DNA from: a virus | Taxonomy: Duplodnaviria > Heunggongvirae > Uroviricota > Caudoviricetes | Virus record (IMG/VR): IMGVR_UViG_2880361019_000008 | Strand: one strand, 5' to 3' | Length of the DNA stretch: 55,074 nt | Shown here: positions 1-55,074 of the stretch, piece after piece | How the letters are laid out: each line of letters begins with the position of its first letter | How positions within the stretch are numbered: position 1 is the first letter of the stretch | The notes under the pieces: model-generated | What the model was told of the DNA's origin: nothing | Seen by the model: only the letters and a program-made list of their open reading frames with translations | The model's database searches: none | Program-made: the position numbers and the translations under genes

Positions 1-8979: not shown

Positions 8980-9750
8980 ATGGAAACTGTATTGCATGCA
9001 CTGAAAGCGATGGGAAAAGCCAATTCTGTTGAACTGGCGGCGCGGCTTGATATCAGCCGTGAAGAAGTTCTTAACGAACTGTGGGAACTCAAAAAAAATG
9101 GCGTTGTTGATAAAACGGGTCACACCTGGTTTCTGGCTGTCGAAGGTGAAGCCGGGGTAACCGAAGGGCAGGCACTACAACCTGAAGCGCCGGATGTGGT
9201 AACCGAAGAGGTCGCTCCAAAAGTTACCGCAGACATGATGGTTGAGTTTATCGGTCAAGATGGTGCTAAAACGTGTGAGGAACTGGCGGGTAAGTTCGGC
9301 GTCAGTACTCGCAAGGTTGCTTCCACGCTGGCGGTGGTAACCGCAACGGGGCGGCTGGCACGCGTTAATCAGAACGGTAAATTTCGTTACTGCATGTCGG
9401 GGGGTAATTTACCAGCAGATCCGAAAGCCGCGCCGGTAACGAAAAATGATGGTAAGGCCTTTCCTCAGCCAGCAGGTGCTGCGTTACCAGTCCGGGAAGC
9501 CGCAACACAGGAAGAAATTAAAACAGAAACTGTGGCGGACATTGTGCAGCCGTTGCCATCGTTTACCGAAACGCAAGCAGATGAGCTGATTTTTCCGTCC
9601 CTGCGCAGGGCAAACCTGGCGCTGCGCAGGGCGAAAAGTGATGTTCAGAAGTGGGAGCGAGTCTGCGCCGCGCTGCGGGAGCTGAACAAGCACCGGGATA
9701 TTGTTCGACAGATTACTGATTCTTCCCGCCGTGTTGTATCGGAAAAGTGA
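8980..9750 (+). CDS. Hypothetical protein with two winged-helix-like regions (DUF1627-like)
   Basis: 256-aa ORF with SD GAGG; common hypothetical protein downstream of replication genes. Confidence 0.55.
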   Translation: METVLHALKAMGKANSVELAARLDISREEVLNELWELKKNGVVDKTGHTWFLAVEGEAGVTEGQALQPEAPDVVTEEVAPKVTADMMVEFIGQDGAKTCEELAGKFGVSTRKVASTLAVVTATGRLARVNQNGKFRYCMSGGNLPADPKAAPVTKNDGKAFPQPAGAALPVREAATQEEIKTETVADIVQPLPSFTETQADELIFPSLRRANLALRRAKSDVQKWERVCAALRELNKHRDIVRQITDSSRRVVSEK

Positions 9751-9765
9751 TTGCCGGAGGCGCTT

Positions 9766-10161
9766 ATGGCGAAACCTTTTACACACGAACAGCGTGAAGA
9801 ACTGAAGGCCCGAATTATCGGGCTGGTACGCAAAAATGAACGCATGACGATATCACAACTGGAGAGAGCGACGGGAGCAGGCTGGCATTCAGTCAGACGT
9901 TGCCTTGTGGATGTACTGGCTTGTGGCGATTTATACATGCCCGGTAAATACGGTGTTTTTACATCAGAACAGGTGTATCGCGTATGGCGTAAGGCAGCGG
10001 AGAAAACAACCGACCAGACATTGATTCGAAAGTTACCAGACGGAGAAATACGCCGCTACGACAGACAACAGAACATAATCTGTGGCGAGTGCCGGAAGAG
10101 TGAAGTTATGCTGCGTGTACTGGCGTTCTATCAGGGCAATTTTCAGGAGGCGGTACTGTGA
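9766..10161 (+). CDS. Hypothetical protein (HTH-like N-terminus, CxxC motif)
   Basis: ATG at 9766 preceded by GGAGG; 131 aa. Confidence 0.5.
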   Translation: MAKPFTHEQREELKARIIGLVRKNERMTISQLERATGAGWHSVRRCLVDVLACGDLYMPGKYGVFTSEQVYRVWRKAAEKTTDQTLIRKLPDGEIRRYDRQQNIICGECRKSEVMLRVLAFYQGNFQEAVL

Positions 10162-10217
10162 GTGAATTAGCTATCAGGCTTCAATTGTCGCTGGCATTCG
10201 CATCAAAGGAGAATGAG

Positions 10218-10802
10218 ATGACCACTTTTACAAAAGAGCAGTTAATCAGTCATGTTAGTGAAAATGTAAAGGCGATGAAATTTGCAGTAAAACAGACAGC
10301 ATTCAAAAATTCTCTCGAGGCAATTGAGTTGGATTTAGCACTGGCCCTTGTTGCTCAGGCTTCGCTGGAAGCAGAGCCCGTGCTTTATATGAATCGATTT
10401 ACTGGAAAGACATTCTCACTGGAAGAGCAACCCGGTGCTGATAAGGAACCGGAAATATACGTGCCGCTATATGCTGCCCCGCCAGACAGCGCCGCCATGC
10501 TTCAGGCTGGAAACTTTCGGGAAAAGAAGGGTTCGTCAACCAATAATTTTCGGGAAATCTCGGAAACGTCAACCAACTATCCGGTAACTCTGGATGGTTG
10601 GATAAGCTGTAGTGAGCGAATGCCGGATGACGGTCAGCACGTAATTATTTTATGTGATGGCGCATTCGTTCTTTATGCGCAATATCGAGACGGTGAGTTT
10701 TTTGATGTAGTCCGTGATGGTGATGAATTTTTCGAAACACAGAGCCGCAATGTAACCGACTGGATGCCGCTACCAGAACCGCCGCAGGAGGTGCGCCAAT
10801 GA
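10218..10802 (+). CDS. Hypothetical phage protein with C-terminal DUF551-like region
   Basis: ATG 10218 preceded by AAGGAG; C-terminal ...DGWISCSERMPDDGQHVIILCDG...VTDWMPLPEPP. Confidence 0.5.
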   Translation: MTTFTKEQLISHVSENVKAMKFAVKQTAFKNSLEAIELDLALALVAQASLEAEPVLYMNRFTGKTFSLEEQPGADKEPEIYVPLYAAPPDSAAMLQAGNFREKKGSSTNNFREISETSTNYPVTLDGWISCSERMPDDGQHVIILCDGAFVLYAQYRDGEFFDVVRDGDEFFETQSRNVTDWMPLPEPPQEVRQ

Positions 10803-10917
10803 TCTGGCCTGAAGCCTTTGCAATTACAGGCGTTGCTATAGCTATTGATTTTTTAGTATATGTTATTTGTCGGTGGGGGTAAAAACGTTCGCCGGGATTC
10901 ACACCAAAGGAGGGAAT

Positions 10918-11022
10918 ATGTCGGATGATATTTCACTGGCAATGGAAGGTGCGCTGGCTGTTATTGCTGTTGTGGGCGTTTACTGCCTGGTTGTGTTTTT
11001 GATGGATCGACTAGGGAACTGA
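10918..11022 (+). CDS. Candidate 34-aa single-pass membrane peptide
   Basis: ATG preceded by strong SD AAGGAGGG; MSDDISLAMEGALAVIAVVGVYCLVVFLMDRLGN; no homologue recognised. Confidence 0.3.
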   Translation: MSDDISLAMEGALAVIAVVGVYCLVVFLMDRLGN

Positions 11023-11210
11023 ATTCATTACGATATGGGAATTCCCATATCGGGTAAAAACGGTTTGCGGTAAAGCGAGAGTTAAGTAGAATTGCTGCGG
11101 GTGCTTGAGGCTGTCTGCCTCGGGCATGACACCGTAAGGCAGACAGAGAAAAGCCCCAGTTAACATTACGCGTCCTGCAAGACGCCTAACATTAATCTGA
11201 GGCCAATTTC

Positions 11211-11423
11211 ATGCTAGACACATGTAGGTTAGCCTCTTACGCGCCGAAAGGCAAGGAGAAGCAGGCTATGAAGCAGCAAAAGGCGATGTTAATCGCCCTG
11301 ATCGTCATCTGTATTACCGTCATAGTGACGGCACTGGTAACGAGGAAAGACCTCTGCGAGGTACGAATCCGAACCGGCCAGACGGAGGTCGTTGTCTTCA
11401 CAGCTTACGAACCTGAGGAGTAA
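11211..11423 (+). CDS. mok: Mok-like overlapping reading frame (in-frame N-terminal extension of hok)
   Basis: 70-aa ORF sharing frame and stop with the hok-like gene, as in chromosomal mok/hok loci. Confidence 0.45.
   Translation: MLDTCRLASYAPKGKEKQAMKQQKAMLIALIVICITVIVTALVTRKDLCEVRIRTGQTEVVVFTAYEPEE
11268..11423 (+). CDS. hok: Hok/Gef-family type I toxin
   Basis: 51-aa MKQQKAMLIALIVICITVIVTALVTRKDLCEVRIRTGQTEVVVFTAYEPEE resembles Hok; SD AGGAG 9 nt upstream. Confidence 0.8.
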   Translation: MKQQKAMLIALIVICITVIVTALVTRKDLCEVRIRTGQTEVVVFTAYEPEE

Positions 11424-11509
11424 GAGACCCGGCGAGGGAGAAATCCCTCGCCACCTCTGATGAATCAGGCATCCTCAACGCACCCGCACTTAACCCGCTT
11501 CGGCGGGTT

Positions 11510-11869
11510 TTGTTTTTTCCTGGCATTCTGGTTTACAATTCGCACGCCAGCCTGAACAACTGGCACCTGCTGCGCCAGCAGAGACAACCGATGGCGCACG
11601 ATACCAAATTATACAATTCTGATGATTCTGCCGTCTTTGCCAGCAGGCGCGGACGGTGTTTTCACGCATTCAAATCTGACTGGTACCAGCATCCCCCATG
11701 CACTGAAGAACAGGCCGAATGGCTCATTCAGTGTTACCGCAGGCGCGGATGCGAGGTTAAAAAAGCCCTTAGCCTCGACTACCGTCACTGGATAATCTCC
11801 GTCAGGCTCCCTTACTCCGAACGGCCACCGCGTCCGTCCCGCACATTCCAGCAACGGATCTGGAGGTAA
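11510..11869 (+). CDS. Hypothetical protein (possible shorter start at 11591)
   Basis: ORF between hok and the ydfU-like genes; no recognised motif. Confidence 0.3.
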   Translation: MFFPGILVYNSHASLNNWHLLRQQRQPMAHDTKLYNSDDSAVFASRRGRCFHAFKSDWYQHPPCTEEQAEWLIQCYRRRGCEVKKALSLDYRHWIISVRLPYSERPPRPSRTFQQRIWR

Positions 11870-11870
11870 T

Positions 11871-12311
11871 GTGCGGGTATTACTTCGACCTGTTCTGGTA
11901 CCGGAACTCGGTCTGGTTATCGTTAAGCCAGGCCGTGAATCAATGTCAGCATTCCATAACGGCAGAATACTGGTGGAGCCGGAACCAAAAAGCATGCGAG
12001 CTCTGCCGTCCGGGGTTGTACCTGCCGTTCACCAGCCGCTGGCGGAAGATAAATCACTACTGCCATTTTTCAGCGATGAGCGGGTGATCCGTGCTGCGGG
12101 TGGCGCTGGTGCACTGTCTGACTGGTTATTACGTCACGTGAAATCCTGCCAGTGGCTACACGGTGATTATCATCACAGCGAAACCGTCATTCACCGTTAC
12201 GGTACCGGCGCGATGGTGTTGTGCTGGCACTGCGACAACCAGCTGCGGGAGCAGACATCTGATTCACTGGATCAACTTGCTCAACAGAATCTGGCCGCCT
12301 TGGATGATTGA
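11871..12311 (+). CDS. YdfU/DUF968-like protein, N-terminal part
   Basis: GTG start immediately after preceding stop; CWHCDNQ motif; ends in ATGATTGA overlap with next ORF. Confidence 0.45.
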   Translation: MRVLLRPVLVPELGLVIVKPGRESMSAFHNGRILVEPEPKSMRALPSGVVPAVHQPLAEDKSLLPFFSDERVIRAAGGAGALSDWLLRHVKSCQWLHGDYHHSETVIHRYGTGAMVLCWHCDNQLREQTSDSLDQLAQQNLAALDD

Positions 12312-12921
12312 CATCATCCGTCACGCAATGAATGGCGCACAGGAGCGTGAATTATCTCTGGCTGAATTATCCTGGTGGGCGGTCCGCAATCAGGTGGCGG
12401 ACGCGCTACCGGAAGCGGTATTACGTCGTTCGCTGGGGTTGCGTGCGGAAAAAATCCGCTCAATGTACCGTGAAAGCGACATCGTGCCGGGAGAGCAGAC
12501 CGCCACCAGCATACTGAAGCAGCGCACAAAAAATATTGCGCTACCGCCTCACACCCACCAGCAACAGAACCCACCACAGGAAAAGACGGTGGTCAGCATT
12601 GCCGTTGATCCGGAGTCTCCGGAATCCTTCATGAAACGACCTAAACGTCGCCGCTGGGTAAATGAGAAATACACACGCTGGGTAAAGACACAGCCGTGTG
12701 CGTGTTGTGGTAAGCCAGCCGACGATCCCCATCACCTGATTGGTCATGGTCAGGGCAGAATGGGAACAAAATCCCACGATATTTTCACACTACCGCTGTG
12801 TCGGGAGCATCACAACGAGCTTCATGCGGATCCGCTGGCGTTCGAAGAAAAGCATGGTTCCCAGGTTGATTTAATTTTTCGTTTTCTTGATCACGCCTTT
12901 GCAACCGGCGTGCTCGGGTAA
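12304..12921 (+). CDS. YdfU/DUF968-like protein, C-terminal part with His-Me finger (HNH-like) motif
   Basis: CACCGKPADDPHHLIGHG....PLCREHHNELH motif; ATG 12304 overlaps upstream stop. Confidence 0.5.
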   Translation: MIDIIRHAMNGAQERELSLAELSWWAVRNQVADALPEAVLRRSLGLRAEKIRSMYRESDIVPGEQTATSILKQRTKNIALPPHTHQQQNPPQEKTVVSIAVDPESPESFMKRPKRRRWVNEKYTRWVKTQPCACCGKPADDPHHLIGHGQGRMGTKSHDIFTLPLCREHHNELHADPLAFEEKHGSQVDLIFRFLDHAFATGVLG

Positions 12922-12933
12922 AAGAGGTTACTG

Positions 12934-13305
12934 ATGCGTATAGAGTTTGTTTTGCCTTATCCGCCGACGGTGAATACTTACTGGCGACGTCGTGGCAGCA
13001 CATATTTTGTATCAAAAGTCGGTGAGTGTTATCGCCGTGATGTGGCGCTTATTGTTCGCCAGCAGCGGCTGAAATTAAGCCTGTCCGGAAGGCTGGCGAT
13101 AAAAATTATTGCAGAGCCACCGGATAAGCGGCGTCGTGACCTGGACAATATCCTGAAGGCACCACTGGATGCGCTGACGCATGCCGGACTACTCATAGAC
13201 GACGAGCAGTTTGATGAAATCAATATTGTGCGCGGTCAGCTCGTTCCTGGTGGGCGGCTGGGCGTGAAGATTTACGAAATCACAGGTGATAACGATGGCG
13301 CGTGA
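12934..13305 (+). CDS. rusA: Holliday junction resolvase RusA
   Basis: 123-aa ORF with RusA-like motifs (Dx[13 protein letters not shown]). Confidence 0.85.
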
Positions 13306-13681
13306 TATTCAGCAGGTTATGGAACGGTGGGGGGCTTGGGCTGCAAACACTCATGAAGATGTATCCTGGGCGTCGATCGCTGCTGGTTTTAAAGGGTTAA
13401 TTCCGTCGAAAGTGAAATCACGTCCTCAGTGTTCTGATGATGATGCAATGATAATTTGTGGCTGTATGGCCCGGTTAAACAAGAAAAATCAGGATTTGCA
13501 CGATTTGCTGGTGGATTATTACGTATATGGAATGACTTTTATGAGTCTGGCACGGAAACTTGGATGTTCGGATACCTGTGTTGGTAAGCGCCTGCAGAAG
13601 GCGGAAGGGGTTATCGATGGCATGTTGATGATGCTTGATATCCGGCTGGAGATGGACAGATATGTAGAACGAATTATGTAG
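13286..13681 (+). CDS. Late-gene antiterminator Q
   Basis: 131-aa ORF downstream of rusA, followed by promoter-like and terminator elements; alternative start at 13295. Confidence 0.7.
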
Positions 13682-13685
13682 GTGC

Positions 13686-13715
13686 TTGACCATATACATT
13701 GTCCGGGGCTATATT
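13686..13715 (+). promoter_or_regulatory. Candidate late promoter (PR' analogue): TTGACC-N18-TATATT
   Basis: -35 and -10 hexamers immediately after Q stop. Confidence 0.35.
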
Positions 13716-13777
13716 CCTCGCGCGTCAGCAAAATCTGGCGTCGGGATTGGAACCCCGGATATTCAACCGCGACAGAC

Positions 13778-13801
13778 ACACGCCGCGAGCGTGTTTTTTA
13801 T
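13778..13801 (+). terminator. Intrinsic terminator (tR' analogue)
   Basis: Hairpin ACACGC-CGCGA-GCGTGT followed by TTTTTT. Confidence 0.55.
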
Positions 13802-13963
13802 TGTCGTAAGCACACGCACATCTGAATAATGGTGGGGCGTATGGGGGAGCTGAAAGGCTCGCCGGTTGGTTGATCCGGTAGTTCCAACCCTGTACGTCTC
13901 ACCACCCAATGATTGGAACCTGACGGTGGTGATAGTTAAATCCATCAACCAGAGGGCGTTATC

Positions 13964-14524
13964 ATGACGACTCAAGTTTCTGTCGAAACTCTTTCCCCGA
14001 TCACACACAACCAGCTCCCAGTTGTCACTACAGAGTTACTGGCCAAACTATATGGCTGTAGCGTCGAGTGTATTCATAGAAATCACCACCGTAATAAAGA
14101 GCGATTTGCAGAAGGGAAGCACTACATAATTGCGAAAGGCGCAGACCTCCAAAATTTGAAAATCTCTTTAAGGGATTTTCAAACGATCGCCCCAAATGTC
14201 CGAAAGCTCATACTCTGGACAGAACGCGGAGCAGCCCGTCACGCCAAAATGCTCGAAACCGATCAGGCGTGGGAAGTATTCGAAAAACTGGAAGACTGTT
14301 ATTTCAACCAAAAACAACCACCAGCGGCACAAAACACATCTATCGAAAATGATGGATGCGCATTACTGATCCACTTCGATAAACACGGTCAGGTTGAGTT
14401 CACGGAAAAGGTACCCGCCGATGCGATGGTATGCACTCTGGAACGGTTTAAATTTTATCTGGAGCAACACGGGTGGATCGTTGCCCGTAAAGAGCAACTG
14501 GTGGAGCGGTTGATGCGGTTTTAA
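13964..14524 (+). CDS. ORF6N/KilA-N-type DNA-binding protein (antirepressor-like)
   Basis: 186-aa ORF in the late leader; no stronger identification possible. Confidence 0.6.
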   Translation: MTTQVSVETLSPITHNQLPVVTTELLAKLYGCSVECIHRNHHRNKERFAEGKHYIIAKGADLQNLKISLRDFQTIAPNVRKLILWTERGAARHAKMLETDQAWEVFEKLEDCYFNQKQPPAAQNTSIENDGCALLIHFDKHGQVEFTEKVPADAMVCTLERFKFYLEQHGWIVARKEQLVERLMRF

Positions 14525-14600
14525 AAATTTTTCCGAAAACTTTACGATCGTAAAAAGTCGAATATCCTGTTAAGAGTGGTTACTACGCCACACAGCTTAA

Positions 14601-14624
14601 ACCCGTCGCCAGGCGGGTTTTTTG
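14601..14624 (+). terminator. Intrinsic terminator
   Basis: ACCCG..CGGGT hairpin containing CGCCAGGCGG core, then T6. Confidence 0.45.
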
Positions 14625-15292
14625 TTATGTGCAGGCCACCCCGGGTGGGTGAAATGTTATTTTCTTCCGTAAGGGCATATCGCCAGGATACAGCGATCAT
14701 TGGTGCATCGGTTTTTGGGCTGCTCCGACTCTGCAGGGCAGCCTTTGTTGTTTTTGATTAAACTCCAGAGTTTTTTATTGAAGGGCGTCACGTTGTAGAT
14801 GGTTATGGGGTACTTTTTATTGTCAAGTATGATGCCGGCGTGAACAGGGGTAAAGGAGCTGTCCGGAGGAAGAAACACATCCGACTGATACCAGATTATT
14901 AACTTTATTTCACACCATATGGCTGAAAATGATATTCCGCTCGATGGCTGTATCACCGTGTCAATCACTATCCAGTTCATGTGTTGTGTCTTTCATTGGA
15001 GGAGGAGCGGAGTGTCAGAAGTATAAGTGGTAATCTGTGATCCATGGCACAGAATGGGCCTTTTTTCTGCGTTGTTTGGCGGTTGTTGAAGGAAAGGGAA
15101 AAGGCATCCAGGAGTAAAATGCTCACTCTGAGGGGCTTACCACAGGAGTTGGTAGCTTGCTGGTGGTTTGTTTGATAACAAAATCTTAAATATTCGCCAG
15201 CTTATTGTTAGCATCCTTAATATTGTGTATTTTCAACAGCGCAGGATGACCCTGTGACGAAGCATTCGTTTGTTCCATCATGAAAGTATTTT

Positions 15293-15322
15293 GCCAGCCT
15301 CCCCAAGTGGCTGGCTTTTTTT
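15293..15322 (+). terminator. Intrinsic terminator
   Basis: GCCAGCC-N9-GGCTGGC hairpin followed by T7. Confidence 0.6.
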
Positions 15323-15331
15323 ATGCCATTA

Positions 15332-15357
15332 ACCGGCCACGCCAGGCGGTTTTTTTA
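15332..15357 (+). terminator. Intrinsic terminator (second of tandem pair; same CGCCAGGCGG core as 14601)
   Basis: GC-rich hairpin followed by T7. Confidence 0.45.
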
Positions 15358-15532
15358 TTGGAGATGAATAACCGTATACTGGATGAACAGTCGACAGATT
15401 TTTTAATAATAAAATCCGAATATACGGTGTCTGCTTATTGTTAGCTGGCTTATATTTTTGTATTTTACTGAACCGCAGGATAAAGCCTGTACCAACGATT
15501 GTATGATGAGTAATTTTAAACCTTGTAATTTA

Positions 15533-15565
15533 CCAGTCAGCATCTGGTGACTGGTTTCTTTTTGG
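15533..15565 (+). terminator. Intrinsic terminator
   Basis: CCAGTCA-N8-TGACTGG hairpin followed by T-rich tract. Confidence 0.6.
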
Positions 15566-15620
15566 GGACTGATTACTCGGTCAGTACGGTCAGTCAGGCA
15601 GAATCCGGACGAATATAAAA

Positions 15621-15699
15621 CCGTCACTAGCTCATCGGGAAAGAGCGAACAACGCCAGAGGTTGTTGTATGGTGCGGGGTTCGAGTCCCCGGTGACGGT
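15621..15699 (+). tRNA. tRNA-like element, probably degenerate (perfect acceptor and T arms, good D arm, irregular anticodon arm; no encoded CCA)
   Basis: 7-bp acceptor stem CCGTCAC/GTGACGG, T arm CGGGG-TTCGAGT-CCCCG, D stem GCTC/GAGC; anticodon region does not fit the canonical 5-bp stem plus 7-nt loop. Confidence 0.4.
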
Positions 15700-15729
15700 C
15701 CGGTTGCAATAATAAATTCATTTCAGACG

Positions 15730-15753
15730 GGCTCGCTACGGCGGGCCTTTTTT
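15730..15753 (+). terminator. Intrinsic terminator just downstream of the tRNA-like element
   Basis: 7-bp stem GGCTCGC/GCGGGCC with TACG tetraloop, then T6. Confidence 0.6.
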
Positions 15754-15961
15754 GTATCCGTGCCAGGCCCGCTGCACATCAACCACAGTGCCTTTTTAAA
15801 ATTGATCGCAGTGTGGCGTTATATGAAATCGAAGAAGTAAAACACGATTCGTGTGAAGCGGAAGATGTGCTGGATGTGGCGGTGGCTATTGCGGAAGCAG
15901 ATGGTGAAATTGAGCCGGAAGAGATCGCCGTTGTTCCGGGCCTTCGTCTGGAGAACCTCCT

Positions 15962-16129
15962 GTGAAGGTAAAACTGCGTCTGGCTGTGGTTGCACTACTG
16001 TTGTTTCTGGTGGTGATGGTGGATTTCACCAGCAGAATCATGTCGGTGCTGGCGGATGGGGTGCTGGTCTGCGGCATTGTGGTATTGCTGTGGCCGGTGA
16101 TAAAAAGAAACAGCCTGCATAATGCTTGA
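15962..16129 (+). CDS. Candidate 55-aa hydrophobic membrane peptide
   Basis: GTG start overlapping the stop of an upstream acidic reading frame (15813..15965); predicted double-TM; SD GGAG about 10 nt upstream. Confidence 0.25.
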   Translation: MKVKLRLAVVALLLFLVVMVDFTSRIMSVLADGVLVCGIVVLLWPVIKRNSLHNA

Positions 16130-16330
16130 TTTTTTTATTTGCTGTTTATTAAAAACACCACTGCATGGTGAATCCCCCTGTGCGGTGGGGCAATCAGCAA
16201 GAAGGAATATGGGGTAACCGCGGATTCAGGTGCTGATACTGAATTCACCGGGAGGCACCCGGCACCATGCTTTGCCACAAAAGTGTTATTTCTGTTTTTC
16301 TCAAACTATCATCGTTATCCCTTTATTTTC

Positions 16331-16357
16331 GGCTGCGCATGGCGCGGCCTTTTTTTT
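16331..16357 (+). terminator. Intrinsic terminator upstream of nanS-p
   Basis: 8-bp GC-rich stem with 3-nt loop followed by T8. Confidence 0.55.
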
Positions 16358-16443
16358 ACGACCAGCCACTGGCAGATGGTCATCCTGTGATTTGATTCCG
16401 GTTCCGGCTTTTTAACTCTGTTCCTCTACACGGGAGAAATTCG

Positions 16444-18294
16444 ATGTCGATTAAACATTATGATGTTGTCAGGGCGGCGTCGCCGTCAGACCTTGCGGAA
16501 AAGCTGACACACAAACTGAAAGAGGGCTGGCAGCCATACGGCGGACCGGTTGCCATTACGCCGTACACACTGATGCAGGCGGTGGCTATTGAAGGAGAGC
16601 CACAGGTCGGCCCTTCATCTGAGCCGGATTGGTACTACGTCATCGTACTGGCCGGGCAGTCCAATGCCATGGCTTACGGTGAAGGGCTTCCGCTGCCGGA
16701 TTCATACGATGCTCCGGATCCGTGCATTAAACAGCTGGCGCGCCGCAGTACAGTGACGCCGGGCGGGACTGCCTGCAGATATAACGATATTATTCCGGCC
16801 GACCACTGCCTGCATGATGTGCAGGATATGAGTACGCTGAATCATCCGAAGGCAGACCTGATCAAAGGGCAGTACGGCTGTGTCGGCCAGGGCTTACATA
16901 TTGCCAAAAAACTGCTTCCGTATATCCCGAATAACGCGGGGATCCTGCTGGTACCATGCTGTCGTGGTGGTTCGGCATTCACCCAGGGCGCGGAGGGGAC
17001 ATTCAGCGAGTCCACGGGGGCCAGTCAGGATTCGGCACGCTGGGGGGTGGGCAAGCCGTTATATCAGGATCTGATTTCCCGCACAAAAGCGGCATTGCAG
17101 AAAAATCCCAAAAACGTTCTGCTGGCCGTCTGCTGGATGCAGGGTGAGTTTGACATGAGCGCCGCCACCCACGCACAGCAACCTGCGCTGTTTACAGCCA
17201 TGCTGACACAGTTTCGTGCTGACCTCTCCGTGTTTAACGCGCAGTGCCATGGTGGCAGTGCTGCAGATGTGCCGTGGATTTGTGGTGACACGACGTATTA
17301 CTGGAAAAATACATACGCTACCCAGTACGACACCGTGTACGGCGGGTATAAAAACAGGGAGAGTGAGGGCGTTTATTTTGTGCCCTTCATGACAGACGGT
17401 AACGGCGTCAATACCGCCACTAACGCGCCGGCAGAAGATCCGGATATTCCGGCATCAGGATATTACGGTGCGGCATCGAGAACGAATGGAAACCAGGTAT
17501 CATCAAACCGCCCGACACATTTCAGTTCATGGGCGCGCAGGAGCATTATTCCGGATCGTCTGGCAACCGCTATTCTGAACGCAGCCGGGCGCACCTCCGC
17601 CTTCATCAGTGGTAAGGCACCGGAAATCAAACCCTCGCCCGGCGGCAACACGCCATCGGGTCCGTCTGCAGATACGTCCGTTCGCACAATCTCCCTGCTG
17701 CCGGCAGCCGGAGAGGCTGCTGCGCAGGGCTGGAGCATTAAGGATGGCGGAATTCAGTTGTCAGATGGTGTATTTAAGATCACCAAGCAGAGCAATAAAA
17801 CCTGGTCCCTGACGTATCCGGTGGATGACGCAATTACCCTGCTGACACAGGGCGGCAGACTGACCTGTAAGTTCCGCCTGTCAGGCGCACTGACCAACAA
17901 TCAGTTCGGGCTGGGGATTTATCTGTATACGGATGCTCCCGTTCCTGATGGTGTGGCGATGACGGGTACCGGTAATCCGTTCCTGATGTCGTACTTCACT
18001 CAGACCACTGACGGCAGAGTGAATCTGATGCATCACAGGAAAGCCGGAAACACGAAGCTGGGGGAGTTCGGCGATTACGGTAACGACTGGCAGACGCTGG
18101 AGCTGGTGTTCACCGCCGGCAGTGCCACGGTTACTCCGAAACTGAATGGAGTGGCTGGCCCGGCATTCCAGGTTATAAAAGACAGTCTGACACTGGGACT
18201 GAATGCGCTGACGCTGACGGATGTTACAAAAAATGCAGCGTATGGCGTTGAGATAGAAAGTCTGATGCTGGAGATAAATGCACCGGCAGCATAA
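16444..18294 (+). CDS. nanS-p: Prophage sialate O-acetylesterase NanS-p (N-terminal DUF1737-like region plus SGNH/SASA esterase domain)
   Basis: 616-aa ORF; GQSNA esterase motif; sits between late leader and lysis genes. Confidence 0.85.
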   Translation: MSIKHYDVVRAASPSDLAEKLTHKLKEGWQPYGGPVAITPYTLMQAVAIEGEPQVGPSSEPDWYYVIVLAGQSNAMAYGEGLPLPDSYDAPDPCIKQLARRSTVTPGGTACRYNDIIPADHCLHDVQDMSTLNHPKADLIKGQYGCVGQGLHIAKKLLPYIPNNAGILLVPCCRGGSAFTQGAEGTFSESTGASQDSARWGVGKPLYQDLISRTKAALQKNPKNVLLAVCWMQGEFDMSAATHAQQPALFTAMLTQFRADLSVFNAQCHGGSAADVPWICGDTTYYWKNTYATQYDTVYGGYKNRESEGVYFVPFMTDGNGVNTATNAPAEDPDIPASGYYGAASRTNGNQVSSNRPTHFSSWARRSIIPDRLATAILNAAGRTSAFISGKAPEIKPSPGGNTPSGPSADTSVRTISLLPAAGEAAAQGWSIKDGGIQLSDGVFKITKQSNKTWSLTYPVDDAITLLTQGGRLTCKFRLSGALTNNQFGLGIYLYTDAPVPDGVAMTGTGNPFLMSYFTQTTDGRVNLMHHRKAGNTKLGEFGDYGNDWQTLELVFTAGSATVTPKLNGVAGPAFQVIKDSLTLGLNALTLTDVTKNAAYGVEIESLMLEINAPAA

Positions 18295-18297
18295 TAA

Positions 18298-18590
18298 AAA
18301 AAGCCAGCGACTGATCTGAAAAAGAAGACGCTGGCTAAAAGGCCTTATATGTTTGTAGAGACTTATTTTTCACAGACAGCAATGATGCCTGTCAATATAT
18401 TATCAATATGCGGATTGTTTCAGTTACAGATGCCTTATTAAGGAAAAAAACAGCCAGCACTGACTTTCGGTGGAGAGGTGCTGGCTCAAAAGGATAGATG
18501 TACTTCACATGTTGCTTCTATATGGCAGTACATTTTCTGACAGACAGTGACGGATGTTGTCAAGATATTGTGTCATTTATAACCTGAATC
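18298..18590. repeat. Two imperfect direct copies of a roughly 140-bp element, each starting with an A-run and a stem-loop (18303-18335; 18453-18485)
   Basis: Stems GCCAGCG/CGCTGGC and GCCAGCAC/GTGCTGGC with compensatory differences; both followed by AAAAGG and GACAGACAG-containing tracts. Confidence 0.4.
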
Positions 18591-18741
18591 AGGGGAGGCC
18601 GGAATGTTATCTGGCATTTTTAGCAGAGCCTGAATGCCATGATCACGGCTCCCGGCGTTGGCCGTCAGTGGGTGACACTGGCGGCTTTTTTGTTTTTCTT
18701 TACTTTCATTTTCTGTCGGCGGTGACGGAGACATACATCAG

Positions 18742-18948
18742 ATGGAAAAAATCACAACAGGTGTGTCATACACCACGTCAGCGGTGGGGACGGGATACTG
18801 GTTACTGCAGCTGCTGGACAAAGTCTCTCCGTCCCAGTGGGTGGCAATAGGTGTGCTGGGGAGTCTGCTGTTTGGCCTGCTGACGTATCTGACAAACCTT
18901 TATTTCAAGATTAAAGAAGATAAGCGTAAGGCTGCGAGAGGTGAATAA
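18742..18948 (+). CDS. S: Holin (class II, Stx-phage S-like)
   Basis: 68-aa [25 protein letters not shown]... with two TM segments; directly upstream of endolysin. Confidence 0.85.
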
Positions 18949-19445
18949 TGTCGCCGTCATTACGCAAGGCTGTTGCAGCTGCTATTGGTGGTGGGGCTGT
19001 TGCCATAGCGTCTGTGCTCATCACTGGTCCAGGTGGTAACGATGGTCTGGAAGGTGTCAGCTACATACCATACAAAGATATCGTTGGCGTATGGACTGTA
19101 TGTCACGGACACACCGGAAAAGACATCATGCCCGGTAAAACGTATACCGAAGCAGAATGCAAAGCCCTCCTGAATAAAGACCTTGCCACGGTCGCCAGAC
19201 AAATAAACCCGTACATCAACGTCGATATACCGGAAACAACGCGCGGCGCTCTTTACTCGTTCGTTTACAACGTGGGCGCTGGCAATTTCAGAACATCGAC
19301 GCTTCTTCGCAAAATAAACCAGGGCGATATCAAAGGCGCATGTGATCAGCTACGGCGCTGGACATACGCTGGCGGTAAGCAATGGAAAGGGCTGATGACT
19401 CGCCGCGAGATTGAGCGTGAAGTCTGTTTGTGGGGGCAACAATGA
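18948..19445 (+). CDS. R: Endolysin (lysozyme family) with N-terminal signal-anchor-release-like Gly/Ala-rich segment
   Basis: 165-aa ORF; start overlaps holin stop. Confidence 0.85.
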
Positions 19446-19936
19446 GCAGGGTAACCGTTATTATCTCCGCTCTGGTTATCTGCATCATCGTCTGCCTGTC
19501 ATGGGCTGTTAATCATTACCGTGATAACGCCATAACCTACAAAGAGCAGCGCGATAAAAAAGTCAGTGAGCTGGAGCTGGCAAATGCAACCATTACTGAT
19601 ATGCAGCAGCGCCAGCGTGATGTTGCTGCACTTGATGCCAGATACTCGAGGGAATTAGCCGATGCGAGAGCTGAAAATGAAACTCTTCGCGCTGACGTTG
19701 CCGCTGGTCACCGCAGCCTGCGGATCAACGCCACCTGTCCAGGTCCCGTGCGTGAAGCCACCGGCACCGCCCGCGTGGATAATGCAACCGGCCCCCAACT
19801 GGCAGACACCGTTACACGGGATTATTTCACCCTCAGAGAGCGGCTGATGACGATGCAGAAGCAACTGGAAGGGGCACAGGACTATATCCGCACTCAGTGT
19901 ACTAAGCAGGCTTTTTATTATCCGGAGGATGTATGA
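19442..19936 (+). CDS. Rz: Spanin inner-membrane subunit Rz
   Basis: ATG overlapping endolysin stop; N-terminal TM then coiled-coil; contains embedded Rz1. Confidence 0.75.
19677..19847 (+). CDS. Rz1: Spanin outer-membrane lipoprotein Rz1 (embedded in Rz in the +1 frame)
   Basis: Lipobox-like LVTAAC and proline-rich [32 protein letters not shown] resembling lambda Rz1. Confidence 0.7.
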
Positions 19937-20157
19937 AGAAATTACAGGTAACGGTAAAACCTTTTCAGGGAACAATTCCGTTCCGTGTTTTGCAACATGG
20001 CCGTGTTCTGCTTGAAGAGGTGTTCAGAGGTAAATGCACTGAATGTTATTCACGAACATATGAAGTGAATGCCACGCATGAAGAATTCACCGTTGAGTGT
20101 GTGATGAATACTGATAAATGCCGAATGGTATCCGCTGAATTACAGCCAGTGTGTTGA
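19933..20157 (+). CDS. Hypothetical small Cys-containing protein downstream of Rz
   Basis: 74-aa ORF overlapping Rz stop. Confidence 0.4.
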
Positions 20158-20362
20158 GCGACCTTATTATCCATGCGCGGTATTGTCGCCGTATTCCTGC
20201 ATTAACAGAGACCGCAGCCCGACAGGGAGACTCCTCTGCGAGAGTGTGCGGGGATAATCAAAAACGATACACACCGGGGTTTACCGCGTAAACGGAGCGC
20301 GGCGTTCTCCCCTCATGGTCGCCCGTCCGGTGCGATGGTGGAAGAAACTGGAATCTGTTCAA

Positions 20363-20393
20363 TAAAAAAACTGCCGTGTTGGAGTCACAGCAG
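20363..20393 (-). terminator. Minus-strand terminator downstream of the ylcI-like gene
   Basis: Hairpin CTGCCGTG..CACAGCAG preceded on plus strand by A7. Confidence 0.4.
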
Positions 20394-20525
20394 TAATGTA
20401 CTGATTGGGTAGAAGATTATTATTGTTATGCTTTATTTTTATTCTATATGGCTGATTATTTCAATTCGGAATTAATACAGCTAATGTCTGTGAGTTTTTA
20501 TAAATTCAGCAATATAAAGAAATAG

Positions 20526-20753
20526 TTATATGAACAGCCATCGCAGAGCATACTGTGTATCATTCTTTTTTATAGTCAACTGACGGGCATATTTTATGTC
20601 TGCTGCCAGCTCCCGGCGGCAAGATTCAATGACCCACGCAGAAAAATTTCCTGAACCTTTCTGGTCAAGAGCGATGTTAATTTGTTCAATCATCTGGTTT
20701 GGAAATCGGATGTTGCGGGTTGTTGTTCTGCGTGTCCGGTTTTTCGATGACAT
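20526..20753 (-). CDS. YlcI-like (DUF3950) small DNA-binding protein
   Basis: 75-aa MSSKNRTRRTTTRNIRFPNQMIEQINIALDQKGSGNFSAWVIE... resembles DLP12 YlcI. Confidence 0.55.
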   Translation of the reverse strand: MSSKNRTRRTTTRNIRFPNQMIEQINIALDQKGSGNFSAWVIESCRRELAADIKYARQLTIKKNDTQYALRWLFI

Positions 20754-20794
20754 TTTCTTTCCTCTGGTGACAAGCTGTATGGCGAGGATTTTAC

Positions 20795-21160
20795 ATGGCT
20801 GTGCTTCGTACGTTACCGGGCAGAATCAAAACTCTGAACACCCGGCGGATAAATGTCCTGAGGGGGGAACAGCGTCGTGTCAGTGGCAGTGCCCGGGTTT
20901 CCCTCAAACGTCGTATCTGGCGGAGGGATGCCGGACACTGTTGTCTCTGTAGACGCGTGGTTGACCTTTGTGACAGTGAACTCGATCACCGCATTGCACT
21001 TCAGTTCGGTGGTGGTAATGAGGAGACGAACCTCTGGACCCTCTGTACTGAATGCCATCGCCAGAAGTCAGCGAGTGAAGCGGCGAGTGGTATGCCTGAT
21101 CCGACGTTGCCTGAGCTTCCTGATGGCACGCTCAGGGCCGACGGAATCACTGGCCTGTGA
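20795..21160 (+). CDS. HNH endonuclease (terminase-associated)
   Basis: Motifs DHRIALQFGG and NLWTLCTECHRQK; immediately upstream of terminase genes. Confidence 0.8.
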   Translation: MAVLRTLPGRIKTLNTRRINVLRGEQRRVSGSARVSLKRRIWRRDAGHCCLCRRVVDLCDSELDHRIALQFGGGNEETNLWTLCTECHRQKSASEAASGMPDPTLPELPDGTLRADGITGL

Positions 21161-21249
21161 CCAGACCCGGGGGGGATCATCCGGCGAAAAAAAACGATCG
21201 CCCCGGACACCGCGCCCCGTCTCATGCAGAGAAAAAATTCCTGTTTCAG

Positions 21250-21309
21250 GCCAGTTAACATGTTAACTGGCTTTTTCAGCAAATGTTAACCAGGCAGCAG
21301 TTAACATTT
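21250..21309. other. Palindrome cluster upstream of terS (candidate cos/terminase recognition region)
   Basis: Perfect 22-bp palindrome GCCAGTTAACATGTTAACTGGC and inverted repeat AAATGTTAAC-N9-GTTAACATTT. Confidence 0.3.
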
Positions 21310-21381
21310 GCGGCATGAGACGCCGGGAAAAATGGGCTGAACCATACCCGGCTGAGTGCGTTATGGACCCGGGAGGAGGCT

Positions 21382-21945
21382 GTGCTGACAACGCAAAAAC
21401 GAAAATTTGCGCTGGCGCTCATGTCCGGGAAAAACAAAACAGCGTCAGCCATTGCCGCCGGTTATTCGGCGAAGACCGCCAGGGTTAAAGGCTCGCAGCT
21501 GGCAAAAGATCCGGAGGTGCTCGCGTTTATAGCCCGTAAACAGTGCGAAACGGTGGAGGTGGATGAGGTTCCTGTTTACCGGCAGAAAAAATCAGAGCAG
21601 GAGGATAAACCCCGTCGCCGTGAGGTGGCTGCAATACCACAGCCGGACGAAAACAATCCGGAGATGCCTCCGCCCGCGGTGATATCTCATGGTATTGAAT
21701 ATATGGAGGATGGTCTTCCCGATCCGGTGAAAGCTATGGGGCAGATCCTGGTGGAAAACCTGAGCATTGACCCGAAACTGGCACTGGATGCGGCCTGGCG
21801 ACTGGCGCAGTTCACACACCATAAAAAAGGCGATGCCGGTAAAAAATCGGCAAAAGGTGATGCCGCGAAAAAAGCGGCTAACCGTTTTGCGGTGCCACCA
21901 CCTCCCCGACTGGTGGTGAATAACCAGAATGAGGAAAGCGGATGA
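21382..21945 (+). CDS. Terminase small subunit
   Basis: 187-aa ORF directly upstream of and overlapping terL start. Confidence 0.8.
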   Translation: MLTTQKRKFALALMSGKNKTASAIAAGYSAKTARVKGSQLAKDPEVLAFIARKQCETVEVDEVPVYRQKKSEQEDKPRRREVAAIPQPDENNPEMPPPAVISHGIEYMEDGLPDPVKAMGQILVENLSIDPKLALDAAWRLAQFTHHKKGDAGKKSAKGDAAKKAANRFAVPPPPRLVVNNQNEESG

Positions 21946-23603
21946 TACCTGTATGGAGCACGGCATGTCCGGACTGGGCAGAGCGCCTGAAAAAGGGGCT
22001 GTCGATTATTCCGGCTCCGATTTATCCGGACCAGGCTGCACATGCACTGGCGATTTTTAAACAACTGCGAATTGTGGATGCACCGGGTAGCCCGACATTC
22101 GGGGAGTCCTGTGCACCGTGGGTGTTTGACCTGGTGGCGGCCCTGTTTGGCTCCTACGATGCGCAGACCGGTGTTCGCCATATCAAGGAAGTGTTTATCC
22201 TTATCCCCAAGAAAAACTCGAAGTCCACGCTGGCCGCGGGGATCATGATGACTGCACTGTTACTGAACTGGCGGCAGGCGGCGGGTTACACGATTCTGGC
22301 CCCGACAGTGGAGGTGGCAGCCAACGCCTTCAACCCTGCCAGGGATATGGTACGACGGGACGATGATCTGGATGACCTCTGTCAGGTGCAGACACATATC
22401 CGGACCATCACCCACAGGGTGACGGACACCACCCTGAAGGTGGTGGCAGCCGATCCGAATACGGTGTCCGATATCAAGTCCGTGGGGACGCTGATTGATG
22501 AACTGTGGCTGTTTGGCAAGCAGTACAAGGCGGAGGACATGTTACGTGAAGCCATTGGCGGGCTGGCTTCACGTCCGGAAGGGTTTGTGGTGTACACAAC
22601 CACCCAGTCAAATGAGCCGCCTGCCGGGGTGTTCAGGCAGAAACTGCAGTACGCCCGGGATGTGCGCGACGGTAAAATTCATGATCCGCATTTTCTGCCG
22701 GTGATTTTTGAGCATCCTCCTGAAATGGTGGAGAGCGGTGAGCACCTGCTGATGGAAAACCTCGCCATGGTTAACCCGAATCTCGGTTATTCGGTGGATG
22801 AGGCCTTTCTGTACCGGGAGTATCGTAAAGCCCGGGAGGCTGGTGAGGAAGCATTTCGTGGCTTCATGTCAAAACACGCCAATGTGGAAATCGGTCTTGC
22901 CCTGCACTCTGACCGCTGGGCGGGCGCGGATTTCTGGGAGCAGCAGGGCAGGCGCGTCAGCCTGGACGATATCCTGCAGCGCGCTGATGTGGTGACGGTG
23001 GGGATTGACGGCGGGGGCCTGGATGATCTGCTGGGAATGTACGTGACTGGCCGTGACAGGGAAACCCGCGAATGGCTGGGCTGGGGCCATGCCTGGGTGC
23101 ATGAAACCGCGGTGGTCAGACGGAAGAGTGAGGCATCCCGGTTTCAGGATTTTGTGGCCTGTGGAGACATGACGATTGTCCGTCGGGTCGGGGATGACAC
23201 GGCGGAAGTGGCGGAGTATGTGCGTCGTATTCATGAGGCTGAGTTACTGGATCATATCGGTATTGACCCGTCAGGTGTGGGGCAGATTCTGGATTCACTG
23301 GCGGAAGCCGGGATCCCCGATGAGAGTGTGGTGGGGATAAGCCAGGGCTGGAAGCTGGGCGGGGCCATCAAAACCACCGAGCGCAAACTGGCTGAAGGGG
23401 TGCTGATTCACGGTGATCAGCCCCTGATGGCCTGGTGTGTCGGTAATGCCCGGGTGGAGCCTAAAGGTAACGCCATTCTTATCACCAAACAGGCCAGCGG
23501 ACGGGGAAAAATTGACCCGCTGATGGCGCTCTTCAATGCGGTGTCCCTGATGTCCCTGAATCCGGAACCGAAAAAGAAAGCGTATGAGGTTTTTTTCATA
23601 TAA
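21942..23603 (+). CDS. Terminase large subunit
   Basis: 553-aa ORF with ATPase and nuclease regions typical of terminase large subunits. Confidence 0.9.
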   Translation: MIPVWSTACPDWAERLKKGLSIIPAPIYPDQAAHALAIFKQLRIVDAPGSPTFGESCAPWVFDLVAALFGSYDAQTGVRHIKEVFILIPKKNSKSTLAAGIMMTALLLNWRQAAGYTILAPTVEVAANAFNPARDMVRRDDDLDDLCQVQTHIRTITHRVTDTTLKVVAADPNTVSDIKSVGTLIDELWLFGKQYKAEDMLREAIGGLASRPEGFVVYTTTQSNEPPAGVFRQKLQYARDVRDGKIHDPHFLPVIFEHPPEMVESGEHLLMENLAMVNPNLGYSVDEAFLYREYRKAREAGEEAFRGFMSKHANVEIGLALHSDRWAGADFWEQQGRRVSLDDILQRADVVTVGIDGGGLDDLLGMYVTGRDRETREWLGWGHAWVHETAVVRRKSEASRFQDFVACGDMTIVRRVGDDTAEVAEYVRRIHEAELLDHIGIDPSGVGQILDSLAEAGIPDESVVGISQGWKLGGAIKTTERKLAEGVLIHGDQPLMAWCVGNARVEPKGNAILITKQASGRGKIDPLMALFNAVSLMSLNPEPKKKAYEVFFI

Positions 23604-23666
23604 CCCTGCTCACCCTGTAACCATCATGAACCGCTGCGGCGGTTTTTTTATTTTCAGGAGGCTGAT

Positions 23667-25604
23667 GTGACTCTTAAACGGGCCTGTTCCCTGCTGACGG
23701 TGAAATCCTTCAGTGAGGATGAACGGGTGATCACCGGGATTGCGTCAACGCCTTCTCCGGATCGGGATGGTGACATCCTGGAGCCGGAGGGGGCGGAGTT
23801 TGGCAGTACGATCCCGTTTCTCTGGCAGCATGACCATTCCCGCCCTGTAGGCCAGTGTACGGTGCGTCGGGTCAGGGAAGGGCTGGAAATCACGGCAATG
23901 CTGGTGAAGCCGGAGCCGGGGATGCCCTCCCAGATGGCAGCCCGGCTGGATGAGGCCTGGGCTGCCATTAAGACCGGGCTGGTCAGGGGGCTTTCTGTGG
24001 GCTTCCGGCCCCATGAATACACTTATCTGGACGGAGGCGGACTGCATTTTCTGCGCTGGGAGCTGATGGAGGTGTCTGCCGTCACCGTGCCCGCGAATGC
24101 GGAATGCACCATCCGGACCATTAAATCTTTCGACCGCCCGTTTTCTGCCGCGTCCGGCAACCGGAGACCGGTGGTGAAAATCGCATCTTCTGCCGGCGCT
24201 TCGGCACAGTCAATAACCTCTTTTCATAAGGAAAAGTCAGCAATGAATACTGGTGAACAGATTAAAAGTTTTGAAAACAAGCGTGCGGCGCTGGCAGCCT
24301 CCCTTGAGGAGATCATGAAAAAAGCCGCAGAGGAAGGCCGCACACTGGATGTGGAAGAGGAAGAGCACTACGACAACACCGCAGCGGAAATCCGTCAGGT
24401 GGATGCGCACCTGAAGCGTCTGCGTGAACTGGAAACCAGTAAGGCCGCCACGGCACAGCCGGTGAAACAGGCCGGTAACGGGAATGTGGCCACGGTGGCT
24501 TCAGCGCCGGTGATCCGTGTTGAGCAGAAACTGGAGAAGGGGATTGGTTTCGCCCGCTTTGCCAAATCACTGGCCGCGGCTAAAGGTGTCCGCTCTGAAG
24601 CCCTGGAAGTGGCCCGTCGTCAGTATCCGGATGACAGCCGTCTGCATCATGTCCTGAAATCGGCGGTGGGGGCAGGGACCACCACGGACCCACAGTGGGC
24701 AGGCAGCCTGTCTGAATATCAGGAATATGCGCAGGACTTTATTGATTACCTGCGTCCGCAGACCATTATCGGGCGATTTGGTCAGGGCGGGATCCCTGCA
24801 CTTCGTCTGGTGCCGTTCAATATCCGCGTGCATGCCCAGGTGTCCGGCGGTGTTGCCGGCTGGGTGGGGGAGGGTAAGGCCAGACCCCTGACGAAGTTTG
24901 ATTTTGAGTCCATCACCTTCAGTCATGCGAAGGTGTCGGCCATTGCGGTACTGACGGAAGAGCTGATCCGCTTTTCCAGTCCGGCAGCTGATGCACTGGT
25001 CCGTAATGCGCTGGCAGAAGCGGTGGTGGCGCGTCTGGACACAGACTTTGTGGACCCGAAAAAAGCTGCAGTGGCAGATGTCTCCCCGGCGTCCATCACC
25101 CATGATGTGAAGGGCACGGCATCAACCGGTAACCCGGATGCGGATGCCGAGGCCGCGTTTGGCCAGTTTGTGACGGCAAATCTGCAGCCCACTGGTGCTG
25201 TCTGGCTGATGTCCAGCACGAATGCCCTGGCGCTGTCCATGCGTAAAAATGCGCTGGGTCAGAAGGAATATCCGGACATGACCCTGCTGGGCGGGACCTT
25301 TCAGGGGCTTCCGGTGATTGTCTCCCAGTATGTGGGTGACCAGCTGGTACTGGTGAATGCACCGGATATTTATCTGGCGGATGACGGCGGTGTGGCAGTG
25401 GATATGTCCCGTGAAGCGTCACTGGAAATGCAGTCTGAGCCGGGCGGCGACAGCACCACACCGTCGCCGGTGGAGCTGGTTTCCATGTTCCAGACCGGCA
25501 GCGTGGCCATCCGTGCGGAGCGCTGGATCAACTGGCGTCGTCGCCGTACTGCGGCGGTGGCTGTGATCACCGGTGTGAACTACGGCAGTGCGTCCGGCGG
25601 CTGA
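23667..25604 (+). CDS. Prohead protease / major capsid protein fusion (HK97 family)
   Basis: N-terminal S78 protease motifs (PFLWQHD, GLSVGF, EVSAVTVPAN) followed by capsid-like C-terminal region. Confidence 0.8.
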   Translation: MTLKRACSLLTVKSFSEDERVITGIASTPSPDRDGDILEPEGAEFGSTIPFLWQHDHSRPVGQCTVRRVREGLEITAMLVKPEPGMPSQMAARLDEAWAAIKTGLVRGLSVGFRPHEYTYLDGGGLHFLRWELMEVSAVTVPANAECTIRTIKSFDRPFSAASGNRRPVVKIASSAGASAQSITSFHKEKSAMNTGEQIKSFENKRAALAASLEEIMKKAAEEGRTLDVEEEEHYDNTAAEIRQVDAHLKRLRELETSKAATAQPVKQAGNGNVATVASAPVIRVEQKLEKGIGFARFAKSLAAAKGVRSEALEVARRQYPDDSRLHHVLKSAVGAGTTTDPQWAGSLSEYQEYAQDFIDYLRPQTIIGRFGQGGIPALRLVPFNIRVHAQVSGGVAGWVGEGKARPLTKFDFESITFSHAKVSAIAVLTEELIRFSSPAADALVRNALAEAVVARLDTDFVDPKKAAVADVSPASITHDVKGTASTGNPDADAEAAFGQFVTANLQPTGAVWLMSSTNALALSMRKNALGQKEYPDMTLLGGTFQGLPVIVSQYVGDQLVLVNAPDIYLADDGGVAVDMSREASLEMQSEPGGDSTTPSPVELVSMFQTGSVAIRAERWINWRRRRTAAVAVITGVNYGSASGG

Positions 25605-25815
25605 GTCTGATGAGGAGGGCGGGAGGTGAGAGCGTCCCGCAGTAACTGATGGCAAAAATCCGATATCTGCAGGGTACACATGATGCCCGGCCCGGGGATA
25701 TCCGGGATGTCGCACAGCCGTGTGCGGAGGTGCTGGTTCGCCTGAGGAAGGCGGAGTACATCACAGCGCGACGTCCGGCGGGTCAGAAAAAGAAACATGA
25801 TGCGGAGCATAGCGA

Positions 25816-27180
25816 ATGTGGAACTTTTTGCGACGAACCCGAAAAAACCAGAAATCAGGACGTGATGTAAAAGAGGTGGGCTGGACCAGCCTGTTTCAGG
25901 CGGTGGCTGAGCCCTTTGCCGGCGCCTGGCAGCAGGGTGTGAAAGCCGATCCGGAAAGTGTCCTCTCCTTTCATGCGGTGTTTTCTTGCATTTCGCTGAT
26001 ATCCCAGGATATCGCCAAAATGCGGCTGCGCCTGATGCAGACGGATACACAGGGGATCCGCCGTGAAAAACGGCAGGGGGATATTGCCCGCCTCTGTCGT
26101 CGTCCCAATGCACAGCAGAATCGTATCCAGTTTTTTGAACTGTGGCTGAACGCCAAACTGCGTCACGGCAATACGGTGGTGCTGAAAATCCGTAACTCCC
26201 GGGGGCAGATCAAAGAACTGCGTATTCTGGACTGGAGCCGGGTTGAACCTCTGGTGGCGGATGACGGCGAGGTGTTCTATCGCATCACGCCGGACCGGAA
26301 CTGCGGGATCACGGAGGCGGTGACGGTGCCTGCCCGGGAAGTGATCCACGACCGGTTTAACTGTTTTTTTCATCCGCTTGTGGGGCTGCCGCCGGTGTAT
26401 GCCGCCGGGCTGGCGGCCACGCAGGGGCATCATATTCAGGAAAATTCGACGTCTTTTTTCAGAAATGGCGGCAGGCCGTCCGGGGTGATTGAGATCCCCG
26501 GCAGTATTACGGAAGAAAAGGCGAAAAAACTGAAGAGCAACTGGGACAGCGGGTATACCGGCGAAAATGCGGGGAAAACGGCCATTCTGAGCAACGGGGC
26601 AAAATACAACCCCACGACGTTTTCACCGGTGGATGCGCAGACGGTGGAACAACTGAAGATGACCGCTGAAATTGTCTGTTCGGTGTTCCGTGTCCCGGCC
26701 TACAAGATTGGCGTTGGCCAGCCACCTTCCAGTGACAACGTGGAGGCGCTGGAGCAGCAGTATTATTCCCAGTGCCTGCAGACGCTGATTGAGTCCATTG
26801 AACTGTTACTGGATGAGGCGCTGGAAACGGGGGAAAACGAGAGTACGGAGTTTGACGTCACCACGCTGCTGAGAATGGACAGCGAACGGCGCATGAAAAC
26901 GCTGGGTGAGTCGGTGAAAAATACGCTTCTCACGCCCAATGAGGCCCGTAAACGTGAGAACCTGCCGCCCCTGGCCGGCGGTGATGCACTGTATCTTCAG
27001 CAGCAGAACTACAGTCTGGAGGCGCTGTCCCGTCGTGATGCCCGTGAAGATCCGTTTGCGTCGTCCGGGAAAAGAGTTTCAGCCCAACTGCCTGACGGCG
27101 CATCTGACGGTAATAAGGCAATCAGTGAAACAGAGCATGGTGCGGTGAAAGCGATGTTGAGGGGGATACTGCGAAAATGA
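25816..27180 (+). CDS. Portal protein (HK97 family)
   Basis: 454-aa ORF in head module; called by size and context. Confidence 0.7.
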   Translation: MWNFLRRTRKNQKSGRDVKEVGWTSLFQAVAEPFAGAWQQGVKADPESVLSFHAVFSCISLISQDIAKMRLRLMQTDTQGIRREKRQGDIARLCRRPNAQQNRIQFFELWLNAKLRHGNTVVLKIRNSRGQIKELRILDWSRVEPLVADDGEVFYRITPDRNCGITEAVTVPAREVIHDRFNCFFHPLVGLPPVYAAGLAATQGHHIQENSTSFFRNGGRPSGVIEIPGSITEEKAKKLKSNWDSGYTGENAGKTAILSNGAKYNPTTFSPVDAQTVEQLKMTAEIVCSVFRVPAYKIGVGQPPSSDNVEALEQQYYSQCLQTLIESIELLLDEALETGENESTEFDVTTLLRMDSERRMKTLGESVKNTLLTPNEARKRENLPPLAGGDALYLQQQNYSLEALSRRDAREDPFASSGKRVSAQLPDGASDGNKAISETEHGAVKAMLRGILRK

Positions 27181-28400
27181 CGGAACGGGAACTGTCCATT
27201 ATTCGTGCACTGGGAGAAGAATTCGCCACGGTGCTGGCGGATTTACAGCGCACATTTGAGGAGAAGATGGCCGCGCAGGCACAAGCGTTTGAAGAGAAAC
27301 TGGCTTCCCTGTCGGCGGTATTACAGAAGCATGTGACGGTGGATGAGGTACATCCGGTTCTGCAGGCGATGGTGGATGACGCTGTGGGGACCATTCCGGT
27401 ACCGCGTGATGGTCGTGATTATGATCCGGATGTACTGCAGCAGGCGGTGAATGATGCGGTTGCGAATATTCCGGTACCGGCGGACGGCAAAAGTATCACC
27501 CCCGATGATGTGCGTCCGATGCTTGAGCAGATGGTGAAAGAGGCCGTAAGCCATATCCCTGTTCCCCGCGATGGTCGTGATTACGATCCGGAAGTACTGA
27601 AGCAGGTGGTGAATGATGCTGTCGGGAGCATTCCTGTACCAGCAGACGGCAAAAGTATCACCCCCGATGATGTGCGTCCGATGCTTGAGCAGATGGTGAA
27701 AGAGGCGGTAAGCCATATTCCTGTTCCGCGTGATGGTCGTGACTACGATCCGGAAGTACTGAAGCAGGCGGTGAATGATGCGGTCGCGAAAATACCGGTG
27801 CCGGCAGACGGTAAAAGTATCACCCCGGATGATGTGCGTCCGATGCTTGAGCAGATGGTGAAGGAGGCGGTAAGCCATATTCCTGTTCCGAGCGACGGTC
27901 GTGACTATGATCCCGATGTTCTGCAGAAGGCGGTTCTGGATGCGGTGAGTGCCCTGCCGGCTCCGCAGGACGGGCGTGATGCTACGGCACTGGAAATACT
28001 CCCCGCCATTGACGATCAAAAATCCTTTCCCCGGGGCACGTATGCCACACACCAGGGCGGACTCTGGCGGGCGTATGAAAAAACGCACGGGATGCGGGGA
28101 TGGGAATGTCTGGTTGACGGGGTGGCGGATATTGACGTCAGCATGACGGGTGAACGGTTGTTCTCTGTGGTGGTCCGGCAGAGCAGTGGCCAGCGTACGG
28201 AAAAAACATTTTCCCTGCCGGTGATGCTCTACCGCGGTGTGTTCAGAGCCGGTGAAACCTACCACCCAGGCGATACAGTGACATGGGGGGGCTCGCTGTG
28301 GCACTGCAACAGTATGACCGGTGATAAACCCGGAGAAGCTCATTCATCAGCCTGGACCCTGGCTGCAAAACGTGGACGGGATGCTGGAGGCGGAAAATGA
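27177..28400 (+). CDS. Virion-associated protein with 47-aa tandem repeats (possible head decoration or fibre protein)
   Basis: Repeat unit IPVPRDGRDYDPEVLKQAVNDAV..IPVPADGKSITPDDVRPMLEQMVKEAVSH, about 3.5 copies. Confidence 0.55.
   Translation: MTERELSIIRALGEEFATVLADLQRTFEEKMAAQAQAFEEKLASLSAVLQKHVTVDEVHPVLQAMVDDAVGTIPVPRDGRDYDPDVLQQAVNDAVANIPVPADGKSITPDDVRPMLEQMVKEAVSHIPVPRDGRDYDPEVLKQVVNDAVGSIPVPADGKSITPDDVRPMLEQMVKEAVSHIPVPRDGRDYDPEVLKQAVNDAVAKIPVPADGKSITPDDVRPMLEQMVKEAVSHIPVPSDGRDYDPDVLQKAVLDAVSALPAPQDGRDATALEILPAIDDQKSFPRGTYATHQGGLWRAYEKTHGMRGWECLVDGVADIDVSMTGERLFSVVVRQSSGQRTEKTFSLPVMLYRGVFRAGETYHPGDTVTWGGSLWHCNSMTGDKPGEAHSSAWTLAAKRGRDAGGGK
27390..27960. repeat. Tandem 141-bp coding repeats (about 3.5 copies)
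   Basis: Near-identical DNA blocks visible between 27400 and 27900. Confidence 0.7.
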
Positions 28401-28723
28401 CGGCATTACTGACACTGGAAGAGATCAAGGCACATCTGCGTGTCGACCATGACGCGGATGATGACATGCTGATGGACAAGGTTCGTCAGGCTACCGCCGT
28501 GCTGCTGGCCTACATTCAGGGCAGTCGGGATAAGGTGATTCGTGAGGACGGTGAACTGATCCCGGGCGAGGCATTAACCCGGATGAAGGGGGCTGCCATG
28601 CGACTGACCGGGATGCTGTACCGGAATCCGGATCTTGCGGAGCGGGAAGAACTGATTCAGGGAGAACTGCCGTTTTCTGTTTCCGTGCTGATTTACGATT
28701 TGCGTTGTCCGACGGTGTTATGA
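28397..28723 (+). CDS. Head-tail connector protein
   Basis: 108-aa ORF in conserved head-tail joining position. Confidence 0.55.
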   Translation: MTALLTLEEIKAHLRVDHDADDDMLMDKVRQATAVLLAYIQGSRDKVIREDGELIPGEALTRMKGAAMRLTGMLYRNPDLAEREELIQGELPFSVSVLIYDLRCPTVL

Positions 28724-28733
28724 GGAGGGAGGA

Positions 28734-29084
28734 ATGGCAATATCTGCAGGTCGTCTGACACAGATGATAAGTGTTCTGAAGCCGGTGTTAACCCGTAATG
28801 CTGCCGGAGAAATGACGGAAAAATGGGTGTCATGCGGGAAAATTCATGCGGATATCCGTGGCAGGAGCAGCCGGGAGCGGATGCAGTCCGGTGCGGAAAT
28901 GGCGCAGGCGGAAATCCGCATCTGGGTGCGCGGTCAGTCCGGCCGGGAAATCACGGCAGCGTCACGACTTCATGTGCTGAGTGGTCCATGGCGTGACCGG
29001 ATCCTGAACGTTGTCGGGCTGCCCGTGCCGGATGCGACCGGCGGGCGTCTGGAAATTCTCTGTCGGCTGGGAGGGGAAAAATGA
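28734..29084 (+). CDS. Head-tail adaptor / head closure protein
   Basis: 116-aa ORF, position and size. Confidence 0.55.
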   Translation: MAISAGRLTQMISVLKPVLTRNAAGEMTEKWVSCGKIHADIRGRSSRERMQSGAEMAQAEIRIWVRGQSGREITAASRLHVLSGPWRDRILNVVGLPVPDATGGRLEILCRLGGEK

Positions 29085-29527
29085 TCGAAACCCTGCTGGA
29101 TTTTTCGGGGCTGGAGGACATCAGCCGCGATTTGCAGCTTCTGAGTGGTGCGGAAAATAACCGGGTGCTGCGTGAGGCAACCCGTGCGGGTGCGAATGTG
29201 CTGAAAGAAGAAGTGGTGTCACGGGCACCGGTACGCAGGGGAAAACTGCGCCGCAATGTGGTGGTCCTTTCCCGGCGCTCCCGCGATGGCGGGATGGAAT
29301 CCGGTGTCCATATCCGTGGTGTTAATCCGGACACCGGTAACAGCGATAACACCATGAAGGCGGATAACCCGCGCAATGCTTTCTACTGGCGGTTTGTGGA
29401 AATGGGGACCGTGAATATGCCACCGCACCCGTTTGTGCGCCCGGCGTTTGATGTGCGCAGTGAACAGGCAGCTCAGGTGGCGATTGCGCGGATGAACCGG
29501 GCCATTGATGAGGTACTGAGACGATGA
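29081..29527 (+). CDS. Tail-component / neck protein (HK97 gp10-like)
   Basis: 148-aa ORF, translationally coupled to neighbours. Confidence 0.55.
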   Translation: MIETLLDFSGLEDISRDLQLLSGAENNRVLREATRAGANVLKEEVVSRAPVRRGKLRRNVVVLSRRSRDGGMESGVHIRGVNPDTGNSDNTMKADNPRNAFYWRFVEMGTVNMPPHPFVRPAFDVRSEQAAQVAIARMNRAIDEVLRR

Positions 29528-29868
29528 CGGAGGCGGATTTGTATCCTTATCTGGCGCATCTTGCCGGCGGGCAGGTGTACCCGTATGTGGTCCCCCTGCT
29601 GGATGGCAGGCCGTCGGTGGCGCTTCCGTGGGTGGTTTTCAGCCTGATTTCATCGGTGTCGGCGGACGTGATGGGCGGGCAGGCGGAGTCCTCAGTGTCG
29701 GTGCAGATAGACGTTTATGCCGGGACTGTGACGCAGGCGCGTCAGATACGTCAGGACGCCCGTGAAGCCATAATGCTGCTGGCCCCGGGATCCGTCAGTG
29801 AAATGCAGGACTATATTCCGGAAAACCGCTGTTACCGTGCAACCCTGGAGTTTCAGGTCACGGTGTGA
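29524..29868 (+). CDS. Tail completion/terminator-like protein
   Basis: 114-aa ORF, position. Confidence 0.5.
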   Translation: MTEADLYPYLAHLAGGQVYPYVVPLLDGRPSVALPWVVFSLISSVSADVMGGQAESSVSVQIDVYAGTVTQARQIRQDAREAIMLLAPGSVSEMQDYIPENRCYRATLEFQVTV

Positions 29869-29896
29869 CTTTTTCTTTTTTCTACAAAACCCATAC

Positions 29897-29917
29897 CCCG
29901 CCGCGTGCGGGTTTTTT
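29897..29917 (+). terminator. Terminator-like hairpin upstream of the major tail gene
   Basis: CCCGC-CGCGT-GCGGG followed by T6. Confidence 0.4.
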
Positions 29918-29933
29918 ATTATCAGGAGGCAGA

Positions 29934-30650
29934 ATGTCTGCTTTGTATGAACGCTCACAGCTGACGCAGGTGATGATTTCATCTGCCCCGGCGACGGCTG
30001 AAACTATGGATAAGGCGGAATATCTGCGCCTGGACTGCACCATCAAGGAAGTGCAGTTCACCGCCGGGCAGAAACAGGATATTGATGTGACCACGCTCTG
30101 CTCCACAGAGCAGGAGAACATCAACGGTCTGGGGGCGTCGTCCGAGATTTCCATGTCGGGTAATTTTTATCTGAATCAGGCCCAGAGCGCCCTGCGTGAT
30201 GCCTATGACAATGACACGGTGTATGCGTTTAAGGTGCAGTTTCCGTCCGGTAAGGGCTTTAAGTTCCTGGCGGAAGTGCGTCAGCACACCTGGTCATCCG
30301 GTACCAACGGCGTGGTGGCTGCAACGTTTTCACTTCGCCTGAAGGGTAAACCGGTGTCCTATGTGGTACCGCTGGCGTTTGTGAAAAATCTGGATAAGAC
30401 ACTTACCGTGAATACCGGTGCGCTGCTGACAATGTCAGTCAGTGTCAACGGGGGAACGCCGCCTTATAAACACGCCTGGAAGAAGGATGGTCAGCCGGTA
30501 GAGGGACAGACTACTGACACTTTCAGTAAAGCCAATACGCAGTCAGGTGATAAGGGGGCTTATACCTGCGAGGTAACGGATTCTGCAGAACAGCCGCAGA
30601 GCATTACCTCTGATGCGTGTACAGTAACGGTTAATGGTGCGGGCGGATAA
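29934..30650 (+). CDS. Major tail protein with C-terminal Ig-like domain
   Basis: ATG preceded by AGGAGG; C-terminal Ig-like segment (..GAYTCEVTDSAEQPQSITSDACTVTV). Confidence 0.7.
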   Translation: MSALYERSQLTQVMISSAPATAETMDKAEYLRLDCTIKEVQFTAGQKQDIDVTTLCSTEQENINGLGASSEISMSGNFYLNQAQSALRDAYDNDTVYAFKVQFPSGKGFKFLAEVRQHTWSSGTNGVVAATFSLRLKGKPVSYVVPLAFVKNLDKTLTVNTGALLTMSVSVNGGTPPYKHAWKKDGQPVEGQTTDTFSKANTQSGDKGAYTCEVTDSAEQPQSITSDACTVTVNGAGG

Positions 30651-30655
30651 GGCTT

Positions 30656-31030
30656 ATGGCAAAAGATCTGAAAACACTGGCGCTGGCCAGACTGTCGGGG
30701 TTCCGTCATAAAACGGTGAAGGTGCCGGAATGGGGAAATGTCAGCGTGGTGCTGCGGGAGCCTTCGGCAGAGGCCTGGTATCTGTGGCAGGAAGTGCTCA
30801 ATGGTGATGGAGAGGATGACGATACCCTGTCGGTGGTGGCGAAAACCCGCCGTAACCTGGAAGCGGATGTGACGCTGTTCTGCGATGTCCTGTGTGATAC
30901 GGACCTGCAACGGGTGTTCACTCCGGACGACCGTGAGCAGGTGCTGGCCGTCTATGGTCCGGTACATGCCCGGTTGCTGCGTCAGGCACTGGAACTGATC
31001 GCTGATGCAGAGTCGGCCAGAAAAAAGTAG
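30656..31030 (+). CDS. G: Tail assembly chaperone (lambda G analogue)
   Basis: 124-aa ORF ending at slippery heptamer A_AAA_AAG. Confidence 0.7.
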   Translation: MAKDLKTLALARLSGFRHKTVKVPEWGNVSVVLREPSAEAWYLWQEVLNGDGEDDDTLSVVAKTRRNLEADVTLFCDVLCDTDLQRVFTPDDREQVLAVYGPVHARLLRQALELIADAESARKK

Positions 31031-31335
31031 CCCGCCCGGAAATTCGCTTTCTGATGCGACTTGCGCTCCGTCTGGGGCGCACCTTATCCGAACTGCGCCA
31101 CAGCCTGAGTGCGAGCGAGGCGATGATGTGGATGGAGTTCGACAGGGTATCCCCGCTGGGTGATGAGCGCGGGGATATCCGTAATGCACAGATCGTGAAA
31201 GCGGTTTTCGGGGCACAGGGGATGAATGTTGCACTGAAGGACGCCATGCTCTGCTGGGGCGAGGATGAGGACAAGCCGGAGGTGGATCCGTTTGCGGCGC
31301 TGGAAGATGCGCTGAGCCTTGCAGCAATGTCATAA
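30656..31335 (+). CDS. Tail assembly chaperone G-T fusion (product of -1 frameshift)
   Basis: -1 frame after 31021-31027 reads KKVARPEIRFLMRLALRLG.. continuous with the 31054..31335 ORF. Confidence 0.6.
31021..31027 (+). promoter_or_regulatory. Programmed -1 ribosomal frameshift slippery site A_AAA_AAG
   Basis: Heptamer in G frame 3 nt before G stop; -1 frame is open into the T-like ORF. Confidence 0.6.
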
Positions 31336-31385
31336 ATAATGATGAAAACCTGCTGTGGCAGTTTTTTTTGCCCGGAGAAAGGTGA

Positions 31386-34300
31386 ATGGCGACGTTACGT
31401 GAACTGATTATCAAAATTTCGGCAAATTCGCAGTCATTCCAGTCGGAGATCCAGCGGGCTTCCCGTATGGGCAGTGAATATTACCGGACCCTGCAGAATG
31501 GCGGGCGTCAGGCCGCTGCGGCAGCCCGGGAGCAGCGACGTGCCCTGGCAGAACTGAACAGCCAGTTGACGGAAATTCGCGGTTCTGCTGTCGGAATGGC
31601 TGGCGCATTTGCCGGTGCCTTTGCCACCGGACACCTGATTTCACTGGCTGATGAGTGGAGTTCCGTGAATGCCCGTCTGAAACAGGCATCACAGTCATCC
31701 GATGAATTTTCGTCATCACAGAAAGTGCTGATGGATATCAGCCAGCGGACAGGCACGGCATTTTCGGATAATGCGGCCCTGTTTGCCCGTTCGGCTGCCT
31801 CGATGCGTGAATATGGTTACAGTGCTGATGATGTGCTGAAGGTGACGGAGGCCATTTCCACGGGGCTGAAAATCTCCGGTGCCAGTACGGCTGAGGCGGG
31901 TTCGGTGATCACCCAGTTCAGCCAGGCGCTGGCACAGGGTGTGTTGCGCGGTGAGGAATTTAATTCGGTCAATGAAAGTGGTGACCGGATCATTCGTGCA
32001 CTGGCTGCAGGCATGGGCGTGGCCCGTAAAGATCTGAAGGCGATGGCGGACGACGGCAAACTGACGGCGGATAAAGTCGTGCCCGCGTTAATCAGCCAGC
32101 TGGGGACATTGCGTGATGAATATGCCGCCATGCCAGAAACGGTCTCTGACGGGATCACAAAGGTGGAAAACGCCTTTATGGCCTGGGTGGGTGGTGCGAA
32201 TGAGGCCAGCGGGGTGACGAAAACGCTCTCCGGCGTGCTGAACGGTGTTGCCGGACAGATTGATAATGTGGCAACAGCCGTGGGGGCACTGGTTGCCGTC
32301 GGGGTTGCCCGGTACTTTGGCAATATGGCCTCCGGAGCGATGTCTGCCACGGCAGGACTTGTGACGGCTGCACGTAATGAAGTTGCACTGGCGGAAGCAC
32401 AGTTCAGGGGAACGCAGATTGCCACGGCGCGGGCAAGAGCAGCCGTGTACCGTGCTCAGCAGGCCGTGGCGGCAGCCCGCGGGACGGAGATGCAGATTGC
32501 AGCAGAGGCCCGTCTGGCGGCCACACAGGAACGCCTGAACAGAAATATTGCTGCCAGAACCGCCGCCCAGAATGCGCTGAACAGTACAACGGCGGTGGGC
32601 TCACGTCTGATGAGCGGTGCGCTGGGACTGGTTGGAGGCGTACCCGGACTGGTGATGCTGGGAGCTGCCGCATGGTACACGCTGTACCAGAATCAGGAAC
32701 AGGCCAGGGAGTCTGCGCGCCAGTATGCACTGACGATAGATGAAATCGCGCATAAAACGCCATCAATGTCTCTGCCTGAAGCCTCAGATAACGAAGGGCG
32801 AACACGGGAGGCGCTGACAGAGCAAAACCGGCTGATTGATGAGCAGGCCAGCCGGGTGAAATCCCTGCAGGAAAAAATCGCCGGGTATCAGTATGTGCTG
32901 GCTAATCCGGGCTGGACGACCGGTAACGGCTTCATGATAAACCATCAGACATCGGTGAAAACTGTAACGGAAGAGCTTGCTCAGGCAACAGAGCAGCTTG
33001 CCGTTGAGCAGTCCCGTCTGGCACAGATGCAGGAAAAAGCGCAGTCCATTCAGGATGTGCTTGCCGGGCTGGAAGACCGTCGTGTGGCGTTAATTCGTCA
33101 GCAGGCGGCAGAGCAGAATAAGGTGTACCAGTCCATGCTGGTTATGAACGGTCAGCATACGGAATTCAACCGTCTGCTGGGGCTGGGGAATGAACTGCTT
33201 CAGCAGCGGCAGGGACTGGTGAATGTGCCGTTACGGCTGCCACAGGCCACTCAGGATGATAAACAGCAGAGTGCCCTGACAAAAACAGAGCGTGAGCTGG
33301 CCCTGTCCAGACTGAAAGGGGAAGAAAAAGAGCGTGTCCGACTGGGGTATGCGGCGGATGACCTCGGTTTTGTGGGTGATCCGTATCAGGAGGCGAGACA
33401 ACGTTATATCAGTAATGCCCTGGAAGCCTGGCGCAATAACGAGGCGAATAAACCCAAATCCCGGGGTGGAAAATCAGAGACGGAAAAAGCGGAAGACAGT
33501 TTTTCCCGGCTGCTGAAGCAGCAGAAAGAGCAACTGGCACTGGCCGGTCAGAACACGGAGCTGGCGAAGCTGAAGTACCAGACAGCGCTGGGTGAACTGA
33601 AAACCCTGTCGGAGATACAGAAGCAGGAGCTGCTGCGTAACGCGGCCCTGATTGACCAGCAAAAAATCCGGGAACAGTTGCGATCCCGGGAAGAGACCCT
33701 GAAGAATGATAATGTGGCTGCGTGTGCATCAAATGAAGCCGAACTGCTGGGGTACGGGCAGGGAGAACGAGCCAGGGAACGCATGCGGGAGTTGCAGCAG
33801 ATCCGCGACAGCTTCCGCCAGAAGGATGCGGACCTTCAGTCTCAGTATCAGACCGGGGATATCAGTGAGGATTTTTACAGACAGGCGCTGGCGCAGAATG
33901 CACAGTATCTGAGTGAACGTCTGAAAGAGCAGGAAGCCTTTTATGCCGAATCGGATGTGCAGCGTGCGGACTGGCAGAAAGGGCTGCTGGAGGGATTCAG
34001 TAACTGGGTGGATAATGCGTCCGATTACGCCTCACAGGCAGCACAGCTTGCGACGGAGGGGATCTCAGGGATGGTGAATAACATCACGGAGATGCTGAAC
34101 GGAAATAAAGTGGAATGGCGCAGCTGGGCCTCATCAGTGCTGCAGGAAATATCAAAAGTTCTTATGAATGCCGCGATTGTCAACGGAATTAAGACGGCGG
34201 CAAACGGTATGTCCGGTGCGGGAGGATTTCTCGGCAGCATTGGTGACTGGCTGGGCGGGGCGGTGGCCAATGCAAAAGGCGGCGTGTATACCTCGGCAAA

Positions 34301-34628
34301 CCTGAGTGCGTACAGCAACAGTATTGTGGATACGCCCACGTACTTTGCCTTTGCAAAAGGGGCCGGGCTGATGGGGGAGGCCGGACCTGAAGCCATTATG
34401 CCTCTGACGCGGGCGGCGGATGGCTCGCTGGGTGTGCGCGCGGTGGGTAGTATGTACGGCAGTGCGGGTCTGGTGTATTCCCCGGTCTACCATATCGCCA
34501 TTCAGAATGACGGGACTAATGGCCAGATAGGGCCGGAGGCGGCAGGCAGCCTTGTGCAACTGATTGACCAGCGGGTGCAGGCGGTGATGCTGTCCATGCG
34601 ACGTGACGGAGGAATGCTGAGTGGCTGA
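31386..34628 (+). CDS. H: Tail tape measure protein
   Basis: 1080-aa largely helical ORF in canonical position. Confidence 0.85.
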   Translation: MATLRELIIKISANSQSFQSEIQRASRMGSEYYRTLQNGGRQAAAAAREQRRALAELNSQLTEIRGSAVGMAGAFAGAFATGHLISLADEWSSVNARLKQASQSSDEFSSSQKVLMDISQRTGTAFSDNAALFARSAASMREYGYSADDVLKVTEAISTGLKISGASTAEAGSVITQFSQALAQGVLRGEEFNSVNESGDRIIRALAAGMGVARKDLKAMADDGKLTADKVVPALISQLGTLRDEYAAMPETVSDGITKVENAFMAWVGGANEASGVTKTLSGVLNGVAGQIDNVATAVGALVAVGVARYFGNMASGAMSATAGLVTAARNEVALAEAQFRGTQIATARARAAVYRAQQAVAAARGTEMQIAAEARLAATQERLNRNIAARTAAQNALNSTTAVGSRLMSGALGLVGGVPGLVMLGAAAWYTLYQNQEQARESARQYALTIDEIAHKTPSMSLPEASDNEGRTREALTEQNRLIDEQASRVKSLQEKIAGYQYVLANPGWTTGNGFMINHQTSVKTVTEELAQATEQLAVEQSRLAQMQEKAQSIQDVLAGLEDRRVALIRQQAAEQNKVYQSMLVMNGQHTEFNRLLGLGNELLQQRQGLVNVPLRLPQATQDDKQQSALTKTERELALSRLKGEEKERVRLGYAADDLGFVGDPYQEARQRYISNALEAWRNNEANKPKSRGGKSETEKAEDSFSRLLKQQKEQLALAGQNTELAKLKYQTALGELKTLSEIQKQELLRNAALIDQQKIREQLRSREETLKNDNVAACASNEAELLGYGQGERARERMRELQQIRDSFRQKDADLQSQYQTGDISEDFYRQALAQNAQYLSERLKEQEAFYAESDVQRADWQKGLLEGFSNWVDNASDYASQAAQLATEGISGMVNNITEMLNGNKVEWRSWASSVLQEISKVLMNAAIVNGIKTAANGMSGAGGFLGSIGDWLGGAVANAKGGVYTSANLSAYSNSIVDTPTYFAFAKGAGLMGEAGPEAIMPLTRAADGSLGVRAVGSMYGSAGLVYSPVYHIAIQNDGTNGQIGPEAAGSLVQLIDQRVQAVMLSMRRDGGMLSG

Positions 34629-34962
34629 GATAAAAACGCTGCATCTGGTCCCGCGTGAAGGGATGCAGGTGAGTGAGAAACCGTCGGTGGCGAGGGTACG
34701 GTTTGGTGACGGTTATGAACAGCGTCGCCCCACAGGGCTGAATCCTCAACTGAAGACGTTTCAGGCGGTGTTCCGGGTGATGGATGAGTCAACCCGGCGC
34801 TGGCTGGATGAATTTTTATCCTGGCATGGTGGTTACCGTGCCTTTTTGTGGCGACCGCCGAAACATAACCGGACGGTGAGGGTGGTGTGCCGGGAGTGGA
34901 GCGTCACGGATAACGCCCGGTACAGTGATTTCAGCTGTACGATTGAGCAGGTGGTGAACTGA
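34621..34962 (+). CDS. M: Minor tail protein M
   Basis: 113-aa ORF following tape measure gene. Confidence 0.8.
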   Translation: MAEIKTLHLVPREGMQVSEKPSVARVRFGDGYEQRRPTGLNPQLKTFQAVFRVMDESTRRWLDEFLSWHGGYRAFLWRPPKHNRTVRVVCREWSVTDNARYSDFSCTIEQVVN

Positions 34963-35660
34963 TGCAGAATATTCATGAAGAAAGCCTGAACGAGTCGGTT
35001 AAATCAGAACAGTCACCGCGGGTGGTGCTCTGGGAAATTGACCTGACGGTGCAGGGCGGTGAGCGCTATTTTTTCTGCAATGAACTGAATGAAAAAGGGG
35101 AGCCGGTCACCTGGCAGGGGCGTGAATATCAGGCGTACCCGATTGACGGCAGCGGCTTTGAGATGAACGGGAAGGGCAGCAGTGCCAGACCGTCGCTGAC
35201 GGTGTCCAATCTGTTTGGCCTTGTCACCGGAATGGCGGAGGACCTGCAGAGCCTGGTGGGGGCCACGGTGGTCCGCCGCCGGGTGTATGCCCGTTTTCTG
35301 GATGCGGTGAATTTTGTGGCGGGCAATCCGGAAGCGGACCCGGAGCAGGAGCTGAGTGACCGCTGGGTGGTGGAGCAGATGTCGCAGCTGACAGCCATGA
35401 CGGCCTCGTTTGTGCTGGCCACACCGACGGAGACGGACGGAGCGCTGTTTCCCGGTCGCATCATGCTGGCGAACACCTGTATGTGGGATTACCGGGGAGA
35501 TGAATGCGGGTATAACGGTCCTGCGGTGGCGGATGAGTTCGACAACCCCACCACGGATATCCGTAAGGACAGATGCAGCAAGTGCATGCGCGGGTGTGAG
35601 ATGCGCGGCATGGTGGCTAATTTTGGCGGTTTCCTTTCCATTAATAAACTTTCGCAGTAA
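34962..35660 (+). CDS. L: Minor tail protein L
   Basis: 232-aa ORF with C-terminal Cys cluster (CSKCMRGCEMRG). Confidence 0.85.
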   Translation: MQNIHEESLNESVKSEQSPRVVLWEIDLTVQGGERYFFCNELNEKGEPVTWQGREYQAYPIDGSGFEMNGKGSSARPSLTVSNLFGLVTGMAEDLQSLVGATVVRRRVYARFLDAVNFVAGNPEADPEQELSDRWVVEQMSQLTAMTASFVLATPTETDGALFPGRIMLANTCMWDYRGDECGYNGPAVADEFDNPTTDIRKDRCSKCMRGCEMRGMVANFGGFLSINKLSQ

Positions 35661-35670
35661 ATCCCGGTTT

Positions 35671-35988
35671 ATGACACAGACTGAATCAGCGATTCTGGCG
35701 CATGCCCGGCGGTGTGCGCCTGCGGAGTCTTGCGGCTTCGTGATAAGCACGCCGGAGGGTGACCGAACGAAGGCTGGTACCAGATACGTATTGCTGGTGA
35801 GGACACGGCACCGGAGGCGGTGTATGCCCGCCTTCACGAACAACTGGGTGAGGGAACGGTCATCCATATTGTGCCGCGACTGGCCGGTGCAGGGAAAGGC
35901 GGACTGCAGATTGTGCTGGGGGCGGCAGCCATCGTGGGCTCTTTCTTCACGGCCGGAGCATCGATGGCAGCCTGGGGTGCAGCGCTGA
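35671..35988 (+). pseudogene. K: Tail assembly protein K remnant: first about 30 codons of K fused out of frame to gene I sequence
   Basis: MTQTESAILAHARRCAPAESCGFVISTPEG matches remembered lambda K N-terminus, then an Arg-rich out-of-frame tail. Confidence 0.65.
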
Positions 35989-36281
35989 GTGCCGGCGGTT
36001 TTTCTGCCACCACGATGCTGTTTTCACTGGGTGCCAGCATGATACTGGGTGGTGTGGCACAGATGCTGGCCCCGAAGCCAAAAACACCGGAATACAGGGC
36101 AACGGATAACGGTAAACAGAACACGTACTTTTCGTCGCTGGATAACATGATTGCCCAGGGGAACCCGATGCCGGTGCCTTACGGTGAAATGCTGGTTGGC
36201 TCCCGGCGAATCTCCCAGGACATCAGCACCCGTGATGAAGGCGGGGGCGGAAAGGTCGTGGTTATCGGGCGGCAGGGGTAA
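35763..36281 (+). pseudogene. I: Tail assembly protein I, 5'-truncated by the K-I deletion
   Basis: Frame reads EGWYQIRIAG...HIVPRLAGAGKGGLQIVLGAAAIVGSFFTAG.., matching the middle and C-terminus of remembered lambda I; frame closed upstream by TGA at 35760. Confidence 0.65.
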
Positions 36282-36296
36282 AAAGAATAAAAAAAT

Positions 36297-36320
36297 CCCG
36301 CAGTGTTGCGGAACTGCGGG
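36297..36320 (-). terminator. Minus-strand intrinsic terminator downstream of sodC
   Basis: Hairpin CCCGCAGT-N8-ACTGCGGG with T-run on minus strand. Confidence 0.5.
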
Positions 36321-36438
36321 AGCGTTACGAAGATTGAGTGTAAGGAATTATTCTTATGTCACGACAAAAACATTAACTCAGAGAGGGAGGATGTGCCGTT
36401 CTTTTCAGGGAGAAAGGATTTATCGTCCTGAGGAATAA

Positions 36439-36462
36439 AGGTAAGGGGCCCGCCCCTTACCT
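36439..36462. terminator. Strong hairpin (possible bidirectional terminator) between I and sodC
   Basis: 10-bp stem AGGTAAGGGG/CCCCTTACCT with 4-nt loop, 7 nt from sodC stop. Confidence 0.45.
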
Positions 36463-36468
36463 GACTGA

Positions 36469-36996
36469 TTATTGAATGATGCCGCAGGCCATTCTCGCAC
36501 CACCACCGCCCAGGGGCTCCGGATGGTCATGATGGTTATCACCGCCAGCATGAAGCATGAGAGAACGCCCTTTAATCTCTTTTAATGAGTTCAGTCTCGG
36601 GGCCAGGACCGGGTAGTTCGCTTTTCCGTCATGCGTCACGAACAGCGCAGGGAGGTCGCCCAGGTGTCCATCCGGAGACCAGGGGCCAAGATGTTTGCCG
36701 GTGTTTTTCGGGTCAAAGTGACCGCCAGCCGATAATGCTGCGACCGGTTTTCCGTCTTTCAGTGCCGGGGCGCAATTTCCTTTTTCGTGCACATGAAAAC
36801 CATGAATGCCTTCAGACAGAGAGTGAAGGGCTGGTGTGAACAGCAGACCGTAGGGGGTCTCCTGAATGGTTATTTTTCCAATGCTGACTTCTTTTCCGTC
36901 AGCACTGACAAGGTTCATTGGGACTTCCTGTTCTGCTGCGTATCCGCATGATGCTGCTGTCAGCATGGCAATGGCAGCAATGATTTTACATTTCAT
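36469..36996 (-). CDS. sodC: Periplasmic Cu/Zn superoxide dismutase (prophage moron)
   Basis: 175-aa frame with signal peptide [21 protein letters not shown] and motifs [21 protein letters not shown]; opposite strand to tail genes. Confidence 0.9.
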
Positions 36997-39662
36997 AAAA
37001 CCCTCATTAATTCCGTTAACAGACTGAGCTTGCTGGTTACAGGGTAACAAACAGCGTTCTGATGATATCGCGCAATAGCTGTGCAATATCCTATCACTGC
37101 GATTAATAATACCAATTGAGAGGAACATTATGGGTAAAGGTGGCGGCAGGGCACACACGCCGGTTGAGGCAAAGGACAATCTTAAGTCCACGCAGCAGAT
37201 GATGAGCGTGATTGATGCCATTGGTGAAGGGCCGATTGAAGGTCCGGTGAAGGGGCTGCAGAGTATCCTGGTGAACAAAACCCCGCTGACGGACACGGAC
37301 GGTAATCCTGTGATACATGGTGTGACCGCGGTCTGGCGCGCCGGGGAGCAGGAGCAGACACCACCTGAAGGCTTTGAGTCCTCCGGGGCGGAAACCGCAC
37401 TGGGCGTGGAAGTGACGAAAGCAAAGCCGGTGACACGCACCATTACGTCCGCGAACATTGACCGCCTGCGGGTCACCTTCGGGGTGCAGTCACTGTTGGA
37501 GACCACCTCAAAGGGCGACCGTAATCCCTCTTCTGTCCGGCTGCTGATTCAGTTGCAGCGTAACGGTAACTGGGTGACGGAAAAGGATGTCACCATTAAC
37601 GGCAAGACCACCTCACAGTACCTGGCGTCGGTGATTCTGGATAATCTGCCTGAGCGGCCCTTTAACATCCGGATGGTCCGGGAGACAGCGGACAGCACCT
37701 CGGACCAGCTGCAGAATAAGACGCTCTGGTCGTCATACACCGAAATCATCGATGTGAAACAGTGCTACCCGAACACGGCGATTGTGGGGCTGCAGGTGGA
37801 TGCGGAGCAGTTTGGCGGTCAGCAGATGACGGTGAACTACCATATCCGAGGTCGCATCATCCAGGTGCCGTCAAACTATGACCCGGAAAAACGCACTTAC
37901 AGCGGCATCTGGGACGGCAGTCTGAAACCGGCATACAGCAACAACCCGGCCTGGTGCCTGTGGGACATGCTGACTCACCCGCGCTATGGCATGGGAAAAC
38001 GTCTGGGGGCGGCGGATGTGGACAAATGGGCGCTGTATGCCATTGCGCAGTACTGCGACCAGACGGTCCCGGATGGTTTCGGGGGCACAGAGCCGCGGAT
38101 GACCTTTAATGCGTACCTGTCACAACAGCGTAAGGCGTGGGACGTTCTCAGTGATTTCTGCTCGGCGATGCGCTGTATGCCGGTATGGAACGGCCAGACG
38201 CTGACGTTCGTTCAGGACCGCCCGTCGGATGTGGTGTGGCCGTACACCAACTGCGATGTGGTGGTGGATGATAACGGCGTGGGGTTTCGCTACAGCTTCA
38301 GCGCCCTGAAGGACCGCCACACGGCGGTGGAGGTGAATTACACCGACCCGCAGAACGGCTGGCAGACCTCCACGGAACTGGTGGAAGACCCGGAAGCCAT
38401 ACTGCGCTACGGGCGCAACCTGCTGAAGATGGATGCGTTCGGTTGCACCAGTCGCGGTCAGGCCCACCGTGCCGGGCTGTGGGTGATAAAGACCGGACTG
38501 CTGGAAACGCAGACGGTGGATTTCACGCTCGGGTCACAGGGGCTGCGTCACACACCCGGTGACATTATTGAAATCTGTGATAACGACTATGCCGGGACCA
38601 TGACCGGCGGACGTATCCTGTCCATCGATGCCGCCAGCCGCACCCTGACACTGGACCGTGAGGTGACCCTGCCGGAGACAGGTGCCACCACGGTGAACCT
38701 GATTAACGGCAGCGGTAAGCCGGTGAGCGTGGCCATCACTGCACACCCCGCGCCGGACCGGATACAGGTCAGCACCCTGCCTGATGGTGTGGAGACATAC
38801 GGTGTATGGGGACTCTCCCTGCCGTCACTGCGTCGTCGCCTGTTCCGCTGTGTCTCCATCCGGGAAAACACGGACGGCACCTTTGCCATCACGGCGGTGC
38901 AGCACGTACCGGAAAAAGAAGCCATCGTGGATAACGGGGCCAGCTTTGAGCCGCAGTCAGGCACCCTGAACAGCGTTATTCCACCGGCAGTGCAGCACCT
39001 GACGGTGGAGGTGAGCGCGGCTGACGGTCAGTATCTGGCACAGGCGAAATGGGACACGCCGCGGGTGGTGAAGGGTGTGCGCTTCAGTCTGCGCCTGACC
39101 AGCGGAAGCGGAGAAGACAGCCGTCTGGTGACCACCGCCATCACTGCGGATACAGAGCATCGTTTCGGTGGTCTGCCGCTCGGGGAATACACCCTGACAG
39201 TCAGGGCAATTAACAGTTATGGCCAGCAGGGCGAACCGGCCACCACCACCTTCCGGATTAACGCGCCAGCAAAACCCGCCACCATTGAACTGACGCCGGG
39301 GTATTTTCAGATAACGGCGGTACCGGTGCTGGCGGTGTATGACCCGACGGTGCAGTTTGAGTTCTGGTTTTCGGAAAAACGCATCACGAACACGGCACAG
39401 GTGGAAAAATCTGCCCGTTATCTGGGGAGCGGCAGTCAGTGGACTGTCCAGGGAAGCCGGATTAAGCCGGGGACGGATTTCTGGTTTTACGTGCGCAGCG
39501 TCAACCTGGTGGGGAAATCTGCGTTTGTGGAAGTCAGCGGGCAGCCCAGCAATGATGGTGAAGGGTATCTGGAATTTTTCCGGAAAAAAATAGGAAAACT
39601 GCATCTGGCTCAGGGGTGTGGGAACTGATAGATAACAGCCAGCTTGCAGATGAGATGGCGGA

Positions 39663-39667
39663 GATGA
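39663..39667. repeat. Target-site duplication GATGA (left copy) of the IS21-family insertion
   Basis: Same pentamer at 44711-44715; removing the IS and one copy restores ...[17 protein letters not shown]... Confidence 0.6.
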
Positions 39668-39860
39668 TGCGTATTTTCATGAAAGGAGATCACTCAATAA
39701 CTTCCATCGAGATCGGGTAATAACATTTGAACAGATCGCTGAATAACATCGATGGAGATCACTTTTGACTCATTTTGTTATTCAGTGATCTCCATCAATG
39801 TTATTGGAACTTCACAGGTGTGTTGATCTGTATCTTTTGCCATTCCGGTAAAGGATACCT

Positions 39861-40716
39861 ATGCCAACAGTTCCAATTTCTATGAGAAAACTTAAAGAAA
39901 TTCTTAGGCTTAAATACGGTGTTGGACTCAGCCATCGACAAATTGGTCGTAGTCTTGCAATCTCCCCTTCCGTTGTATCCAGATATGCTAATCGGGCGGC
40001 TCAACTTGGCATAAAGCAGTGGCCCTTACCTACAGGATGGGATGATACAAAACTAAAACATGCGTTCCTTCAGACCCAGGTTAAGATGAAGAAGCACTCT
40101 CTGCCTGACTGGGCTACAGTACACCGGGAACTGCGTAATAAATGCGTGACGCTGCAGCTACTCTGGGAAGAATACTGTGAGCGTAATCCAGGCGGTTTTT
40201 ACAGCTATAACCATTACTGCCGGATGTACCGTGAATGGCTCAAAACCACTTCACCATCAATGCGTCAGGTACATAAAGCTGGCGAAAAACTTTTCGTTGA
40301 TTACTGTGGACCTACCGTTGGCGTTACCGACCCTGAGACCGGAGAAATAAGAACTGCTCAGGTCATCGTAGCTGTTCTCGGGGCATCAAGTTACACATGG
40401 GCAGAGGCCACCTGGTCTCAGCAGCTTGAAGACTGGGTGATGAGTCATGTTCGCTGCTTCCAGTGGTTGGGTGGCGTTCCTGAACTTGTTGTTCCGGACA
40501 ATCTGAAAAGCGCCACATCCAGGGCATGTAAGTATGATCCTGACGTTAACCCTACCTACCAGCAGATGCTTGAGCATTATAATGTCGCAGTTTTGCCTGC
40601 GCGGCCACGTAAACCGAAAGATAAAGCCAAAGCTGAAGTTGGCGTTCAGGTTGTTGAACGCTGGATCATGGCCCGAATCAGGCATGAGATCTTCTACAGC
40701 CTTGCATCGCTTAATC
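39861..40716 (+). pseudogene. istA: IS21-family transposase IstA, N-terminal fragment (interrupted by IS66-family element)
   Basis: 302-aa ORF with HTH and integrase-core motifs; reading frame continues at 43171. Confidence 0.8.
40709..40716. repeat. Target-site duplication GCTTAATC (left copy) of the IS66-family insertion
   Basis: Identical 8-mer at 43171-43178 flanking GTAAGCG...CGCTTAC ends. Confidence 0.7.
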
Positions 40717-40797
40717 GTAAGCGTCGTCTCAGCACCGTCTGGCAGATCCTGAAATTCCTGAGAGAATAGTGGACACCAAATATGGTGGACGCTATCC

Positions 40798-41202
40798 ATG
40801 AAATCATTAACCGCAGTGCGTAAAAAAAGCCCTAATTATCCCGTTGAGTTCAAAATCAAAATGGTTGAACTCTCGCATCGACCAGAGATCTCCGTAGCGC
40901 AACTCGCTCGTGAGCATGGGATCAACGATAATTTGCTGTTCAAGTGGCGCCAGTACTGGCGCGAAGGAAAACTACGTCCTCCTTCAACAACAGAAAACAA
41001 CGTGCCTGAGCTGCTCCCGATAACACTTGATGCCGAAGATGTTGTCCCTACAACCTCCCCCCGGTCACAACCTGTAGCTGCTGCGACACCTGAATCACTC
41101 AATATCAGCTGTGAAGTGACGTTCCGGCACGGATCACTCCGTCTGAATGGTGCCATCAGCGAAAATATCCTGAACCTGCTGATACGGGAGCTCAAACGTT
41201 GA
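40798..41202 (+). CDS. IS66-family accessory protein (orf1/TnpA)
   Basis: 134-aa ORF, first of three IS66 ORFs. Confidence 0.85.
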   Translation: MKSLTAVRKKSPNYPVEFKIKMVELSHRPEISVAQLAREHGINDNLLFKWRQYWREGKLRPPSTTENNVPELLPITLDAEDVVPTTSPRSQPVAAATPESLNISCEVTFRHGSLRLNGAISENILNLLIRELKR

Positions 41203-41546
41203 TCCCATTACCATCAGGGACAAAGATCTGGCTGGTCGCTGGCATCACCGATATGAGAAACGGCTTCAACGGCCTGGCGGCAAAGGTGCAGACGACGCTG
41301 AAAGACGATCCGATGTCAGGTCACGTTTTTATCTTCCGTGGGCGTAATGGCAGTCAGGTAAAGCTCCTCTGGTCTACCGGCGATGGACTGTGTCTGCTGA
41401 CCAAACGGCTGGAGCGCGGCCGCTTCGCCTGGCCGTCAGCCCGGGATGGCAAAGTGTTCCTCACACCGGCACAGCTGGCGATGCTGCTGGAAGGTATCGA
41501 CTGGCGGCAGCCTAAAAGACTGCTTACGTCCCTGACTATGTTGTAA
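41199..41546 (+). CDS. IS66-family accessory protein (orf2/TnpB)
   Basis: 115-aa ORF overlapping orf1 stop. Confidence 0.85.
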   Translation: MIPLPSGTKIWLVAGITDMRNGFNGLAAKVQTTLKDDPMSGHVFIFRGRNGSQVKLLWSTGDGLCLLTKRLERGRFAWPSARDGKVFLTPAQLAMLLEGIDWRQPKRLLTSLTML

Positions 41547-41594
41547 GCCTCTTTATCCTGGTCGACGCTGAATGAGCCTGGTAATATACCCGGT

Positions 41595-43133
41595 ATGAGC
41601 AGCTCACTTCCTGACGATATCAATGCACTGAAACGTCTCCTTGCCGAACAGGAGGCGCTGAACCGTGCCCTGCAGGAAAAGCTGAACGAGCGTGAACGCG
41701 AAATAGACCATCTGCAGGCACAGCTGGATAAGCTGCGCCGGATGAACTTCGGCAGCCGCTCGGAAAAAGTCTCCCGTCGTATCGCACAGATGGAAGCTGA
41801 CCTGAAGGCACTTCAGAAAGAAAGTGATACCCTTACCGGTCGGGTTGACGACCCGGCCGTGCAGCGCCCGCTGCGTCAAACCCGCACCCGCAAACCGTTC
41901 CCCGAATCACTCCCCCGCGATGAAAAACGGCTGCTGCCGGCAGCGTCATGCTGCCCGGAATGTGGAGGCTCGCTGAGCTATCTGGGTGAGGATGCCGCCG
42001 AACAGCTGGAGCTGATGCGCAGCGCCTTCCGGGTTATCCGGACTGTACGTGAAAAGCATGCCTGTACTCAGTGCGATGCCATCGTGCAGGCCCCCGCGCC
42101 TTCACGGCCCATCGAGCGGGGTATCGCAGGACCGGGGCTGCTGGCCCGCGTGCTGATCTCAAAGTATGCAGAGCACACCCCGCTGTACCGCCAGTCTGAA
42201 ATGTACGGCCGCCAGGGCGTGGAGCTGAGTCGTTCACTGCTGTCGGGCTGGGTGGATGCATGCTGCCGGCTACTGTCACCGCTGGAAGAAGCGCTTCAGG
42301 ACTATGTGCTGACTGACGGTAAGCTCCATGCTGATGACACGCCTGTCCCGGTGCTGTTGCCAGGCAATAAGAAAACGAAGACCGGGCGGTTATGGACCTA
42401 CGTTCGTGACGACCGTAACGCCGGGTCAACGCTGGCGCCGGCGGTGTGGTTCGCTTACAGCCCGGACAGAAAAGGCATCCATCCGCAGACCCATCTTGCG
42501 GGGTTCAGTGGTGTACTGCAGGCGGATGCATACGCCGGGTTCAACGAGCTGTACCGGGATGGCCGGATAACGGAAGCCGCCTGTTGGGCTCACGCCCGCC
42601 GTAAAATCCACGATGTGCACGTTCGCACCCCGTCAGCCCTGACGGAGGAAGCGCTGAAACGGATCGGCGAACTGTACGCCATCGAGGCAGAGATAAGGGG
42701 AATGACGGCGGAGCAGCGCCTTGCCGAACGTCAGTTGAAAACGAAACCGCTGCTGAAATCCCTGGAAAGCTGGCTGCGTGAAAAGATGAAAACCCTGTCG
42801 CGACACTCAGAACTGGCGAAAGCGTTCGCATACGCCCTGAACCAGTGGCCGGCGCTGACGTACTATGCAGATGATGGCTGGGCTGAGGCGGACAATAACA
42901 TCGCTGAAAATGCGTTGCGGATGGTCAGTCTGGGCCGCAAAAACTACCTGTTCTTCGGTTCGGATCATGGAGGAGAGCGGGGAGCGCTGCTGTACAGCCT
43001 GATCGGGACGTGCAAACTGAACGGAGTGGAGCCAGAAAGCTACCTCCGCTATGTCCTTGACGTCATAGCCGACTGGCCGATAAACCGGGTCGGCGAACTG
43101 CTCCCCTGGCGCGTAGCACTGCCGACTGAATAA
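41595..43133 (+). CDS. IS66-family transposase (orf3)
   Basis: 512-aa ORF with N-terminal coiled coil and zinc-ribbon CPECGG. Confidence 0.9.
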
Positions 43134-43170
43134 CACATCCCCGTCAATACGGTTCTTGCTGCACGCTTAC

Positions 43171-43864
43171 GCTTAATCAGCGCATTCGGGAGTTGCTGGA
43201 AAGACTGAATAACAAAATAATGCAGAAGTTGGGTTATTCACGTGCAGAACTCTTCATCCAGCTTGATAAACCCGCACTGAAGCCTCTTCCTGAAGCCAGT
43301 TACAGTTACACCCTGGTGAAGAAAGTCAGAGTTCATGCCGATTACCACGTGGAAATCGACAAACATTACTACTCGGTTCCATGTTCGCTGTTAGGCCAGC
43401 AACTGGAAGCATGGATCTCCGGAGAACTGGTAAGACTCTTCAATCAGGGGCAGGAGGTTGCTGTGCACCCGCGCAAGCGTACTTATGGCTACAGTACCCG
43501 CAACGAGCACATGCCTGAAGCTCATCGACAGCATGCCACCTGGACGCCAGAGCGTCTTCTGGAATGGGCGGGGCACATAGGCAGTGAAACTCATAGTTAT
43601 GTGCTTCATATACTGAACTCTCGTCCACATCCGGAACAAAGCTATCGCTTCTGCCTTGGACTCCTGAACCTTCATAAAAAATACAGTAAAGCCAGACTTA
43701 ATGCAGCATGTGCAAGAGCTCTGAAAACAAAGGTATGGCGTCTGTCAGGTATTAAATCGATCCTGGAAAAAGGTCTGGATAAACAACCTGTTCAGGATCC
43801 AAAACCAGATCTGTTATCCACGATGGAACACGAAAACGTACGCGGCAGTGAGTATTACCACTGA
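43171..43864 (+). pseudogene. istA: IS21-family transposase IstA, C-terminal fragment
   Basis: Frame continuous with N-fragment once the IS66 element and one duplication copy are removed. Confidence 0.75.
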
Positions 43865-43875
43865 TACGGGATCCA

Positions 43876-44625
43876 ATGATGAATCATCTTTACGAACAAC
43901 TGACCGCACTTAAACTCACCGGCTTCCGTGATGCGCTTAAAAAGCAACTTGCTCAGCCGGGCACATACCAGGAGCTGGGCTTCGAAGAACGCCTGTCATT
44001 ACTGACAGCAGAAGAACTAACCTGCCGTGAAAACAGGAAGGCAGAGCGTCTGATCAAACATGCACGGTTCAGACTTAATGCTGAGTTATCAAAGCTGGAT
44101 TATCGTAACAATAGAGGGCTGGACAGGGCCCTCATCCGTTCACTCAGTCAGGGAAACTGGTTAACCCTGAAACAAAATATTTTACTGACCGGGGCCACCG
44201 GCAGCGGTAAAACGTTCCTGGCATGTGCACTTGGTCATAATGCCTGCCGACAGGGATACAAGGTCTACTATTATCGCCTTAAAGCGCTGATGGAACAGTG
44301 CTATCAGGGGCATGCTGATGGAAGATACAGCAAACTTTTGACCAGGCTGAATAATAGCGATCTGCTGCTTCTGGATGACTGGGGGCTGGAACCTCTCTCA
44401 TCAGAACAGCGTAGCGACCTGCTGGAAATAGTGGATCTGATGTACCAACGAGGCTCAATCATCGTAGTGAGCCAGTTGCCGGTGGAAAACTGGTACAAAA
44501 TGATCGGAGACTCCACACATGCGGATGCCATCCTAGATCGACTGGTTCATGGCAGTATCAAGATCGAACTTAAAGGAGAATCAATGCGGAAAATACAATC
44601 TCCGTTGACCGAAGGAGATCAGTGA
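43876..44625 (+). CDS. istB: IS21-family ATP-binding helper protein IstB
   Basis: 249-aa ORF with Walker A GATGSGKT and Walker B LLLLDDWG. Confidence 0.9.
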   Translation: MMNHLYEQLTALKLTGFRDALKKQLAQPGTYQELGFEERLSLLTAEELTCRENRKAERLIKHARFRLNAELSKLDYRNNRGLDRALIRSLSQGNWLTLKQNILLTGATGSGKTFLACALGHNACRQGYKVYYYRLKALMEQCYQGHADGRYSKLLTRLNNSDLLLLDDWGLEPLSSEQRSDLLEIVDLMYQRGSIIVVSQLPVENWYKMIGDSTHADAILDRLVHGSIKIELKGESMRKIQSPLTEGDQ

Positions 44626-44710
44626 AGGTAATTTAAAAACGGTTCTGTGAAAGTGACACGAACCGATCTCCATCGATGTTACTCACCGATCTCCTTCACG
44701 GTAATACGCA

Positions 44711-44715
44711 GATGA
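44711..44715. repeat. Target-site duplication GATGA (right copy) of the IS21-family insertion
   Basis: See left copy at 39663-39667. Confidence 0.6.
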
Positions 44716-45723
44716 AGACCAGCATCACGGAAACCCGCAATGAAATCACACAGACGGTCAGTAAAACACTGGAGAACCAGAGCGCCACCATACAGCAGAT
44801 ACAGCGCGTGCAGAAGGACACAAATGATGACCTGGCTGCGCTGTACATGCTGAAGGTTCAAAAAACGAAAGACGGCATTCCCTATGTGGCCGGGATTGGT
44901 GCAGGGATTGAGGATACTGATGGTCAGCCACTGAGCAACATACTGCTGCTGGCTGACCGTATCGCGATGATAAATCCGGAGAGCAGCAACAGCACGCCGT
45001 TATTTGTGGCGCAGGGGAATCAGCTGTTCATGAACGACGTGTTCCTGAAACGACTGTTTGCGGTGAGCATCACGTCATCCGGCAATCCTCCGGCATTTTC
45101 CCTGACGCCGGACGGGCGACTGACGGCGAAAAATGCGGATATCAGTGGCAGTGTGAATGCGAACTCAGGGACGCTCAACAACGTCACGATTAATGAGAAC
45201 TGTCAGATTAAGGGGAAACTGTCAGCCAACCAGATTGAAGGCGATATAGTCAAAACAGTGGGTAAGGCTTTTCCGCGGGACTCCCGGGCACCGGAGCGGT
45301 GGCCATCAGGGACCATTACCGTCAGGGTTTATGACGATCAGCCGTTTGACCGGCAGATTGTTATTCCGGCGGTGGCATTCAGTGGCGCTAAGCATGAGAG
45401 AGAGAGCATACTGATATTTACTCCTCATGCCGTCTGATAGTGCGGAAAAACGGTGCTGAAATTTATAACCGTACCGCGCTGGATAATACGCTGATTTACA
45501 GTGGCGTTATTGATATGCCTGCCGGTTCACGGTCACATGACGCTGGAGTTTTCGGTATCAGCATGGCTGGTGAATAACTGGTATCCCACAGCAAGTATCA
45601 GCGATTTGCTGGTTGTGGTGATGAAGAAAGCCACCGCAGGCATCAGTATCAGCTGAATTTTATAACCCATATACGGGCGCCAGAAATGGCGCCTTTTTTA
45701 TTGCAGAAAAGCGAGAGGTAATT

Positions 45724-46323
45724 ATGCGTAAACTTTATGCCGCCATTTTGTCCGCAGCCATTTGTCTGGCCGTATCCGGTGCGCCTGCATGGGCGTCTGA
45801 ACATCAGTCTACGCTGAGCGCGGGGTATCTTCATGCCCCGACGAACGTTCCTGGCAGCGATGAACTGAACGGGATTAACGTGAAATACCGTTATGAGTTT
45901 ACGGACACACTGGGGATGGTGACGTCGTTCAGCTATGCAGGAGACAGGAATCGCCAGCTTACCCGTTACAGCGATACCCGCTGGCATGAAGATTCCGTTC
46001 GTAACCGCTGGTTCAGCGTGATGGCGGGGCCGTCTGTGCGCGTGAATGAATGGTTCAGCGCGTATGCGATGGCGGGTGTGGCTTACAGCCGTGTGTCGAC
46101 TTTCTCCGGGGATTATCTCAGCGTAACTGACAACAAGGGGAAAACGCATGATGTGCTGACCGGAAGTGATGACGCTCGCCACAGCAATACCTCTCTGGCG
46201 TGGGGAGCTGGCGTGCAGTTTAACCCGACCGAATCCGTGGCCATTGATGTCGCTTATGAAGGCTCCGGCAGTGGTGACTGGCGCACTGACGGTTTCATCG
46301 TTGGTGTCGGTTATAAATTCTGA
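45724..46323 (+). CDS. lom: Lom/Ail-family outer membrane beta-barrel protein (moron)
   Basis: 199-aa ORF with signal peptide and C-terminal beta-strand ending ..VGVGYKF. Confidence 0.85.
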
Positions 46324-46344
46324 TTAGTAACACAGCGTTATGAC

Positions 46345-46371
46345 AGCCCGCCGGTTCAGGCGGGCTTTTTT
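46345..46371 (+). terminator. Intrinsic terminator after lom
   Basis: AGCCCGCC-GGTTCA-GGCGGGCT followed by T6. Confidence 0.65.
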
Positions 46372-46382
46372 GTGGGGGGAAT

Positions 46383-47696
46383 ATGGCAGTACGGATTTCA
46401 GGTGTACTGAAAGATGGTGCAGGTAAGCCGATACAAAACTGCACCATTCAGCTAAAGGCCAGGCGCAACAGCACCACGGTGGTGGTGAACACAGTGGCCT
46501 CAGAAAACCCGGATGAAGCCGGGAGTTACACAATGGACGTTGAGTACGGTCAGTACAGCGTCATTCTGTTGGTGGAGGGATTCCCGCCGTCACATGCCGG
46601 GACCATCACCGTGTATGAAGATTCTCAACCGGGGACGCTGAATGATTTTCTCGGTGCCATGTCGGAGGATGATGTCCGGCCGGAGGCACTGCGTCGTTTT
46701 GAACAGATGGTGGAAGAGGCAGCGCGTCACGCAGAGGAGGCGAAGAAGAATGCCGGAGAGGCGGAGACATCAGCGAGGAATGCCGGCATATCAGCCAGTC
46801 AGGCAGAAGAGAGCGCTGCAAATGCTGACACTTCAGCAGGGGATGCATCGGAGTCAGCCCGGCAGGCGGCAGAAAGTGCAGCCGCTGCAAAGCAGTCAGA
46901 GGAGGCGTCCTCGTCCTCGGCCTCTGCGGCCGCTCAAAAAGCCAGTGAGTCATCACAAAGTGCAGCAGATGCTGAATTGTCAAAAAAGACGGCAGAAAGT
47001 GCAGCCGGTAATGCAGCCAGGGATGCAACGACCGCAACAGAAAAAGCCCGGGAGTCAGCAGAAAGCGCACAGTCAGCGGAACAAAGCAGGATAGCGGCGG
47101 AAGAAGCCGTAAACCGCATCCCCACAGTGGTGGGACCTCCCGGGCCAAAGGGGGAACCGGGTCCCGCGGGTCCTCAGGGGCCGAAGGGAGATAAAGGAGA
47201 GCGTGGCGACACCGGCCCGGCAGGGGCAACCGGTGAAAGGGGACCGGCAGGTGATGCTGGTCCGGCAGGCCCGCAGGGGCCGAAAGGTGACAGGGGAGAG
47301 CGGGGAGAGACCGGTCTGACGGGAAATGCAGGTCCACAGGGTCCAAAGGGAGATACCGGTGCGGCAGGCCCGGCAGGCCCACAGGGACCGAAAGGAGAAA
47401 CAGGTGCGGCTGGCCCGGTGGGGGCGACCGGACCTCAGGGGCCGAAGGGCGACCCGGGGGAGACGCAAATACGGTTCCGTCTGGGGCCGGGAAACATTAT
47501 TGAGACAAACAGCCATGGCTGGTTCCCGGATACAGATGGCGCACTCATCACCGGACTGACCTTTCTTGACCCCAAAGATGCCACACAGGTTCAGGGGATG
47601 TTTCAGCATTTGCAGGTCAGATTTGGTGACGGGCCGTGGCAGGATGTTAAGGGGCTGGATGAAGTGGGCAGTGATACAGGCAGAACAGGAGAATGA
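46383..47696 (+). CDS. stf: Side tail fibre protein with collagen-like Gly-X-Y repeats
   Basis: 437-aa ORF; Ala/Ser/Glu-rich helical region then about 40 G-X-Y triplets ([20 protein letters not shown]...). Confidence 0.75.
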
Positions 47697-47697
47697 C

Positions 47698-47967
47698 ATG
47701 AACATACTAAAAAAACTTATGCAGCGTCTGTGTGGTTGCGGAAAGCATGATGGCCGTGAACACGGGCAGTCACTTACAGCACAACTGCGACTGGGGCCGG
47801 CAGACATCCTGGAGTCAGATGAGAATGGTATTATCCCGGAGCAGGCCAGGGTAATCACGCAGGTGGTGATACTGGATGCGGATAAAAAGCAGATACAGTG
47901 CGTGGTAAGACCGCTGCAAATTCTGCGTGCTGACGGGACGTGGGAAAATATTGGCGGGATGAAGTAA
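47698..47967 (+). CDS. Hypothetical small protein downstream of tail fibre gene
   Basis: 89-aa ORF; ATG overlaps stf stop; AGGAG upstream. Confidence 0.5.
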   Translation: MNILKKLMQRLCGCGKHDGREHGQSLTAQLRLGPADILESDENGIIPEQARVITQVVILDADKKQIQCVVRPLQILRADGTWENIGGMK

Positions 47968-47985
47968 CCCGACAGCTTCACAAAA

Positions 47986-48008
47986 CCGGAGTCCGGCTCC
48001 GGTTTTTG
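47986..48008 (+). terminator. Intrinsic terminator at the tail-module/cargo boundary
   Basis: CCGGAG-TCCGG-CTCCGG followed by T5. Confidence 0.6.

Positions 48009-55074: not shown

Follow-up and report, generated by a model that had tools for sequence, protein, structure and literature searches.

The two short open reading frames located upstream of hok in the analyzed prophage, designated here ORF1 and ORF2, are very probably genuine protein-coding genes of temperate phages of E. coli and Shigella, each encoding a very small inner-membrane peptide with a single helix. This assessment, which includes the mechanism proposed below, follows from an excess of synonymous changes specific to the proposed frames, from the retention of the Shine–Dalgarno (SD) sequences and start codons, and from published ribosome profiling (RIBOseq) data for ORF2. 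Both can be placed among the bacterial small membrane proteins, a known class, and ORF2 has already been reported. ORF1 is an effectively undescribed family that is widespread in coliphages and almost always missed by annotation. The overall result is sound but modest.

Genomic position, start signals and predicted structure of the two ORFs

The window (the whole stretch of DNA that was analyzed, 55,074 nucleotides) is a lambdoid prophage. The surroundings of the two ORFs are 99.7% identical to many E. coli O157:H7 chromosomes, and the prophage Sp6 of the strain Sakai is identical to the window over ORF1 and ORF2 and shows 99% identity from position ~10486 onward. The genes of this region are located on the + strand in the following order: replication-type genes, DUF1627, DUF977, the DUF551-domain gene, ORF1, ORF2, the hok/sok locus, a small hypothetical gene, DUF968, rusA and Q. 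The features considered here are:

10158..10802, + strand: upstream gene encoding a mosaic Ea22/EaA-like protein with a C-terminal DUF551 domain (Pfam DUF551, E = 1e-20; PHROGs 60, 924 and 660)
10786..10793, + strand: SD-like sequence AGGAGGTG of ORF1, inside the DUF551 gene; its GGAGG core ends 7 nt before the ATG
10799..10882, + strand: ORF1, a predicted 27-aa single-pass membrane peptide MIWPEAFAITGVAIAIDFLVYVICRWG; ATG at 10799, TAA stop at 10880-10882
10877..10887, + strand: left copy of an exact 11-nt direct repeat, GGGTAAAAACG
10907..10914, + strand: SD sequence AAGGAGGG of ORF2, 3 nt before the ATG and kept in all allele-A loci
10918..11022, + strand: ORF2 (allele A), a predicted 34-aa single-helix membrane peptide MSDDISLAMEGALAVIAVVGVYCLVVFLMDRLGN; ATG at 10918, TGA stop at 11020-11022
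11031..11052, no strand: perfect 22-bp palindrome CGATATGGGAA/TTCCCATATCG between the ORF2 stop and the putative hok promoter, in allele-A loci only
11052..11062, + strand: right copy of the exact 11-nt direct repeat
11064..11092, + strand: putative hok promoter (TTTGCG, 17-nt spacer, TAGAAT), 41 nt past the ORF2 stop
11099..11423, + strand: hok/sok type I toxin-antitoxin locus (Rfam RF01794, 117.5 bits; named hokD by PGAP)
11099-11273, + strand: hok/sok leader with the Sok target (Rfam hok/sok leader model)
11211..11423, + strand: mok, open reading frame
11268..11423, + strand: hok, open reading frame encoding a true member of the HOK_GEF family

The start of the DUF551 gene is placed at 10218 by PGAP. 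The final codons of this gene (QEVRQ) carry the SD of ORF1, and its TGA stop shares the tetranucleotide ATGA (10799-10802) with the ORF1 start codon. As the SD lies within these last codons and the ATG lies on the upstream stop, ORF1 would most likely be translated by termination-reinitiation coupling to the upstream gene, and its start/stop overlap makes it a candidate translationally coupled cistron. Phage operons are known to contain such overlapping cistrons with ATGA or TGATG junctions. ORF1 resembles them in the overlap and in the position of the SD within the upstream gene, but differs in that one tiny downstream cistron is combined with several non-homologous upstream genes. We also considered ORF1 as a transmembrane anchor added to the DUF551 protein by a -1 frameshift. 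This was rejected: CGC-CAA-TGA does not contain a slippery heptamer, ORF1 follows genes that are unrelated to each other, and its ATG and SD are conserved.

Each of the two ORFs comprises no more than 50 codons and has a start codon with an SD at a functional distance. Both peptides are strongly hydrophobic, with best Kyte-Doolittle window means of 2.3 for ORF1 and 2.95 for ORF2, and a transmembrane helix is predicted in each (windows of 2.1-2.95 across 17-19 residues). The AlphaFold2 model of ORF2 consists of one helix covering residues 2-33, with a pLDDT of 91. The RNA around the SD of ORF2 is not unusually structured (z = -1.15), leaving the SD exposed. The coordinates, sequences, ATGA overlap and ORF2 SD given in the preliminary description match the DNA, and the single transmembrane helix that it predicted in each peptide is supported by Kyte-Doolittle analysis for both and by AlphaFold2 for ORF2. 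In the ORF1 peptide, Trp residues lie by both membrane interfaces, small residues (G11, A13, A15, A17) form one face of the helix, and an Arg is located near the C-terminus. The peptide would most likely be an inner-membrane protein whose C-terminus faces inward and which packs on another membrane helix. Note that the ORF1 allele of the window carries Asp17 in the middle of the helix.

RefSeq contains no call for ORF1. GenBank carries it only sporadically and mostly with a wrongly extended start; the database entries are from Escherichia only, and the usual false start lies 18 codons upstream, within the DUF551 gene. ORF2 is annotated by PGAP/RefSeq as the hypothetical protein WP_001278450.1 and is named ECs_5710 (prophage Sp6) in the current Sakai RefSeq record. 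Thus, the earlier statement that both frames are unannotated holds for ORF1, which is absent from RefSeq, but not for ORF2.

Searches against Pfam-A, PHROGs v4, NCBIfam 20 and PADLOC 2.0 gave no significant match for either peptide; the best profile matches (E = 0.01-0.2) were to unrelated hydrophobic segments. Neither peptide matched HOK_GEF (PF01848) in Pfam at E <= 1, neither had a match in the PDB, and no Rfam family was found over 10799-11022. No homologue of either peptide was found in the K-12 prophages Rac, Qin and CPS-53 or in lambda, nor outside Escherichia/Shigella phages. Full-text literature searches for the peptide strings and accession numbers returned nothing, and neither peptide was present in the supplements of the EDL933 RIBOseq study.

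Distribution and conservation of ORF1

The members of the ORF1 family are described by a motif of 27 codons, M-x-W-P-E/D-A-F...[YF]..[CF]-R-W-G, in which the conserved residues are W3, P4, E/D5, A6, F7, G11, Y/F21, C/F24, R25, W26 and G27, and positions 13, 15 and 17 are occupied by small residues. A tblastn search with the ORF1 peptide against GenBank phages revealed 92 records with an identity of 55-63%, of which 90 cover at least 80% of the peptide. A degenerate codon pattern with ~21 fixed bases, for which fewer than 0.02 chance matches are estimated in the 596-Gb genome collection, matched at least 120 IMG/VR contigs. The matches listed comprise 54 distinct DNA sequences, which encode 33 different peptides. 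Since this fixed 27-codon pattern forces the length and the terminal motifs, the equal length of the matches is not independent evidence. In the genome collection (185,579 species representatives), the exact pattern was found only in E. coli and Shigella flexneri.

The set used for the analysis of start sites comprised 126 pattern matches, namely the at least 120 IMG/VR loci, the window and further loci. In 124 of these, the first codon of ORF1 shares nucleotides with the stop codon of the preceding gene, as ATGA in 102 cases and as TGATG/TAATG in 22. Of 38 distinct upstream contexts, 37 contain an SD core at 5-12 nt from the ATG, within the upstream gene. At least three unrelated families (PHROGs 60/660/924, 1621 and 34708) are represented among the upstream genes, and at least five unrelated C-terminal ends of the upstream protein were distinguished: HWMPLPEPPQEV(N/R/K)Q, which is the DUF551 type, KLPDKAMDYLKRNGLISVEDVLR, ENDLKNIEQEVNR, RDCVIAGIGVEVK and AMLKKKGMNQ. 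The similarity between the loci does not extend beyond the stop codon of ORF1, the downstream sequences being unrelated, and the ORF sits exactly at mosaic junctions. With its varied upstream partners, the mini-gene thus behaves as a portable 3' appendage.

Four homologues, each of exactly 27 codons, starting on the upstream stop and unannotated, were found in the phages BP-4795, Stx2a_WGPS2, Av-05 and vB_EcoS-666R9. The genomic contexts of ORF1 vary: in BP-4795 and Stx1 phages it lies within the exo-xis region, in other phages it follows the replication genes, and Av-05 is a lytic phage of Vequintavirinae. In the phage 933W, an unannotated copy (MTWPEAFANVGTVMAVVLVVYSICRWR) overlaps the stop codon of L0139 and abuts the hokW promoter. 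The DUF551 domain corresponds to the V2 C-terminal domain among the variants of Ea22, a family that has been described as early-expressed and pro-lysogenic (PMC10834534). The exo-xis genes of lambda and Stx phages (ea22, V1-V3; PMC10834534) are comparable to the window in that the partners of ORF1 are Ea22/EaA-type mosaics, including DUF551 (V2). The differences are that ORF1 is not described in the literature on this region (PMC10834534), that lambda has no homologue, and that the ORF1 module of the window sits after the replication genes.

Sequence variation indicates selection on the encoded peptide. In ORF1 codons 8-24, which are free of the pattern constraint, 23 synonymous and 28 non-synonymous changes were counted at an expected synonymous fraction of 0.28 (p = 0.007), and the other sense frames look neutral. 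The pN/pS ratio of the transmembrane core was 0.47 in frame versus 0.64 and 2.35 out of frame. A nonsense codon interrupts ORF1 at 3 of the 55 allele-A loci of ORF2, and a further 11 of these loci carry a 25-aa variant (MSRPDAFAGV...) that has no Trp3 and falls outside the fixed pattern; the constraint is therefore moderate and not absolute. An antisense gene across ORF1 was rejected as well: one antisense frame, with its third codon positions falling on those of ORF1, is also open in 52 of 55 ORF1 sequences, but its start would fall in the non-homologous flanks.

ORF2 and the hok/sok cassette

ORF2 corresponds to XECs145, one of the novel translated genes found by Hücker et al. (2017) using RIBOseq of E. 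coli O157:H7 Sakai (PMC5597208). In LB medium, RNA and ribosome RPKM values of 79.1 and 346.1 were reported (RCV 4.35, coverage 0.99), and in BHI medium the values were 121.3 and 150.1 (RCV 1.14, coverage 0.84); translation was almost nil in cold and osmotic stress (PMC5597208). The authors classed the product as real, located in the inner membrane and containing one transmembrane helix (PredictProtein, S8; PMC5597208). Note that the reads of XECs145 may map to several identical prophage copies. As these data come from uninduced cultures, ORF2 is expressed in the lysogen. They also supply the translation signal that the preliminary description had called for, in the case of ORF2. XECs145 was published as a 162-bp gene starting from a far-upstream ATA, following the authors' rule of taking the farthest possible start codon (PMC5597208). 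We favour the 105-bp ORF encoding 34 aa, as it has a strong SD, is the form called by RefSeq and occurs naturally with GTG in place of the ATG start. The Sakai study took in only ORFs of at least 30 aa (PMC5597208), and ORF1 has 27; the footprints on the last 22 nt of ORF1 stem only from the over-extended XECs145 call. The hok link and the other alleles of ORF2 are not described in that study.

A degenerate pattern for ORF2 matched at least 120 IMG/VR loci, giving 122 pattern matches for analysis. Among the matches listed, 35 distinct DNA sequences were present, and these split into allele A, which is the type of the window, and allele B. The latter has a GTG start after AGGAGG and encodes the 29-aa peptide MLVLKCALAIAAVMAIYCLAVVLMDRLSD, ~50% identical to that of allele A; exactly this 29-aa protein is annotated on hundreds of contigs. 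A third allele, C (MLAALKGFVAILAVVAIYCLVVVLMDRLSD), has the same layout, and the products of alleles B and C are 29-30 aa long. The three alleles are ~50% identical, with the SD, the start codon (ATG or GTG) and the open frame kept in each, and share the motif YCL..V.LM(D/E)(R/H)L. A profile search of 1.84 billion representative proteins returned 26 clusters only, all of them belonging to the ORF2 family.

In pattern-free codons, allele B showed 13 synonymous versus 8 non-synonymous changes at an expected synonymous fraction of 0.27 (p = 0.0008), and the five codons preceding its GTG look neutral (3 versus 8). For allele A the counts were 5 and 4 (p = 0.06). Across ORF2, frame 0 of the + strand is the only one that is free of stops in all sequences, the other frames of both strands having stops in most or all of them. 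The two frames are thus kept in related prophages, with the synonymous excess confined to the proposed frame, so that the lack of conservation named as refuting in the preliminary description was not observed. An antisense gene across ORF2 was rejected, as every frame of the minus strand has stop codons in allele A, and an antisense ORF annotated in the phage HannyBb is not conserved between the ORF2 alleles.

The Rfam match of the hok/sok leader begins at 11099, and both ORF1 and ORF2 therefore lie upstream of the hok transcript. The promoter at 11064..11092 was assigned from its sequence and is not a mapped start site; a homologous TTGGCG-17-TAGAAT was detected by the promoter scan in the locus L134. 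The 5' end of the hok mRNA (GGTGCTTGAGGC) follows shortly after the ORF2 stop in 108 of the 122 pattern matches (~89%), at a distance of 43 nt in alleles B and C and of 75-77 nt in allele A. The reverse link is weak, ORF2 being found in 4 of 78 sequenced phages with this hok locus. When A-type and B-type loci are compared, identity amounts to 86-100% in the hok/sok DNA and to 60-68% in the ORF2 DNA, whereas the upstream DNA is unrelated. For ORF2 itself, a consensus scan detected no promoter on the + strand in the window or in an allele-B locus, and the number of promoter-like matches in the region was 3 versus 1.9 expected from shuffled sequence.

The window exceeds the ORF1-hokW junction of 933W by 175 nucleotides (ORF2 and the palindrome). 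These are bounded by the GGGTAAAAACG repeats, a layout that suggests an insertion or a microhomology-mediated recombination event. The palindrome can form a stable RNA hairpin (-18.4 kcal/mol, z = -3.95); it was rejected as a terminator since it is not followed by a U-tract.

ORF1 lies exactly 35 nt upstream of ORF2 in all 55 allele-A loci. At the majority of allele-B loci no ORF1 was found within 600 nt, and the majority of ORF1 loci lack ORF2. The two are therefore not a pair but separate modules, ORF1 being carried along with the 3' ends of Ea22/EaA-type early genes and ORF2 with the hok/sok cassette.

Proposed role, alternative explanations and significance

Taken as conserved genes, the two ORFs may be described as follows. 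ORF1 would be the last cistron of the early-gene module, after an Ea22/EaA-type gene (here its DUF551 variant), and its peptide would arise with each translation of the early operon and so appear early after infection or induction. ORF2 would be the left edge of a mobile ORF2-hok/sok cassette with its own strong SD, and according to published RIBOseq, uninduced lysogens of O157:H7 Sakai both transcribe and translate it, which points to a moron-like lysogen gene. Both peptides would insert in the inner membrane and probably act through helix-helix contact with a membrane protein.

The closest known class is that of the small (no more than 50 aa) single-transmembrane proteins of the E. coli inner membrane (Hemm et al. 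2008; Weaver et al. 2019, 10.1101/511675). Both ORFs resemble them in size, in the single helix, in having an SD and a start codon, in conservation limited to close relatives and in being routinely omitted by gene callers, and ORF2 also in its discovery by RIBOseq. A conserved frame under purifying selection, as expected of this class, was found for ORF1 and for alleles B and A of ORF2, at the p values given above. Unlike the named members, with which they have no sequence kinship, both ORFs are phage-borne, and ORF1 is not a stand-alone gene but overlaps the stop of changing upstream partners. The suggestion of the preliminary description that these are small membrane proteins of the kind usually missed is borne out as regards hydrophobicity and conservation of both, but ORF2 had already been annotated and reported as translated.

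That the ORFs are translated or translatable and yet give functionless peptides, as proto-genes or as passengers in often-exchanged phage modules, is unlikely. The narrow spread of the sequences (only E. coli and Shigella among the species representatives, and 26 ORF2 clusters in the protein set), the nonsense alleles of ORF1, the many phage hok loci without ORF2 and the absence of a known family or phenotype are consistent with such passengers; the synonymous excess, however, is specific to the proposed frames, the SD and start codon are held across alleles of ~50% identity even where ATG changes to GTG, and ORF1 is kept behind unrelated genes and in a lytic phage. Conservation at the level of DNA or RNA, with ORF2 serving as an upstream element of the hok promoter or as part of a longer hok transcript and ORF1 as a recombination junction or RNA element, appears very improbable. 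It could draw on the position of ORF1 at mosaic junctions, on the 11-nt repeat flanking the ORF2 segment and on alleles B and C, in which the ORF2 stop lies 10 nt from the hok -35 and the 3' codons overlap the UP-element position. But in allele A a 33-nt insert separates ORF2 from the promoter, and LMDRLGN is still held there via synonymous changes. In addition, ORF2 precedes the start of the hok transcript, the variation shows codon periodicity, ribosome footprints on ORF2 reach an RCV of 4.35, the region has no Rfam family and the fold at the 5' end of ORF2 is not unusual.

ORF2 also shares features with Hok/Gef and other type I toxins (TisB, ZorO, ShoB, Ldr), namely a short hydrophobic inner-membrane helix and the physical proximity to hok/sok, and it could be imagined as a toxin like TisB, ZorO or ShoB with an undiscovered antisense RNA, making two adjacent type I systems. 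We consider the chance of this to be very small. A hydrophobic helix of 29-34 aa is indeed encoded beside a true type I system, the ORF2 start is covered on the minus strand by a weak promoter-like match (10942-10915), and in three allele-B loci a terminator-like hairpin of the minus strand is located just upstream of ORF2. These minus-strand features are not conserved between the alleles, though, and promoter-like matches are no commoner than in shuffled sequence. ORF2 has no HOK_GEF, Rfam or PADLOC match and no mok-like leader ORF, conserved antisense RNA or sequestered ribosome-binding site; the combination of a cognate antisense RNA and a silent primary mRNA that characterizes type I toxins was not found for it. 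Its efficient translation in healthy, normally growing lysogens is unexpected for a potent toxin. A more specific reading, in which the peptides are working parts of their modules, is unlikely: ORF1 would be the obligate coupled membrane partner of Ea22/EaA-type proteins, and ORF2 the third, protein component of hok/sok cassettes, e.g., a membrane peptide tuning or counteracting Hok.

With ORF1, E. coli, Shigella and Stx phages gain a conserved micro-protein family that is hardly ever annotated. The reference Stx2 phage 933W is among its carriers, the copy lying between L0139 and hokW; a simple profile could let annotation pipelines recover the family. For XECs145, the published start should be replaced by that of the 34-aa form. 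Owing to its expression in O157:H7 lysogens without induction and its tight linkage to a toxin-antitoxin locus, ORF2 is a candidate prophage-encoded membrane modulator. Studies of lysogeny control have deleted or over-expressed genes whose 3' end carries ORF1 (ea22, exo-xis region), and the constructs used may unknowingly have removed or uncoupled it. If ORF1 is indeed a partner of Ea22/EaA-type proteins, the phenotypes attributed to ea22, exo-xis and DUF551 genes in Stx phages could be partly caused or confounded by ORF1.

Variation in ORF1 and its upstream neighbour

The 27-aa predicted membrane peptide frame ORF1 of the window carries Asp at codon 17 (10847-10849), in the middle of the predicted transmembrane helix; in its close relatives, this position is occupied by Ala or Thr. 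The Asp17 allele was found in 18 of the 55 loci that carry the window type of ORF2 (allele A), the 34-aa predicted membrane peptide frame located between ORF1 and hok. Two further copies of ORF1 were analyzed:

7429-7512, minus strand: ORF1 in an IMG/VR contig (L056)
L002:1933-2016 (AF125520.1 complement 58826..58909): unannotated ORF1 homologue of 27 codons in phage 933W

In the IMG/VR contig, the gene directly upstream of ORF1 terminates in ...MQRVLAFYRGGGGYPREVK, similar to the C-terminus of the window DUF977 protein, and the DUF551 gene appears to be missing. The start of ORF1 still overlaps the stop codon of the upstream gene. The 933W homologue encodes the peptide MTWPEAFANVGTVMAVVLVVYSICRWR, and its start shares ATGA with the stop codon of L0139. 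The hokW promoter immediately adjoins this homologue, with no intervening ORF2.

The hok locus and its 3' end

The hok gene of the window (11268-11423) was labeled hokD by PGAP. The window locus differs from K-12 hokD (relF), which is located behind relBE, in that its mok frame is complete and the Rfam hok/sok leader model is matched over its entire length.

At 11432-11513, Rfam also gave a sub-threshold hit (27.7 bits vs. a gathering score of 50, E = 0.001) to isrK, the sRNA of the Salmonella prophage Gifsy-1 that binds Hfq. This hit overlaps both the 3' end of the hok transcript and its terminator, and the DUF968-rusA-Q genes are located just downstream.

Opposite-strand features near ORF2-B

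ORF2-B is the 29-aa allele of ORF2 with a GTG start. In three loci (L016, L020 and L036), ORF1 and ORF2-B lie 147 nt apart, and this interval contains a minus-strand hairpin resembling an intrinsic terminator (CCCCGCA...TGCGGGG, then CGTTTTTT), which hints at a leftward transcript terminating there. In phage HannyBb (L226 2408-2697), two hypothetical genes are annotated antisense to ORF2-B and the hok promoter, and the conserved plus-strand 29-aa frame was left unannotated. This opposite-strand annotation is probably a mis-call.

The ORF2 segment and its boundaries

Two sequence elements were found around ORF2 in the window:

11031-11052: perfect 22-bp palindrome CGATATGGGAATTCCCATATCG, downstream of the ORF2 stop and upstream of the hok promoter
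10877-10887 and 11052-11062: exact 11-nt direct repeat GGGTAAAAACG

The palindrome includes an EcoRI site and is confined to allele-A loci, where some copies are imperfect. Its RNA folds into a hairpin of 9 bp (-18.4 kcal/mol, z = -3.95) that lacks a U-tract. The element could be an operator or a site of RNA processing, or its hairpin could be stabilising. The repeat copies flank a 175-nt segment that comprises ORF2 and the palindrome and is absent from the ORF1-hok junction of 933W. The repeat pair resembles either the footprint of an insertion or a junction formed at microhomology. We estimate the chance of an 11-mer repeat inside 330 nt at about 0.01.

What the first reader, a model, noticed from the sequence alone, without database searches (positions are those of the whole stretch)
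11031..11460. hok/mok type I toxin locus with leader hairpins; antisense sok-like RNA expected but not located
The Hok-family toxin (11268..11423) has an in-frame upstream mok-like extension from 11211, as in chromosomal hok loci. Upstream are a perfect 22-bp palindrome CGATATGGGAATTCCCATATCG (11031-11052) and a long hairpin CTGTCTGCCT-N16-AGGCAGACAG (11111-11146); downstream is a GGCGAGGGA-GAAA-TCCCTCGCC hairpin. By analogy with hok/sok, an antisense RNA should overlap the mok start (about 11170-11270, minus strand), but I could not pick out its promoter or terminator.
Basis: partly seen in the sequence, partly recalled or inferred. Interest (0 to 1): 0.45.

Follow-up and report, generated by a model that had tools for sequence, protein, structure and literature searches.

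The report
Prophage hok/mok/sok toxin-antitoxin cassette

Summary
Window ~11065-11517 is a complete hok/mok/sok type I toxin-antitoxin cassette. It is 99.6% identical to loci that RefSeq annotates as hokD in E. coli O157:H7 prophages, and about 91% identical to the experimentally characterised hokW-sokW of prophage Sp5.

All parts of the R1 hok/sok model are present. They are conserved in 62 homologues:
- hok promoter;
- ucb anti-SD, mok SD and in-frame mok, dcb, and hok;

Sok is now located on the minus strand. Its -35 is TTGCCT (11254-11249) and its -10 is TAACCT (11231-11226). The start is ~11219, a -30.8 kcal/mol hairpin spans 11204-11152, and a U-tail ends at ~11143-11149.

The 22-bp palindrome is not a leader hairpin. 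It lies upstream of the hok -35 and is absent from most homologous cassettes. The same palindrome sits inside KilA-N genes of other phages, where it stays perfect through compensatory changes. This side observation is unexplained.

The Rfam "sok" model matches the hok sense strand, not Sok.

The parts
11065..11070 (+). hok/mok mRNA promoter, -35 hexamer TTGCGG (16-nt spacer to the -10)
   Evidence: Read from the sequence. TTGCGG/TTGGCG-type hexamers sit at this position in related loci. The simple consensus scan did not flag it.
11087..11092 (+). hok/mok mRNA promoter, -10 hexamer TAGAAT, 6 nt before the conserved 5' end GGGUGC
   Evidence: A TAnnnT hexamer (TAGAAT, TACAAT, TACTAT, TAAAAT, TAGTAT and others) sits at the same distance from GGGTGCTTGAGG in nearly all upstream variants, including Kluyvera, Pantoea and Erwinia.
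11099..11517 (+). Full-length hok mRNA (about 419 nt). The start is inferred from the -10 spacing and the start of the Rfam model. The end is inferred from the terminator.
   Evidence: Rfam model position 1 aligns to 11099. The fold is -174.3 kcal/mol with z = -7.2. Homology blocks in other phages begin at 11052-11091 and end at 11498-11540, mostly 11510-11518.
11099..11110 (+). tac (translational activator) element GGGUGCUUGAGG. It pairs with fbi in the full-length RNA and with ucb in the truncated RNA.
   Evidence: Seen in the minimum-energy folds. It is 97.8% paired with fbi and 98.1% paired with ucb across 62 homologues.
11111..11146 (+). 5' (tac) stem-loop of the hok mRNA.
   Evidence: Inverted repeat found. 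Energy is -21.2 kcal/mol. Four pairs show compensatory changes, for example AU 46 / GC 8 / UA 4. It is part of the RF01794 structure.
11151..11157 (+). ucb / anti-SD box AAGCCCC. It pairs with the mok SD in the full-length fold and with tac in the truncated fold.
   Evidence: Folds. The model is described in PMC9841398. Conservation is shown, helix 1.
11199..11203 (+). mok Shine-Dalgarno GAGGC, ending 7 nt before ATG 11211
   Evidence: Read from the sequence. It is paired to ucb in the full-length fold and to dcb in the truncated fold. About 99% of cells are paired (helix 4, first five pairs).
11211..11423 (+). mok reading frame (70 codons), in frame with hok
   Evidence: ORF list. The ATG is conserved in 61 of 62 homologues. 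The ORF reads in frame through hok in the E. coli prophage clade and is in another frame (55-68 aa) in seven others.
11232..11236 (+). dcb box GCCUC, which pairs with the mok SD in the truncated RNA
   Evidence: Fold of 11099-11462 and conservation.
11254..11258 (+). hok Shine-Dalgarno AGGAG, ending 9 nt before ATG 11268
   Evidence: Read from the sequence. The block AAGGAGAAG is invariant between the window, K-12 hokC and an R1-type plasmid locus.
11268..11423 (+). hok toxin gene (51 aa). It is 49/51 identical to K-12 HokD and 45/51 identical to HokW.
   Evidence: Pfam PF01848, E 1.2e-21. Identities computed. The ORF is intact (49-51 aa) in 62 of 62 homologues.
11406..11409 (+). UACG at Tyr47 codon. 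This is a candidate TadA A-to-I editing site (Tyr to Cys), inferred only.
   Evidence: Read from the sequence. GCTTACGAA is nearly invariant. The preprint 10.1101/2025.08.07.668861 states that hokC, hokD and hokE mRNAs are edited at the equivalent codon. A11407 is unpaired in the full-length fold.
11431..11452 (+). 3' stem-loop GGCGAGGGA-GAAA-UCCCUCGCC. Its inferred role is the 3'-exonuclease barrier that defines the truncated, active mRNA.
   Evidence: Found. Energy is -18.2 kcal/mol. Compensatory changes are AU 30 / GU 18 / GC 13 and GC 50 / AU 10 (helix 16). The role of the equivalent R1 stem-loop is described in PMC9841398.
11473..11485 (+). fbi (fold-back inhibition) element CCUCAA(C)GCACCC, complementary to tac
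   Evidence: Inverted repeats I4 and I7. Seen in the full-length fold. It is 97.8% paired in 62 homologues against 35-41% when the partner is slid.
11492..11519 (+). Intrinsic terminator of the hok mRNA (7-bp stem, loop UUCG, T-run)
   Evidence: Terminator scan. Energy is -11.8 kcal/mol.
11249..11254 (-). Sok promoter -35, TTGCCT on the minus strand (17-nt spacer)
   Evidence: Minus-strand alignment of 35 distinct homologues. C and T positions are invariant or at least 90% conserved.
11226..11231 (-). Sok promoter -10, TAACCT on the minus strand
   Evidence: T1, A2 and T6 are invariant in 35 distinct homologues. Variants are TAATCT, TACTCT, TACCTT and TAGCCT. The same hexamer in hokW-sokW was mutated (primers YO-421/422) to make the 'promoter-less' sokW, which unmasks toxicity.
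11143..11219 (-). Sok antisense RNA (about 71-77 nt). It has a 15-nt 5' tail, a hairpin at 11204-11152 and a tail UUUUCUCUGU. It covers the mok SD and start codon.
   Evidence: The start is 7 nt after the -10 and matches the 5' end of the annotated K-12 sokC by alignment. The hairpin is -30.8 kcal/mol on this strand against -17.8 on the sense strand, with z = -5.1. It is 96.4% paired with 5 compensatory pairs. The sokW northern probe YO-592 corresponds to 11190-11219.
11031..11052 (.). 22-bp perfect palindrome CGATATGGGAATTCCCATATCG. It is adjacent to the hok/sok cassette, not part of it. Its centre is about -57 from the hok start.
   Evidence: It lies upstream of the -35. It is present in 15 of 131 related loci. 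The same 22-mer occurs in unrelated phage contexts and inside KilA-N genes.

Best explanation
Window ~11065-11517 is a complete, apparently functional hok/mok/sok type I toxin-antitoxin cassette of the hokD/hokW type. It sits as a self-contained promoter-to-terminator unit in the early-right (nin) region of an E. coli O157-type lambdoid prophage.

Mechanism, by the R1 model, inferred here from sequence, folding and conservation:
1. A constitutive promoter makes a ~419-nt hok mRNA.
2. The 5' tac element of this RNA pairs with the 3' fbi element. The mok ribosome-binding site is then held by the ucb box, so the RNA is neither translated nor bound by Sok.
3. Slow 3' trimming back to the 11431-11452 hairpin removes fbi.
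4. tac then pairs with ucb and the mok SD pairs with dcb. Mok becomes translatable, and hok is translated through coupling to mok.
5. As long as the short-lived ~75-nt Sok RNA is made from the opposite strand, it pairs with the mok start region and the duplex is destroyed.
6. If Sok supply stops, Hok is made and damages the inner membrane. Supply could stop through loss of the element, transcription block or prophage induction.

Shown here: all sequence parts, their predicted pairings and their conservation. Not shown here: transcripts, processing, toxicity and the biological role.
For: - Family hits: Rfam RF01794 scores 117.5 bits over the full model. Pfam HOK_GEF matches at 1.2e-21.
- Close relatives: the locus is 99.6% identical to loci annotated hokD in O157:H7 prophages. 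They lie between a DUF551 gene and DUF968/RusA/Q genes.
- Folding: the full-length fold gives tac/fbi and ucb/SD pairing. The fold without the 3' end gives tac/ucb and SD/dcb pairing. This is the switch described for R1 (PMC9841398).
- Conservation: both conformations are 94-95% paired across 62 homologues, against 33-42% for slid controls. 34 and 23 pairs respectively change on both sides.
- Sok: the TAnnnT -10 and the TTGCCT -35 are conserved on the minus strand. The strong hairpin plus U-tail is much more stable on the minus strand. Its ends match the annotated sokC.
- Experimental support in a homologue: the sokW -10 mutation and northern probe map to the same places.
- ORFs: Hok is intact in 62 of 62 homologues and the mok ATG is kept in 61 of 62.
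- Cassette limits: homology breakpoints in other phages fall at the promoter and terminator.
Against: - No transcript, processing or toxicity data exist for this copy.
- The tac/fbi, tac/ucb and SD/dcb helices are conserved by invariance, not by compensatory change, so they add no independent covariation support.
- The consensus promoter scan flagged neither promoter. The Sok -10 TAACCT matches only 3 of 6 consensus positions.
- Chromosomal hok loci tested in the literature did not mediate post-segregational killing (summarised in 10.1101/2025.08.07.668861).
- This copy carries a Hok A42V change not seen in any fetched relative. The position is A, T or V among relatives.
Confidence: 0.93

Rival explanations
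1. The locus is a decayed or silenced hok relic, like K-12 hokD which has lost its leader. It would have no working Sok and no regulated toxin expression.
For: K-12/ATCC 8739 hokD shares homology with this window only from 11254 onwards and sits directly behind relBE. The K-12 hokC locus is flanked by IS186. Chromosomal loci were reported unable to mediate PSK.
Against: Every regulatory element is present and matches the conserved consensus, from both promoters through to fbi and the terminator. There is no IS element or frameshift. The sequence differs from the O157 copy at only 2 of 561 positions.
Confidence: 0.04
2. The cassette is intact, but its role is not plasmid-style post-segregational stabilisation. 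It would instead help the prophage lyse the host on induction, as shown for hokW-sokW. Read-through from the early-right operon and loss of Sok would release Hok. Alternatively it acts as an abortive-infection defence against other phages.
For: In Sp5, mitomycin C lowers sokW and raises HokW in a RecA-dependent way, and deleting the locus halves phage release (PMC8621323). [quoted passage not shown] T4 protection by hok/sok is cited.
Against: Nothing in the sequence distinguishes these roles. The Sp5 effect was two-fold and was measured for a 91%-identical paralogue in a different prophage.
Confidence: 0.5
3. The 22-bp palindrome is part of the hok leader or control region. It would act as an upstream hairpin in the transcript or as an operator that controls the hok promoter.
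For: It is a perfect 9-bp stem with a 4-nt loop (-12.9 kcal/mol). It is centred about 57 bp upstream of the hok start. It travels with hok cassettes in at least three different left-flank contexts. The same palindrome is under nucleotide-level selection inside KilA-N genes.
Against: It lies upstream of the -35, so the cassette's own promoter does not transcribe it. 116 of 131 related loci lack it, and many have a different sequence directly before the promoter. One hok-adjacent copy has an uncompensated mismatch (L085). No T-run follows it on either strand.
Confidence: 0.12

Closest known systems
hokD (relF) of the E. coli K-12 Qin prophage
   Same: The Hok peptide is 49/51 identical. The 3' part of the locus is the same, with homology from window 11254 to 11518 at 97%. 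The prophage neighbourhood is similar, with a DUF968 gene downstream. RefSeq gives the window-type gene the same name.
   Different: K-12 hokD has lost everything upstream of the hok SD: the promoter, tac, ucb, mok start and the Sok RNA region. It is fused behind relBE. The window has the complete cassette.
hokW-sokW of Sakai prophage 5 / Stx2 phages (Takada et al. 2021, PMC8621323)
   Same: It has the same architecture, lies in a lambdoid prophage and is about 91% identical in DNA. Hok is 45/51 identical and Mok is in frame. The Sok -10 TAACCT is identical and the -35 is equivalent. All primers and probes from the paper map to the equivalent positions.
   Different: The Hok C-terminus differs (VFVDYESEK against VFTAYEPEE). 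The 3' hairpin sequence and downstream flank differ, and it sits in a different prophage backbone. The function of this copy has not been tested.
hok/sok (parB) of plasmid R1
   Same: It has the same set of elements in the same order: tac, tac stem-loop, ucb, Sok target, mok, dcb, hok, 3' hairpin, fbi and terminator. An R1-type copy also matches RF01794 on the hok strand.
   Different: Hok is only distantly similar. The paper gives 44% identity for HokW against R1 Hok. In the R1-type sequence read here, mok is not in frame with hok. The Sok hairpin here is about 18 nt longer than in K-12 hokC, seen as a 16-nt insertion relative to the Rfam model. The genomic setting is a prophage rather than a plasmid.
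hokC/mokC/sokC (gef) of E. coli K-12
   Same: Mok is in frame, and the leader is alignable (RF01794 scores 118 bits). The annotated sokC ends transfer directly to window 11219 and 11143.
   Different: It is a chromosomal, non-prophage locus with IS186 downstream. SokC is 59 nt because its hairpin is shorter.

Membership tests
[quoted passage not shown] | About 50-aa Hok/Gef-family membrane toxin ORF | tested here: met
   Pfam PF01848 at E 1.2e-21 and 76.5 bits against a cut-off of 22. The ORF is intact in 62 of 62 homologues.
[quoted passage not shown] | Upstream overlapping mok reading frame with its own SD, through which hok is translated | tested here: met
   A 70-codon ORF starts at ATG 11211, with GAGG ending 8 nt upstream. 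The ATG is kept in 61 of 62 homologues although the frame relation to hok varies. Translational coupling itself cannot be tested with these tools.
[quoted passage not shown] | Cis-encoded antisense Sok RNA with its own promoter and terminator hairpin, overlapping the mok translation start | tested here: met
   The -35 and -10 are conserved on the minus strand. The hairpin plus U-tail is at -30.8 kcal/mol. Its ends agree with the annotated sokC. Mutagenesis and the northern probe in hokW-sokW map to the same sites. Transcription in this strain was not observed.
[quoted passage not shown] | Long-range 5' tac / 3' fbi pairing that locks the full-length mRNA | tested here: met
   12 pairs join 11099-11110 to 11473-11485. 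They are 97.8% paired in 62 homologues against 35-41% in slid controls. The conservation is by invariance, with no compensatory changes.
[quoted passage not shown] | Alternative tac/ucb and mok-SD/dcb pairings in the 3'-truncated mRNA | tested here: met
   Fold of 11099-11462. The pairings are 98% and about 99% paired in homologues.
[quoted passage not shown] | Stable stem-loop between the hok stop and fbi that ends the processed mRNA | tested here: met
   Hairpin 11431-11452 has compensatory changes. The processing itself cannot be tested here.
[quoted passage not shown] | Match to the curated covariance model of the locus (Rfam RF01794) | tested here: met
   117.5 bits against a gathering score of 59, covering the full model, on the + (hok sense) strand.
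[quoted passage not shown] | Hok is toxic and Sok neutralises it; RNase III degrades the duplex | not testable with these tools
   This has been shown only for relatives: R1 hok/sok, and hokW-sokW (PMC8621323).

The most novel reading that the evidence does not exclude
The 22-bp palindrome next to the cassette is a copy of a nucleic-acid element that is under selection as an inverted repeat inside KilA-N domain genes of many phages. There, amino-acid changes on the two arms compensate each other, so the DNA stays a perfect 22-28-bp palindrome around GGGAATTCCC. At -57 of the hok promoter it could act as a binding site for a dimeric phage protein, possibly a KilA-N protein. That would couple hok transcription to another phage function. 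Alternatively it could be the recombination joint through which this hok/sok cassette is exchanged between prophages.
Probability: 0.2. Interest if true: 0.5.

Novelty: already known. Interest (0 to 1): 0.12.

Why it matters
For the hok/sok locus itself there is little new. hok/sok is the textbook type I toxin-antitoxin system, prophage copies are documented and enriched, and a close paralogue has been characterised.

Three practical points come out of the check:
- RefSeq annotates only the toxin at such loci. Sok, mok and the RNA elements can be placed to the nucleotide by homology.
- The Rfam family called 'sok' models the hok sense-strand leader. Automated annotation with it would put the antitoxin on the wrong strand and give it the wrong length.
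- This window shows the complete form of the hokD-type locus, which is truncated in K-12.

The palindrome shared with KilA-N genes is the only part that might lead somewhere new.

Tried and rejected
- The consensus promoter/terminator scan found the hok terminator but neither promoter nor the Sok terminator. The Sok -10 matches 3 of 6 consensus positions. I therefore relied on conservation and on homology to annotated and tested loci.
- I first read the Rfam 'sok' hit on the + strand as conflicting with an antisense Sok. The K-12 hokC/sokC control resolved this: the model hits the hok strand and sokC is annotated opposite.
- I tested whether the palindrome region is a decayed KilA-N gene by running tblastn with a KilA-N protein against the window and ten palindrome-bearing loci. 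No significant similarity was found beyond the palindrome and about 4 flanking codons. A relic remains possible but unproven.
- I looked for further copies or near-copies of the palindrome in the window, allowing 3 mismatches, and found none.
- Literature searches for 'KilA-N' plus 'palindrome' and for the core sequence found nothing relevant.
- I considered the minus-strand ORFs 11237-11401 (54 aa) and 11011-11166 (51 aa). I dismissed them as by-products of the antisense of hok and of the leader, because there is no support for them.
- The intrinsic-terminator idea for the palindrome was rejected, because no T-run follows it on either strand.

Full report
**The observation**

- The 51-aa Hok ORF is at 11268-11423. 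The in-frame 70-codon ORF from ATG 11211 matches Pfam HOK_GEF at E 1.2e-21.
- The perfect 22-bp palindrome is at 11031-11052. It is the only copy in the window, and no match appeared in 100 shuffles.
- The hairpin at 11111-11146 is part of a longer inverted repeat, 11100-11120 / 11137-11157.
- The hairpin GGCGAGGGA-GAAA-TCCCTCGCC is at 11431-11452.

**Identity of the locus**
- Rfam RF01794 ('sok antitoxin') matches 11099-11273 on the + strand with 117.5 bits, against a gathering score of 59, over the whole model.
- The 561 bases around the finding occur in 4733 of 5426 complete E. coli genomes. They are 99.6% identical in many O157:H7 chromosomes. There RefSeq annotates only the toxin, as hokD.
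- In those genomes the gene sits in a lambdoid prophage. Upstream are replication-type genes, a DUF551 gene and a small hypothetical ORF. Downstream are DUF968, RusA and the Q antiterminator.
- Phage records call the same gene MokW, gef, HokD or host killer protein.
- The window copy differs from the O157 copy at two positions. One is 11129, in a loop. The other is 11392, which changes Hok Ala42 to Val.

**Strand of the Rfam hit**

The Rfam model ends at the hok AUG, so it represents the hok mRNA leader and not the antisense RNA. I checked this with two controls.
- In K-12, RF01794 hits the hokC strand (L132 502-654, minus), while RefSeq annotates sokC on the opposite strand at 553-611.
- An R1-type plasmid locus behaves the same way.

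The hit therefore confirms the family, but it does not by itself place Sok.

**The hok mRNA**
- A TAnnnT hexamer (TAGAAT here, 11087-11092) lies 6 nt before the conserved GGGTGCTTGAGG. This holds in nearly all upstream variants, including those from Kluyvera, Pantoea and Erwinia. TTGCGG at 11065-11070 serves as the -35.
- An intrinsic terminator follows at 11492-11509 with a T-run.
- Folding 11099-11517 gives -174.3 kcal/mol (z = -7.2). The 5' end (11099-11110, tac) pairs with 11473-11485 (fbi). The AAGCCCC box (ucb, 11151-11157) pairs with the mok Shine-Dalgarno GAGGC (11199-11203).
- Folding the RNA without its 3' end (11099-11462) gives the alternative structure. Here tac pairs with ucb, and the mok SD pairs with GCCUC at 11232-11236 (dcb).
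- This is exactly the full-length/truncated switch described for R1 hok. It includes a last stem-loop that protects the truncated RNA from 3' exonucleases (PMC9841398). The 11431-11452 hairpin occupies that position.

**Conservation**

I fetched 130 related loci from genomes and viral contigs. I aligned 62 distinct versions of the cassette.
- The full-length structure is 94.0% paired, against 35-41% when partners are slid. 34 pairs change on both sides, against 14.4 in shuffles.
- The truncated structure is 95.1% paired, with 23 such pairs.
The 5' hairpin has AU 46 / GC 8 / UA 4 at one pair. The 3' hairpin has AU 30 / GU 18 / GC 13 and GC 50 / AU 10.
- The tac/fbi, tac/ucb and SD/dcb helices are conserved by near-invariance (98%). 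That is expected for a segment that must fit two partners, but it adds no independent covariation evidence.
- Hok is intact (49-51 aa) in all 62 homologues. The mok ATG is kept in 61. Mok reads in frame into Hok in the E. coli prophage clade. In seven other homologues it is in another frame (55-68 aa). This fits the view that mok translation matters rather than the Mok protein.
- Homology with other phages starts between 11052 and 11091. It ends between 11498 and 11540, mostly at 11510-11518. The cassette is therefore a promoter-to-terminator unit exchanged between prophage backbones.

**Locating Sok**
- Promoter: the minus strand reads CTCC-TTGCCT-(17 nt)-TAACCT. The -35 is at 11254-11249 and the -10 at 11231-11226. 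In 35 distinct homologues T1, A2 and T6 of the -10 are invariant while the middle varies (TAATCT, TACTCT, TACCTT, TAGCCT).
- Start: seven nucleotides downstream of the -10 is 11219. Aligning the K-12 locus places the annotated 5' end of sokC (opposite mokC nucleotide 9) at window 11219. It places the sokC 3' end at 11143.
- Hairpin: the RNA has a 15-nt 5' tail, then a 23-bp hairpin (11204-11152), then UUUUCUCUGU. The fold has z = -5.1.
- Strand preference: the hairpin is worth -30.8 kcal/mol on the minus strand and only -17.8 on the sense strand. Five G-U pairs on the minus strand become A-C mismatches on the sense strand.
- Conservation: the hairpin is 96.4% paired in homologues, with five pairs changed on both sides.
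- Target: Sok thus covers the mok SD and start codon.
- Experimental anchor: every primer of the hokW-sokW paper maps exactly onto Stx2 phage I. The primers used to make the promoter-less sokW replace TAGGTTA, the complement of this same -10. That mutation unmasks toxicity, which sokW in trans partly rescues. The sokW northern probe corresponds to window 11190-11219.
- Why the scan missed it: the simple promoter scan did not flag this promoter, because TAACCT matches only 3 of 6 consensus positions.

**Relation to known loci**
- Hok here is 49/51 identical to K-12 HokD and 45/51 identical to HokW.
- K-12-type hokD shares homology with the window only from 11254 onwards and lies directly behind relBE. 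The window therefore shows the complete form of a locus that is truncated in K-12.
- Alignment with K-12 hokC and an R1-type locus shows the same elements in the same order.
- hok genes are known to be enriched in prophages (10.1101/2025.08.07.668861).
- For hokW-sokW a role in speeding lysis and phage release after induction has been reported (PMC8621323).
- Which role this copy plays cannot be decided from sequence. The candidates are stabilisation, help with lysis and phage exclusion.

**The 22-bp palindrome**

It lies upstream of the hok -35, centred about 57 bp before the start. It is followed by no T-run and is present in only 15 of the 131 related loci. Most cassettes have other sequence directly before the promoter. 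It is therefore not a hok leader hairpin.

Following it up gave an unexpected result.
- The exact 22-mer occurs in at least 120 viral contigs.
- Of the 80 loci examined, 57 have it just upstream of a hok cassette, in at least three different left-flank contexts. The other 23 are in unrelated contexts.
- Several of those lie inside KilA-N domain genes (Pfam PF04383). There the palindrome encodes D-M-G-I-P-I-S.
- In diverged KilA-N homologues the peptide changes but the DNA stays a perfect palindrome around GGGAATTCCC:
  - GAGGTCTATGGGAATTCCCATAGACCTC (28 bp, S-M-G-I-P-I-D)
  - GGTCCATGGGAATTCCCATGGACC (24 bp)
  - CCGATGCGGGAATTCCCGCATCGG (24 bp, D-A-G-I-P-A-S)
  - TCGAAACGGGAATTCCCGTTTCGA (24 bp, E-T-G-I-P-V-S)
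- The longest palindrome arm at any other centre in these genes is 4-6.
- The inverted repeat is therefore itself under selection in KilA-N genes. It could be a hairpin or cruciform, or a binding site for a dimeric protein that co-evolves with it.
- In the window the copy is non-coding. About 14 nt beyond it on the minus strand still resemble the KilA-N gene, but tblastn finds no significant remnant.
- Its meaning next to hok is unknown. It could be a relic, a recombination joint or an operator. I found no paper on it.

**Verdict**

The finding is a correct identification of a well-known system. The missing Sok gene is now placed, and the fbi element and terminator are added. The palindrome is removed from the cassette. 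Novelty is nil for the locus itself. The palindrome is recorded as a side observation.

Noticed in passing
window 11031-11052; L329, L399, L398, L400, L476, L197 (KilA-N genes, at the G-I-P codons): The 22-bp palindrome next to hok is, in other phages, part of the coding sequence of KilA-N domain proteins. In diverged homologues the amino acids on both arms change in a mutually compensating way, so a perfect 22-28-bp palindrome around GGGAATTCCC is kept. The longest palindrome arm elsewhere in these genes is 4-6. The exact 22-mer also occurs in unrelated, partly high-GC, phage contexts. No literature was found.
   Followed up: partly
window 11099-11273 (+); L132 502-654 (-); L253 182-353 (+): Rfam RF01794, named 'sok antitoxin', matches the hok mRNA sense strand (the leader up to the hok AUG). 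It does not match the antisense RNA. In K-12 the hit is opposite to the annotated sokC. Annotation pipelines that use it would put Sok on the wrong strand and make it about 100 nt too long.
   Followed up: yes
window 4534-4585 (-), 13709-13909 (+), 16137-16303 (+): Other prophage small RNAs score above the Rfam gathering thresholds: DicF; c4-a1b1, isrK and C4 antisense RNA in a cluster; and STnc100. They are consistent with a lambdoid or O157-type prophage.
   Followed up: no
window 10799-10882 and 10909-11022 (+): Two very small hydrophobic ORFs (27 and 37 aa) lie just upstream of the cassette and have no Pfam match. Homologues of one or the other end directly before the hok promoter in many other prophages. 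Their C-termini read ...LMDRLSD* or ...ICRWG*. RefSeq annotates a 34-aa version of the second as hypothetical.
   Followed up: partly
window 11392 and 11129: These are the only two differences from the O157:H7 reference copy over 561 bases. 11392 T (reference C) changes Hok Ala42 to Val, and none of the fetched loci encodes this exact Hok. 11129 A (reference C) lies in the loop of the 5' hairpin.
   Followed up: yes
window 11406-11409: The Tyr47 codon UAC is followed by G (UACG) in a nearly invariant GCTTACGAA. A preprint says hokC, hokD and hokE mRNAs are A-to-I edited by TadA at the equivalent codon, giving the second cysteine of a disulfide. A11407 is unpaired in the predicted full-length fold.
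   Followed up: partly
L011, L015-L017, L028, L030, L038 compared with window 11211-11267: The frame of mok relative to hok is not conserved. It is in frame (70 aa, ending with Hok) in the E. coli prophage clade. It is in another frame (55-68 aa) in seven other homologues. It is short or lost in three (L018, L047, L048), while the mok ATG and SD stay in place in all but L018.
   Followed up: yes
L006, L010, L031, L041, L043: Near-identical hok cassettes turn up on short contigs of assemblies labelled Veillonella parvula MAG, Xanthomonas pisi, Acinetobacter idrijaensis, a 'Candidatus Scatousia' MAG and a Haemophilus MAG. These are most likely E. coli or phage contamination or mis-binning, not real host range.
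   Followed up: no

Follow-up and report, generated by a model that had tools for sequence, protein, structure and literature searches.

Gene content between Q and nanS-p

The window, by which we mean the whole analysed stretch of viral DNA (55,074 nucleotides), contains an interval that separates a Q antiterminator gene from a nanS-p-type esterase gene, the first protein gene of the late operon past the leader. The features in and around it are:

13286..13681, plus strand: Q antiterminator gene (PF06530, 176 bits; Q21/Q933W family)
13686-16443: Q-to-nanS-p interval, between the PF06530 Q gene and the SASA/DUF1737/DUF6645 esterase gene
13686..13715, plus strand: predicted promoter of the isrK/C4/antirepressor module (TTGACC-18-TATATT, sigma-70-like, 10 of 12 positions)
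13709..13799, plus strand: a1/b1 target box and IsrK-type short RNA with its own terminator T1 (Rfam c4-a1b1 and isrK)
13778-13800, plus strand: T1, terminator of IsrK (hairpin 13778-13794, T-run to 13800; -11.5 kcal/mol)
13825..13909, plus strand: C4-type antisense RNA, the STnc1160 equivalent (Rfam RF01695)
13911..13956, plus strand: b2 (13911-13921) and a2 (13944-13952), targets of the C4 loops, read from the alignment
13964..14524, plus strand: ORF6N-domain antirepressor gene, AnrP/Ant-like (PF10543, 60 bits)
14541..14576, plus strand: PR' candidate of the Q933 type (-35 TTTACG 14541-14546; -10 TATCCT 14563-14568; inferred start about 14576)
14599-14626, plus strand: T2, PR'-proximal 'hairpin 1' (hairpin and T-run, -14.5 kcal/mol)
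about 14627-15173: putative inserted segment with iraM and its promoter, between hairpin 1 (T2) and the StxS-like sRNA of the first cassette
14657..14980, minus strand: iraM-family gene (RssB anti-adaptor, 107 amino acids; NCBIfam NF007393)
15174..15322, plus strand: StxS-like sRNA unit 1 with T4 (114 of 153 positions, 75%, identical to F723 10644-10796)
15293-15322, plus strand: T4, homologue of the Stx-phage tR' (hairpin and T-run, -14.5 kcal/mol)
15333-15358, plus strand: T5, 'hairpin 1' of the second cassette (weak hairpin and T-run, -7.8 kcal/mol)
15396..15563, plus strand: StxS-like sRNA unit 2 with T6, a diverged paralogue (79-82% identical to units in L004, L005 and viral contigs)
15532-15563, plus strand: T6, end of StxS-like unit 2 (hairpin and T-run, -13.7 kcal/mol)
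15621..15701, plus strand: aberrant tRNA-like element (ARAGORN: tRNA-Leu(CAG))
15729-15754, plus strand: T7, the terminator after the tRNA array in Stx-type phages (hairpin and T-run, -16.4 kcal/mol)
15795..16129, plus strand: terB/tciA remnant and DUF3927/TciB-like gene (PF05099 partial; PF13064, 61 bits; PHROG 632 and 1470)
16126..16357, plus strand: STnc100/PasD-family sRNA (promoter-like TTGATT...TTAAAA at 16126-16154; Rfam match 16137-16303; T9)
16331-16357, plus strand: T9, the sRNA's own terminator (hairpin and T-run, -15.4 kcal/mol)
16444..18294, plus strand: nanS-p-type sialate O-acetylesterase gene (DUF1737, SASA and DUF6645; PHROG 143, 1150 bits)

The Q protein shares 79% amino acid identity with Q of the Stx2a phages F723 and Sp5 (Q933); public assemblies (e.g. 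L020) call it as 128 amino acids from the ATG at 13295. Only two ORFs of at least 100 amino acids occur in the interval, the ORF6N gene and the minus-strand ORF at 14657-14980, and ORF and domain searches revealed no ORF of stx size or family. Both agree with the sequence-only reading, which had described a Q-to-nanS-p region of the Stx-phage type that lacks the toxin and carries an ORF6N gene. In the stxA/stxB slot, from the tRNA region to nanS-p, a terB remnant and a DUF3927 gene are found instead of stx. At least seven assemblies carry the interval with 100% identity and another shows one mismatch; the tail region of the prophage carries IS3- and IS66-family insertions.

The earlier count of at least seven intrinsic terminators was reproduced by computational folding, with six strong hairpins and one weak one (T5) on the plus strand. 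A terminator scan returned nine sites as compared to 3.2 ± 1.9 in shuffled sequences, seven of them on the plus strand; T4 and T5 came from folding and lie outside these nine. The terminators are the ends of recognisable units, namely IsrK, the two StxS-like sRNAs, the tRNA-like unit and the STnc100/PasD sRNA, and thus most of them would lie at the 3' end of a small transcription unit and be passed by Q-modified polymerase.

A switch module upstream of the probable late promoter

The RNAs at the start of the interval match their Rfam families over the full length and above the gathering scores: isrK (RF01394) with 75.6 bits against 50, c4-a1b1 (RF03163) with 49.3 bits against 46.7 and the C4 antisense RNA (RF01695) with 71.8 bits against 45. 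The b' loop of the C4 RNA (GUUCCAA) pairs with b1 (13745-13753) and b2, whereas the a' loop (UUGGUUGAU) pairs with a2, which lies directly next to the ORF6N gene's Shine-Dalgarno sequence or overlaps it. Loops co-vary with the a1/b1 and a2/b2 targets: among 12 rows from three variants, the cognate duplex ranks first in 11. The ORF6N product matches PHROG 2379 ('anti-repressor', 281 bits) over its full length. Inside the C4 unit lies a remnant of the Gifsy-1 orf45 with ATG codons at 13829 and 13841, spaced as at Gifsy-1 positions 107 and 119, and a stop codon at 13871-13873. The frame ends 90 nt before the ORF6N start, and a leader ORF coupled to the antirepressor, of the icd or orf45 type, is absent; since orf45 has only 14 codons here, translational coupling of the Gifsy-1 type cannot work in the same way.

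Judged by these matches, the module appears to be a self-contained switch of the P1 immI/Gifsy-1 isrK type. Similar to the antQ-isrK-orf45(STnc1160)-anrP-isrJ region of Gifsy-1 (PMC4825925), it shows the order Q-family gene, IsrK with terminator, C4-like RNA and antirepressor, but there is no IsrJ match here and a separate Q933-type PR' follows the antirepressor. The immI regions of P1 and P7 share with it the promoter, the upstream boxes, the C4 RNA, the downstream boxes at the following gene's ribosome-binding site and the antirepressor, as well as specificity from matched loop and target sequences. Unlike immI, the module has no icd-like ORF, encodes an antirepressor of the ORF6N type and lies inside a lambdoid late region.

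A PR'-like promoter had been proposed at 13686. The sigma-70-like site is indeed present, but it probably is the isrK/C4/antirepressor module's own promoter. Its -35 (TTGAC) and -10 (TATATT) elements are invariant across four upstream contexts while the DNA further upstream diverges; the same promoter is found in Stx2a_F723, where it is part of the nin region and precedes Q by 3 kb, and the same -35/-10 pair also occurs after an unrelated DUF1133 gene. Because Sy et al. reported that IsrK of Gifsy-1 is transcribed from an antitermination-regulated promoter, the 13686 promoter could also be Q-responsive.

The best candidate for the late promoter PR', and probably the actual one, lies at 14541-14568. 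The region 14541-14626 is identical at 69 of 88 positions (78%) to the post-Q region of F723 and Sakai Sp5. The Q933-type PR' has been mapped experimentally (PMC7547250); the published Sp5 PR'/StxS mapping gives 258 nt from PR' to tR' and an RNase E site at +173, with which the inferred start, GUAUU at +171 to +175 and the terminator end at +258 of the F723/Sp5 region agree. The 14541 site was missed by the promoter scan because it matches the consensus at only 8 of 12 positions; its -10 is weaker than that of Sp5 (TATCAT). Neither at 13686 nor at 14541 was a convincing conserved -10-like element found in the early transcribed region, or a Q-binding or sigma-dependent pause element recognisable by sequence. 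Counted from the inferred PR' start, T2 spans +24 to +51; it also closes the ORF6N unit, and the leader 14576-14630 including T2 folds with a z-score of -3.75. As T2 looks efficient and follows the inferred start so closely, little PR' transcription may reach unit 1 without Q. The earlier proposal that the late genes downstream depend on Q read-through is plausible; the interval is also dense in co-directional terminators, as had been noted.

Tandem sRNA cassettes and an iraM-family gene

The terminators at 14601 and 15332 had been noticed to share a core, and this similarity is real: 14607-14626 and 15340-15359 match at 18 of 20 positions, the sole such direct pair in the interval, a value reached by 0 of 60 dinucleotide shuffles. 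The likeness of T2 and T5 would hence go back to common ancestry and rearrangement and not to chance. T2 forms a mosaic joint: homology to E. coli SCU-125 stops there (14623), and its stem-loop matches that of the post-Q terminator in comparison sequence L003 without a difference. In L004, L005 and the Stx2a phage, hairpins that align with T5 precede the StxS-like unit, so that T2 and T5 would be paralogous cassette parts and not insertion borders. Cassettes of a hairpin and a StxS-like unit can be aligned from these three sequences and, twice, from the window. The two terminators are best understood as the first hairpins of two tandem cassettes, with iraM inserted into the first one.

Unit 1 is a StxS homologue that lies downstream of the PR' homologue, ends at the same terminator hairpin (tR') and folds with a z-score of -2.95. 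Its seed CCCUGUGACGAAG pairs with UUCGUUACAAGGG of the rpoS leader, one pair being G.U, in which it departs from the StxS seed (CCCUGUAACGAAG); z-scores of whole-RNA duplexes were uninformative. In unit 2 (CCUGUACCAACGA) the rpoS seed is broken by 3 nt, and the T6 stem carries two compensatory pairs. The GUAUU site, at which RNase E releases StxS in Sp5, is not kept at the homologous position (CAACAGC in unit 1, ACUGAAC in unit 2); in its place a promoter-like TTGTTA-17-TATTTT is found upstream.

The minus-strand ORF, earlier described as weak and without a Shine-Dalgarno sequence, turned out to be a full-length IraM-family gene. It scores 152.2 bits with the IraM model NF007393 (cut-off 121), matches PHROG 4407 and encodes a protein identical to K-12 IraM at 67 of 107 residues (63%), end to end and with no gaps. 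With dN at 0.27 and synonymous sites saturated, the gene is under purifying selection. Similar to K-12 IraM, whose gene lies next to e14, the protein has 107 amino acids, passes the NCBIfam model and has the same weak ribosome-binding context; IraM (K-12), IraL (CFT073) and RssC (Salmonella) are RssB anti-adaptors and its predicted kin. It represents a distinct lineage: among 5,426 complete E. coli genomes, no copy exceeds about 82% nucleotide identity to it. Its location differs as well, within the late leader of a prophage and on the strand opposite to late transcription. A -10 element (TATACT, 15025-15020 on the minus strand) is conserved and the AAGACAyAACA-ATG context is common to the homologues; no PhoP-box-like repeat was found upstream. 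T2 in reverse is the only candidate terminator.

The insert thus seems to consist of iraM and its promoter, placed in the first cassette and ending at about 15173. The sequence-only reading, which had a segment inserted or swapped at repeated terminators, was right as to an insertion and rearrangement but not as to its extent, as the insert is not the whole T2-T5 stretch. This stretch is only mildly AT-rich (GC 0.42-0.50); the truly AT-rich part (0.375-0.395) follows T5.

The region corresponding to the tRNA genes and stx2AB

The tRNA-like element noted earlier is called by ARAGORN but gives no Rfam tRNA hit (RF00005, E<=10). It keeps complete acceptor, D and T arms, but has 5 nt too many in the anticodon/variable region, which is not conserved, and homologues are assigned to tRNA-Val(AAC) as compared to Leu(CAG) here. 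Judged against a canonical cloverleaf, in which the anticodon loop has 7 nt and the anticodon is consistent, the element does not qualify as a tRNA. Its minimum-energy fold is a cloverleaf, the D stem shows a compensatory change from G-C to A-U, and 31 nucleotides in the T arm and acceptor are invariant against flanks of about 75% identity. There is a slight chance that this conserved element works as a structured RNA, perhaps in the processing or stability of the sRNA next to it. Downstream, the sequence around T7 (15730-15795) is 86% identical to that directly after argO in L003, and a similar hairpin follows argO in F723.

The terB/tciA remnant comprises the C-terminal 50 codons (15813-15965), with a deletion joint at 15795 given by homology block boundaries, whereas L003 and L007 have an intact TerB. 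The DUF3927/TciB-like gene (15962-16129) is intact, and the cassette sits in the stx2AB slot of Stx2a phages. The STnc100 match (RF02076) reaches 98.5 bits against a gathering score of 47 and lies just before nanS-p; T9 is identical to the published PasD1 3' end. In EPEC E2348/69 prophage PP2 (DUF3927, PasD2, sialate esterase, PasA, holin; PMC8550237; bioRxiv 10.64898/2026.05.13.724894) the counterpart of 15971-18800 is 95% identical, with the same order, the same sRNA terminator, a PasA homologue and PasD2 at the position of the STnc100-type sRNA. The sRNA body differs between near-identical flanks, being of the STnc100 and not the PasD type and lacking the seed UGUGAG. PasD2, the relative at this position, is abundantly expressed in EPEC (BaseMean about 11,000).

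Relation to Stx2a phages and alternative explanations

The late region of Stx2a phages (Sakai Sp5, 933W, F723) consists of Q933, PR', StxS/tR', ileZ-argN-argO, stx2AB, STnc100/AsxR and nanS-p. The interval is collinear with the F723 order of PR', StxS, tRNAs, terminator, stx2AB, STnc100 and nanS-p. The alignment that had been suggested as a check gave 79% identity for Q, 78% for the PR' region and 75% for the StxS-like sRNA with the tR' hairpin; the proximal hairpin, the terminator past the tRNA position and STnc100 directly before nanS-p are common to both. The differences are the isrK/C4/antirepressor module between Q and PR', iraM within the PR'-to-tR' leader, duplication of the StxS-like cassette, reduction of three tRNAs to one aberrant element, the RNase E GUAUU site, which is not conserved, and the terB remnant with the DUF3927 gene in place of stx. 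On family memberships, homologies, synteny, hairpin stability and C4/target co-variation, we consider it likely (probability about 0.7) that the interval is a toxin-free counterpart of the Stx2a-phage late regulatory region, reshaped by module insertion, duplication and deletion.

Originally the 2.7 kb had been pictured as a single leader with anonymous terminators, a Q-dependent PR' at 13686 and a 14601-15332 segment swapped by recombination. No promoter in the interval fits the consensus better than the 13686 site, which starts 5 nt past the Q stop codon, and the order antQ-isrK with a promoter called antitermination-regulated recurs in Gifsy-1; the non-random T2/T5 core and the mosaic joint at T2 fit as well. 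However, this promoter moves with its module to sites that lack an adjacent Q or follow an unrelated gene, a homologue of the mapped Q933-type PR' lies 860 bp downstream, T5 has its counterparts before StxS-like units of other phages, the actual insertion ends short of T5, and every terminator falls to an identifiable unit, which makes this picture unlikely.

The interval could instead be a set of functionless relics in a defective prophage, with leftover terminators and a duplicated leader, as the truncated terB, the broken tRNA, the 14 codons of orf45, the interrupted seed of unit 2 and the weak T5 would suggest. Owing to the IS3 and IS66 insertions in its tail region the prophage may be defective, in which case late read-through may no longer matter. 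Decay of the interval itself is nevertheless improbable in view of the selection on iraM, the internally matching C4, a1/b1 and a2/b2 specificity sets, terminator stems that stay paired via compensatory changes, STnc100, IsrK and C4 structures well over family thresholds, the abundance of the PasD2 relative and the near-perfect conservation among assemblies.

Proposed working

If the interval is read as a reshaped Stx2a-type late region, the following scheme can be proposed, in which the activity of the promoters, the action of Q at 14541 and what the sRNAs and IraM do in vivo are inferred. Q (Q933/Q21 family) would be followed by the inserted P1 immI/Gifsy-1-type switch, in which a constitutive promoter drives IsrK with the a1/b1 boxes and T1, the C4 RNA and the ORF6N antirepressor, C4 covering the ribosome-binding site of the latter. 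Then would come the Q933-type PR' (about 14541-14576), the proximal hairpin T2, the inserted iraM with its own promoter, antisense to late transcription, the StxS-like sRNA up to the tR' homologue T4, the second hairpin T5 with its StxS-like cassette (T6), the degenerate tRNA-like element with T7, the terB remnant and DUF3927 gene, the STnc100/PasD sRNA with T9, and nanS-p and the lysis genes. As long as the prophage stays lysogenic, each small unit would be transcribed from its own promoter or from PR' and halt at its own terminator, so regulatory RNAs and IraM would be made with the late genes silent. Upon induction, Q would load onto polymerase at PR' and make it read through T2, T4, T5, T6, T7 and T9 to nanS-p, the lysis genes and the structural genes.

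All components belong to known families and the arrangement alone is new. Because every component is already known, the interval may be regarded as an instructive mosaic and not a new kind of system. A more speculative idea, to which we give little credence, is that the late leader is a compact RpoS-control island in which the StxS-like sRNA and the IraM-family anti-adaptor set host RpoS reciprocally. As the two are interleaved, constitutive PR' transcription escaping T2 would run antisense through iraM before making the sRNA. The sRNA seed fits the activation site of the rpoS leader; if the idea is correct, the IraM-family product would shield RpoS from RssB/ClpXP, and the state of the prophage (Q off or on) and host signals at the iraM promoter would act via transcriptional interference.

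The interval and its terminators

The interval between the gene of the late antiterminator Q and the nanS-p-type esterase gene does not contain any ORF of the size or family of stx, as the sequence-only reading had stated. The same reading counted at least seven intrinsic terminators, and folding gave six strong and one weak plus-strand hairpin with a T-run (T1 to T9 below). A pattern scan of the interval found 9 terminator-like sites versus 3.2 ± 1.9 in shuffled sequences. The hairpins at 15036-15075 and 16385-16420 were ruled out as terminators because of their weak folds (−6.5 and −3.2 kcal/mol).

Features of the interval (coordinates, strand, description)
13286-13681, plus, ORF of Q (PF06530); 128 aa from ATG 13295 in public assemblies
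13709-13761, plus, c4-a1b1, Rfam, above gathering score
13722-13799, plus, isrK, Rfam, above gathering score
13778-13800, plus, T1, −11.5 kcal/mol
13825-13909, plus, C4 antisense RNA, Rfam, above gathering score
14599-14626, plus, T2, −14.5 kcal/mol
15293-15322, plus, T4, −14.5 kcal/mol
15333-15358, plus, T5, −7.8 kcal/mol, weak
15532-15563, plus, T6, −13.7 kcal/mol
15729-15754, plus, T7, −16.4 kcal/mol
15962-16129, plus, intact DUF3927/TciB-like gene
16331-16357, plus, T9, −15.4 kcal/mol
16444-18294, plus, nanS-p-type esterase gene, DUF1737/SASA/DUF6645

An antirepressor switch between Q and the probable late promoter

A sigma-70-like site, TTGACC-18-TATATT (13686-13715, 10/12 matches), is directly followed by the three Rfam families c4-a1b1, isrK and C4. 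The product of the next gene after C4 has an ORF6N domain and aligns from end to end with a phage antirepressor family. The arrangement is the same as in the antQ-isrK-orf45(STnc1160)-anrP locus of Gifsy-1 (PMC4825925) and in immI of phage P1. The module was aligned in four contexts, i.e. the window, E. coli SCU-125, E. coli 2000-3039 and the Stx2a phage F723. It follows this Q in the window and in SCU-125 and an unrelated DUF1133 gene in 2000-3039, and in F723 its place is within the nin region, at a distance of 3 kb upstream from Q. The −35 (TTGAC) and −10 (TATATT) elements are invariant in all four contexts whereas the upstream sequences are all different; the 13686 promoter is therefore part of the module and not of Q.

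The loop sequences of C4 differ among three variants, and the target boxes a1/b1 (inside IsrK) and a2/b2 change to match; box a2 (13944-13952) adjoins the Shine-Dalgarno sequence. When compared at the level of the loops, cognate loop-target duplexes had the highest stability in 11 of 12 cases; this comparison replaced RNAduplex runs of whole C4 against its targets that had given implausibly long duplexes and noisy matrices. These matched sets point to the logic of P1/P7, in which C4 RNA would mask the ribosome-binding site and the upstream boxes would compete for C4. The orf45 start codons at 13829 and 13841 are conserved, but the frame stops after 14 codons and the orf45-anrP translational coupling of Gifsy-1 cannot apply unchanged here. 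T1 lies upstream of the inferred late promoter PR′ and is part of the antirepressor switch only.

The Q protein is 79% identical to that of F723, a member of the Q21/Q933W family, and the segment 14541-14626, just 3′ of the ORF6N gene, agrees at 69 of 88 positions with the DNA just 3′ of the F723 Q gene. Across the PR′ region F723 is 99.8% identical to Sakai Sp5, in which PR′ and the StxS sRNA were mapped by Sy et al. (PMC7547250). The −35 (TTTACG) and −10 (TATCAT) of F723 predict a start at locus position 10536, which places a GUAUU motif at +171 to +175 and the end of the U-run of hairpin GCCAGCCTCCCCCAGTGGCTGGC at +258. Since these values reproduce the PR′-to-tR′ distance of 258 nt and the RNase E site at +173 of Sp5 (PMC7547250), the F723 mapping is secure. 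By homology to F723/Sp5, the PR′ candidate of the window has its −35 at 14541-14546, its −10 (TATCCT) at 14563-14568 and its start near 14576, on the plus strand. T2 would then be the PR′-proximal hairpin (+24 to +51 of the inferred start), which has a counterpart in Sp5. We conclude that the isrK/C4/antirepressor module appears to be placed between Q and its PR′, and the earlier proposal of a PR′-like late promoter at 13686 is probably wrong. Q may act on the 13686 promoter as well, because Sy et al. describe the isrK promoter of Gifsy-1 as antitermination-regulated.

In Sp5/F723 a canonical-looking terminator (L006, the F723 locus, 10560-10588; window counterpart 14599-14626) is found only about 25-52 nt past the mapped PR′ start, and the published 3′ end of the Sp5 PR′ transcript is at +258, beyond this proximal hairpin. 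Either the hairpin terminates poorly so near to the promoter, or the published libraries failed to capture a very short RNA.

Two StxS-like cassettes

Segment 15174-15325 and the StxS/tR′ part of the Stx2a leader share 114 of 153 positions, with T4 corresponding to the tR′ hairpin (unit 1, 15174-15322). A second copy (unit 2, ca. 15396-15563) ends at T6 and is closer, at 79-82% identity, to units of E. coli M8 and RM10740 and of eleven viral contigs. In their consensus fold the units have a 5′ hairpin, a single-stranded A/U-rich middle part and a terminator stem in which two pairs are compensatory. In all these sequences, ca. 70 nt 5′ of the unit, there is a hairpin that combines a CCGCC...GGCGG core with a T-run; T2 and T5 are its representatives in the window and are therefore paralogous parts of two cassettes. 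The shared core noticed earlier is real: T2 (14607-14626) and T5 (15340-15359) agree at 18 of 20 positions, a value reached in 0 of 60 dinucleotide shuffles, and no other such pair occurs in the interval. The idea that an insertion left T5 behind as a broken half-copy of T2 was considered and dropped, as M8 and RM10740 have equivalent hairpins upstream of their unit. The proposal that a segment was inserted or swapped at repeated terminators holds for the insertion, but the inserted DNA is ca. 14627-15173 and the terminators are cassette paralogs: the first cassette carries about 550 bp with iraM and its promoter in place of about 55 nt of the Stx2a phage. T2 itself is a mosaic joint, with homology to SCU-125 stopping at 14623 and a stem-loop identical to the post-Q terminator of another prophage. 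The stretch between T2 and T5, described as AT-rich, is mildly so (GC 0.42-0.50), but the lowest GC content (0.375-0.395) occurs after T5.

The StxS seed CCCUGUAACGAAG pairs with the site in the rpoS leader that is also used by DsrA, RprA and ArcZ. Unit 1 keeps this seed with one G·U pair and in unit 2 it is broken by 3 nt; this direct comparison was used instead of RNAduplex with whole units against the rpoS leader, which gave noisy, implausibly long duplexes. The RNase E site of StxS is not conserved in the window units. Each unit is preceded by a promoter-like TTGTTA-17-TATTTT sequence, so transcription from its own promoter is possible. A search of 14520-15800 with Rfam at permissive thresholds gave chance-level matches only and no family for the units or the tRNA-like element discussed below, and an exact scan for the T4/T5 junction gave no match.

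The minus-strand ORF at 14657-14980, earlier dismissed as weak, is iraM, with 152 bits on the NCBIfam IraM model (cut-off 121). Its product of 107 residues aligns without gaps over the full length of K-12 IraM (63% identity; dN 0.27, synonymous sites saturated). A Shine-Dalgarno sequence is apparently missing, as claimed, but this is likewise the case in K-12 iraM (AAGACAyAACA-ATG). A −10 element, TATACT (15025-15020, minus strand), is shared with the prophage iraM copies of two other E. coli strains. These copies, too, are found in the stretch from Q to the lysis genes and opposite to late transcription, at differing positions; in different phages iraM occupies three different positions. No PhoP box was found upstream of iraM in the window, and a protein-based scan of one genome per species with the IraM-like protein gave no confirmed relative. 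Inhibition of the adaptor RssB by IraM, IraL or RssC stabilizes RpoS (PMC4045071). Judging from its homology, the window protein would do the same.

tRNA-like element and stx slot

The tRNA-like element was recovered by ARAGORN (15621-15701), retains the acceptor, D and T arms of phage tRNAs and has a cloverleaf as its minimum-energy fold. However, the anticodon/variable region exceeds the proper length by 5 nt, the ARAGORN identity varies among copies and the Rfam tRNA model did not detect it even at E≤10, all of which speak against a decoding tRNA. A comparison with the variant that is common in other phages shows 31 invariant nt of T arm and acceptor against flanks of about 75% identity, with a G-C to A-U compensation in the D stem. 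Among the few variants (5-6 distinct), this hints at constraint.

Several other prophages and viral contigs, namely M8 (L004, 4867-4948), RM10740 (L005, 4381-4462) and the viral contigs L009-L019, also have an element with such a non-canonical anticodon arm 3′ of a StxS-like unit, and it is unannotated in those records. Additionally, M8 has two low Rfam tRNA matches (L004 4066-4138 and 4145-4216; 38 and 30 bits) between iraM and the StxS-like unit, without an ARAGORN call and omitted from the annotation, which may be further decaying members of a phage tRNA array.

Segment 15730-15795, including T7, matches DNA 3′ of argO in a Stx-type tRNA array. A deletion at 15795 removed the terB promoter and the 5′ two-thirds of the gene, leaving 50 codons (15813-15965), followed by the DUF3927 gene. 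Where the window has this terB remnant and DUF3927, F723 carries stx2AB, between the post-tRNA terminator and STnc100.

An STnc100/PasD-family sRNA before the esterase gene

Rfam STnc100 matches 16137-16303 with 98.5 bits, and the hairpin that follows, GGCTGCGCATGGCGCGGCC, is identical to the 3′ end published for PasD1; Pas sRNA fragments and coordinates were taken from the Science Advances supplement (PMC8550237). Segment 15971-18800 is 95% identical to prophage PP2 of EPEC E2348/69, where PasD2, which is abundant in lysogens, occupies the same place before the esterase gene. T9 is therefore the terminator of the sRNA itself. The sRNA body (16137-16330 versus 3141-3340 of the PP2 locus L030) has diverged far more than the genes on either side, which are 95% identical, as though only the sRNA had been exchanged or had undergone rapid evolution; a similar divergence of the body between STnc100 and PasD is described in a preprint (bioRxiv 10.64898/2026.05.13.724894).

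An exact match to the PasA core of EPEC is located at 18451-18505 (minus strand), between the esterase and holin genes, and comprises a hairpin GCCAGCACC...GGUGCUGGC followed by a U-run. A strong plus-strand terminator (18660-18696) lies after it.

Distribution and proposed mechanism

Identical copies of the IraM-like protein were found on 24 contigs. In the eight loci compared, chromosome CP034212.1 among them, all of 13286-16443 or the portion available matches the window, with 100% identity in seven and one mismatch in one. Among 5,426 complete RefSeq E. coli genomes and 50,697 phage records, none covers 80% of the interval. It is therefore a rare mosaic of one prophage lineage, assembled from common parts. 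Two insertions lie in the tail-gene region (39861-43133), an ORF with an IS3-type integrase core and a complete IS66-family element of three ORFs; the prophage may therefore be defective. In the early region, Rfam detected a sok antitoxin RNA (11099-11273, plus strand, 117.5 bits; a hok/sok module upstream of the DUF968-RusA-Q genes) and a DicF sRNA (4534-4585, minus strand, 73.4 bits). A gene for a DUF4765 protein of 1133 aa (51124-54525), near the right end, is probably cargo.

Family membership, homology, order, hairpin stability and the matched antisense/target sets are observed; for the events in lysogen and induced cell we draw on the precedents of λ 6S RNA, StxS, IsrK and PasD. In the lysogen the small units would fire and each would stop at its own terminator. 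Upon induction, Q would load at PR′ and carry polymerase past T2, T4, T5, T6, T7 and T9, antisense through iraM, and read-through would reach nanS-p, the lysis genes and the structural genes.

Implications

All components belong to described families, and the interval as a whole follows the plan of a lambdoid late leader that has been loaded with sRNA genes and morons; the current understanding of Q antitermination is unchanged. What is new is modest: a switch between Q and PR′, iraM inside an StxS leader, a duplicated StxS-like cassette and a conserved aberrant tRNA-like element. PR′ is not necessarily the promoter closest to Q, and a prophage 'terminator forest' can be resolved, one unit at a time, into sRNA and moron cassettes that are already known. 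The late control backbone of Stx phages exists in toxin-free relatives, with exchangeable slots (stx2AB versus terB/DUF3927, a tRNA array versus a relic, iraM at three positions). Finally, an StxS-like sRNA and an IraM homolog adjoin and both would raise RpoS; a functional link between the two is a possibility, and a testable idea of how prophages may tune the stress responses of their hosts.

Follow-up and report, generated by a model that had tools for sequence, protein, structure and literature searches.

The closest described relatives of the element reported here are the tRNA genes of Stx phages. In phage 933W, argN is located after Q within the ileZ-argN-argO operon, behind the annotated promoter pT, and encodes a tRNA with a 5-bp anticodon stem, a CUUCGAA loop that includes U33, a 5-nt variable loop, and an encoded CCA end. 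[quoted passage not shown]

The window, by which we mean the whole 55,074-nt stretch of DNA analysed, is a lambdoid prophage. Upstream of the element, it carries RusA, Q (13286-13681), isrK/C4-like RNAs and an ORF6N gene, in this order, and downstream of it DUF3927, STnc100, a nanS-p-type esterase (16444-18294) and the lysis genes, with 95-96% identity to Stx1a phages from about position 16450 onward. A search of 5,426 complete E. coli genomes gave no close match to the 501 nt around the element, and 13 loci of NCBI and Logan assemblies carry them with 100% identity, one of these loci being CP034212.1, listed as Escherichia albertii 2010C-3449 in a published table (PMC10673567). The window-type element is rare, known from this Escherichia albertii prophage module and one viral contig. 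The features around it are the following:

15403-15531, plus strand: conserved non-coding sequence leading up to the upstream terminator; its colinear counterpart in 933W lies between the two terminators that follow pR'
15532-15565, plus strand: upstream intrinsic-terminator-like hairpin (15532-15555) and T run, homologous to the terminator that 933W has "upstream of the tRNA genes"
15566-15620, plus strand: poorly conserved 55-nt leader, in the place of about 240 nt in 933W (pT, ileZ and the ileZ-argN spacer)
15621-15699, plus strand: tRNA-derived element, assigned to the argN family from its sequence, ARAGORN, the cloverleaf fold, a family covariance model and alignments
15700-15702, plus strand: CCG where all other family members encode CCA, from the sequence and the family alignment
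15729-15757, plus strand: downstream intrinsic-terminator-like hairpin (15729-15748) and T run, homologous to the 933W terminator that separates the tRNA operon from stx

Other features of the prophage were recorded along the way. Directly after Q (13686-14524) are a promoter-like site and an isrK match (13722-13799, 75.6 bits), with c4-a1b1 and C4 antisense RNA matches at 13709-13909 and the ORF6N-domain gene at 13964-14524, a set that resembles the Gifsy-1 IsrK/anti-Q module, here in an Escherichia albertii-type prophage. A 107-aa ORF on the minus strand (14657-14980) is assigned to Pfam PF11183 (PmrD) in the precomputed gene tables of identical loci, and the same protein gave no hmmscan match at E ≤ 0.001; a PmrD-like gene would be unusual on a prophage. 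The STnc100 match (16137-16303, 98.5 bits) lies just upstream of the esterase gene. STnc100 is akin to the PasD sRNAs, with PasA located across the esterase from it (bioRxiv 10.64898/2026.05.13.724894), and the stretch from the esterase gene to the holin gene, at about 18300-18550, may hold a PasA-like sRNA. In addition, a sok antitoxin RNA match (117.5 bits) adjoins a hok-type ORF (11099-11423), and a DicF RNA match was found on the minus strand (4534-4585, 73.4 bits). Finally, the tail-fibre region is interrupted at 39861-44625 by transposase genes (rve-type, IS66 family, Mu-transposase C-terminal domain and IstB/IS21), so the prophage may be defective; beyond them lie an NleL/SopA-like effector (48183-50531) and then a DUF4765 protein (51124-54525).

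Analysis of the element revealed an acceptor stem in which CCGTCAC (15621-15627) pairs perfectly with GTGACGG (15692-15698) over 7/7 positions, with U8 and A9 directly 3' of its first strand. The D arm (15630-15646) pairs GCTC (15630-15633) with GAGC (15643-15646) around a 9-nt loop, ATCGGGAAA, with GG inside, and G26 (15647) separates it from an anticodon stem of 6 bp, formed by AACAAC (15648-15653) and GTTGTT (15661-15666), which could also be counted as 5 bp plus an extra nucleotide after G26. The anticodon loop, GCCAGAG (15654-15660), is 7 nt long and centred on CAG, with C33, A37 and not a single U. It is followed by an unpaired variable region of 8-9 nt (GTATGGTG, 15667-15674), by a T arm (15675-15691) made of CGGGG (15675-15679), the loop TTCGAGT and CCCCG (15687-15691), and by a T (U73) as discriminator at 15699. 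The tertiary nucleotides U8, A14, G18 G19, G53-C61, T54 Psi55 C56 and A58 are all present, and the cloverleaf is the minimum-energy fold of the element both alone and in a 150-nt context.

The original prediction, made from the letters alone, had described this architecture well: the perfect acceptor (7 bp), D (4 bp, GG loop) and T arms, the CAG-centred loop with C33, the missing CCA, and the terminators about 55 nt upstream and 30 nt downstream were all found where it had placed them. It was also right in taking the anticodon region to be too long, but the excess is of 5 nt and not of 3, as the D stem and the T stem are separated by 28 nt in the element vs. 23 nt in canonical family members; these 5 nt correspond to one added base pair in the anticodon stem and 3 nt in the variable region. 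Compared with a canonical tRNA, the element shows the expected cloverleaf, with a 7-bp acceptor stem, a D stem within 3-4 bp and a 5-bp T stem. In contrast, its anticodon arm is longer than the canonical one (5-bp stem, 7-nt loop) and lacks U33, although position 37 is the expected purine (A37), and its variable region is neither of class I size (4-5 nt) nor a class II stem-loop (at least 10 nt). In the context fold, CCGGA in the leader (15605-15609) can also pair with UCCGG (15699-15703), the stretch that replaces UCCA, lengthening the acceptor helix; the E. coli copies described below have UGGA and UCCA at another offset, and the extension may be due to chance.

Annotation tools gave conflicting calls. 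ARAGORN called a tRNA-Leu(CAG) at 15621-15701, its sole tRNA in the 55 kb, and the Rfam tRNA model (RF00005) listed the element neither at the gathering threshold (29 bits) nor at E ≤ 10. At these two settings, Rfam returned over the element only chance-level matches, to the mascRNA T arm (17 bits), pRNA, rsmX and terminator look-alikes. Thus, the generic covariance model gave no match, an outcome that the original prediction had counted against itself, whereas a covariance model specific for the body of the family scored the element at 85.7 bits (E about 2e-22), compared with 22-48 bits for unrelated array tRNAs. By this family model, the element is a single copy, and no extra or decayed family copies were detected in the window at E ≤ 10, with the decayed slot-2 copy of contig L001 scoring 94 bits as a control. 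The family-specific evidence outweighs the missing match to Rfam's generic model, and the family-model score together with clear homologs elsewhere rules out a chance match.

Alignment with known phage tRNA genes paired the element with argN of phage 933W (59/82 identical), in good agreement with the proposal in the original prediction that it might be a decayed copy of an Stx-phage tRNA gene. About 160 nt upstream of it, including the terminator, are colinear with 933W (98/162 identical; upstream terminator at 1430-1458 of the 933W sequence), and the downstream terminator aligns with the 933W terminator "upstream of the stx genes" (1886-1909; 36/46 identical), so that both flanking terminators are homologous. 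The element shares with 933W argN the C1-G72 acceptor pair, the D arm, the GGTTCGAGTCC T arm, U73, the site after Q and both terminators. In contrast, the features of 933W argN described above, from the 5-bp anticodon stem to the encoded CCA, are missing from the window copy, and so are pT, ileZ and argO, leaving the argN-like gene as the only one of the operon, downstream of Q, between the tRNA-operon terminators and before the stx/esterase position. These alignments indicate that the element is a homolog of argN from the ileZ-argN-argO operon and that the locus is a reduced Stx-phage tRNA operon. A working Arg loop in this family would have C35 and a working Lys loop UUU, with CCA encoded at the end of the gene; the element has A35 and CCG, which makes it a derived and probably non-decoding member of the argN family. 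Degradation is limited to the anticodon arm, the CCA end and the surrounding operon, whereas the acceptor, D and T arms are intact and exceed the flanks in conservation, which leaves room for a role as a non-decoding tRNA-like RNA.

We compared the element with relatives recovered by pattern scans and BLAST; most of them were retrieved by a T-arm/acceptor pattern, which inflates the apparent conservation of the T arm and acceptor. Window-type sequences were sought in species-representative genomes (two exact-pattern scans), in metagenomes (one scan) and in viral contigs (six pattern scans), one search pattern being too loose and returning mostly chance matches; all that turned up was contig L175 (IMGVR_UViG_2684622582_000006), an E. 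coli stand-alone type, and clones of the window module. In arrays, the gene of this family is always in the second slot, right after an ileZ-like Met-CAU tRNA. Across phages, at least 10 different anticodon loops are found on one body, the forms recorded including:

Arg-UCG (argN type), loop CUUCGAA: arrays, second slot
Arg-UCU, loop CUUCUAA: arrays, second slot
Canonical Lys-UUU, loop CUUUUAU: arrays, second slot (L007)
8-nt loop form, CUUUUUAU: second slot of L092 (3553-3630, minus strand)
Lys-like with C33, loop CCUUUAA: very common in arrays, labelled tRNA-Lys in some records and blank in others
Long form, E. coli stand-alone, loop ACGUAUU (variants ACAUAUU and GCGUAUU): 16 of 5,426 complete E. 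coli genomes, never annotated
Long form, in-array, loop ACCAGAU: only L175
Long form, window type, loop GCCAGAG: the clonal module of the window
Long form, damaged, 11-nt loop: L340 (3033-3113)
Anticodon arm deleted, no loop: L368 and L099

The slot-2 tRNA-Lys and tRNA-Arg genes (PPompW, PhiR47_1 and many IMG/VR contigs) share the body of the element, with about 80% identity and the same family by covariance model. Unlike the element, the slot-2 genes of E. coli arrays are 76-77 nt long, have neighbours 1-2 nt away, encode CCA, show recognisable Lys or Arg anticodons and pass the Rfam tRNA threshold (40 bits). The common Lys-like form has C33 as the element does and is annotated inconsistently. 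Further relatives are the unannotated 82-nt stand-alone E. coli copies (e.g. ETEC1749, UMNK88) and the 82-nt copy in the L175 array, which share with the element the extra nucleotides, the GTTGTT 3' stem strand, a variable region ending in TGGTG, and identical acceptor and T arms. The element has in common with the E. coli copies the terminator-flanked, stand-alone context, and with L175 the C33-CAG-A37 loop core. However, the E. coli copies differ from it in the loop (ACGUAUU, with U37), in an A10-U25 pair in the D stem and in CCA, and L175 in its position in an array between Met-like and Thr tRNAs, its CCA and a G-U pair in the T stem. Over the element alone, L175 is 92.8% identical to the window, whereas the flanks of the element instead resemble the E. 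coli stand-alone module (about 70%).

Some members of the family deserve separate mention. ARAGORN reads the slot-2 anticodon of L092 as "tttt", and its 8-nt loop has the geometry of a +1 frameshift suppressor, though a slippage mutation may be all there is to it. L340, a third long form, occupies the argN slot of an ileZ-X-argO array and has a GACGAC/GTTGTT stem that includes two G-U pairs, as well as a T-stem mismatch; it shows that the lengthening of the anticodon arm had several origins or was followed by diversification inside arrays. An alternative helix between CGCCA and TGGTG, in the anticodon/variable region, fits the window and L175, but is broken in the E. coli copies and was discarded. 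In E. coli prophages, the stand-alone element is followed by a full TerB/TciA gene; in the window, a 50-aa ORF (15813-15965) matches the C-terminal portion of genes of the TerB/TciA family, with about 86% nucleotide identity, and is apparently what is left of a truncated gene. The common arrays of E. coli prophages are of the type Met(CAU)-Lys(UUU)-like-Thr(UGU)-Gly(UCC) (L003, 2426-2735; L004; L014; and many IMG/VR loci). The Lys-like gene of these arrays has C33 and G39-U40-U41 vs. the reported AriB site U39-C40/A41, and the Thr gene keeps UAAUCA.

The variety of anticodon loops on a single body raises the question of whether the element acts against host defences, as a decoy that occupies a tRNA-targeting nuclease or as a nuclease-resistant variant, in which case the loop would be engaged in an arms race while the body is kept. 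Favouring this, besides the diversity itself, no part changes faster than the loop (identity of 1/7 with the E. coli stand-alone copy, vs. about 69% in the flanks), and related arrays hold Lys(UUU)-like and Thr(UGU) genes, the isotypes of the two prime targets of AriB, E. coli tRNA-Lys(UUU) and tRNA-Thr(UGU) (PMC12409363). However, no nuclease is known for a CAG-type loop on an argN-family body, Pfam and PADLOC scans of the larger ORFs of the prophage revealed no convincing tRNA nuclease or defence gene, and the element lacks its own promoter. In addition, the broken loop variants (3-, 8- and 11-nt loops and the deleted arm) resemble decay more than tuning, and the excess in loop rate, seen in three long-form lineages only, is statistically weak (P of about 0.004 before correcting for about ten segments). 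We therefore regard an anti-defence mimic as improbable.

A related proposal for the long forms as a group (window, L175, E. coli stand-alone and L340) would be that they are non-decoding mimics that bind, or are spared by, tRNA-directed nucleases or other tRNA-binding factors, with the argN slot serving as a conserved chassis and the anticodon arm as a diversification hotspot. This we likewise consider a long shot; if it were true, the long forms would be a class of decoys distinct from the nuclease-resistant phage tRNAs that still decode, and the nucleases would be those of the host or of rival phages.

Is the element able to decode? We infer that it is almost certainly, or at least very probably, non-decoding, given the missing U33, the lengthened arm, a variable region of neither class, U73 and the CCG end. 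Its "anticodon" is not conserved among stand-alone copies, being CAG in the window and GUA or AUA, with U37, in E. coli. With the Rfam tRNA model, array neighbours scored 65-74 bits and the Lys-like form with C33 40 bits, while the element went unlisted; so did the L175 copy, whose array neighbours scored 65-71 bits. As above, the E. coli stand-alone copies are passed over by automatic annotation, since the NCBI pipeline never labels them as tRNA. The E. coli LeuRS requires A73 and does not read the anticodon, so the isotype label given by ARAGORN carries no weight, and, by established identity rules, U73 and a class I body with CAG fit no E. coli synthetase.

A working tRNA that reads CUG, or another codon, despite the odd anticodon arm is accordingly hard to credit. 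It would explain why ARAGORN calls tRNA-Leu(CAG) for both the element and L175, why C33-CAG-A37 is identical in both, with L175 in a tightly spaced array and followed by CCA, and why all four stems of the element are perfect. Nevertheless, it would have to accommodate a loop without any U, the added stem pair, the 8-9-nt variable region, a discriminator and class I body that do not match leucine identity, the missing Rfam tRNA listing, the GUA or AUA with U37 of the E. coli orthologs, and the CCG of the window. Moreover, CUG is the commonest codon of E. coli, so supplementation would be needless.

The pattern of conservation was analysed by comparison with the E. coli stand-alone module. The flanks are identical at 151/215 and 39/59 positions, about 69%, whereas the acceptor, T arm and discriminator are identical at 32/32 positions and the anticodon loop at 1/7. 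At the identity of the flanks (about 0.69), the chance of seeing no change in 32 body positions would be about 7e-6. From one stand-alone type to the other, the D-stem pair G10-C25 is replaced by A10-U25, a compensatory change, and a C-G pair of the anticodon stem by U-G, so that 3/3 stem substitutions keep the pairing; the A10-U25 pair is confined to the stand-alone lineage, and all in-array copies lack it. Pairing in both terminators is also kept by double, compensatory changes. In 26 distinct sequences of the family, no pair of the acceptor stem is broken (100% paired); five pairs vary only to G-U and one alternates between U-A and C-G. Changes on both sides affect four pairs among these 26 sequences, and the covariation score exceeded 500/500 shuffles and every slid control, although related sequences may beat shuffle controls without structure. 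The G-U pairs identify the plus strand as the RNA strand, as they would be A-C mismatches on the other. A protein-coding role for a minus-strand ORF (15403-15627, 74 aa) was rejected: several 1-4-nt indels separate this stretch from the E. coli module, so the frame is apparently not conserved.

These data have to be weighed against neutral decay, in which the element would be a functionless pseudogene. Its body would then be intact because it arose recently, or because functional argN/Lys-type paralogs in other prophages of the same cell repeatedly overwrote it by gene conversion or recombination. Such conversion could in fact mimic purifying selection on the body. The loss of pT, ileZ and argO and the change of CCA into CCG fit decay, and so do the IS66/IS21-type insertions in the tail region of a possibly defective prophage. 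The fact that the element is closest to L175, of another context, while its flanks match a different module, is the pattern expected from recombination. Furthermore, damaged slot-2 copies are frequent (L001 slot 2, L002, L099, L299/L300, L340, L368 and L377), and many appear in a sample anchored on the Q protein, and thus independent of the tRNA sequence, which makes simple pseudogene decay a common fate in the argN family; damage concentrates in the anticodon arm and mostly spares the acceptor/T/D body. Among the E. coli stand-alone copies, the element is just slightly less variable than the flanks (7/79 vs. 63/422 sites), with stem-breaking changes in some copies, so recent constraint is weak there. 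As the window module is invariant (13 loci, 501 nt), the argument for constraint comes from one deep comparison and L175. In contrast, neutral decay does not readily account for 32/32 identical positions in the acceptor and T arm against about 31% divergence in the flanks, for the A10-U25 pair exclusive to the stand-alone lineage, or for the preservation of pairing by all three stem substitutions between stand-alone types, and the window holds no paralog that could donate sequence by conversion. On balance, we give a neutral pseudogene, the most serious of the alternatives, a lower but still substantial probability.

We hold, with moderate confidence, that the element is a remodelled, non-decoding member of the argN ("slot 2") family, transcribed by read-through and processed, whose body has been kept because its fold matters. 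It would be the only surviving gene of a reduced pT-ileZ-argN-argO operon, between Q and the would-be stx position, in which the complete tRNA body was kept (acceptor/T-arm minihelix, D arm, and the elbow nucleotides G18 G19, T54, Psi55 and C56), while the anticodon arm was apparently rebuilt by one added base pair, three added variable-region nucleotides and a C33 loop without U. No sigma-70-like promoter was found on the plus strand between the upstream terminator and the element (15566-15620); TATAAA at 15614-19 was discarded as a promoter, as it directly adjoins the element and the best candidate for a -35 hexamer is spaced from it by only 12 nt. Most likely, the element would be transcribed only when Q-modified polymerase passes the upstream terminators in lytic growth. 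Its tRNA-like fold might then be seen by processing enzymes, with RNase P cleaving at 15620/15621 and 3' trimming, and the body might be retained because it marks, for example, a site of processing or punctuation within the late transcript, and not for translation. That the phage benefits from cleavage at 15620/15621 is conjecture.

If processing takes place, the product that matters might instead be the 3' trailer, with the body as a handle that releases the A/U-rich stretch of about 55 nt and terminator hairpin (15700-15757) as an Hfq-type sRNA. sRNAs from tRNA 3' external spacers do exist, such as 3'ETS-leuZ. Here, the conserved terminator, with its compensatory changes and U tail, would provide the end of such an RNA, and the late regions of prophages of this kind are rich in Hfq-bound sRNAs, with STnc100/PasD 400 nt downstream (bioRxiv 10.64898/2026.05.13.724894). 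However, the single-stranded part is poorly conserved (39/59 overall, with the identity mostly in the hairpin), the same terminator follows argO in 933W as a plain operon terminator, and no Rfam family matched beyond chance terminator matches, so we find a trailer sRNA very improbable. Two further candidates were rejected. An antisense regulator was dismissed because an 8-mer complementary to the loop is absent from the window except opposite the element itself. As for a Pas sRNA, PasA/PasC neighbour TerB and RusA, but the preprint places PasA and PasD/STnc100 at the flanks of the esterase (bioRxiv 10.64898/2026.05.13.724894).

In conclusion, the element is a variant of phage tRNA genes and pseudogenes and not a new kind of system, and no description of the long form, which is rare, was found in the literature or sequence collections searched. 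For annotation, neither the tRNA-Leu(CAG) label of ARAGORN nor the miss of the covariance pipelines fits a derivative of the argN family. For the family, the second gene of the Stx-phage tRNA operon emerges as unusually plastic, with many anticodon arms on one body, and with decoding features often lost while the parts recognised by RNase P and the CCA-adding enzyme stay. If the retained body does reflect a non-decoding role, as a processing point or a decoy, which is a minority possibility, this element would be an accessible model of how phage tRNAs are repurposed.

Follow-up and report, generated by a model that had tools for sequence, protein, structure and literature searches.

The tci module was reportedly described with the genome of bacteriophage P1, in which tciA (70233-70658) is followed by tciB (70658-70822) and then by tciC in the region of the C1-controlled ban operon. 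The name derives from the homology of TciA to the ter operons, which are associated with tellurite resistance, phage inhibition, and colicin resistance and with which it has the TerB domain in common. Compared to these operons, the phage locus studied here lacks terZ, A, C, D, and E altogether, and its TerB-family protein is paired with a 55-aa peptide of the DUF3927 family (TciB) instead of TerC. All three P1 genes are non-essential by CRISPRi, and knock-down of tciB has no effect on plaque formation (PMC10695390). Transcription of P1 tciABC has been observed in P1vir lytic infection (bioRxiv 10.64898/2025.12.28.696737), and the operon is located in a variable region that, in one subgroup of P1-like plasmids, approximately half of the members have lost (PMC9603915). 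No functional study of TciA, TciB, or DUF3927 was found in the literature searched, and the locus described below is a reminder of how widespread tciAB is, as it occurs in P1, N4-like, lambdoid, and jumbo phages.

In addition to P1, an intact pair is found in Escherichia coli lambdoid prophages (WP_000216636.1 in strain ESDR8), in phage Evi, and in phage JLK-2012 (tciA/tciB). The E. coli prophage locus consists of tRNA-Ile, tRNA-Arg, a terminator, a 143-aa TerB-family gene, the overlapping 55-aa DUF3927 gene, the STnc100 small RNA (sRNA) gene, a terminator, and a SASA esterase gene, and its TciA shares 43% identity with that of P1. Phage 434 carries an orphan DUF3927 gene (UMO75333.1) in the same context of Q, STnc100 region, SASA esterase, and holin. 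No tciA sequence is present in this phage, as the homology begins inside tciB and a gene for an unrelated 247-aa membrane protein is located upstream; phage 434 is a precedent for a tciB without a functional tciA.

The DNA analysed here is a 55,074-nt stretch from a virus of the class Caudoviricetes (IMG/VR record IMGVR_UViG_2880361019_000008; hereafter the window), which contains this known phage module of a TerB-family gene and a DUF3927 gene in degraded form. The best explanation of the locus as a whole, which we consider probable, is a decayed tciA-tciB module in a lambdoid prophage of Escherichia albertii, together with a mechanism in which TciB would be the membrane partner of TciA. The TciB proteins of the window and P1 can be aligned over their entire lengths (alignment A2, 48% identity; 51%-58% in local tblastn matches), both proteins contain the motifs D-F-T-S, A/S-D-G-x-L-V, and W-P-x-x-K, and the frame upstream of tciB derives from a TciA homologue. 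The overlap of the tciA stop with the tciB start and the neighbouring tRNA genes are also features that P1 and the window have in common. In contrast to P1, the window tciA is a 5'-truncated pseudogene, STnc100 is found in place of the absent tciC, and the genes are located in the late region between Q and the lysis genes. The intact E. coli prophage locus and the window represent the same locus, with 97% identical DNA from 15917 on and 96% identity between the TciB proteins, but the window tciA lacks 334 bp and a further 18 bp, the DNA of the remnant is approximately 87% identical, and mutations around the tciB start create a predicted hairpin. The phage 434 TciB shares 62% identity with the window protein over the whole alignment and 74% over a 31-residue tblastn match.

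An intact tciB behind a truncated tciA

The original prediction placed three plus-strand reading frames at this site, and all of them were found in their predicted positions: an acidic 50-aa frame with a GTG start (15813-15965), a hydrophobic 55-aa frame, also starting with GTG (15962-16129), and a Trp/Arg-rich 89-aa frame (15853-16122) in the third frame of the same DNA. It was likewise correct that the stop codon of the acidic frame (TGA, 15963-15965) overlaps the start codon of the hydrophobic one (GTG, 15962-15964) within the tetranucleotide GTGA, and that a GGAG Shine-Dalgarno sequence (15950-15953, plus strand) is located 8 nt 5' of this GTG; the sequence around the junction is CTGGAGAACCTCCTGTGAAGG. 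The assumption that these two frames are more protein-like than the 89-aa open reading frame (ORF) is supported by database searches, as both match families well beyond chance, whereas no protein family was matched by the 89-aa frame in a Pfam search. The 89-aa frame is an out-of-frame by-product.

Judged by sequence comparison, the hydrophobic frame is a genuine gene for a small, conserved membrane protein. It corresponds to an intact tciB (15962-16129, plus strand) encoding a 55-aa protein of the DUF3927 family (Pfam PF13064, phrog_1470). The protein matches DUF3927 with 61 bits (E = 1.1e-16), well above the Pfam gathering cut-off of 25 bits and along almost the entire profile (positions 5-50 of 53), and matches the phrog_1470 family 'TciB-like' over positions 1-54 of 54 (E = 2.9e-29); a search of NCBIfam with TciB gave nothing. 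An alignment of 10 sequences from five phage types, covering P1, Pollock, Fostie, Evi, 434, and E. coli prophage proteins, is gapless except for short differences in C-terminal length, and the window TciB contains every family-invariant residue (K4, D21, F22, S24, L30, D32, G33, L35, V36, P45, and K48). With its stand-alone architecture, its length, and these conserved residues, it resembles the family at large: a DUF3927 profile search of 1.84 billion representative proteins recovered 112 clusters at 50% identity, almost all of them stand-alone proteins of 50-65 aa, and the 215 TciB relatives obtained by a word-indexed search are all annotated as DUF3927. Divergence of the window tciB from its relatives is low, with a dN of 0.017-0.034 and a dS of 0.05-0.07 (Nei-Gojobori).

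The layout of TciB comprises a basic N-terminus, two hydrophobic segments in the hydropathy profile (residues 7-20 and 26-47) that are flanked by K/R and separated by an invariant D-F-T-S-R motif, and a basic WP..K(R) C-terminus. AlphaFold2 predicts one continuous helix (residues 2-54, pLDDT 89.5, based on a shallow alignment) and not a hairpin. The protein may be either a hairpin or a single-span protein.

The acidic frame, in turn, is a pseudogene fragment, tciA' (15795-15965, plus strand), consisting of 56 codons and a stop codon from the 3' third of a TerB-family tciA that encodes approximately 143 aa when intact. Compared to the TerB of ter operons, its TerB domain is incomplete: the 50-aa frame scores 19.8 bits against Pfam TerB (PF05099), below the cut-off of 24.4, and covers only positions 71-99 of 118, whereas the intact homologue reaches 56.6 bits and spans positions 2-109. 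The frame also matches phrog_632 'tellurite resistance' (E = 2.3e-11, positions 89-127 of 143) and, in full length, phrog_3920 (E = 3.9e-19), a 48-residue family that corresponds exactly to the TciA C-terminus.

The anatomy of the decay was derived from a gap-tolerant pairwise alignment with the intact locus of E. coli ESDR8 (L002, tciA at 2258-2689). In this alignment, window positions 15730-15794 correspond to L002 2102-2166 (terminator and leader) and positions 15795-15916 to L002 2501-2622, which places the junction of an approximately 334-bp deletion at 15794..15795 on the plus strand. Compared to intact loci, this deletion removed approximately 91 bp of leader, the ribosome-binding site, the ATG, and approximately 81 tciA codons; its junction lies inside a T-run (GCCTTT/TTAAAA), and its position is ambiguous by 1-3 nt. 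An additional in-frame deletion of 18 bp at 15916..15917 (plus strand; L002 2623-2640 absent) is located between GGAAGAG direct repeats and costs TciA the six residues ERKVLE, as seen in the nucleotide alignment and in protein alignment A3; this loss is a slippage deletion. The acidic frame had been suspected to be a gene remnant without a convincing start, and this is what the alignment revealed, since the 5' end of tciA was lost with the larger deletion and no Shine-Dalgarno sequence precedes the GTG at 15813, the sole in-frame start. What is left is not an ORF of the approximately 141-149 aa of an intact TciA, lacks a ribosome-binding site and start of its own, and was not called by the gene callers in any of the six assemblies compared. 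The locus illustrates in detail the decay, through short-homology deletions, of cargo carried between Q and the lysis genes in lambdoid prophages. A promoter-like match (9/12, TGCACA-18-TAAAAT, 15773-15802) spans the deletion junction, but was given no weight, as the region contains three such sites compared to 1.8 +/- 1.5 in shuffled sequence.

Beyond the deletions, 10 residues of the remnant are seen in none of the 11 intact protein alleles; they are located at otherwise invariant or nearly invariant positions and include radical substitutions such as G>D, R>S, R>Y, R>C, G>V, and L>P. In total, it differs from the intact alleles by 10-12 of the 56 aligned residues, whereas no two of these alleles differ by more than five. 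The synonymous divergence of the remnant (dS 0.34-0.47) contrasts with that of tciB (dS 0.05-0.07), indicating a recombination (mosaic) boundary near the gene junction. As much of the divergence of the remnant is older than its decay, its dN/dS is only 0.2-0.35 (Nei-Gojobori), and this ratio is less telling than the number of changes specific to this lineage at positions that are otherwise invariant or nearly so.

Prophage setting and host

The pair occupies a cargo slot between the antiterminator gene Q and the lysis genes, and the description as a 'decayed moron' in the original prediction agrees well with a decayed moron-type cargo module in this region of a lambdoid prophage. Where intact relatives carry tRNA-Ile and tRNA-Arg, the window has a degenerate tRNA-like element (15621..15701, plus strand), which ARAGORN identified as tRNA-Leu(CAG) and which has a cloverleaf-like fold (z = -2.9), but which the Rfam tRNA model did not recognize even at E<=1. 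It is followed by a terminator-like hairpin with a T-run (15729..15756, plus strand; hairpin 15729-15748 with an 8-bp stem containing six GC pairs, TTTTTGTATC) that is conserved in the intact loci, with its E. coli ESDR8 counterpart at L002 2101-2120.

Only 8 nt 3' of the tciB stop codon, the STnc100 sRNA gene begins (16137..16303, plus strand; Rfam RF02076, 98.5 bits compared to a gathering score of 47). A second terminator-like hairpin with a T-run (16331..16357, plus strand; hairpin 16331-16349) closes the tciB-STnc100 segment and is followed by the SASA esterase gene (16444-18294). The placement of the pair between two terminators holds for its upstream side only, because the next plus-strand hairpin downstream is found not directly behind tciB but after STnc100. 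STnc100 occupies the same position after tciB in phage Evi, a tRNA is located between the two in an Enterobacter locus (L093), and in many E. coli genomes STnc100 occurs without any tci genes. STnc100 is a separate, widely distributed prophage sRNA module. A 31-aa ORF (16122-16217) was considered as a counterpart of TciC and rejected, as it is a stretch of STnc100; reading the translations, we saw no evident mutual similarity between this ORF, P1 TciC (35 aa), and the small ORFs that follow tciB in Fostie and 434.

An identical 55-aa protein occurs in NCBI on 19 contigs, one of them a 4.92-Mb chromosome (CP034212.1), under the name 'DUF3927 family protein [Escherichia albertii]'. All six E. 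albertii assemblies compared are identical to the window over the tci locus (15621-16529), and over 14562-16529 five of the six are identical, with a single substitution at 14957, approximately 1 kb upstream, in the remaining one. These exact matches indicate that the window is an E. albertii lambdoid prophage in which tciB is already annotated. The deletion allele was absent from 5,426 complete E. coli genomes and was found only in E. albertii assemblies. As the six assemblies contain no tci-locus diversity, the intactness of tciB may reflect either selection or simply a recent origin of the allele. In itself, the locus matters little, the peptide gene being annotated already in public E. albertii genomes and the acidic frame being an ordinary pseudogene fragment; for annotation, the tciA pseudogene deserves to be marked upstream of tciB. 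The mildly new points are limited to the precise structure of the decayed gene and to the finding that phage TerB genes are recurrently coupled to unrelated small membrane protein families.

The tciA-tciB pair across phages and prophages

The tciA-tciB pair is a conserved module across unrelated phages. The two genes adjoin each other in P1, the N4-like phage Pollock, the lambdoid phages Fostie and Evi, and the Erwinia jumbo phage ChrisDB; their stop and start codons overlap or abut in the first four, and a gap of 3 nt separates them in ChrisDB. The possibility raised with the original prediction that neither frame would be conserved in related prophages did not hold, as conservation is extensive. 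Among the 80 IMG/VR loci closest to the window TciB, all carry tciA directly upstream, and it is almost full length in 79, the exception being an E. coli prophage (L086) in which tciA starts from residue ~53. In loci from species-level bacterial genomes, a full tciA precedes tciB in 14 of 18 cases, a truncated one in a single case (the Enterobacter locus L093), and the remaining three have no tciA or a broken tciB. When 80 loci were selected through TciA instead, tciB was full length in 77 and ended at a premature stop in three, and several loci contained a tciA interrupted by a stop codon.

Intact tciB genes next to a truncated tciA occur in three independent lineages (the window, L086, and Enterobacter L093), and no tciA at all accompanies tciB in phage 434 and two further loci (L097 and L100). 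The truncation points of tciA vary by lineage (residues ~53, ~72-98, and ~81), and in these independent cases a reading frame of 46-93 aa, beginning with GTG or ATG, remains immediately 5' of the intact tciB. Conversely, the E. albertii type strain (L103) contains only a fragment of tciB. Both tci genes decay sporadically in prophages, and the window contains one more decayed copy.

TciA-like genes were found in approximately 130 phage records, among them those of Vibrio, Pseudomonas, and Erwinia phages, whereas TciB was found in approximately 30, indicating that TciA does not strictly need a DUF3927 partner. In the Pseudomonas phages Lana and AF, the TerB gene overlaps the start of a gene for a different small single-pass membrane protein, with conserved motifs visibly common to the Lana and AF proteins. 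Among the six longest DUF3927 matches of the profile search that were checked (87-176 aa), none was a genuine TerB-DUF3927 fusion; long matches include chimeric or frameshifted calls involving a truncated His-phosphatase, a truncated ABC ATPase, or a frameshifted tciA. The lack of a natural fusion, the wider distribution of TciA-like genes, and the single AlphaFold2 helix of TciB speak against a model in which TciB anchors TciA, and the occurrence of tciB without tciA in phage 434, L097, and L100 would fit an autonomous function.

Expression and possible roles of TciB

In intact modules, a cytoplasmic TciA and TciB would be produced together by translational coupling via the overlapping GTGA, and TciB may serve as inner-membrane partner or anchor of the soluble TciA. 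This idea is based on the two hydrophobic segments of TciB, on the repeated occurrence of small membrane proteins from more than one family as partners of TerB genes in phages, and on the weak similarity of TciA to membrane-associated TerB-like families, namely DUF533 (E = 3.8e-5) and DjlA (E = 1e-6), which are membrane-tethered. As the module is also found in strictly virulent N4-like and jumbo phages, it may act for the phage in lytic growth, in line with the transcription of P1 tciABC in P1vir infection.

In the window, the GTGA overlap is kept, but the upstream gene is only a remnant of 56 codons, and transcription of tciB would occur only within the Q-antiterminated late transcript or by read-through. 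RNA folding places the Shine-Dalgarno sequence and the GUG of this tciB allele in a predicted hairpin of ~12 pairs, which arises from substitutions unique to the window allele, and the predicted probability of the start codon being unpaired is 0.08, compared to 0.30-0.80 in 10 intact alleles. With coupling lost and the translation start sequestered in this way, TciB would probably be produced at a low level and, without its partner, may be a leftover with no active role as a toxin or conversion factor.

The main rival to this interpretation is that TciB is an autonomous inner-membrane protein, used for example for envelope modification or the exclusion of phages or colicins, that still functions here, with the loss of tciA being tolerated. 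We consider this unlikely, although several observations are in line with it: intact tciB genes next to truncated tciA genes in the window, L086, and L093, the persistence of tciB without tciA in phage 434, L097, and L100, the GGAG of its own, and the low dN and full set of invariant residues of the window tciB. Against it, the tci region of this allele contains no diversity, leaving no time for selection to have become visible, and the start codon is predicted to be sequestered in this very allele. Pairing is the overwhelming rule across unrelated phage families (80/80 of the closest loci, 14/18 genome loci, and 77/80 loci selected through tciA), and tciB decays alone elsewhere, as seen from the three premature stops and the fragment in L103. 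In a broader version of this thought, phage TerB proteins would generally be two-gene units with a coupled membrane partner, DUF3927 in enterobacterial phages and an unrelated single-pass protein in Pseudomonas phages, and the repeated survival of tciB would reflect an autonomous host-membrane activity, such as exclusion or envelope modulation, that is still active in the lysogen; this more far-reaching reading is quite unlikely.

The small size of TciB, its strong hydrophobicity with charged ends, and the location of tciB immediately before the lysis cassette of lambdoid prophages could also indicate a type I-like membrane toxin or a lysis-timing peptide, with the pair forming a toxin-antidote or killer module. 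We regard this as very improbable, and the original suggestion of a membrane toxin-like peptide was not borne out, as the only significant Pfam match of the peptide is DUF3927, with no toxin or holin family and no PADLOC model among its matches (TciA gave only a sub-threshold PADLOC match, E = 0.0024). A comparison with type I toxins of the Hok, Ldr, Ibs, TisB, and Zor type identified neither a toxin-family sequence nor an antisense RNA antitoxin: opposite 15813-16129, consensus scans gave neither an Rfam family, at a threshold as loose as E<=1, nor a promoter-like site on the minus strand, although a novel RNA could escape such scans. In P1, N4-like, and jumbo phages, tciB is located away from the lysis genes, a class II holin is encoded by the prophage itself downstream of tciB, and the P1 knock-down left plaque formation unaffected (PMC10695390). 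The stable inheritance of an intact tciB here, although the only candidate antidote gene is destroyed, and its intactness after partner loss in several independent lineages argue against a toxin that is neutralised by the product of the upstream gene.

It is even harder to credit a functional mini-protein made of the last ~50 residues of TciA, which would contain one acidic TerB half-motif (EADGEIEPEE) and still cooperate with TciB. The exact correspondence of the 48-residue phrog_3920 to this part of the protein would be compatible with such a role, as would the frames of 46-93 aa, beginning with GTG or ATG, that independent truncations have left before intact tciB genes and the still open frame of the window remnant with its native overlapping stop. 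However, truncation points that differ among lineages are what random deletions would give, and the GTG at 15813 lacks a Shine-Dalgarno sequence in a frame that gene callers skip in 6/6 assemblies. With six residues deleted and 10 lineage-specific substitutions that are often radical (G>D, R>Y, R>C, and L>P), the window remnant is to be treated as a pseudogene fragment. Returning to the main rival, if TciB does act alone, the natural tciA-null allele of E. albertii would be a convenient test case.

A probable degenerate tRNA and the tRNA genes around tciAB

An 81-nt tRNA-like element is found on the plus strand at 15621-15701, which ARAGORN reports as tRNA-Leu(CAG). The element has a cloverleaf-like fold (z = -2.9), and the Rfam tRNA model gave no match to it, even at E<=1. 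Since tRNA-Ile and tRNA-Arg hold this position in the intact relatives, the element probably represents a phage tRNA that has degenerated.

tRNA genes adjoin the module formed by tciA (TerB family) and tciB (DUF3927 small membrane protein) in unrelated phages. They lie upstream of tciAB in lambdoid prophages (Ile and Arg tRNAs; intact E. coli ESDR8 prophage, L002 1836-2853), in the Erwinia jumbo phage ChrisDB (tRNA-Trp and tRNA-Cys; L191 186-1409), and in P1 (trnA and trnT; L003 1131-2791), where trnI additionally follows 4 nt 3' of tciC. In the Enterobacter locus (L093 2855-3442), a tRNA is located downstream of the module.

STnc100 downstream of tciB

The small RNA STnc100 is encoded on the plus strand at 16137-16303 (98.5 bits), beginning 8 nt downstream of the tciB stop codon and ending before the terminator at 16331-16349. 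The lambdoid phage Evi, with intact tciA-tciB, has STnc100 after tciB in the same position as the window, and in the Enterobacter locus a tRNA separates tciB from the downstream STnc100. Of the 2,663 E. coli genomes matching the query, a large proportion contain STnc100 but no tci genes. According to a 2026 preprint, STnc100 is related to the PasD sRNAs, and TerB is listed there among the conserved neighbours of PasA and PasC.

Decay and variation of the module

At the start of tciB, base changes that occur in this allele alone have produced an almost perfect inverted repeat (15940-15970, plus strand; CCTTCGTCTGGAG-AAC-CTCCTGTGAAGG), which buries both the Shine-Dalgarno sequence and the GTG start codon and is absent from the intact alleles. 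The 61-nt segment containing the repeat has a z of -0.74; the repeat may have arisen by chance, or it may reflect drift after the loss of coupling. Another, independent stage of decay within E. albertii is found in the type strain NBRC 107761, in which tciA is missing and tciB is reduced to a fragment covering profile positions 8-43 (L103 2968-3087).

The Pseudomonas phages Lana (L194 801-1453) and AF (L192 759-1453) encode a TerB-like protein followed, with overlapping stop and start codons, by a single-pass membrane protein of 71-73 aa, which lacks annotation in AF. These small proteins share the motif C-x-WYGYQT-[DE]-R...VGCMV and are unrelated to DUF3927, whose place they seem to take as non-homologous small membrane partners.

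Other elements in the window

A 107-aa minus-strand ORF (14657-14980) lies between the antirepressor-like gene and the tRNA-like element, in a region otherwise poor in genes. Our own Pfam scan of this ORF yielded no match at E<=0.001, and a precomputed table assigns Pfam PmrD (PF11183) to the identical 107-aa protein from E. albertii assemblies. The ORF is a candidate for a PmrD-like connector protein carried by a prophage. Upstream of the ORF6N antirepressor-like gene (13964-14524), the plus strand carries an a1/b1 target, isrK and C4 antisense RNA (13709-13909). Further prophage RNA elements are the sok antitoxin RNA (11099-11273, plus strand) and DicF (4534-4585, minus strand).

Follow-up and report, generated by a model that had tools for sequence, protein, structure and literature searches.

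The window analysed here, a stretch of 55,074 nucleotides, comprises the late region of a lambdoid prophage. Upstream of the element under study lie a tRNA-Leu(CAG) gene, a match to the small RNA (sRNA) STnc100 and the sialate O-acetylesterase gene nanS-p, and downstream of it the lysis cassette starts with a class II holin gene, which is followed by the genes for endolysin and Rz (Table 1). The spacer between nanS-p and the holin gene measures 447 bp, and its first 300 bp are occupied by the repeated element, which consists of two diverged tandem units with a period of 150 bp, unit 1 (18295-18444) and unit 2 (18445-18594).

Table 1. Features of the nanS-p to holin region and of its two repeat units (window coordinates; the strand is that on which the feature is read).
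Feature	Position	Strand	Remarks
tRNA-Leu(CAG)	15621-15701	+	
STnc100 match	16137-16303	+	just before nanS-p
nanS-p	16444-18294	+	SASA-family sialate O-acetylesterase; convergent with pasA
Unit 1	18295-18444	-	PasA/PasC-family paralogue, as judged by comparison; supplies the 3' part of the 236-nt minor form of PasA
Unit 1 A-run	18296-18302	+	
Unit 1 stem	18302-18309 and 18329-18336	+	AGCCAGCG pairs with CGCTGGCT
Unit 1 terminator hairpin	18302-18336	-	8-bp stem AGCCAGCG/CGCUGGCU; U-tract 18301-18296
Unit 1 AAAAGG	18337-18342	+	
Unit 1 upstream block	18361-18395	-	TTGACA 18395->18390, 17 nt, TGAAAA, 6 nt, C at 18360
Unit 1 tract	18371-18379	+	CACAGACAG
Unit 1-specific stretch			CUCUACAAACAUAUAAGGCC; distinguishes unit 1 from unit 2 as a probe target
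pasA	18444-18528	-	major 85-nt sRNA; 5' end 18528, 3' end 18444
Unit 2 A-run	18444-18450	+	
Unit 2 stem	18452-18460 and 18478-18486	+	AGCCAGCAC pairs with GTGCTGGCT
PasA terminator hairpin	18452-18486	-	9-bp stem AGCCAGCAC/GUGCUGGCU, then G and U7 at 18451-18444
PasA seed	18476-18485	-	GCCAGCACCU; 5' arm of the terminator stem; published in PMC8550237, Fig. S5
Unit 2 CAAAAGG	18487-18493	+	
CCUUUUG tract	18487-18493	-	directly 5' of the PasA stem; unit 1 counterpart at 18337-18342
Block upstream of the mature PasA 5' end	18529-18594	-	nearly invariant in PasA, PasC and type-D loci
Unit 2 tract	18539-18547	+	GACAGACAG
Class II (S21-type) holin	18742-18948	+	first gene of the lysis cassette

The first-pass annotation had described two copies of roughly 140 bp. 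The duplication itself was recovered, with the period corrected to 150 bp: 105 of 175 aligned columns (60%) are identical between the units, and their local alignment score of 32 was reached by none of 500 shuffles (11.9 +/- 2.3). The same applied to the tails of the units once the hairpins had been removed (20.5 versus 10.8 +/- 2.1; 0 of 500 shuffles). On alignment grounds, the duplication is real and old, not a product of chance. The succession of an A-run, a stem-loop, AAAAGG and a downstream tract, noted previously for each copy, was found in both units. The hairpins are far more stable than shuffled sequence on both strands (z-scores of -3.2 to -4.5), with folding energies of -17.1 (unit 1) and -20.8 kcal/mol (unit 2) for the + strand and of -17.4 (unit 1; -16.6 in a second folding) and -16.3 kcal/mol (unit 2) for the minus strand. 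Their stems have the outer 7 bp in common (AGCCAGC/GCTGGCT), and at the inner end a G:C pair in one unit is replaced by A:T and C:G in the other, with pairing retained.

The two hairpins have a clear strand polarity. Read on the minus strand, each GC-rich stem of 8-9 bp is followed by a U-tract, which constitutes a canonical intrinsic terminator. The U-tract follows the stems on this strand alone, the corresponding place on the + strand being taken by AAAAGG or CAAAAGG, and neither hairpin has a U-run 3' of its stem on the + strand, as a terminator of the late operon would. Both hairpins are annotated as minus-strand terminators in the curated record of phage 434 (OL657226), which is 99.6% identical here. 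A consensus terminator scan of the window, which allowed loops of 3-8 nt, found neither hairpin because their loops exceed 8 nt; these measure 13-17 nt and contain internal pairs. The AAAAGG of the first-pass annotation corresponds on the minus strand to a CCUUUU tract located just 5' of the stem. Its stem-proximal U run is constant in all variants, while the flanks vary (CCUUUUG/CCUUCUG, CCUUUUA, CCGUUUUA, CCUUCUU). In enterobacterial sRNAs, the Hfq-binding module consists of a GC-rich terminator hairpin with a 3' U-tail and, on the 5' side of the hairpin, a U-rich tract. Each unit carries the complete set on its minus strand; however, the terminator loops are long here, and the PasA seed lies within the terminator stem. 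By analogy with this module, the CCUUUU tract probably represents its internal U-rich part.

A further, strong intrinsic terminator, on the + strand, was located at 18660-18696, within the Q-antiterminated late operon; its 11-bp stem runs into T6GT4, and the start codon of the holin gene lies 45 nt downstream. It is likewise annotated in OL657226, just before the holin gene, and is partly conserved in Stx2 phage 86. [quoted passage not shown] Small open reading frames of the spacer on either strand (30-53 aa) were dropped from consideration, as they cross the hairpins or the + strand terminator and are without support.

PasA and PasC are Hfq-dependent sRNAs of E2348/69 that are encoded between a sialic acid esterase gene and the holin-lysozyme operon (PMC8550237; bioRxiv 10.64898/2026.05.13.724894). 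In Table S6 of PMC8550237, PasA is placed on the minus strand of NC_011601 from 743499 to 743415 (major form, 85 nt), with a minor form ending at 743264 (236 nt) and the gene orientation '> < >'; these ends were estimated from read coverage and are accurate to a few nucleotides. Using a conversion anchored on the esterase stop codons (window = record - 724971), the three positions correspond to 18528, 18444 and 18293 of the window. PasA is therefore the minus strand of unit 2, with its 3' end at the last U after the hairpin, and the minor 236-nt isoform (18528->18293) ends at the U-tract of the unit 1 hairpin. The spacer of E2348/69 prophage PP2, also of 447 bp, differs from that of the window by 2 mismatches in 461 aligned bases, both outside pasA and none within 18444-18528. 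The published location, between a SASA-family esterase and a class II holin and on the opposite strand ('> < >'), matches that in the window. In addition, the PasA northern probe GCCAGCACTGACTTTCGGTGGAGAG equals the + strand of 18454-18478, within the unit 2 hairpin, and the PasA fragment printed in Fig. S5 of PMC8550237 as 5'-...AAGUACAUCUAUCCUUUGA GCCAGCACCU CUCCACCGAAAGUCAGUGCU... equals the minus strand of 18452-18510. By sequence correspondence, then, the locus is the known pasA sRNA locus of lambdoid prophages, and unit 2 is PasA itself, encoded on the minus strand. The evidence on transcripts and on Hfq is transferred from E2348/69 (RNA-seq, northern blotting, RIL-seq) and from strain Sakai (CRAC). 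In the former, PasA was less abundant in an hfq mutant (log2 change -2.8), and its sizes were confirmed by northern blots (PMC8550237).

PasA has many mRNA partners, among them the 3' end of nanS-p, where RIL-seq in E2348/69 placed the target site CUGAUGCUGGA (PMC8550237). This motif is found in the window at 18262-18272 (+), near the nanS-p stop codon. The overlap of the PasA seed with its terminator has been called unusual (bioRxiv 10.64898/2026.05.13.724894). Elsewhere in the window, a perfect 10-nt complement to the seed occurs at 30939-30948 (+).

The mature 5' end of PasA has been attributed to cleavage of a longer transcript (bioRxiv 10.64898/2026.05.13.724894). The nearly invariant block upstream of it contains, on the minus strand, TTGACA (18563->18558), 17 nt that include CUGUCUGUC (on the other strand, the 'GACAGACAG' tract), TCAGAA and 6 nt leading to 18528. 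This block can be considered a promoter-like candidate with a poor -10 element (TCAGAA). The weak promoter-like sites returned by a consensus scan (9 of 12 matches) were no more frequent than in shuffled sequence. Two other assignments were rejected: the TTGT..TTGT at 18557-18571 as a CII box, for its spacing of N7 instead of N6, and, ahead of the PasA 5' end, a promoter of the sigma-E type, which would lack a GGAACTT-like -35 element.

Rfam 15 gave no gathering-level match in 18295-18594, and an E-value scan of 18200-18800 returned chance-level matches of at most 19.7 bits, compared with gathering thresholds of at least 39. Neither Rfam 15 nor the genome records mark pasA, save for the terminators in the phage 434 record; therefore, in Stx1-type, phage 434-type and related prophages, the element has the appearance of an unexplained structured repeat of the late operon.

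Other RNA genes accompany the locus. The STnc100 match upstream of nanS-p (Rfam RF02076, 98.5 bits, with an intrinsic terminator at 16331-16349) occupies the position of PasD2 in E2348/69, where PasD2 and PasA flank the esterase gene in the published layout, PasD2 itself being related to STnc100 (bioRxiv 10.64898/2026.05.13.724894). Its identification as PasD2 was rejected, as just 68 of 172 positions agree in register; therefore, the copy in the window is of the STnc100 type, a relative of PasD. STnc100/PasD is a companion prophage sRNA of the same module as pasA, but it is read from the opposite strand, its sequence family is unrelated, and its position is outside the repeated element. Further RNA genes of the window are DicF (4534-4585, -), the sok antitoxin RNA (11099-11273, +) and an isrK / C4 antisense RNA / c4-a1b1 cluster (13709-13909, +).

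For comparison, 80 IMG/VR loci anchored on the C-terminus of nanS-p were sampled, together with phage and E. coli records, and these yielded 26 distinct hairpin-unit sequences. They fall into four stem types: that of unit 1 (AGCCAGCG/CGCUGGCU), that of PasA (AGCCAGCAC/GUGCUGGCU), that of PasC (AGCCAGCG(C/U)CC/GGACGCUGGCU, + strand) and a type D (AGCCAGUAC/GUACUGGCU). The PasC probe CGCTGGCTAAAACGGGTAGATGTAC matches a single-unit variant of the spacer, which is thereby identified as PasC. Among 66 usable IMG/VR loci, 44 carried unit 1 and PasA, 12 PasC only, 6 type D only, and 4 were interrupted by insertion sequences (IS). Unit 1 thus occurred with PasA only, and never with PasC or type D. No relative was found in the nanS-p to holin spacers of 933W/Stx2-86-type phages. 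Stx1-type, phage 434-type and related prophages are present in approximately 13% of complete E. coli genomes, with roughly 3,300 E. coli copies.

Pairs were counted in an alignment in which 90 related loci are represented by 15 distinct variants. Of the cells in the 11-pair helix, 90.3% are paired, and 5 of its 11 pairs change on both sides; the outer six pairs are invariant across the 15 variants, and the inner pairs covary, from CG to UA at columns 55:77 and from GC to AU at columns 56:76. The covariation score of 0.211 was not reached by any of 500 shuffles (0.123 +/- 0.016), and sliding the partners gave at most 0.116. The earlier observation that both arms of the stem change together so that pairing is preserved thus extends from the two units to their homologues, and the selection on structure proposed from it is borne out by a covariation above all 500 shuffles and the slid controls. 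The strand on which this structure matters is indicated by the PasC variants, in which columns 57:75 form U.G, a pair in the minus-strand RNA alone that becomes C.A on the + strand. Beyond the terminator hairpins, no conserved structure was found on either strand. A + strand hairpin of unit 2 at 18492-18538 keeps several pairs via G.U, yet it was discarded since the hairpin as a whole disappears from variants of the H-19B type (z = +0.34) and from those of type D (z = +0.09), and a minus-strand 5' hairpin of PasA was rejected as it is not conserved. The selected structure is therefore best understood as the sRNA terminator and not as an element of the late mRNA.

IS elements have repeatedly entered this spacer. 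In at least six independent loci (L006 at about 1700-2960; L011, L022, L046 and L082 downstream of nanS-p; L090 at 1131, which is Sakai Sp4), IS629/IS1203 and other IS were located within a hairpin or unit or directly beside one. The spacer between the esterase and holin genes has the look of an insertion hot spot, where pas genes are split or destroyed again and again. A remnant consisting of the 3' end of nanS-p and unit 1 alone (90% identity) was also found on plasmid NZ_CP027391 (L005, 3001-3157), where it lies among IS elements on plasmids of about 95 kb and adjoins uilS. Its stem contains non-Watson-Crick positions and has lost pairs, which is consistent with decay outside a prophage.

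Among themselves, the PasA, PasC and type-D units share 80-86% identity, compared with 59-61% between them and unit 1; the hairpin head of unit 1 resembles PasC most (74%). A covariance model from which unit 1 was left out (R1; PasA, PasC and type D alone) finds unit 1 at 18378->18295 (-) with 30.6 bits and an E-value of about 3.5e-4 for 55 kb searched on both strands, the next-best match in the window scoring 15.5 bits. All two-unit loci searched with the same model yielded unit 1 (25-28 bits in the other loci), and its score comes mostly from the terminator and the UUUUAGCCAGCG block. Like the other members of the family, unit 1 ends in a hairpin, here with an 8-bp stem, and a U-tract at its 3' end. 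The upstream layout is shared as well: on the minus strand of both units, TTGACA is followed by 17 nt including CUGUCUGU, T(C/G)A(G/A)AA, 6 nt and a C. In unit 2 this final C is the mapped 5' end of PasA (18528), and in unit 1 it is 18360. These comparisons argue for unit 1 as an older paralogue of the pasA/pasC module that has since diverged, and against an unrelated backup terminator. A 2026 survey based on BLAST reported a distance of at least 22 kb between pasA copies and no tandem duplicates among them (bioRxiv 10.64898/2026.05.13.724894), and the paralogy of unit 1 therefore seems to have gone unnoticed; the papers on PasA and PasC treat the region solely as the 3' extension of the minor isoform, whereas here it is read as a diverged tandem copy. 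As in OmrA/OmrB and PrrF1/PrrF2, the copies are adjacent, diverged and in the same orientation, with a common 3' terminator region and a differing body. However, the units here are far more diverged (60%), and what they present is homology and two terminators, with promoters as candidates only.

Two additional sequences related to these units were observed. At 18092-18100 (+), nanS-p contains a perfect 9-nt complement, AGACGCTGG, to GCCAGCGUCU, the seed-equivalent of unit 1. At 45631-45701 (+), in the spacer between two + strand open reading frames, a weak match to the PasA/PasC model (15.5 bits, E 0.27) was found, which agrees with the 5' part of the PasA variant of H-19B type at about 24 of its first 30 bases and is followed by a hairpin of its own, GGGCGCCAGAAATGGCGCC, and T6. 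This is possibly a further sRNA-like element.

Binding of Hfq has been recorded at both terminators. In EHEC Sakai, Hfq-CRAC yielded the clusters EcOnc51 (in Sp12) and EcOnc52 (in Sp4) (Tree et al. 2014, PMC4104026), which were listed there as uncharacterised and were later cited together as PasA 'homologues' by Pearl Mizrahi et al. (PMC8550237). Mapping them to the window assigned one cluster to each unit, a division worked out here: EcOnc51 corresponds to 18500->18424, the unit 2 terminator, and EcOnc52 to 18361->18284, in unit 1, both on the strand opposite the esterase gene. The boundary of EcOnc52 at 18361 lies 1 nt from the C of unit 1 at 18360. In the RIL-seq data of E2348/69, the unit 1 region is listed separately as pasA.E2348C_0688.IGR, on the minus strand and always as RNA2, with 5 interactions and about 12,800 other chimeric fragments (PMC8550237). 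The RNA2 fragments cover 743267-743294 (-), or 18296-18323 in the window, where the 3' half of the unit 1 terminator lies.

These data raise the question of whether unit 1 is an sRNA gene in its own right, PasC-like, with a 5' end at about 18360 and the seed-equivalent GCCAGCGUCU, which would make the locus an array of two sRNAs. The separate listing of EcOnc52 and EcOnc51, the separate RIL-seq entry with unit 1 always as RNA2, and the shared TTGACA-17-T(C/G)A(G/A)AA-6-C layout with 18360 adjoining the EcOnc52 boundary are all in favour of such a gene, as are a second promoter-like site in the consensus scan (CTGAAA-18-TATATT, 18423->18394, -), the closeness of the hairpin head to PasC and a hairpin and U-tract that are intact in all prophage copies examined, the plasmid remnant having decayed. 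However, the 236-nt form is detected with the unit 2 northern probe, so read-through from pasA can explain the Hfq-bound 3' ends at unit 1, and CRAC clusters mark Hfq sites, not transcript ends. The -10 element (TGAAAA) is also weak, and the body of unit 1 is barely similar to PasA or PasC. Sakai Sp4, in which IS629 separates unit 1 from the rest of the spacer, was set aside as proof of independent transcription because Sp4 and Sp12 have the same unit 1 sequence and reads cannot be assigned to one copy. An independent gene is thus possible, albeit doubtful, and it is with the same reserve that we suggest that EcOnc52 and pasA.E2348C_0688.IGR could represent a separate Hfq-dependent sRNA of unit 1 (18295 to about 18395, -) instead of a read-through tail. 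At the other extreme, unit 1 might be a functionless relic, a decaying pseudogene that stems from recombination of PasA-type with PasC-type prophages and stops read-through with its hairpin by coincidence. Its 60% identity to unit 2 with an sRNA body that can hardly be aligned, the single-unit PasC and type-D loci that manage without it, and the IS insertions in or around it without obvious consequence would fit a relic. Yet every prophage copy retains an intact stem and U-tract, in contrast to the plasmid remnant with its lost pairs, an Hfq-bound RNA ending at the unit 1 terminator was recovered in two studies, and unit 1 was present with few substitutions in 44 of 44 uninterrupted IMG/VR PasA loci, which makes a relic unlikely.

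The first-pass annotation had suggested that the element could affect the processing or stability of the late transcript. In such a model, the hairpins would act in the + strand RNA, taking part in the processing or 3' stabilisation of the nanS-p message or modulating the expression of the holin. In + strand RNA the hairpins are indeed equally stable (-17.1 and -20.8 kcal/mol), the first one begins 8 nt past the nanS-p stop codon, and the single hairpin of PasC and type-D loci likewise abuts the stop codon; moreover, PasA could pair with the late transcript in antisense fashion, given their full complementarity. However, the + side is without a U-tract, the U.G pairs of the PasC variants become C.A, and the remaining helices predicted on that strand are not conserved, while the experimental 3' ends and the Hfq binding are on the minus strand. 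Phages of the 933W/Stx2-86 type, which have nanS-p with a different holin, are wholly without the element, and a secondary effect on the late mRNA found no support in the present analysis. A role in the processing or stability of the late transcript is thus not supported, the U-tracts, the U.G pairs and the published 3' ends all belonging to the minus strand, and we consider it highly improbable.

The element is, with high confidence, the pasA sRNA locus on the minus strand, with unit 1 as a diverged copy that contributes a second terminator. According to what has been published for the near-identical locus, a minus-strand transcript would arise in the spacer between nanS-p and the holin gene, antisense in orientation to the late operon, and the mature 85-nt PasA would end at the Rho-independent terminator of unit 2. 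A minor fraction is expected, as published, to read through and to stop 150 nt further on at the unit 1 hairpin, giving the 236-nt isoform, and the RNA ending at each terminator would be bound by Hfq. From general knowledge of sRNAs, Hfq is likely to bind to the terminator hairpin, the U-tail and the CCUUUU tract as one module. In PasA, the seed that pairs with mRNAs, including the 3' end of nanS-p, would at the same time be the 5' arm of the terminator stem, GCCAGCACCU. Comparative sequence analysis suggests that the pairing of the stems is conserved because the hairpin must form for termination and Hfq binding, a need that may in turn account for the compensatory changes. The two serial terminators may also keep antisense transcription out of nanS-p.

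The locus, its strand, both 3' ends and the Hfq dependence are already known from work published in 2014, 2021 and 2026. What appears to be new is the recognition of unit 1 as a tandem, diverged copy of the PasA/PasC family, in a group of genes that has been explicitly contrasted with tandem sRNA cases (bioRxiv 10.64898/2026.05.13.724894). The paralogy of unit 1 is relevant to the duplication and divergence of prophage sRNAs and to the present tally of Hfq-binding sRNAs in EHEC and EPEC, which might be one too low. If the sRNA of unit 1 is real, PasA-type prophages would carry a tandem array of two sRNAs, against the published view that pas genes never occur in tandem.

Follow-up and report, generated by a model that had tools for sequence, protein, structure and literature searches.

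A probable programmed −1 ribosomal frameshift site, A_AAA_AAG, at the junction of the G and T tail chaperone frames in a lambdoid prophage of Escherichia coli

Genes and reading frames at the G/T junction

The window analysed here is the whole 55,074 nt stretch of DNA of the IMG/VR virus record IMGVR_UViG_2880361019_000008 (Caudoviricetes). Among E. coli prophages, the DNA matches long-tailed Stx and lambdoid ones at 99.0–99.5 % identity, BP-4795, Stx2-1717 and O157:H7 prophages among them. A G/T pair of overlapping reading frames lies between the major tail gene and the tape measure gene. By Pfam match, an HK97-gp10-like protein and a tail completion protein are encoded further upstream, and a lambda M-like minor tail protein is encoded beyond the tape measure gene. 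The features of the region are as follows.

29934–30650, + strand: major tail (tube) protein with a C-terminal Ig-like domain (Pfam Phage_tail_2, TTP and Ig_2); start as in RefSeq, with a strong Shine–Dalgarno (SD) sequence before 29934
30656–31030, + strand: G gene; standard decoding yields a tail assembly chaperone of 124 aa (PF06222; named 'phage tail assembly chaperone' in RefSeq relatives)
30656–31335, + strand: predicted GT fusion of 226 aa, join(30656..31027, 31027..31335), with base 31027 read twice; a reconstruction, together with a published reporter result on an identical cassette
31021–31027, + strand: slippery heptamer A_AAA_AAG; 0-frame codons AAA AAG, the first A being the wobble base of an Arg codon, AGA
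31027–31335, + strand: T segment, read in the −1 frame, 102 codons (VARPEIRFLMRLALRLGRTL...) plus TAA at 31333–31335; PF06223, T-frame periodicity, conserved Pro4 and Phe8
31028–31030, + strand: 0-frame TAG stop, whose T and A would enter the −1 frame Val codon GTA (31027–31029) after the slip
31054–31056, + strand: ATG from which public records begin a free-standing T of 93 aa, as a separate CDS; 24 nt past the G stop
31386–34628, + strand: tape measure protein, 1080 aa (PF06120 Phage_HK97_TLTM, E = 3.8e-90; TMP_3; Tape_meas_lam_C)

Pfam assignments were judged by the curated gathering thresholds, and G and T both score above them. G matches PF06222 (Phage_TAC_1) over profile positions 1–124 of 124 (E = 1.7e-61; 206.1 bits, cutoff 25), and the −1 frame matches PF06223 (Phage_tail_T, lambda-type minor tail protein T) over positions 1–70 of 73 (E = 5.9e-19; 68.7 bits, cutoff 25.9).

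The heptamer AAAAAAG is read at 31021–31027 on the + strand of the window and stands in the X_XXY_YYZ phase (A_AAA_AAG) relative to the G ORF, which confirms the initial observation of this motif. The final codons of G are GCC AGA AAA AAG TAG, with the TAG directly abutting the 3′ end of the heptamer. The preliminary description had placed the end of the G-like ORF three nucleotides past the heptamer, and this is right, those three nucleotides being the TAG stop itself. It had also described the −1 frame as open into a 93-aa T-like ORF at 31054–31335; the frame is indeed open throughout, from 31006 to the TAA stop at 31333–31335, with its first ATG at 31054 and a 25 nt overlap with G. A −1 slip on the heptamer is predicted to give a 226-aa fusion composed of 124 aa of G and 102 aa of the T frame.

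In total, 28 copies of AAAAAAG occur on the two strands of the window, compared with 10.8 expected from shuffles. Among these, only the copy at 31021–31027 lies in phase just where a real ORF ends and is also followed by a long −1 continuation. At the seven in-phase positions of the 25 nt G/T overlap, ~0.002 copies of the heptamer would be expected by chance.

Two more in-phase copies of A_AAA_AAG are found within long genes. One, at 46982–46988, is located in the prophage tail fibre gene (46383–47696), where a −1 shift would end after 7 codons; the other, at 52848–52854, is located in a DUF4765 gene (51124–54525), where it would end after 4 codons. In both cases the product would be truncated. 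The DUF4765 protein is full-length, at 1133 aa, and is part of the prophage cargo 3′ of the tail fibre gene, as is a pentapeptide-repeat SopA-like HECT-type E3 ligase effector (NleL/SopA relative) at 48183–50531.

For the major tail gene, 29934 (the RefSeq start) is the most likely start, rather than GTG 29865 of the longest ORF, since a terminator-like hairpin (CCCGCCGCGTGCGGG followed by a T-run, 29897–29911) and then a strong AGGAGG SD sequence precede ATG 29934. An attenuating terminator may separate the major tail gene from the tail completion gene before it (29855–29936). A second hairpin, CTGC-TGTG-GCAG followed by T8, is located at 31350–31369, past the T stop and ahead of the tape measure gene. 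This hairpin was not flagged by the terminator scan, as its stem is only 4 bp; in the HK633 record a rho-independent terminator is annotated at the equivalent position. Further upstream, between the portal-like and head–tail connector genes, a 407-aa ORF (27177–28400) contains several tandem units of ~47 aa (IPVPRDGRDYDPEVLKQ.VNDAV..IPVPADGKSITPDDVRPMLEQMVKEAVSH), and a Pfam search of this ORF gave no family above threshold.

Conservation of the frame relation and the slip motif

When the fusion protein was used as a tblastn query, matches were always returned as two pieces in different frames. In the annotated relatives, T is in the −1 frame relative to G in 13 of 13 cases, with a slip motif in the last G codons; the set spans E. 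coli phages (Evi, HK633, HK542, Fraca) and phages of Klebsiella, Cronobacter, Vibrio, Halomonas and Burkholderia. A wide survey of 160 further loci, with IMG/VR and a single genome for each species as sources, covered 92 distinct junctions and ~40 bacterial genera; the −1 relation of T to G holds in 87 of the 92, and the other 5 are 1 nt indels. Some loci appeared at first to have T in the '+1' frame or to have 'no G'. Other architecture as an explanation for these was rejected on homology re-analysis, which resolved them into 3 normal −1 junctions and the 5 indels.

A_AAA_AAG is the commonest motif at the homologous position, being present in 49 of the 89 distinct junctions that were classified. 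The remaining motifs are G_GAA_AAG, x_GCA_AAG, G_GGA_AAG, A_AAA_AAC (mainly in Halomonas relatives) and A_AAA_AAA. Longer A runs are found in some relatives, with A8 in Evi-like phages and A9 in a Halomonas phage. A stop codon (TAG or TAA) is located directly 3′ of A_AAA_AAG in 42 of 55 distinct junctions, as it is here. The survey provides a clean picture of the slip motifs tolerated by one family at a single homologous position. It also bears out the preliminary description, which had recognized the conserved G/GT arrangement of long-tailed phages: the 87 of 92 −1 junctions, the PF06222 and PF06223 matches and the gene order all agree with it, and a slip motif occupies the homologous position across the family, where homologues lacking one had been named among the observations that would count against the site.

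No N_AAA_AAG motif with N other than A was seen among the surveyed junctions, though six residues (E, K, R, A, Q and G) occur at the codon before it. As the residue varies and yet the codon (31019–31021 in the window) always ends in A, the constancy of this A, with which the heptamer begins, suggests that selection acts on the nucleotide and not on the amino acid. The codon that supplies this A in the window, the Arg codon AGA, is a rare codon in E. coli.

The five exceptional junctions each differ by a single nucleotide. Two Evi-like IMG/VR contigs (L070 and L079; ~1190–1205) have A7 in place of A8, and Serratia sp. L9 (L154; ~1190–1200) has A6 in place of A7; in these three, one A has been lost and T is in the +1 frame. 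Conversely, one A has been gained in Candidatus Symbiopectobacterium endolongispinus, a degenerating symbiont (L104; ~1190–1205), giving A9 and a G and T fused in frame. In a Leclercia copy (L100; ~1134–1175) the indel is inside G. Real homopolymer mutations, prophage decay and sequencing errors are all possible sources of these indels.

Published tests, sequence context and related signals

The site is already known. The HK97-type Phage_TAC_1 cluster (GeneTack 862991913 'Phage_TAC', Antonov et al. 2013; A_AAA_AAG_25/ECs1801, Sharma et al. 2014) is the same thing, with the same heptamer, abutting TAG and Pfam families, and there is no substantive difference from it; the window is another genomic copy. 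A frameshift cluster of 41 members, labelled 'phage tail assembly chaperone' and related to HK97, was predicted by Antonov et al. (2013), who assayed two cassettes in an E. coli GST-MBP reporter (PMC3711429). The 75 nt insert of the Phage_TAC cassette (Table S2, fs-gene 15618692), which is identical to window 31001–31075 at 75 of 75 nt, gave 7 % ± 0.79 frameshifting (PMC3711429) in this heterologous reporter of 75 nt plus flanks, an assay which alone cannot tell ribosomal from transcriptional slippage. The second cassette, of the G_GGA_AAG type as in HK542 and Fraca, gave 6 % (PMC3711429). Likewise, the prophage cluster A_AAA_AAG_25 of Sharma et al. (2014), with 53 genes and represented by ECs1801, is listed as 'tail assembly chaperone; [true]' (PMC4066793, Table S4). 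The G/GT frameshift of long-tailed phages is textbook biology, and an efficiency is published for the exact cassette, so nothing new on mechanism is offered here.

The surroundings of the heptamer were compared with dnaX-type criteria, namely an SD-like element ~10 nt upstream and a stable stem loop 5–9 nt downstream, with ~50 % shifting. No SD-like stimulator was found upstream, the best anti-SD duplex 6–17 nt upstream having −2.4 kcal/mol, weaker than the background mean of −3.45 within G. Downstream, the fold of 50 nt is no better than that of shuffles; its z-score is −0.34 in the window and ranges from −0.7 to +1.3 in 33 relatives. A longer, 93 nt fold gave z = −1.8. A conserved stimulatory structure downstream was rejected on the basis of the 50 nt shuffle z-scores in the window and in diverse relatives. 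These null results agree with the scores for cluster A_AAA_AAG_25, for which SD = N and the hairpin is no more stable than average (ΔΔG 0.020 ± 0.023; PMC4066793).

A possible 6 bp hairpin is formed by 31063–31080 (GCGCTCCGTCTGGGGCGC; GCGCUCC...GGGGCGC), 35 nt 3′ of the heptamer, and its nucleotides are nearly invariant in many relatives. It was considered as a stimulator and rejected: the segment encodes an invariant ALRLGR, and relatives with other codons (e.g. locus L111) break the pairing. The nucleotide conservation at this position is thus accounted for by protein constraint.

The only conserved context feature around the heptamer is the abutting stop. One tentative suggestion, which fits the data but which we consider rather unlikely, is that this stop is selected as the only stimulator (a 'shifty stop') tuning G:GT at ~7 %, and that the A run is an indel hotspot which switches prophage copies between states. 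Such states may comprise the normal one, a GT-only one (the gain of one A in L104) and a T-disconnected one (the loss of one A in L070, L079 and L154). Equally, the conserved T-frame Val codon could account for the abutting stop as a by-product, and sequencing errors or mere decay for the A-run indels.

Three other systems invite comparison. At E. coli dnaX (gamma/tau) the heptamer is an identical A_AAA_AAG, the AAG is read by the same shift-prone tRNA-Lys and the shift is likewise −1. However, dnaX has an upstream SD-like stimulator, a downstream stem loop, ~50 % shifting and a shorter product (PMC3711429), whereas at the G/T junction there is no SD-like element, no structure beyond that of shuffles, ~7 % shifting and a longer product. 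Of the earlier label 'dnaX-type slippery sequence', the heptamer part stands; the dnaX stimulators do not carry over, nor does the efficiency. In the IS3 family (IS911, IS2 and IS150), A_AAA_AAG near the end of orfA leads into orfB and a longer trans-frame fusion, as is likewise the case here. The IS3-family signals include a stem loop or a pseudoknot, and some of them (IS911, IS1397) have an SD-like stimulator as well; these elements have no counterpart at the G/T junction. The product of the IS signals is a transposase.

The third system is G/GT of phage lambda, whose T domain is homologous (PF06223). The only Pfam match of the G moiety here is PF06222, while lambda gpG belongs to PF06894. 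Lambda slips at G_GGA_AAG, whereas the site here is A_AAA_AAG with the stop directly adjacent and a measured 7 %. A further likeness is that no strong stimulator was found here, and in both systems a low efficiency would set the G:GT ratio. For lambda this ratio is given as ~30:1 in the summary of Levin et al. (1993) and Xu et al. (2004, 2013, 2014) provided in PMC5009743. In a review of the general G/GT mechanism and its conservation (PMC5009743), the binding partner of G, both free and within GT, is the tape measure protein, and that of the T domain is the major tail protein.

Expression of the T segment and alternative explanations

These observations are best explained if the heptamer at 31021–31027 serves a G/GT chaperone pair as its programmed −1 ribosomal frameshift site, in a lambdoid E. 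coli prophage of the HK97 type (Phage_TAC_1); we assign this reading a probability of about 0.93. A programmed −1 frameshift joining G and T at A_AAA_AAG had been proposed in the preliminary description and is supported, the identical cassette having shifted at 7 % in the E. coli GST-MBP reporter (PMC3711429).

Under this explanation, most ribosomes translating G would read AAA AAG, meet the TAG and release the 124-aa G. A minority (~7 %, if the value for the exact cassette in the reporter applies) would slip back by one base on A_AAA_AAG in a tandem slip, with the Lys tRNAs re-pairing with AAA AAA. Decoding would then restart at GTA (31027–31029) and continue for 102 codons to yield the 226-aa GT. 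The slip would be driven by the heptamer itself, possibly with help from the stop codon directly behind it. On the model of phage lambda, many G and few GT would coat the tape measure protein, the T domain would recruit the major tail protein, and a fixed low rate of slipping would set the G:GT ratio for tail assembly.

The result is of value mainly for annotation. The locus is present in 1246 of 5426 complete E. coli genomes, in at most 7 places per genome, and the slippage join is missing from the RefSeq and GenBank-derived records of the three relatives inspected: RefSeq NZ_CP017442.1 (PGAP) and the RefSeq phages BP-4795 and Stx2a_WGPS2. In all three, T is a separate 93-aa CDS (1955–2236 in L001, and likewise in L002 and L003, equivalent to window 31054–31335), the nine T-frame codons before its ATG are treated as non-coding and the 226-aa GT is absent.

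These annotations correspond to an alternative in which a free 93-aa T is made from its own ATG 31054, for example by termination–reinitiation after the G stop 24 nt upstream, the heptamer being incidental. An in-frame ATG is available, the residue at this position is Met in 77 of 78 junctions, and short-range reinitiation without an SD sequence is possible in bacteria. The 27 nt before the ATG, however, speak against it. Across 78 distinct ungapped junctions these nine codons show T-frame periodicity, with an entropy of 1.48 at third positions versus 0.82 at the first two, and the pattern is reversed in either of the other phases. Pro4 of the T segment is kept in 77 of the 78 junctions, with all four of its codons in use, and Phe8 in 78 of 78, which indicates purifying selection in the T frame on codons that cannot be translated from the ATG. 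No ATG, GTG or TTG is present in the T frame between 31006 and 31053. SD pairing before ATG 31054 is −3.5 kcal/mol, which is approximately background and the weakest of 7 neighbouring starts (the rest range from −5.8 to −10.3). An independent promoter or ribosome-binding site for T was rejected on this background-level pairing and on the lack of any promoter-like site for T.

Given selection in the T frame without a start codon or SD sequence, the nine conserved residues are, to judge from these alignments, reachable only from the G frame, i.e. by frameshifting, and ATG 31054 most likely encodes an internal residue, Met10 of the T segment. In Burkholderia phage KS9 this Met is replaced by Leu, and the KS9 record joins G and T. 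Additionally, the −1 relation and the slip motif are conserved across ~40 genera and the identical cassette frameshifts at 7 %. A free-standing T is thus very improbable as the main explanation, and a minor, low-level route to T by reinitiation is possible.

A second alternative retains the joining of G and T but moves it to the mRNA: RNA polymerase would add one A within the A6 run, so that the two frames are fused in some transcripts. The GST-MBP reporter measures protein and is blind to whether the shift took place at the mRNA or the ribosome, the genomic variant with one additional A (L104) fuses G and T in frame, and polymerase slippage is more plausible in those relatives whose runs reach A8 (Evi-like phages) or A9 (a Halomonas phage). 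The run in the window, however, is only A6, and programmed realignment has been reported for A runs with n > 7 (PMC3711429). The motifs G_GGA_AAG, G_GAA_AAG and GCA_AAG in relatives contain no homopolymer run and yet keep the shift-prone Lys AAG codon in the A site, as expected for tRNA slippage. Furthermore, the motif is always in X_XXY_YYZ phase, which is irrelevant to a polymerase. Transcriptional slippage is therefore hardly probable at all as the source of GT here, and ribosomal frameshifting is the reading retained.

The remaining alternative, a chance A-rich heptamer at a fortuitous overlap with no recoding, could appeal to the over-representation of AAAAAAG in the window, but it is already refuted by the published reporter data on the cassette and by conservation across genera, in addition to the ~0.002 expectation and the singular placement of this copy at an ORF end with a long −1 continuation.

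Follow-up and report, generated by a model that had tools for sequence, protein, structure and literature searches.

Does the reading frame that starts at tail gene K in this lambdoid prophage mark a tail gene of unusual form, or does it mark the site where a deletion destroyed K and its neighbor I? The question matters beyond the two genes, as the answer determines whether the prophage could still build a tail and carry its cargo out of the host in its own virions. The window considered here is the whole stretch of DNA that was analyzed, 55,074 nucleotides long. It matches the chromosome of Escherichia albertii 2010C-3449 (CP034212.1), with positions 29820-42281 being 100% identical. This strain is a human isolate from 2010, assigned to ST5390 and stx-negative (PMC10673567). 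We consider it very probable that the K-I deletion abolished the function of both genes as part of the decay of a lambdoid prophage in this strain.

Locus layout

The gene order of the prophage is lambdoid from the integrase through the tail fibers and cargo, as defined by PHROG, Pfam, and NCBIfam matches. These include int, exo, a regulator, CII, replication, RusA, endolysin, terS, terL, capsid, and portal genes, followed on the tail side by the V-H-M-L tail genes, J, lom, and tail fiber. Within the late operon, H (31386-34628), M (34621-34962), and L (34962-35660) precede an ATG at 35671. The two landmarks that flank the lesion are the following.

34962..35660, + strand: tail gene L, intact, 232 aa, upstream neighbor of the lesion (Pfam Phage_tail_L full length, 308 bits)
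36469..36996, - strand: sodC (Cu/Zn superoxide dismutase), cargo gene between I and J (Pfam Sod_Cu, NCBIfam SodC equivalog)

The exact L protein carries the name "phage minor tail protein L [Escherichia albertii]". The placement of sodC between I and J is shared with intact relatives, including many STEC prophages. Two hairpin terminator-like sites (36462-36439 and 36321-36296) come after sodC, and late-operon transcription into J must cross both hairpins as well as the antisense sodC.

A 711-bp deletion joins K to I out of frame

Against a background of more than 1,800 relatives with intact genes, 711 bp are absent between window positions 35765 and 35766. This was established from BLAST blocks and from a column-by-column comparison with the prophage of E. 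coli SMN197SH3, the closest relative used for alignment, and with NZ_CP027582. The elements created by the loss are listed below.

35765..35766, + strand: deletion junction; both parental sequences share one G, at 35765
35671..35765, + strand: K remnant, 31 codons plus 2 nt of a 247-codon K (95/95 nt identical to the NZ_CP027582 K allele)
35766..36281, + strand: I remnant, codons 56-226 plus the stop (171 codons), aligning to lambda gpI residues 56-223
35671..35988, + strand: chimeric ORF of 105 aa by translation, 32 K residues followed by 73 out-of-frame residues from I

In the alignment to SMN197SH3, window 34900-35759 (L and the first 89 nt of K) is 96.0% identical and window 35765-37300 (I from codon 56, sodC, and J) is 99.1% identical, with 711 bp lying between the two aligned blocks in that prophage. 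The K allele of NZ_CP027582, a type found in many E. coli genomes, equals the window through 35765, and the I alleles of relatives match it without difference from 35765 on. An 81-mer query centered on the junction splits in the same manner, with bases 1-41 assigned to K and 41-81 to I, each at 100%. The junction thus falls inside the interval of about 35758-35770 that an earlier sequence-only reading of this DNA had proposed, and the exact loss bears out its estimate of roughly 0.7 kb missing from most of K and the 5' end of I.

A broader comparison gave the same picture. A 1,201-base query across the site found matches in 2,045 complete-genome E. coli records. Among the best 30 of these, the query was covered in two pieces spanning 1,907-1,915 bases, and all 30 of the best-scoring records listed hold roughly 706-714 extra bases relative to the window. 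Their annotation at this site reads L / C40 family peptidase / tail assembly protein / sodC in 30 of 30 cases. The best-listed phage records, which are Stx-converting phages, likewise covered the query in two pieces. Listed relatives, Stx phages included, carry an intact K (744 nt) and a full I. Because the flanks are 96-100% identical to the intact genes and the extra bases recur in each of the 30 listed records, the deletion fusion is, as judged from these alignments, not a product of chance.

The K frame occupies positions congruent to 1 modulo 3 and the I frame those congruent to 0 modulo 3. Intact phages read K and I in different frames, so that the join is out of frame even though 711 is a multiple of three. 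This agrees with the out-of-frame K-I fusion described earlier, and the I remnant aligns to gpI as that description implied. The chimeric ORF ends at a stop at 35986-35988, and its 105-aa product has no exact match among about 15 billion public protein sequences.

What remains of K

The ATG of the K remnant lies 11 nt after the L stop codon. From this start, the K reading frame matches intact K for 32 residues, MTQTESAILAHARRCAPAESCGFVISTPEGDR, and unrelated sequence follows. Both the K start at 35671 and the match of about 30 codons noted earlier are therefore correct. The remnant resembles members of the gpK family in its position directly downstream of L and in its N-terminal sequence, but 216 of the 247 codons are gone. 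Intact K contains a Prok-JAB domain at residues 3-105 and an NLPC_P60 domain at 111-224. The remnant falls short of the 25-bit Prok-JAB cutoff, reaching 20.9 bits over positions 3-40 of the 114-position profile, whereas intact K alleles score 57 bits over positions 3-113. An NlpC/P60 (C40 peptidase) domain was not found in the window K ORF by Pfam profile search. With most of JAB and all of NlpC/P60 missing, the ORF is a remnant and not a functional gpK member. Automatic annotation does not call it at all.

The sequence-only reading had likened this ORF to lambda K. The family assignment stands, but the match is to the 247-aa lambdoid K, and the lambda record itself gives a protein of 199 aa. 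In the lambda reference (J02459, region 14127-14290), the 199-aa K begins internally, at a Met, and 48 conserved codons of the N-terminus (MTQTESAIL...EPEA) are found just upstream in another frame, with a 1-nt difference relative to homologs. In the 247-aa K homologs, those codons hold the start of the JAB domain.

What remains of I

From 35766, the I frame reads NEGWYQIRIAGEDTAPEAVYARLHEQLGEGTVIHIVPRLAGAGKGG...VVVIGRQG and reaches its stop at 36279-36281. A TGA at 35760-35762 closes the same frame just upstream of the junction. The remnant is 71% identical to lambda gpI residues 56-223 by BLASTP and differs from the SMN197SH3 I allele at 2 of 516 nt. Codons 1-55 of 226 are gone from the gene, and with them its own start codon and the stretch that overlaps the 3' end of K. 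These counts refer to the 226-codon, lambda-like form of I, which LC567829 uses in its annotation and whose beginning is homologous to that of lambda gpI (MAATHTLPL...); in the shorter 193-codon form of PGAP, codons 23-193 are retained. The remnant had been described as the middle and C-terminus of I, which identifies the gene correctly and understates the extent, as the C-terminal three-quarters (171/226 codons) survive.

Intact I carries the Lambda_tail_I domain at residues 15-97. In the remnant, this profile (PF06805) yields 17.3 bits against a cutoff of 23.8 and is covered at positions 41-83 only; half of the N-terminal domain is lost. A start codon overlapping the 3' end of K, which gpI family members have, is likewise gone. 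The C-terminal hydrophobic, tip-forming region, homologous to lambda gpI 134-223, is still present. In lambda, gpI residues about 134-223 form a trimer in the tail-tip lumen of the virion (PMC10721106, PMC12617516). Position and residual sequence name the I and K remnants unambiguously, despite domain scores below the family cutoffs.

Within the I remnant, the earliest in-frame start codon is a GTG at 35820, preceded at a distance of only 2 nt by a GGAGG. Automatic annotation calls the resulting 153-aa product an ordinary "tail assembly protein". As the K remnant is not called, the lesion is invisible in gene tables.

A still-expressed remnant with a new role would need either translation of the I fragment from this GTG or a K'-'I fusion made by ribosomal frameshifting. 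Such a product might enter the membrane or hinder other lambdoid phages in assembling their tail tips. No stop interrupts the 171 codons of the I frame, which differs little from intact alleles; it keeps hydrophobic segments and the region that forms the lambda tail-tip trimer, a GGAGG precedes the GTG, and the region would still be transcribed by the late operon. The spacing of only 2 nt between GGAGG and GTG counts against such expression, and a promoter scan found no promoter-like site around the junction or the I remnant. A recent deletion explains the conservation equally well, and there are no other known carriers in which it could be tested. Programmed frameshifting at the junction was rejected, given that no slippery heptamer is seen just downstream and that the I-frame TGA stands just upstream. 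Expression in a new role is accordingly very unlikely. Much the same small probability is given to the narrower proposal that the C-terminal I fragment from GTG 35820 might act as a poison subunit or membrane protein against co-resident or superinfecting lambdoid phages. If true, the I remnant would work by accident against phages or competing prophages, at the level of tail-tip assembly or DNA entry.

Distribution and authenticity of the junction

Junction-spanning matches to the 81-mer were absent from 5,426 complete E. coli genomes (0 of 1,827 records with a match) and from 50,697 phage records (0 of 195 records with a match). The 44-mer and 23-mer queries found no match in 185,579 GTDB species-representative genomes, and neither did the 23-mer in JGI metagenome contigs. 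Functional relatives sharing exactly this short K and truncated I, which would have spoken against a lesion, are thus nowhere among the matching phage and E. coli records. As the searched collections hold no carriers of the junction, they offer no population for testing conservation of the remnant.

One further occurrence comes from a draft assembly. A 2,317-bp contig of GCA_043679955.1 is 100% identical to the window, junction included. Exact look-up of the 153-aa I ORF returned six contigs, of which one is the source and one is this identical draft contig. The remaining contigs shown come from draft E. coli assemblies; they start just 4-12 nt before the GTG and lack the junction. These other 153-aa calls are contig-edge annotation artifacts that mimic a truncated gene.

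An artifact of sequencing or assembly would mean that the genome holds intact K and I, and that 711 bp were dropped while similar lambdoid prophages were being assembled. E. coli genomes contain near-identical tail modules at 2 places in the median case and at as many as 13, and such modules are prone to misassembly. The breakpoints, however, lie in unique sequence with an overlap of 1 nt, which repeat collapse would not give, and the source is a finished 4.92-Mb chromosome. The identical junction in a second, separate draft (GCA_043679955.1, possibly from the same strain or clone) also makes an assembly artifact unlikely, and overall we assign this explanation only a slight probability. A natural short K/I variant used by functional phages is less credible still and can be set aside: its only hint is the same-sequence 153-aa "tail assembly protein" annotated in several E. 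coli drafts, but those calls begin at positions 4-12 of short contigs that lack the junction, none of the 195 phage and 1,827 E. coli records spans it, and the K remnant lacks its catalytic domain and is out of frame with I.

Independent lesions in J

The view that this prophage cannot form infectious virions unaided gains weight from the state of J, which follows sodC and is split into the parts listed here.

37130..39667, + strand: J N-terminal part (Pfam gpJ domains present; alignment to intact J)
39668..44710, + strand: ISEc12 (IS21 family) in J, with a 5-bp target duplication, GATGA
40717-43169: IS66-family element nested within ISEc12 (NCBIfam: IS66 transposase, TnpA, TnpB, IstB)
44711..45656, + strand: J C-terminal part (alignment and three-frame translation)

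A 1-nt deletion at about 39617 (288 nt here vs 289 nt in an intact 1,160-aa J) leads to a stop at 39626-39628. The ISEc12 copy is 100% identical, in two blocks, to the uninterrupted ISEc12 of a relative. Scored against the J allele of that relative, the C-terminal part carries 2 additional nt at about 45406, in a (GA)n run, and 1 additional nt at about 45526. Premature stops occur at 45435-45440, and the Pfam domain Ig_GpJ_C is covered at profile positions 1-49 of 135 only. The two C-terminal indels disrupt the receptor-binding C-terminus of J. In sum, J holds at least four independent lesions.

State of the remaining prophage and cargo

Outside the tail-tip module, the head, lysis, replication, and integration ORFs scanned (n = 20) still look full-length. 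PHROG and Pfam profiles are covered end to end for the integrase, exonuclease, regulator, CII-like protein, replication protein, RusA, endolysin, terS, terL, protease-capsid fusion, and head-tail connectors, and on the tail side for the major tail protein, H, M, and L. The cargo genes, comprising sodC, lom, an NleL-like HECT E3 effector, and an EspN/CNF-like effector, look intact. A cargo region at 48183-54525, downstream of the tail fiber genes, holds two notable ORFs. The first encodes a 782-aa, NleL/SopA-like type III effector, a HECT-type E3 ubiquitin ligase with pentapeptide repeats, and the second a 1,133-aa DUF4765 protein with a CNF1-like C-terminal region.

The portal deserves separate mention. 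Portal family phrog_2271 (859 aa) is represented here by two ORFs, 25816-27180 and 27177-28400, which overlap at ATGA. The difference from single-ORF alleles is a run of G5 rather than G6 at about 27160-27164, and PGAP flags the two-ORF portal as "frameshifted" in a relative. As a further lesion of this prophage, the split was rejected, for BP-4795 and most related (Stx-)phage records share the G5 two-ORF state. This state could reflect a pair of genes, programmed slippage on the G-run, or a defect that has become widespread.

The site at which Stx phages carry stx is occupied by other genes. These are a tRNA-Leu(CAG) gene at 15621-15701 and, at 16444-18294, the gene for a 616-aa phrog_143 protein, which in relatives is a SASA-family esterase. 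Between about 14980 and 16444, no ORF of at least 100 aa, and hence none of stxA size, was found.

The SMN197SH3 prophage offers a view of decay elsewhere in the family. Its K, I, and J are intact, while its tape-measure and holin genes are frameshifted and its terminase genes truncated. Members of this family hence decay at different genes.

Origin of the deletion

The deletion probably arose in one event of illegitimate recombination or replication slippage that joined K nt 95 to I nt 166 and removed 711 bp. A short repeat was found near the site.

35776..35783, + strand: the 8-mer GGTACCAG, which also begins at the left breakpoint in NZ_CP027582-type intact K alleles

The copy of GGTACCAG retained in I lies 10 nt downstream of the right breakpoint. 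Among random breakpoint pairs in the real K-I sequence, about 2% share an 8-mer within ±15 nt. Thus, the repeat adjoining both breakpoints may have aided misalignment. Simple slippage between the two 8-mers was rejected, as the retained copy only starts 10-11 nt past the junction. A deletion via a GAACG microhomology, present in the SMN197SH3 K allele, was likewise rejected, since the window follows the NZ_CP027582 type (GGTGACCG...) exactly to 35765. Slippage and end joining, within one prophage or between two, are all compatible with this single junction.

The remnants are almost undecayed, with 0 of 95 nt (K) and 2 of 516 nt (I) differing from intact alleles, and J carries several lesions. 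The near-identity of the K and I remnants suggests either a recent deletion or homogenization by recombination with other prophages.

Consequences for the tail and the cargo

In lambda, gpK is needed for tail assembly, yet it is absent from virions (PMC12617516, PMC10721106). The requirement for K and I assumed by the sequence-only reading is consistent with the same studies, in which gpK is required and gpI forms part of the tail tip. By analogy with lambda genetics and structures, this prophage would supply neither gpK nor gpI function, and tail-tip assembly could not proceed. J, the protein at which tail-tip assembly starts, has independently been destroyed by a frameshift, nested IS insertions, and two further indels. 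The tail-tip module thus appears to be dead several times over. The conclusion of a tail-defective prophage, drawn earlier from K and I, is upheld and was, if anything, understated in view of the independent lesions in J.

Inactivating lesions in virion-formation genes, as expected of a defective prophage, are present in the form of the K-I deletion and the J lesions. Together, these should make autonomous production of infectious particles essentially impossible, as far as can be told from the genes. As an induced prophage kills its host even with a damaged tail module, neutral decay is a better reading of these lesions than selection for a tamed prophage. In practical terms, the prophage counts as tail-defective, and its sodC, lom, NleL-like, and EspN/CNF-like cargo cannot leave E. 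albertii 2010C-3449 in its own virions. This cargo could be mobilized only if other lambdoid prophages assisted or recombined with the element. Defective lambdoid prophages of EHEC O157 can still be packaged, and even transferred, via co-resident prophages (PMC2669165). A comparable rescue, either in trans or through recombination with lambdoid prophages sharing the host, is conceivable for this element too.

Comparison with known systems

Defective lambdoid prophages are familiar from the cryptic prophages Rac, DLP12, and Qin of E. coli K-12. The present element fits this well-described class, and nothing about it is new in kind. Its closest counterparts by gene order are sodC-carrying STEC phages and prophages, such as the Stx2a phage Stx2_EH2201 (LC567829) and the SMN197SH3 prophage, which share the order H-M-L-K-I-sodC(-)-J-lom-tail fiber at 92-99% nucleotide identity. 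In contrast to the element studied here, they have K (744 nt) and I in full, and nothing interrupts their J.

At the level of single proteins, the window ORF has the first 32 residues of K and its place after L, K being represented by lambda gpK and its 247-aa homologs (the "C40 family peptidase" of PGAP), but 216 of 247 codons are missing, and with them most of JAB and all of NlpC/P60. For lambda gpI, the equivalents of residues 56-223 are kept here, including the virion-resolved segment 134/135-223 (PMC10721106, PMC12617516). Lambda gpI differs in possessing the start, the K overlap, and the 55 N-terminal codons that are missing from the window remnant.

The Sp prophages of EHEC O157 Sakai (Asadulghani et al. 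2009, PMC2669165) likewise combine a lambdoid backbone with virulence cargo and with frameshifts, deletions, and IS insertions in morphogenesis genes. They reside in E. coli rather than E. albertii, and this particular K-I deletion occurs in no E. coli genome searched. It adds one more well-resolved prophage decay event, with an exact junction and microhomology context, to the record of such elements and challenges nothing known about them.
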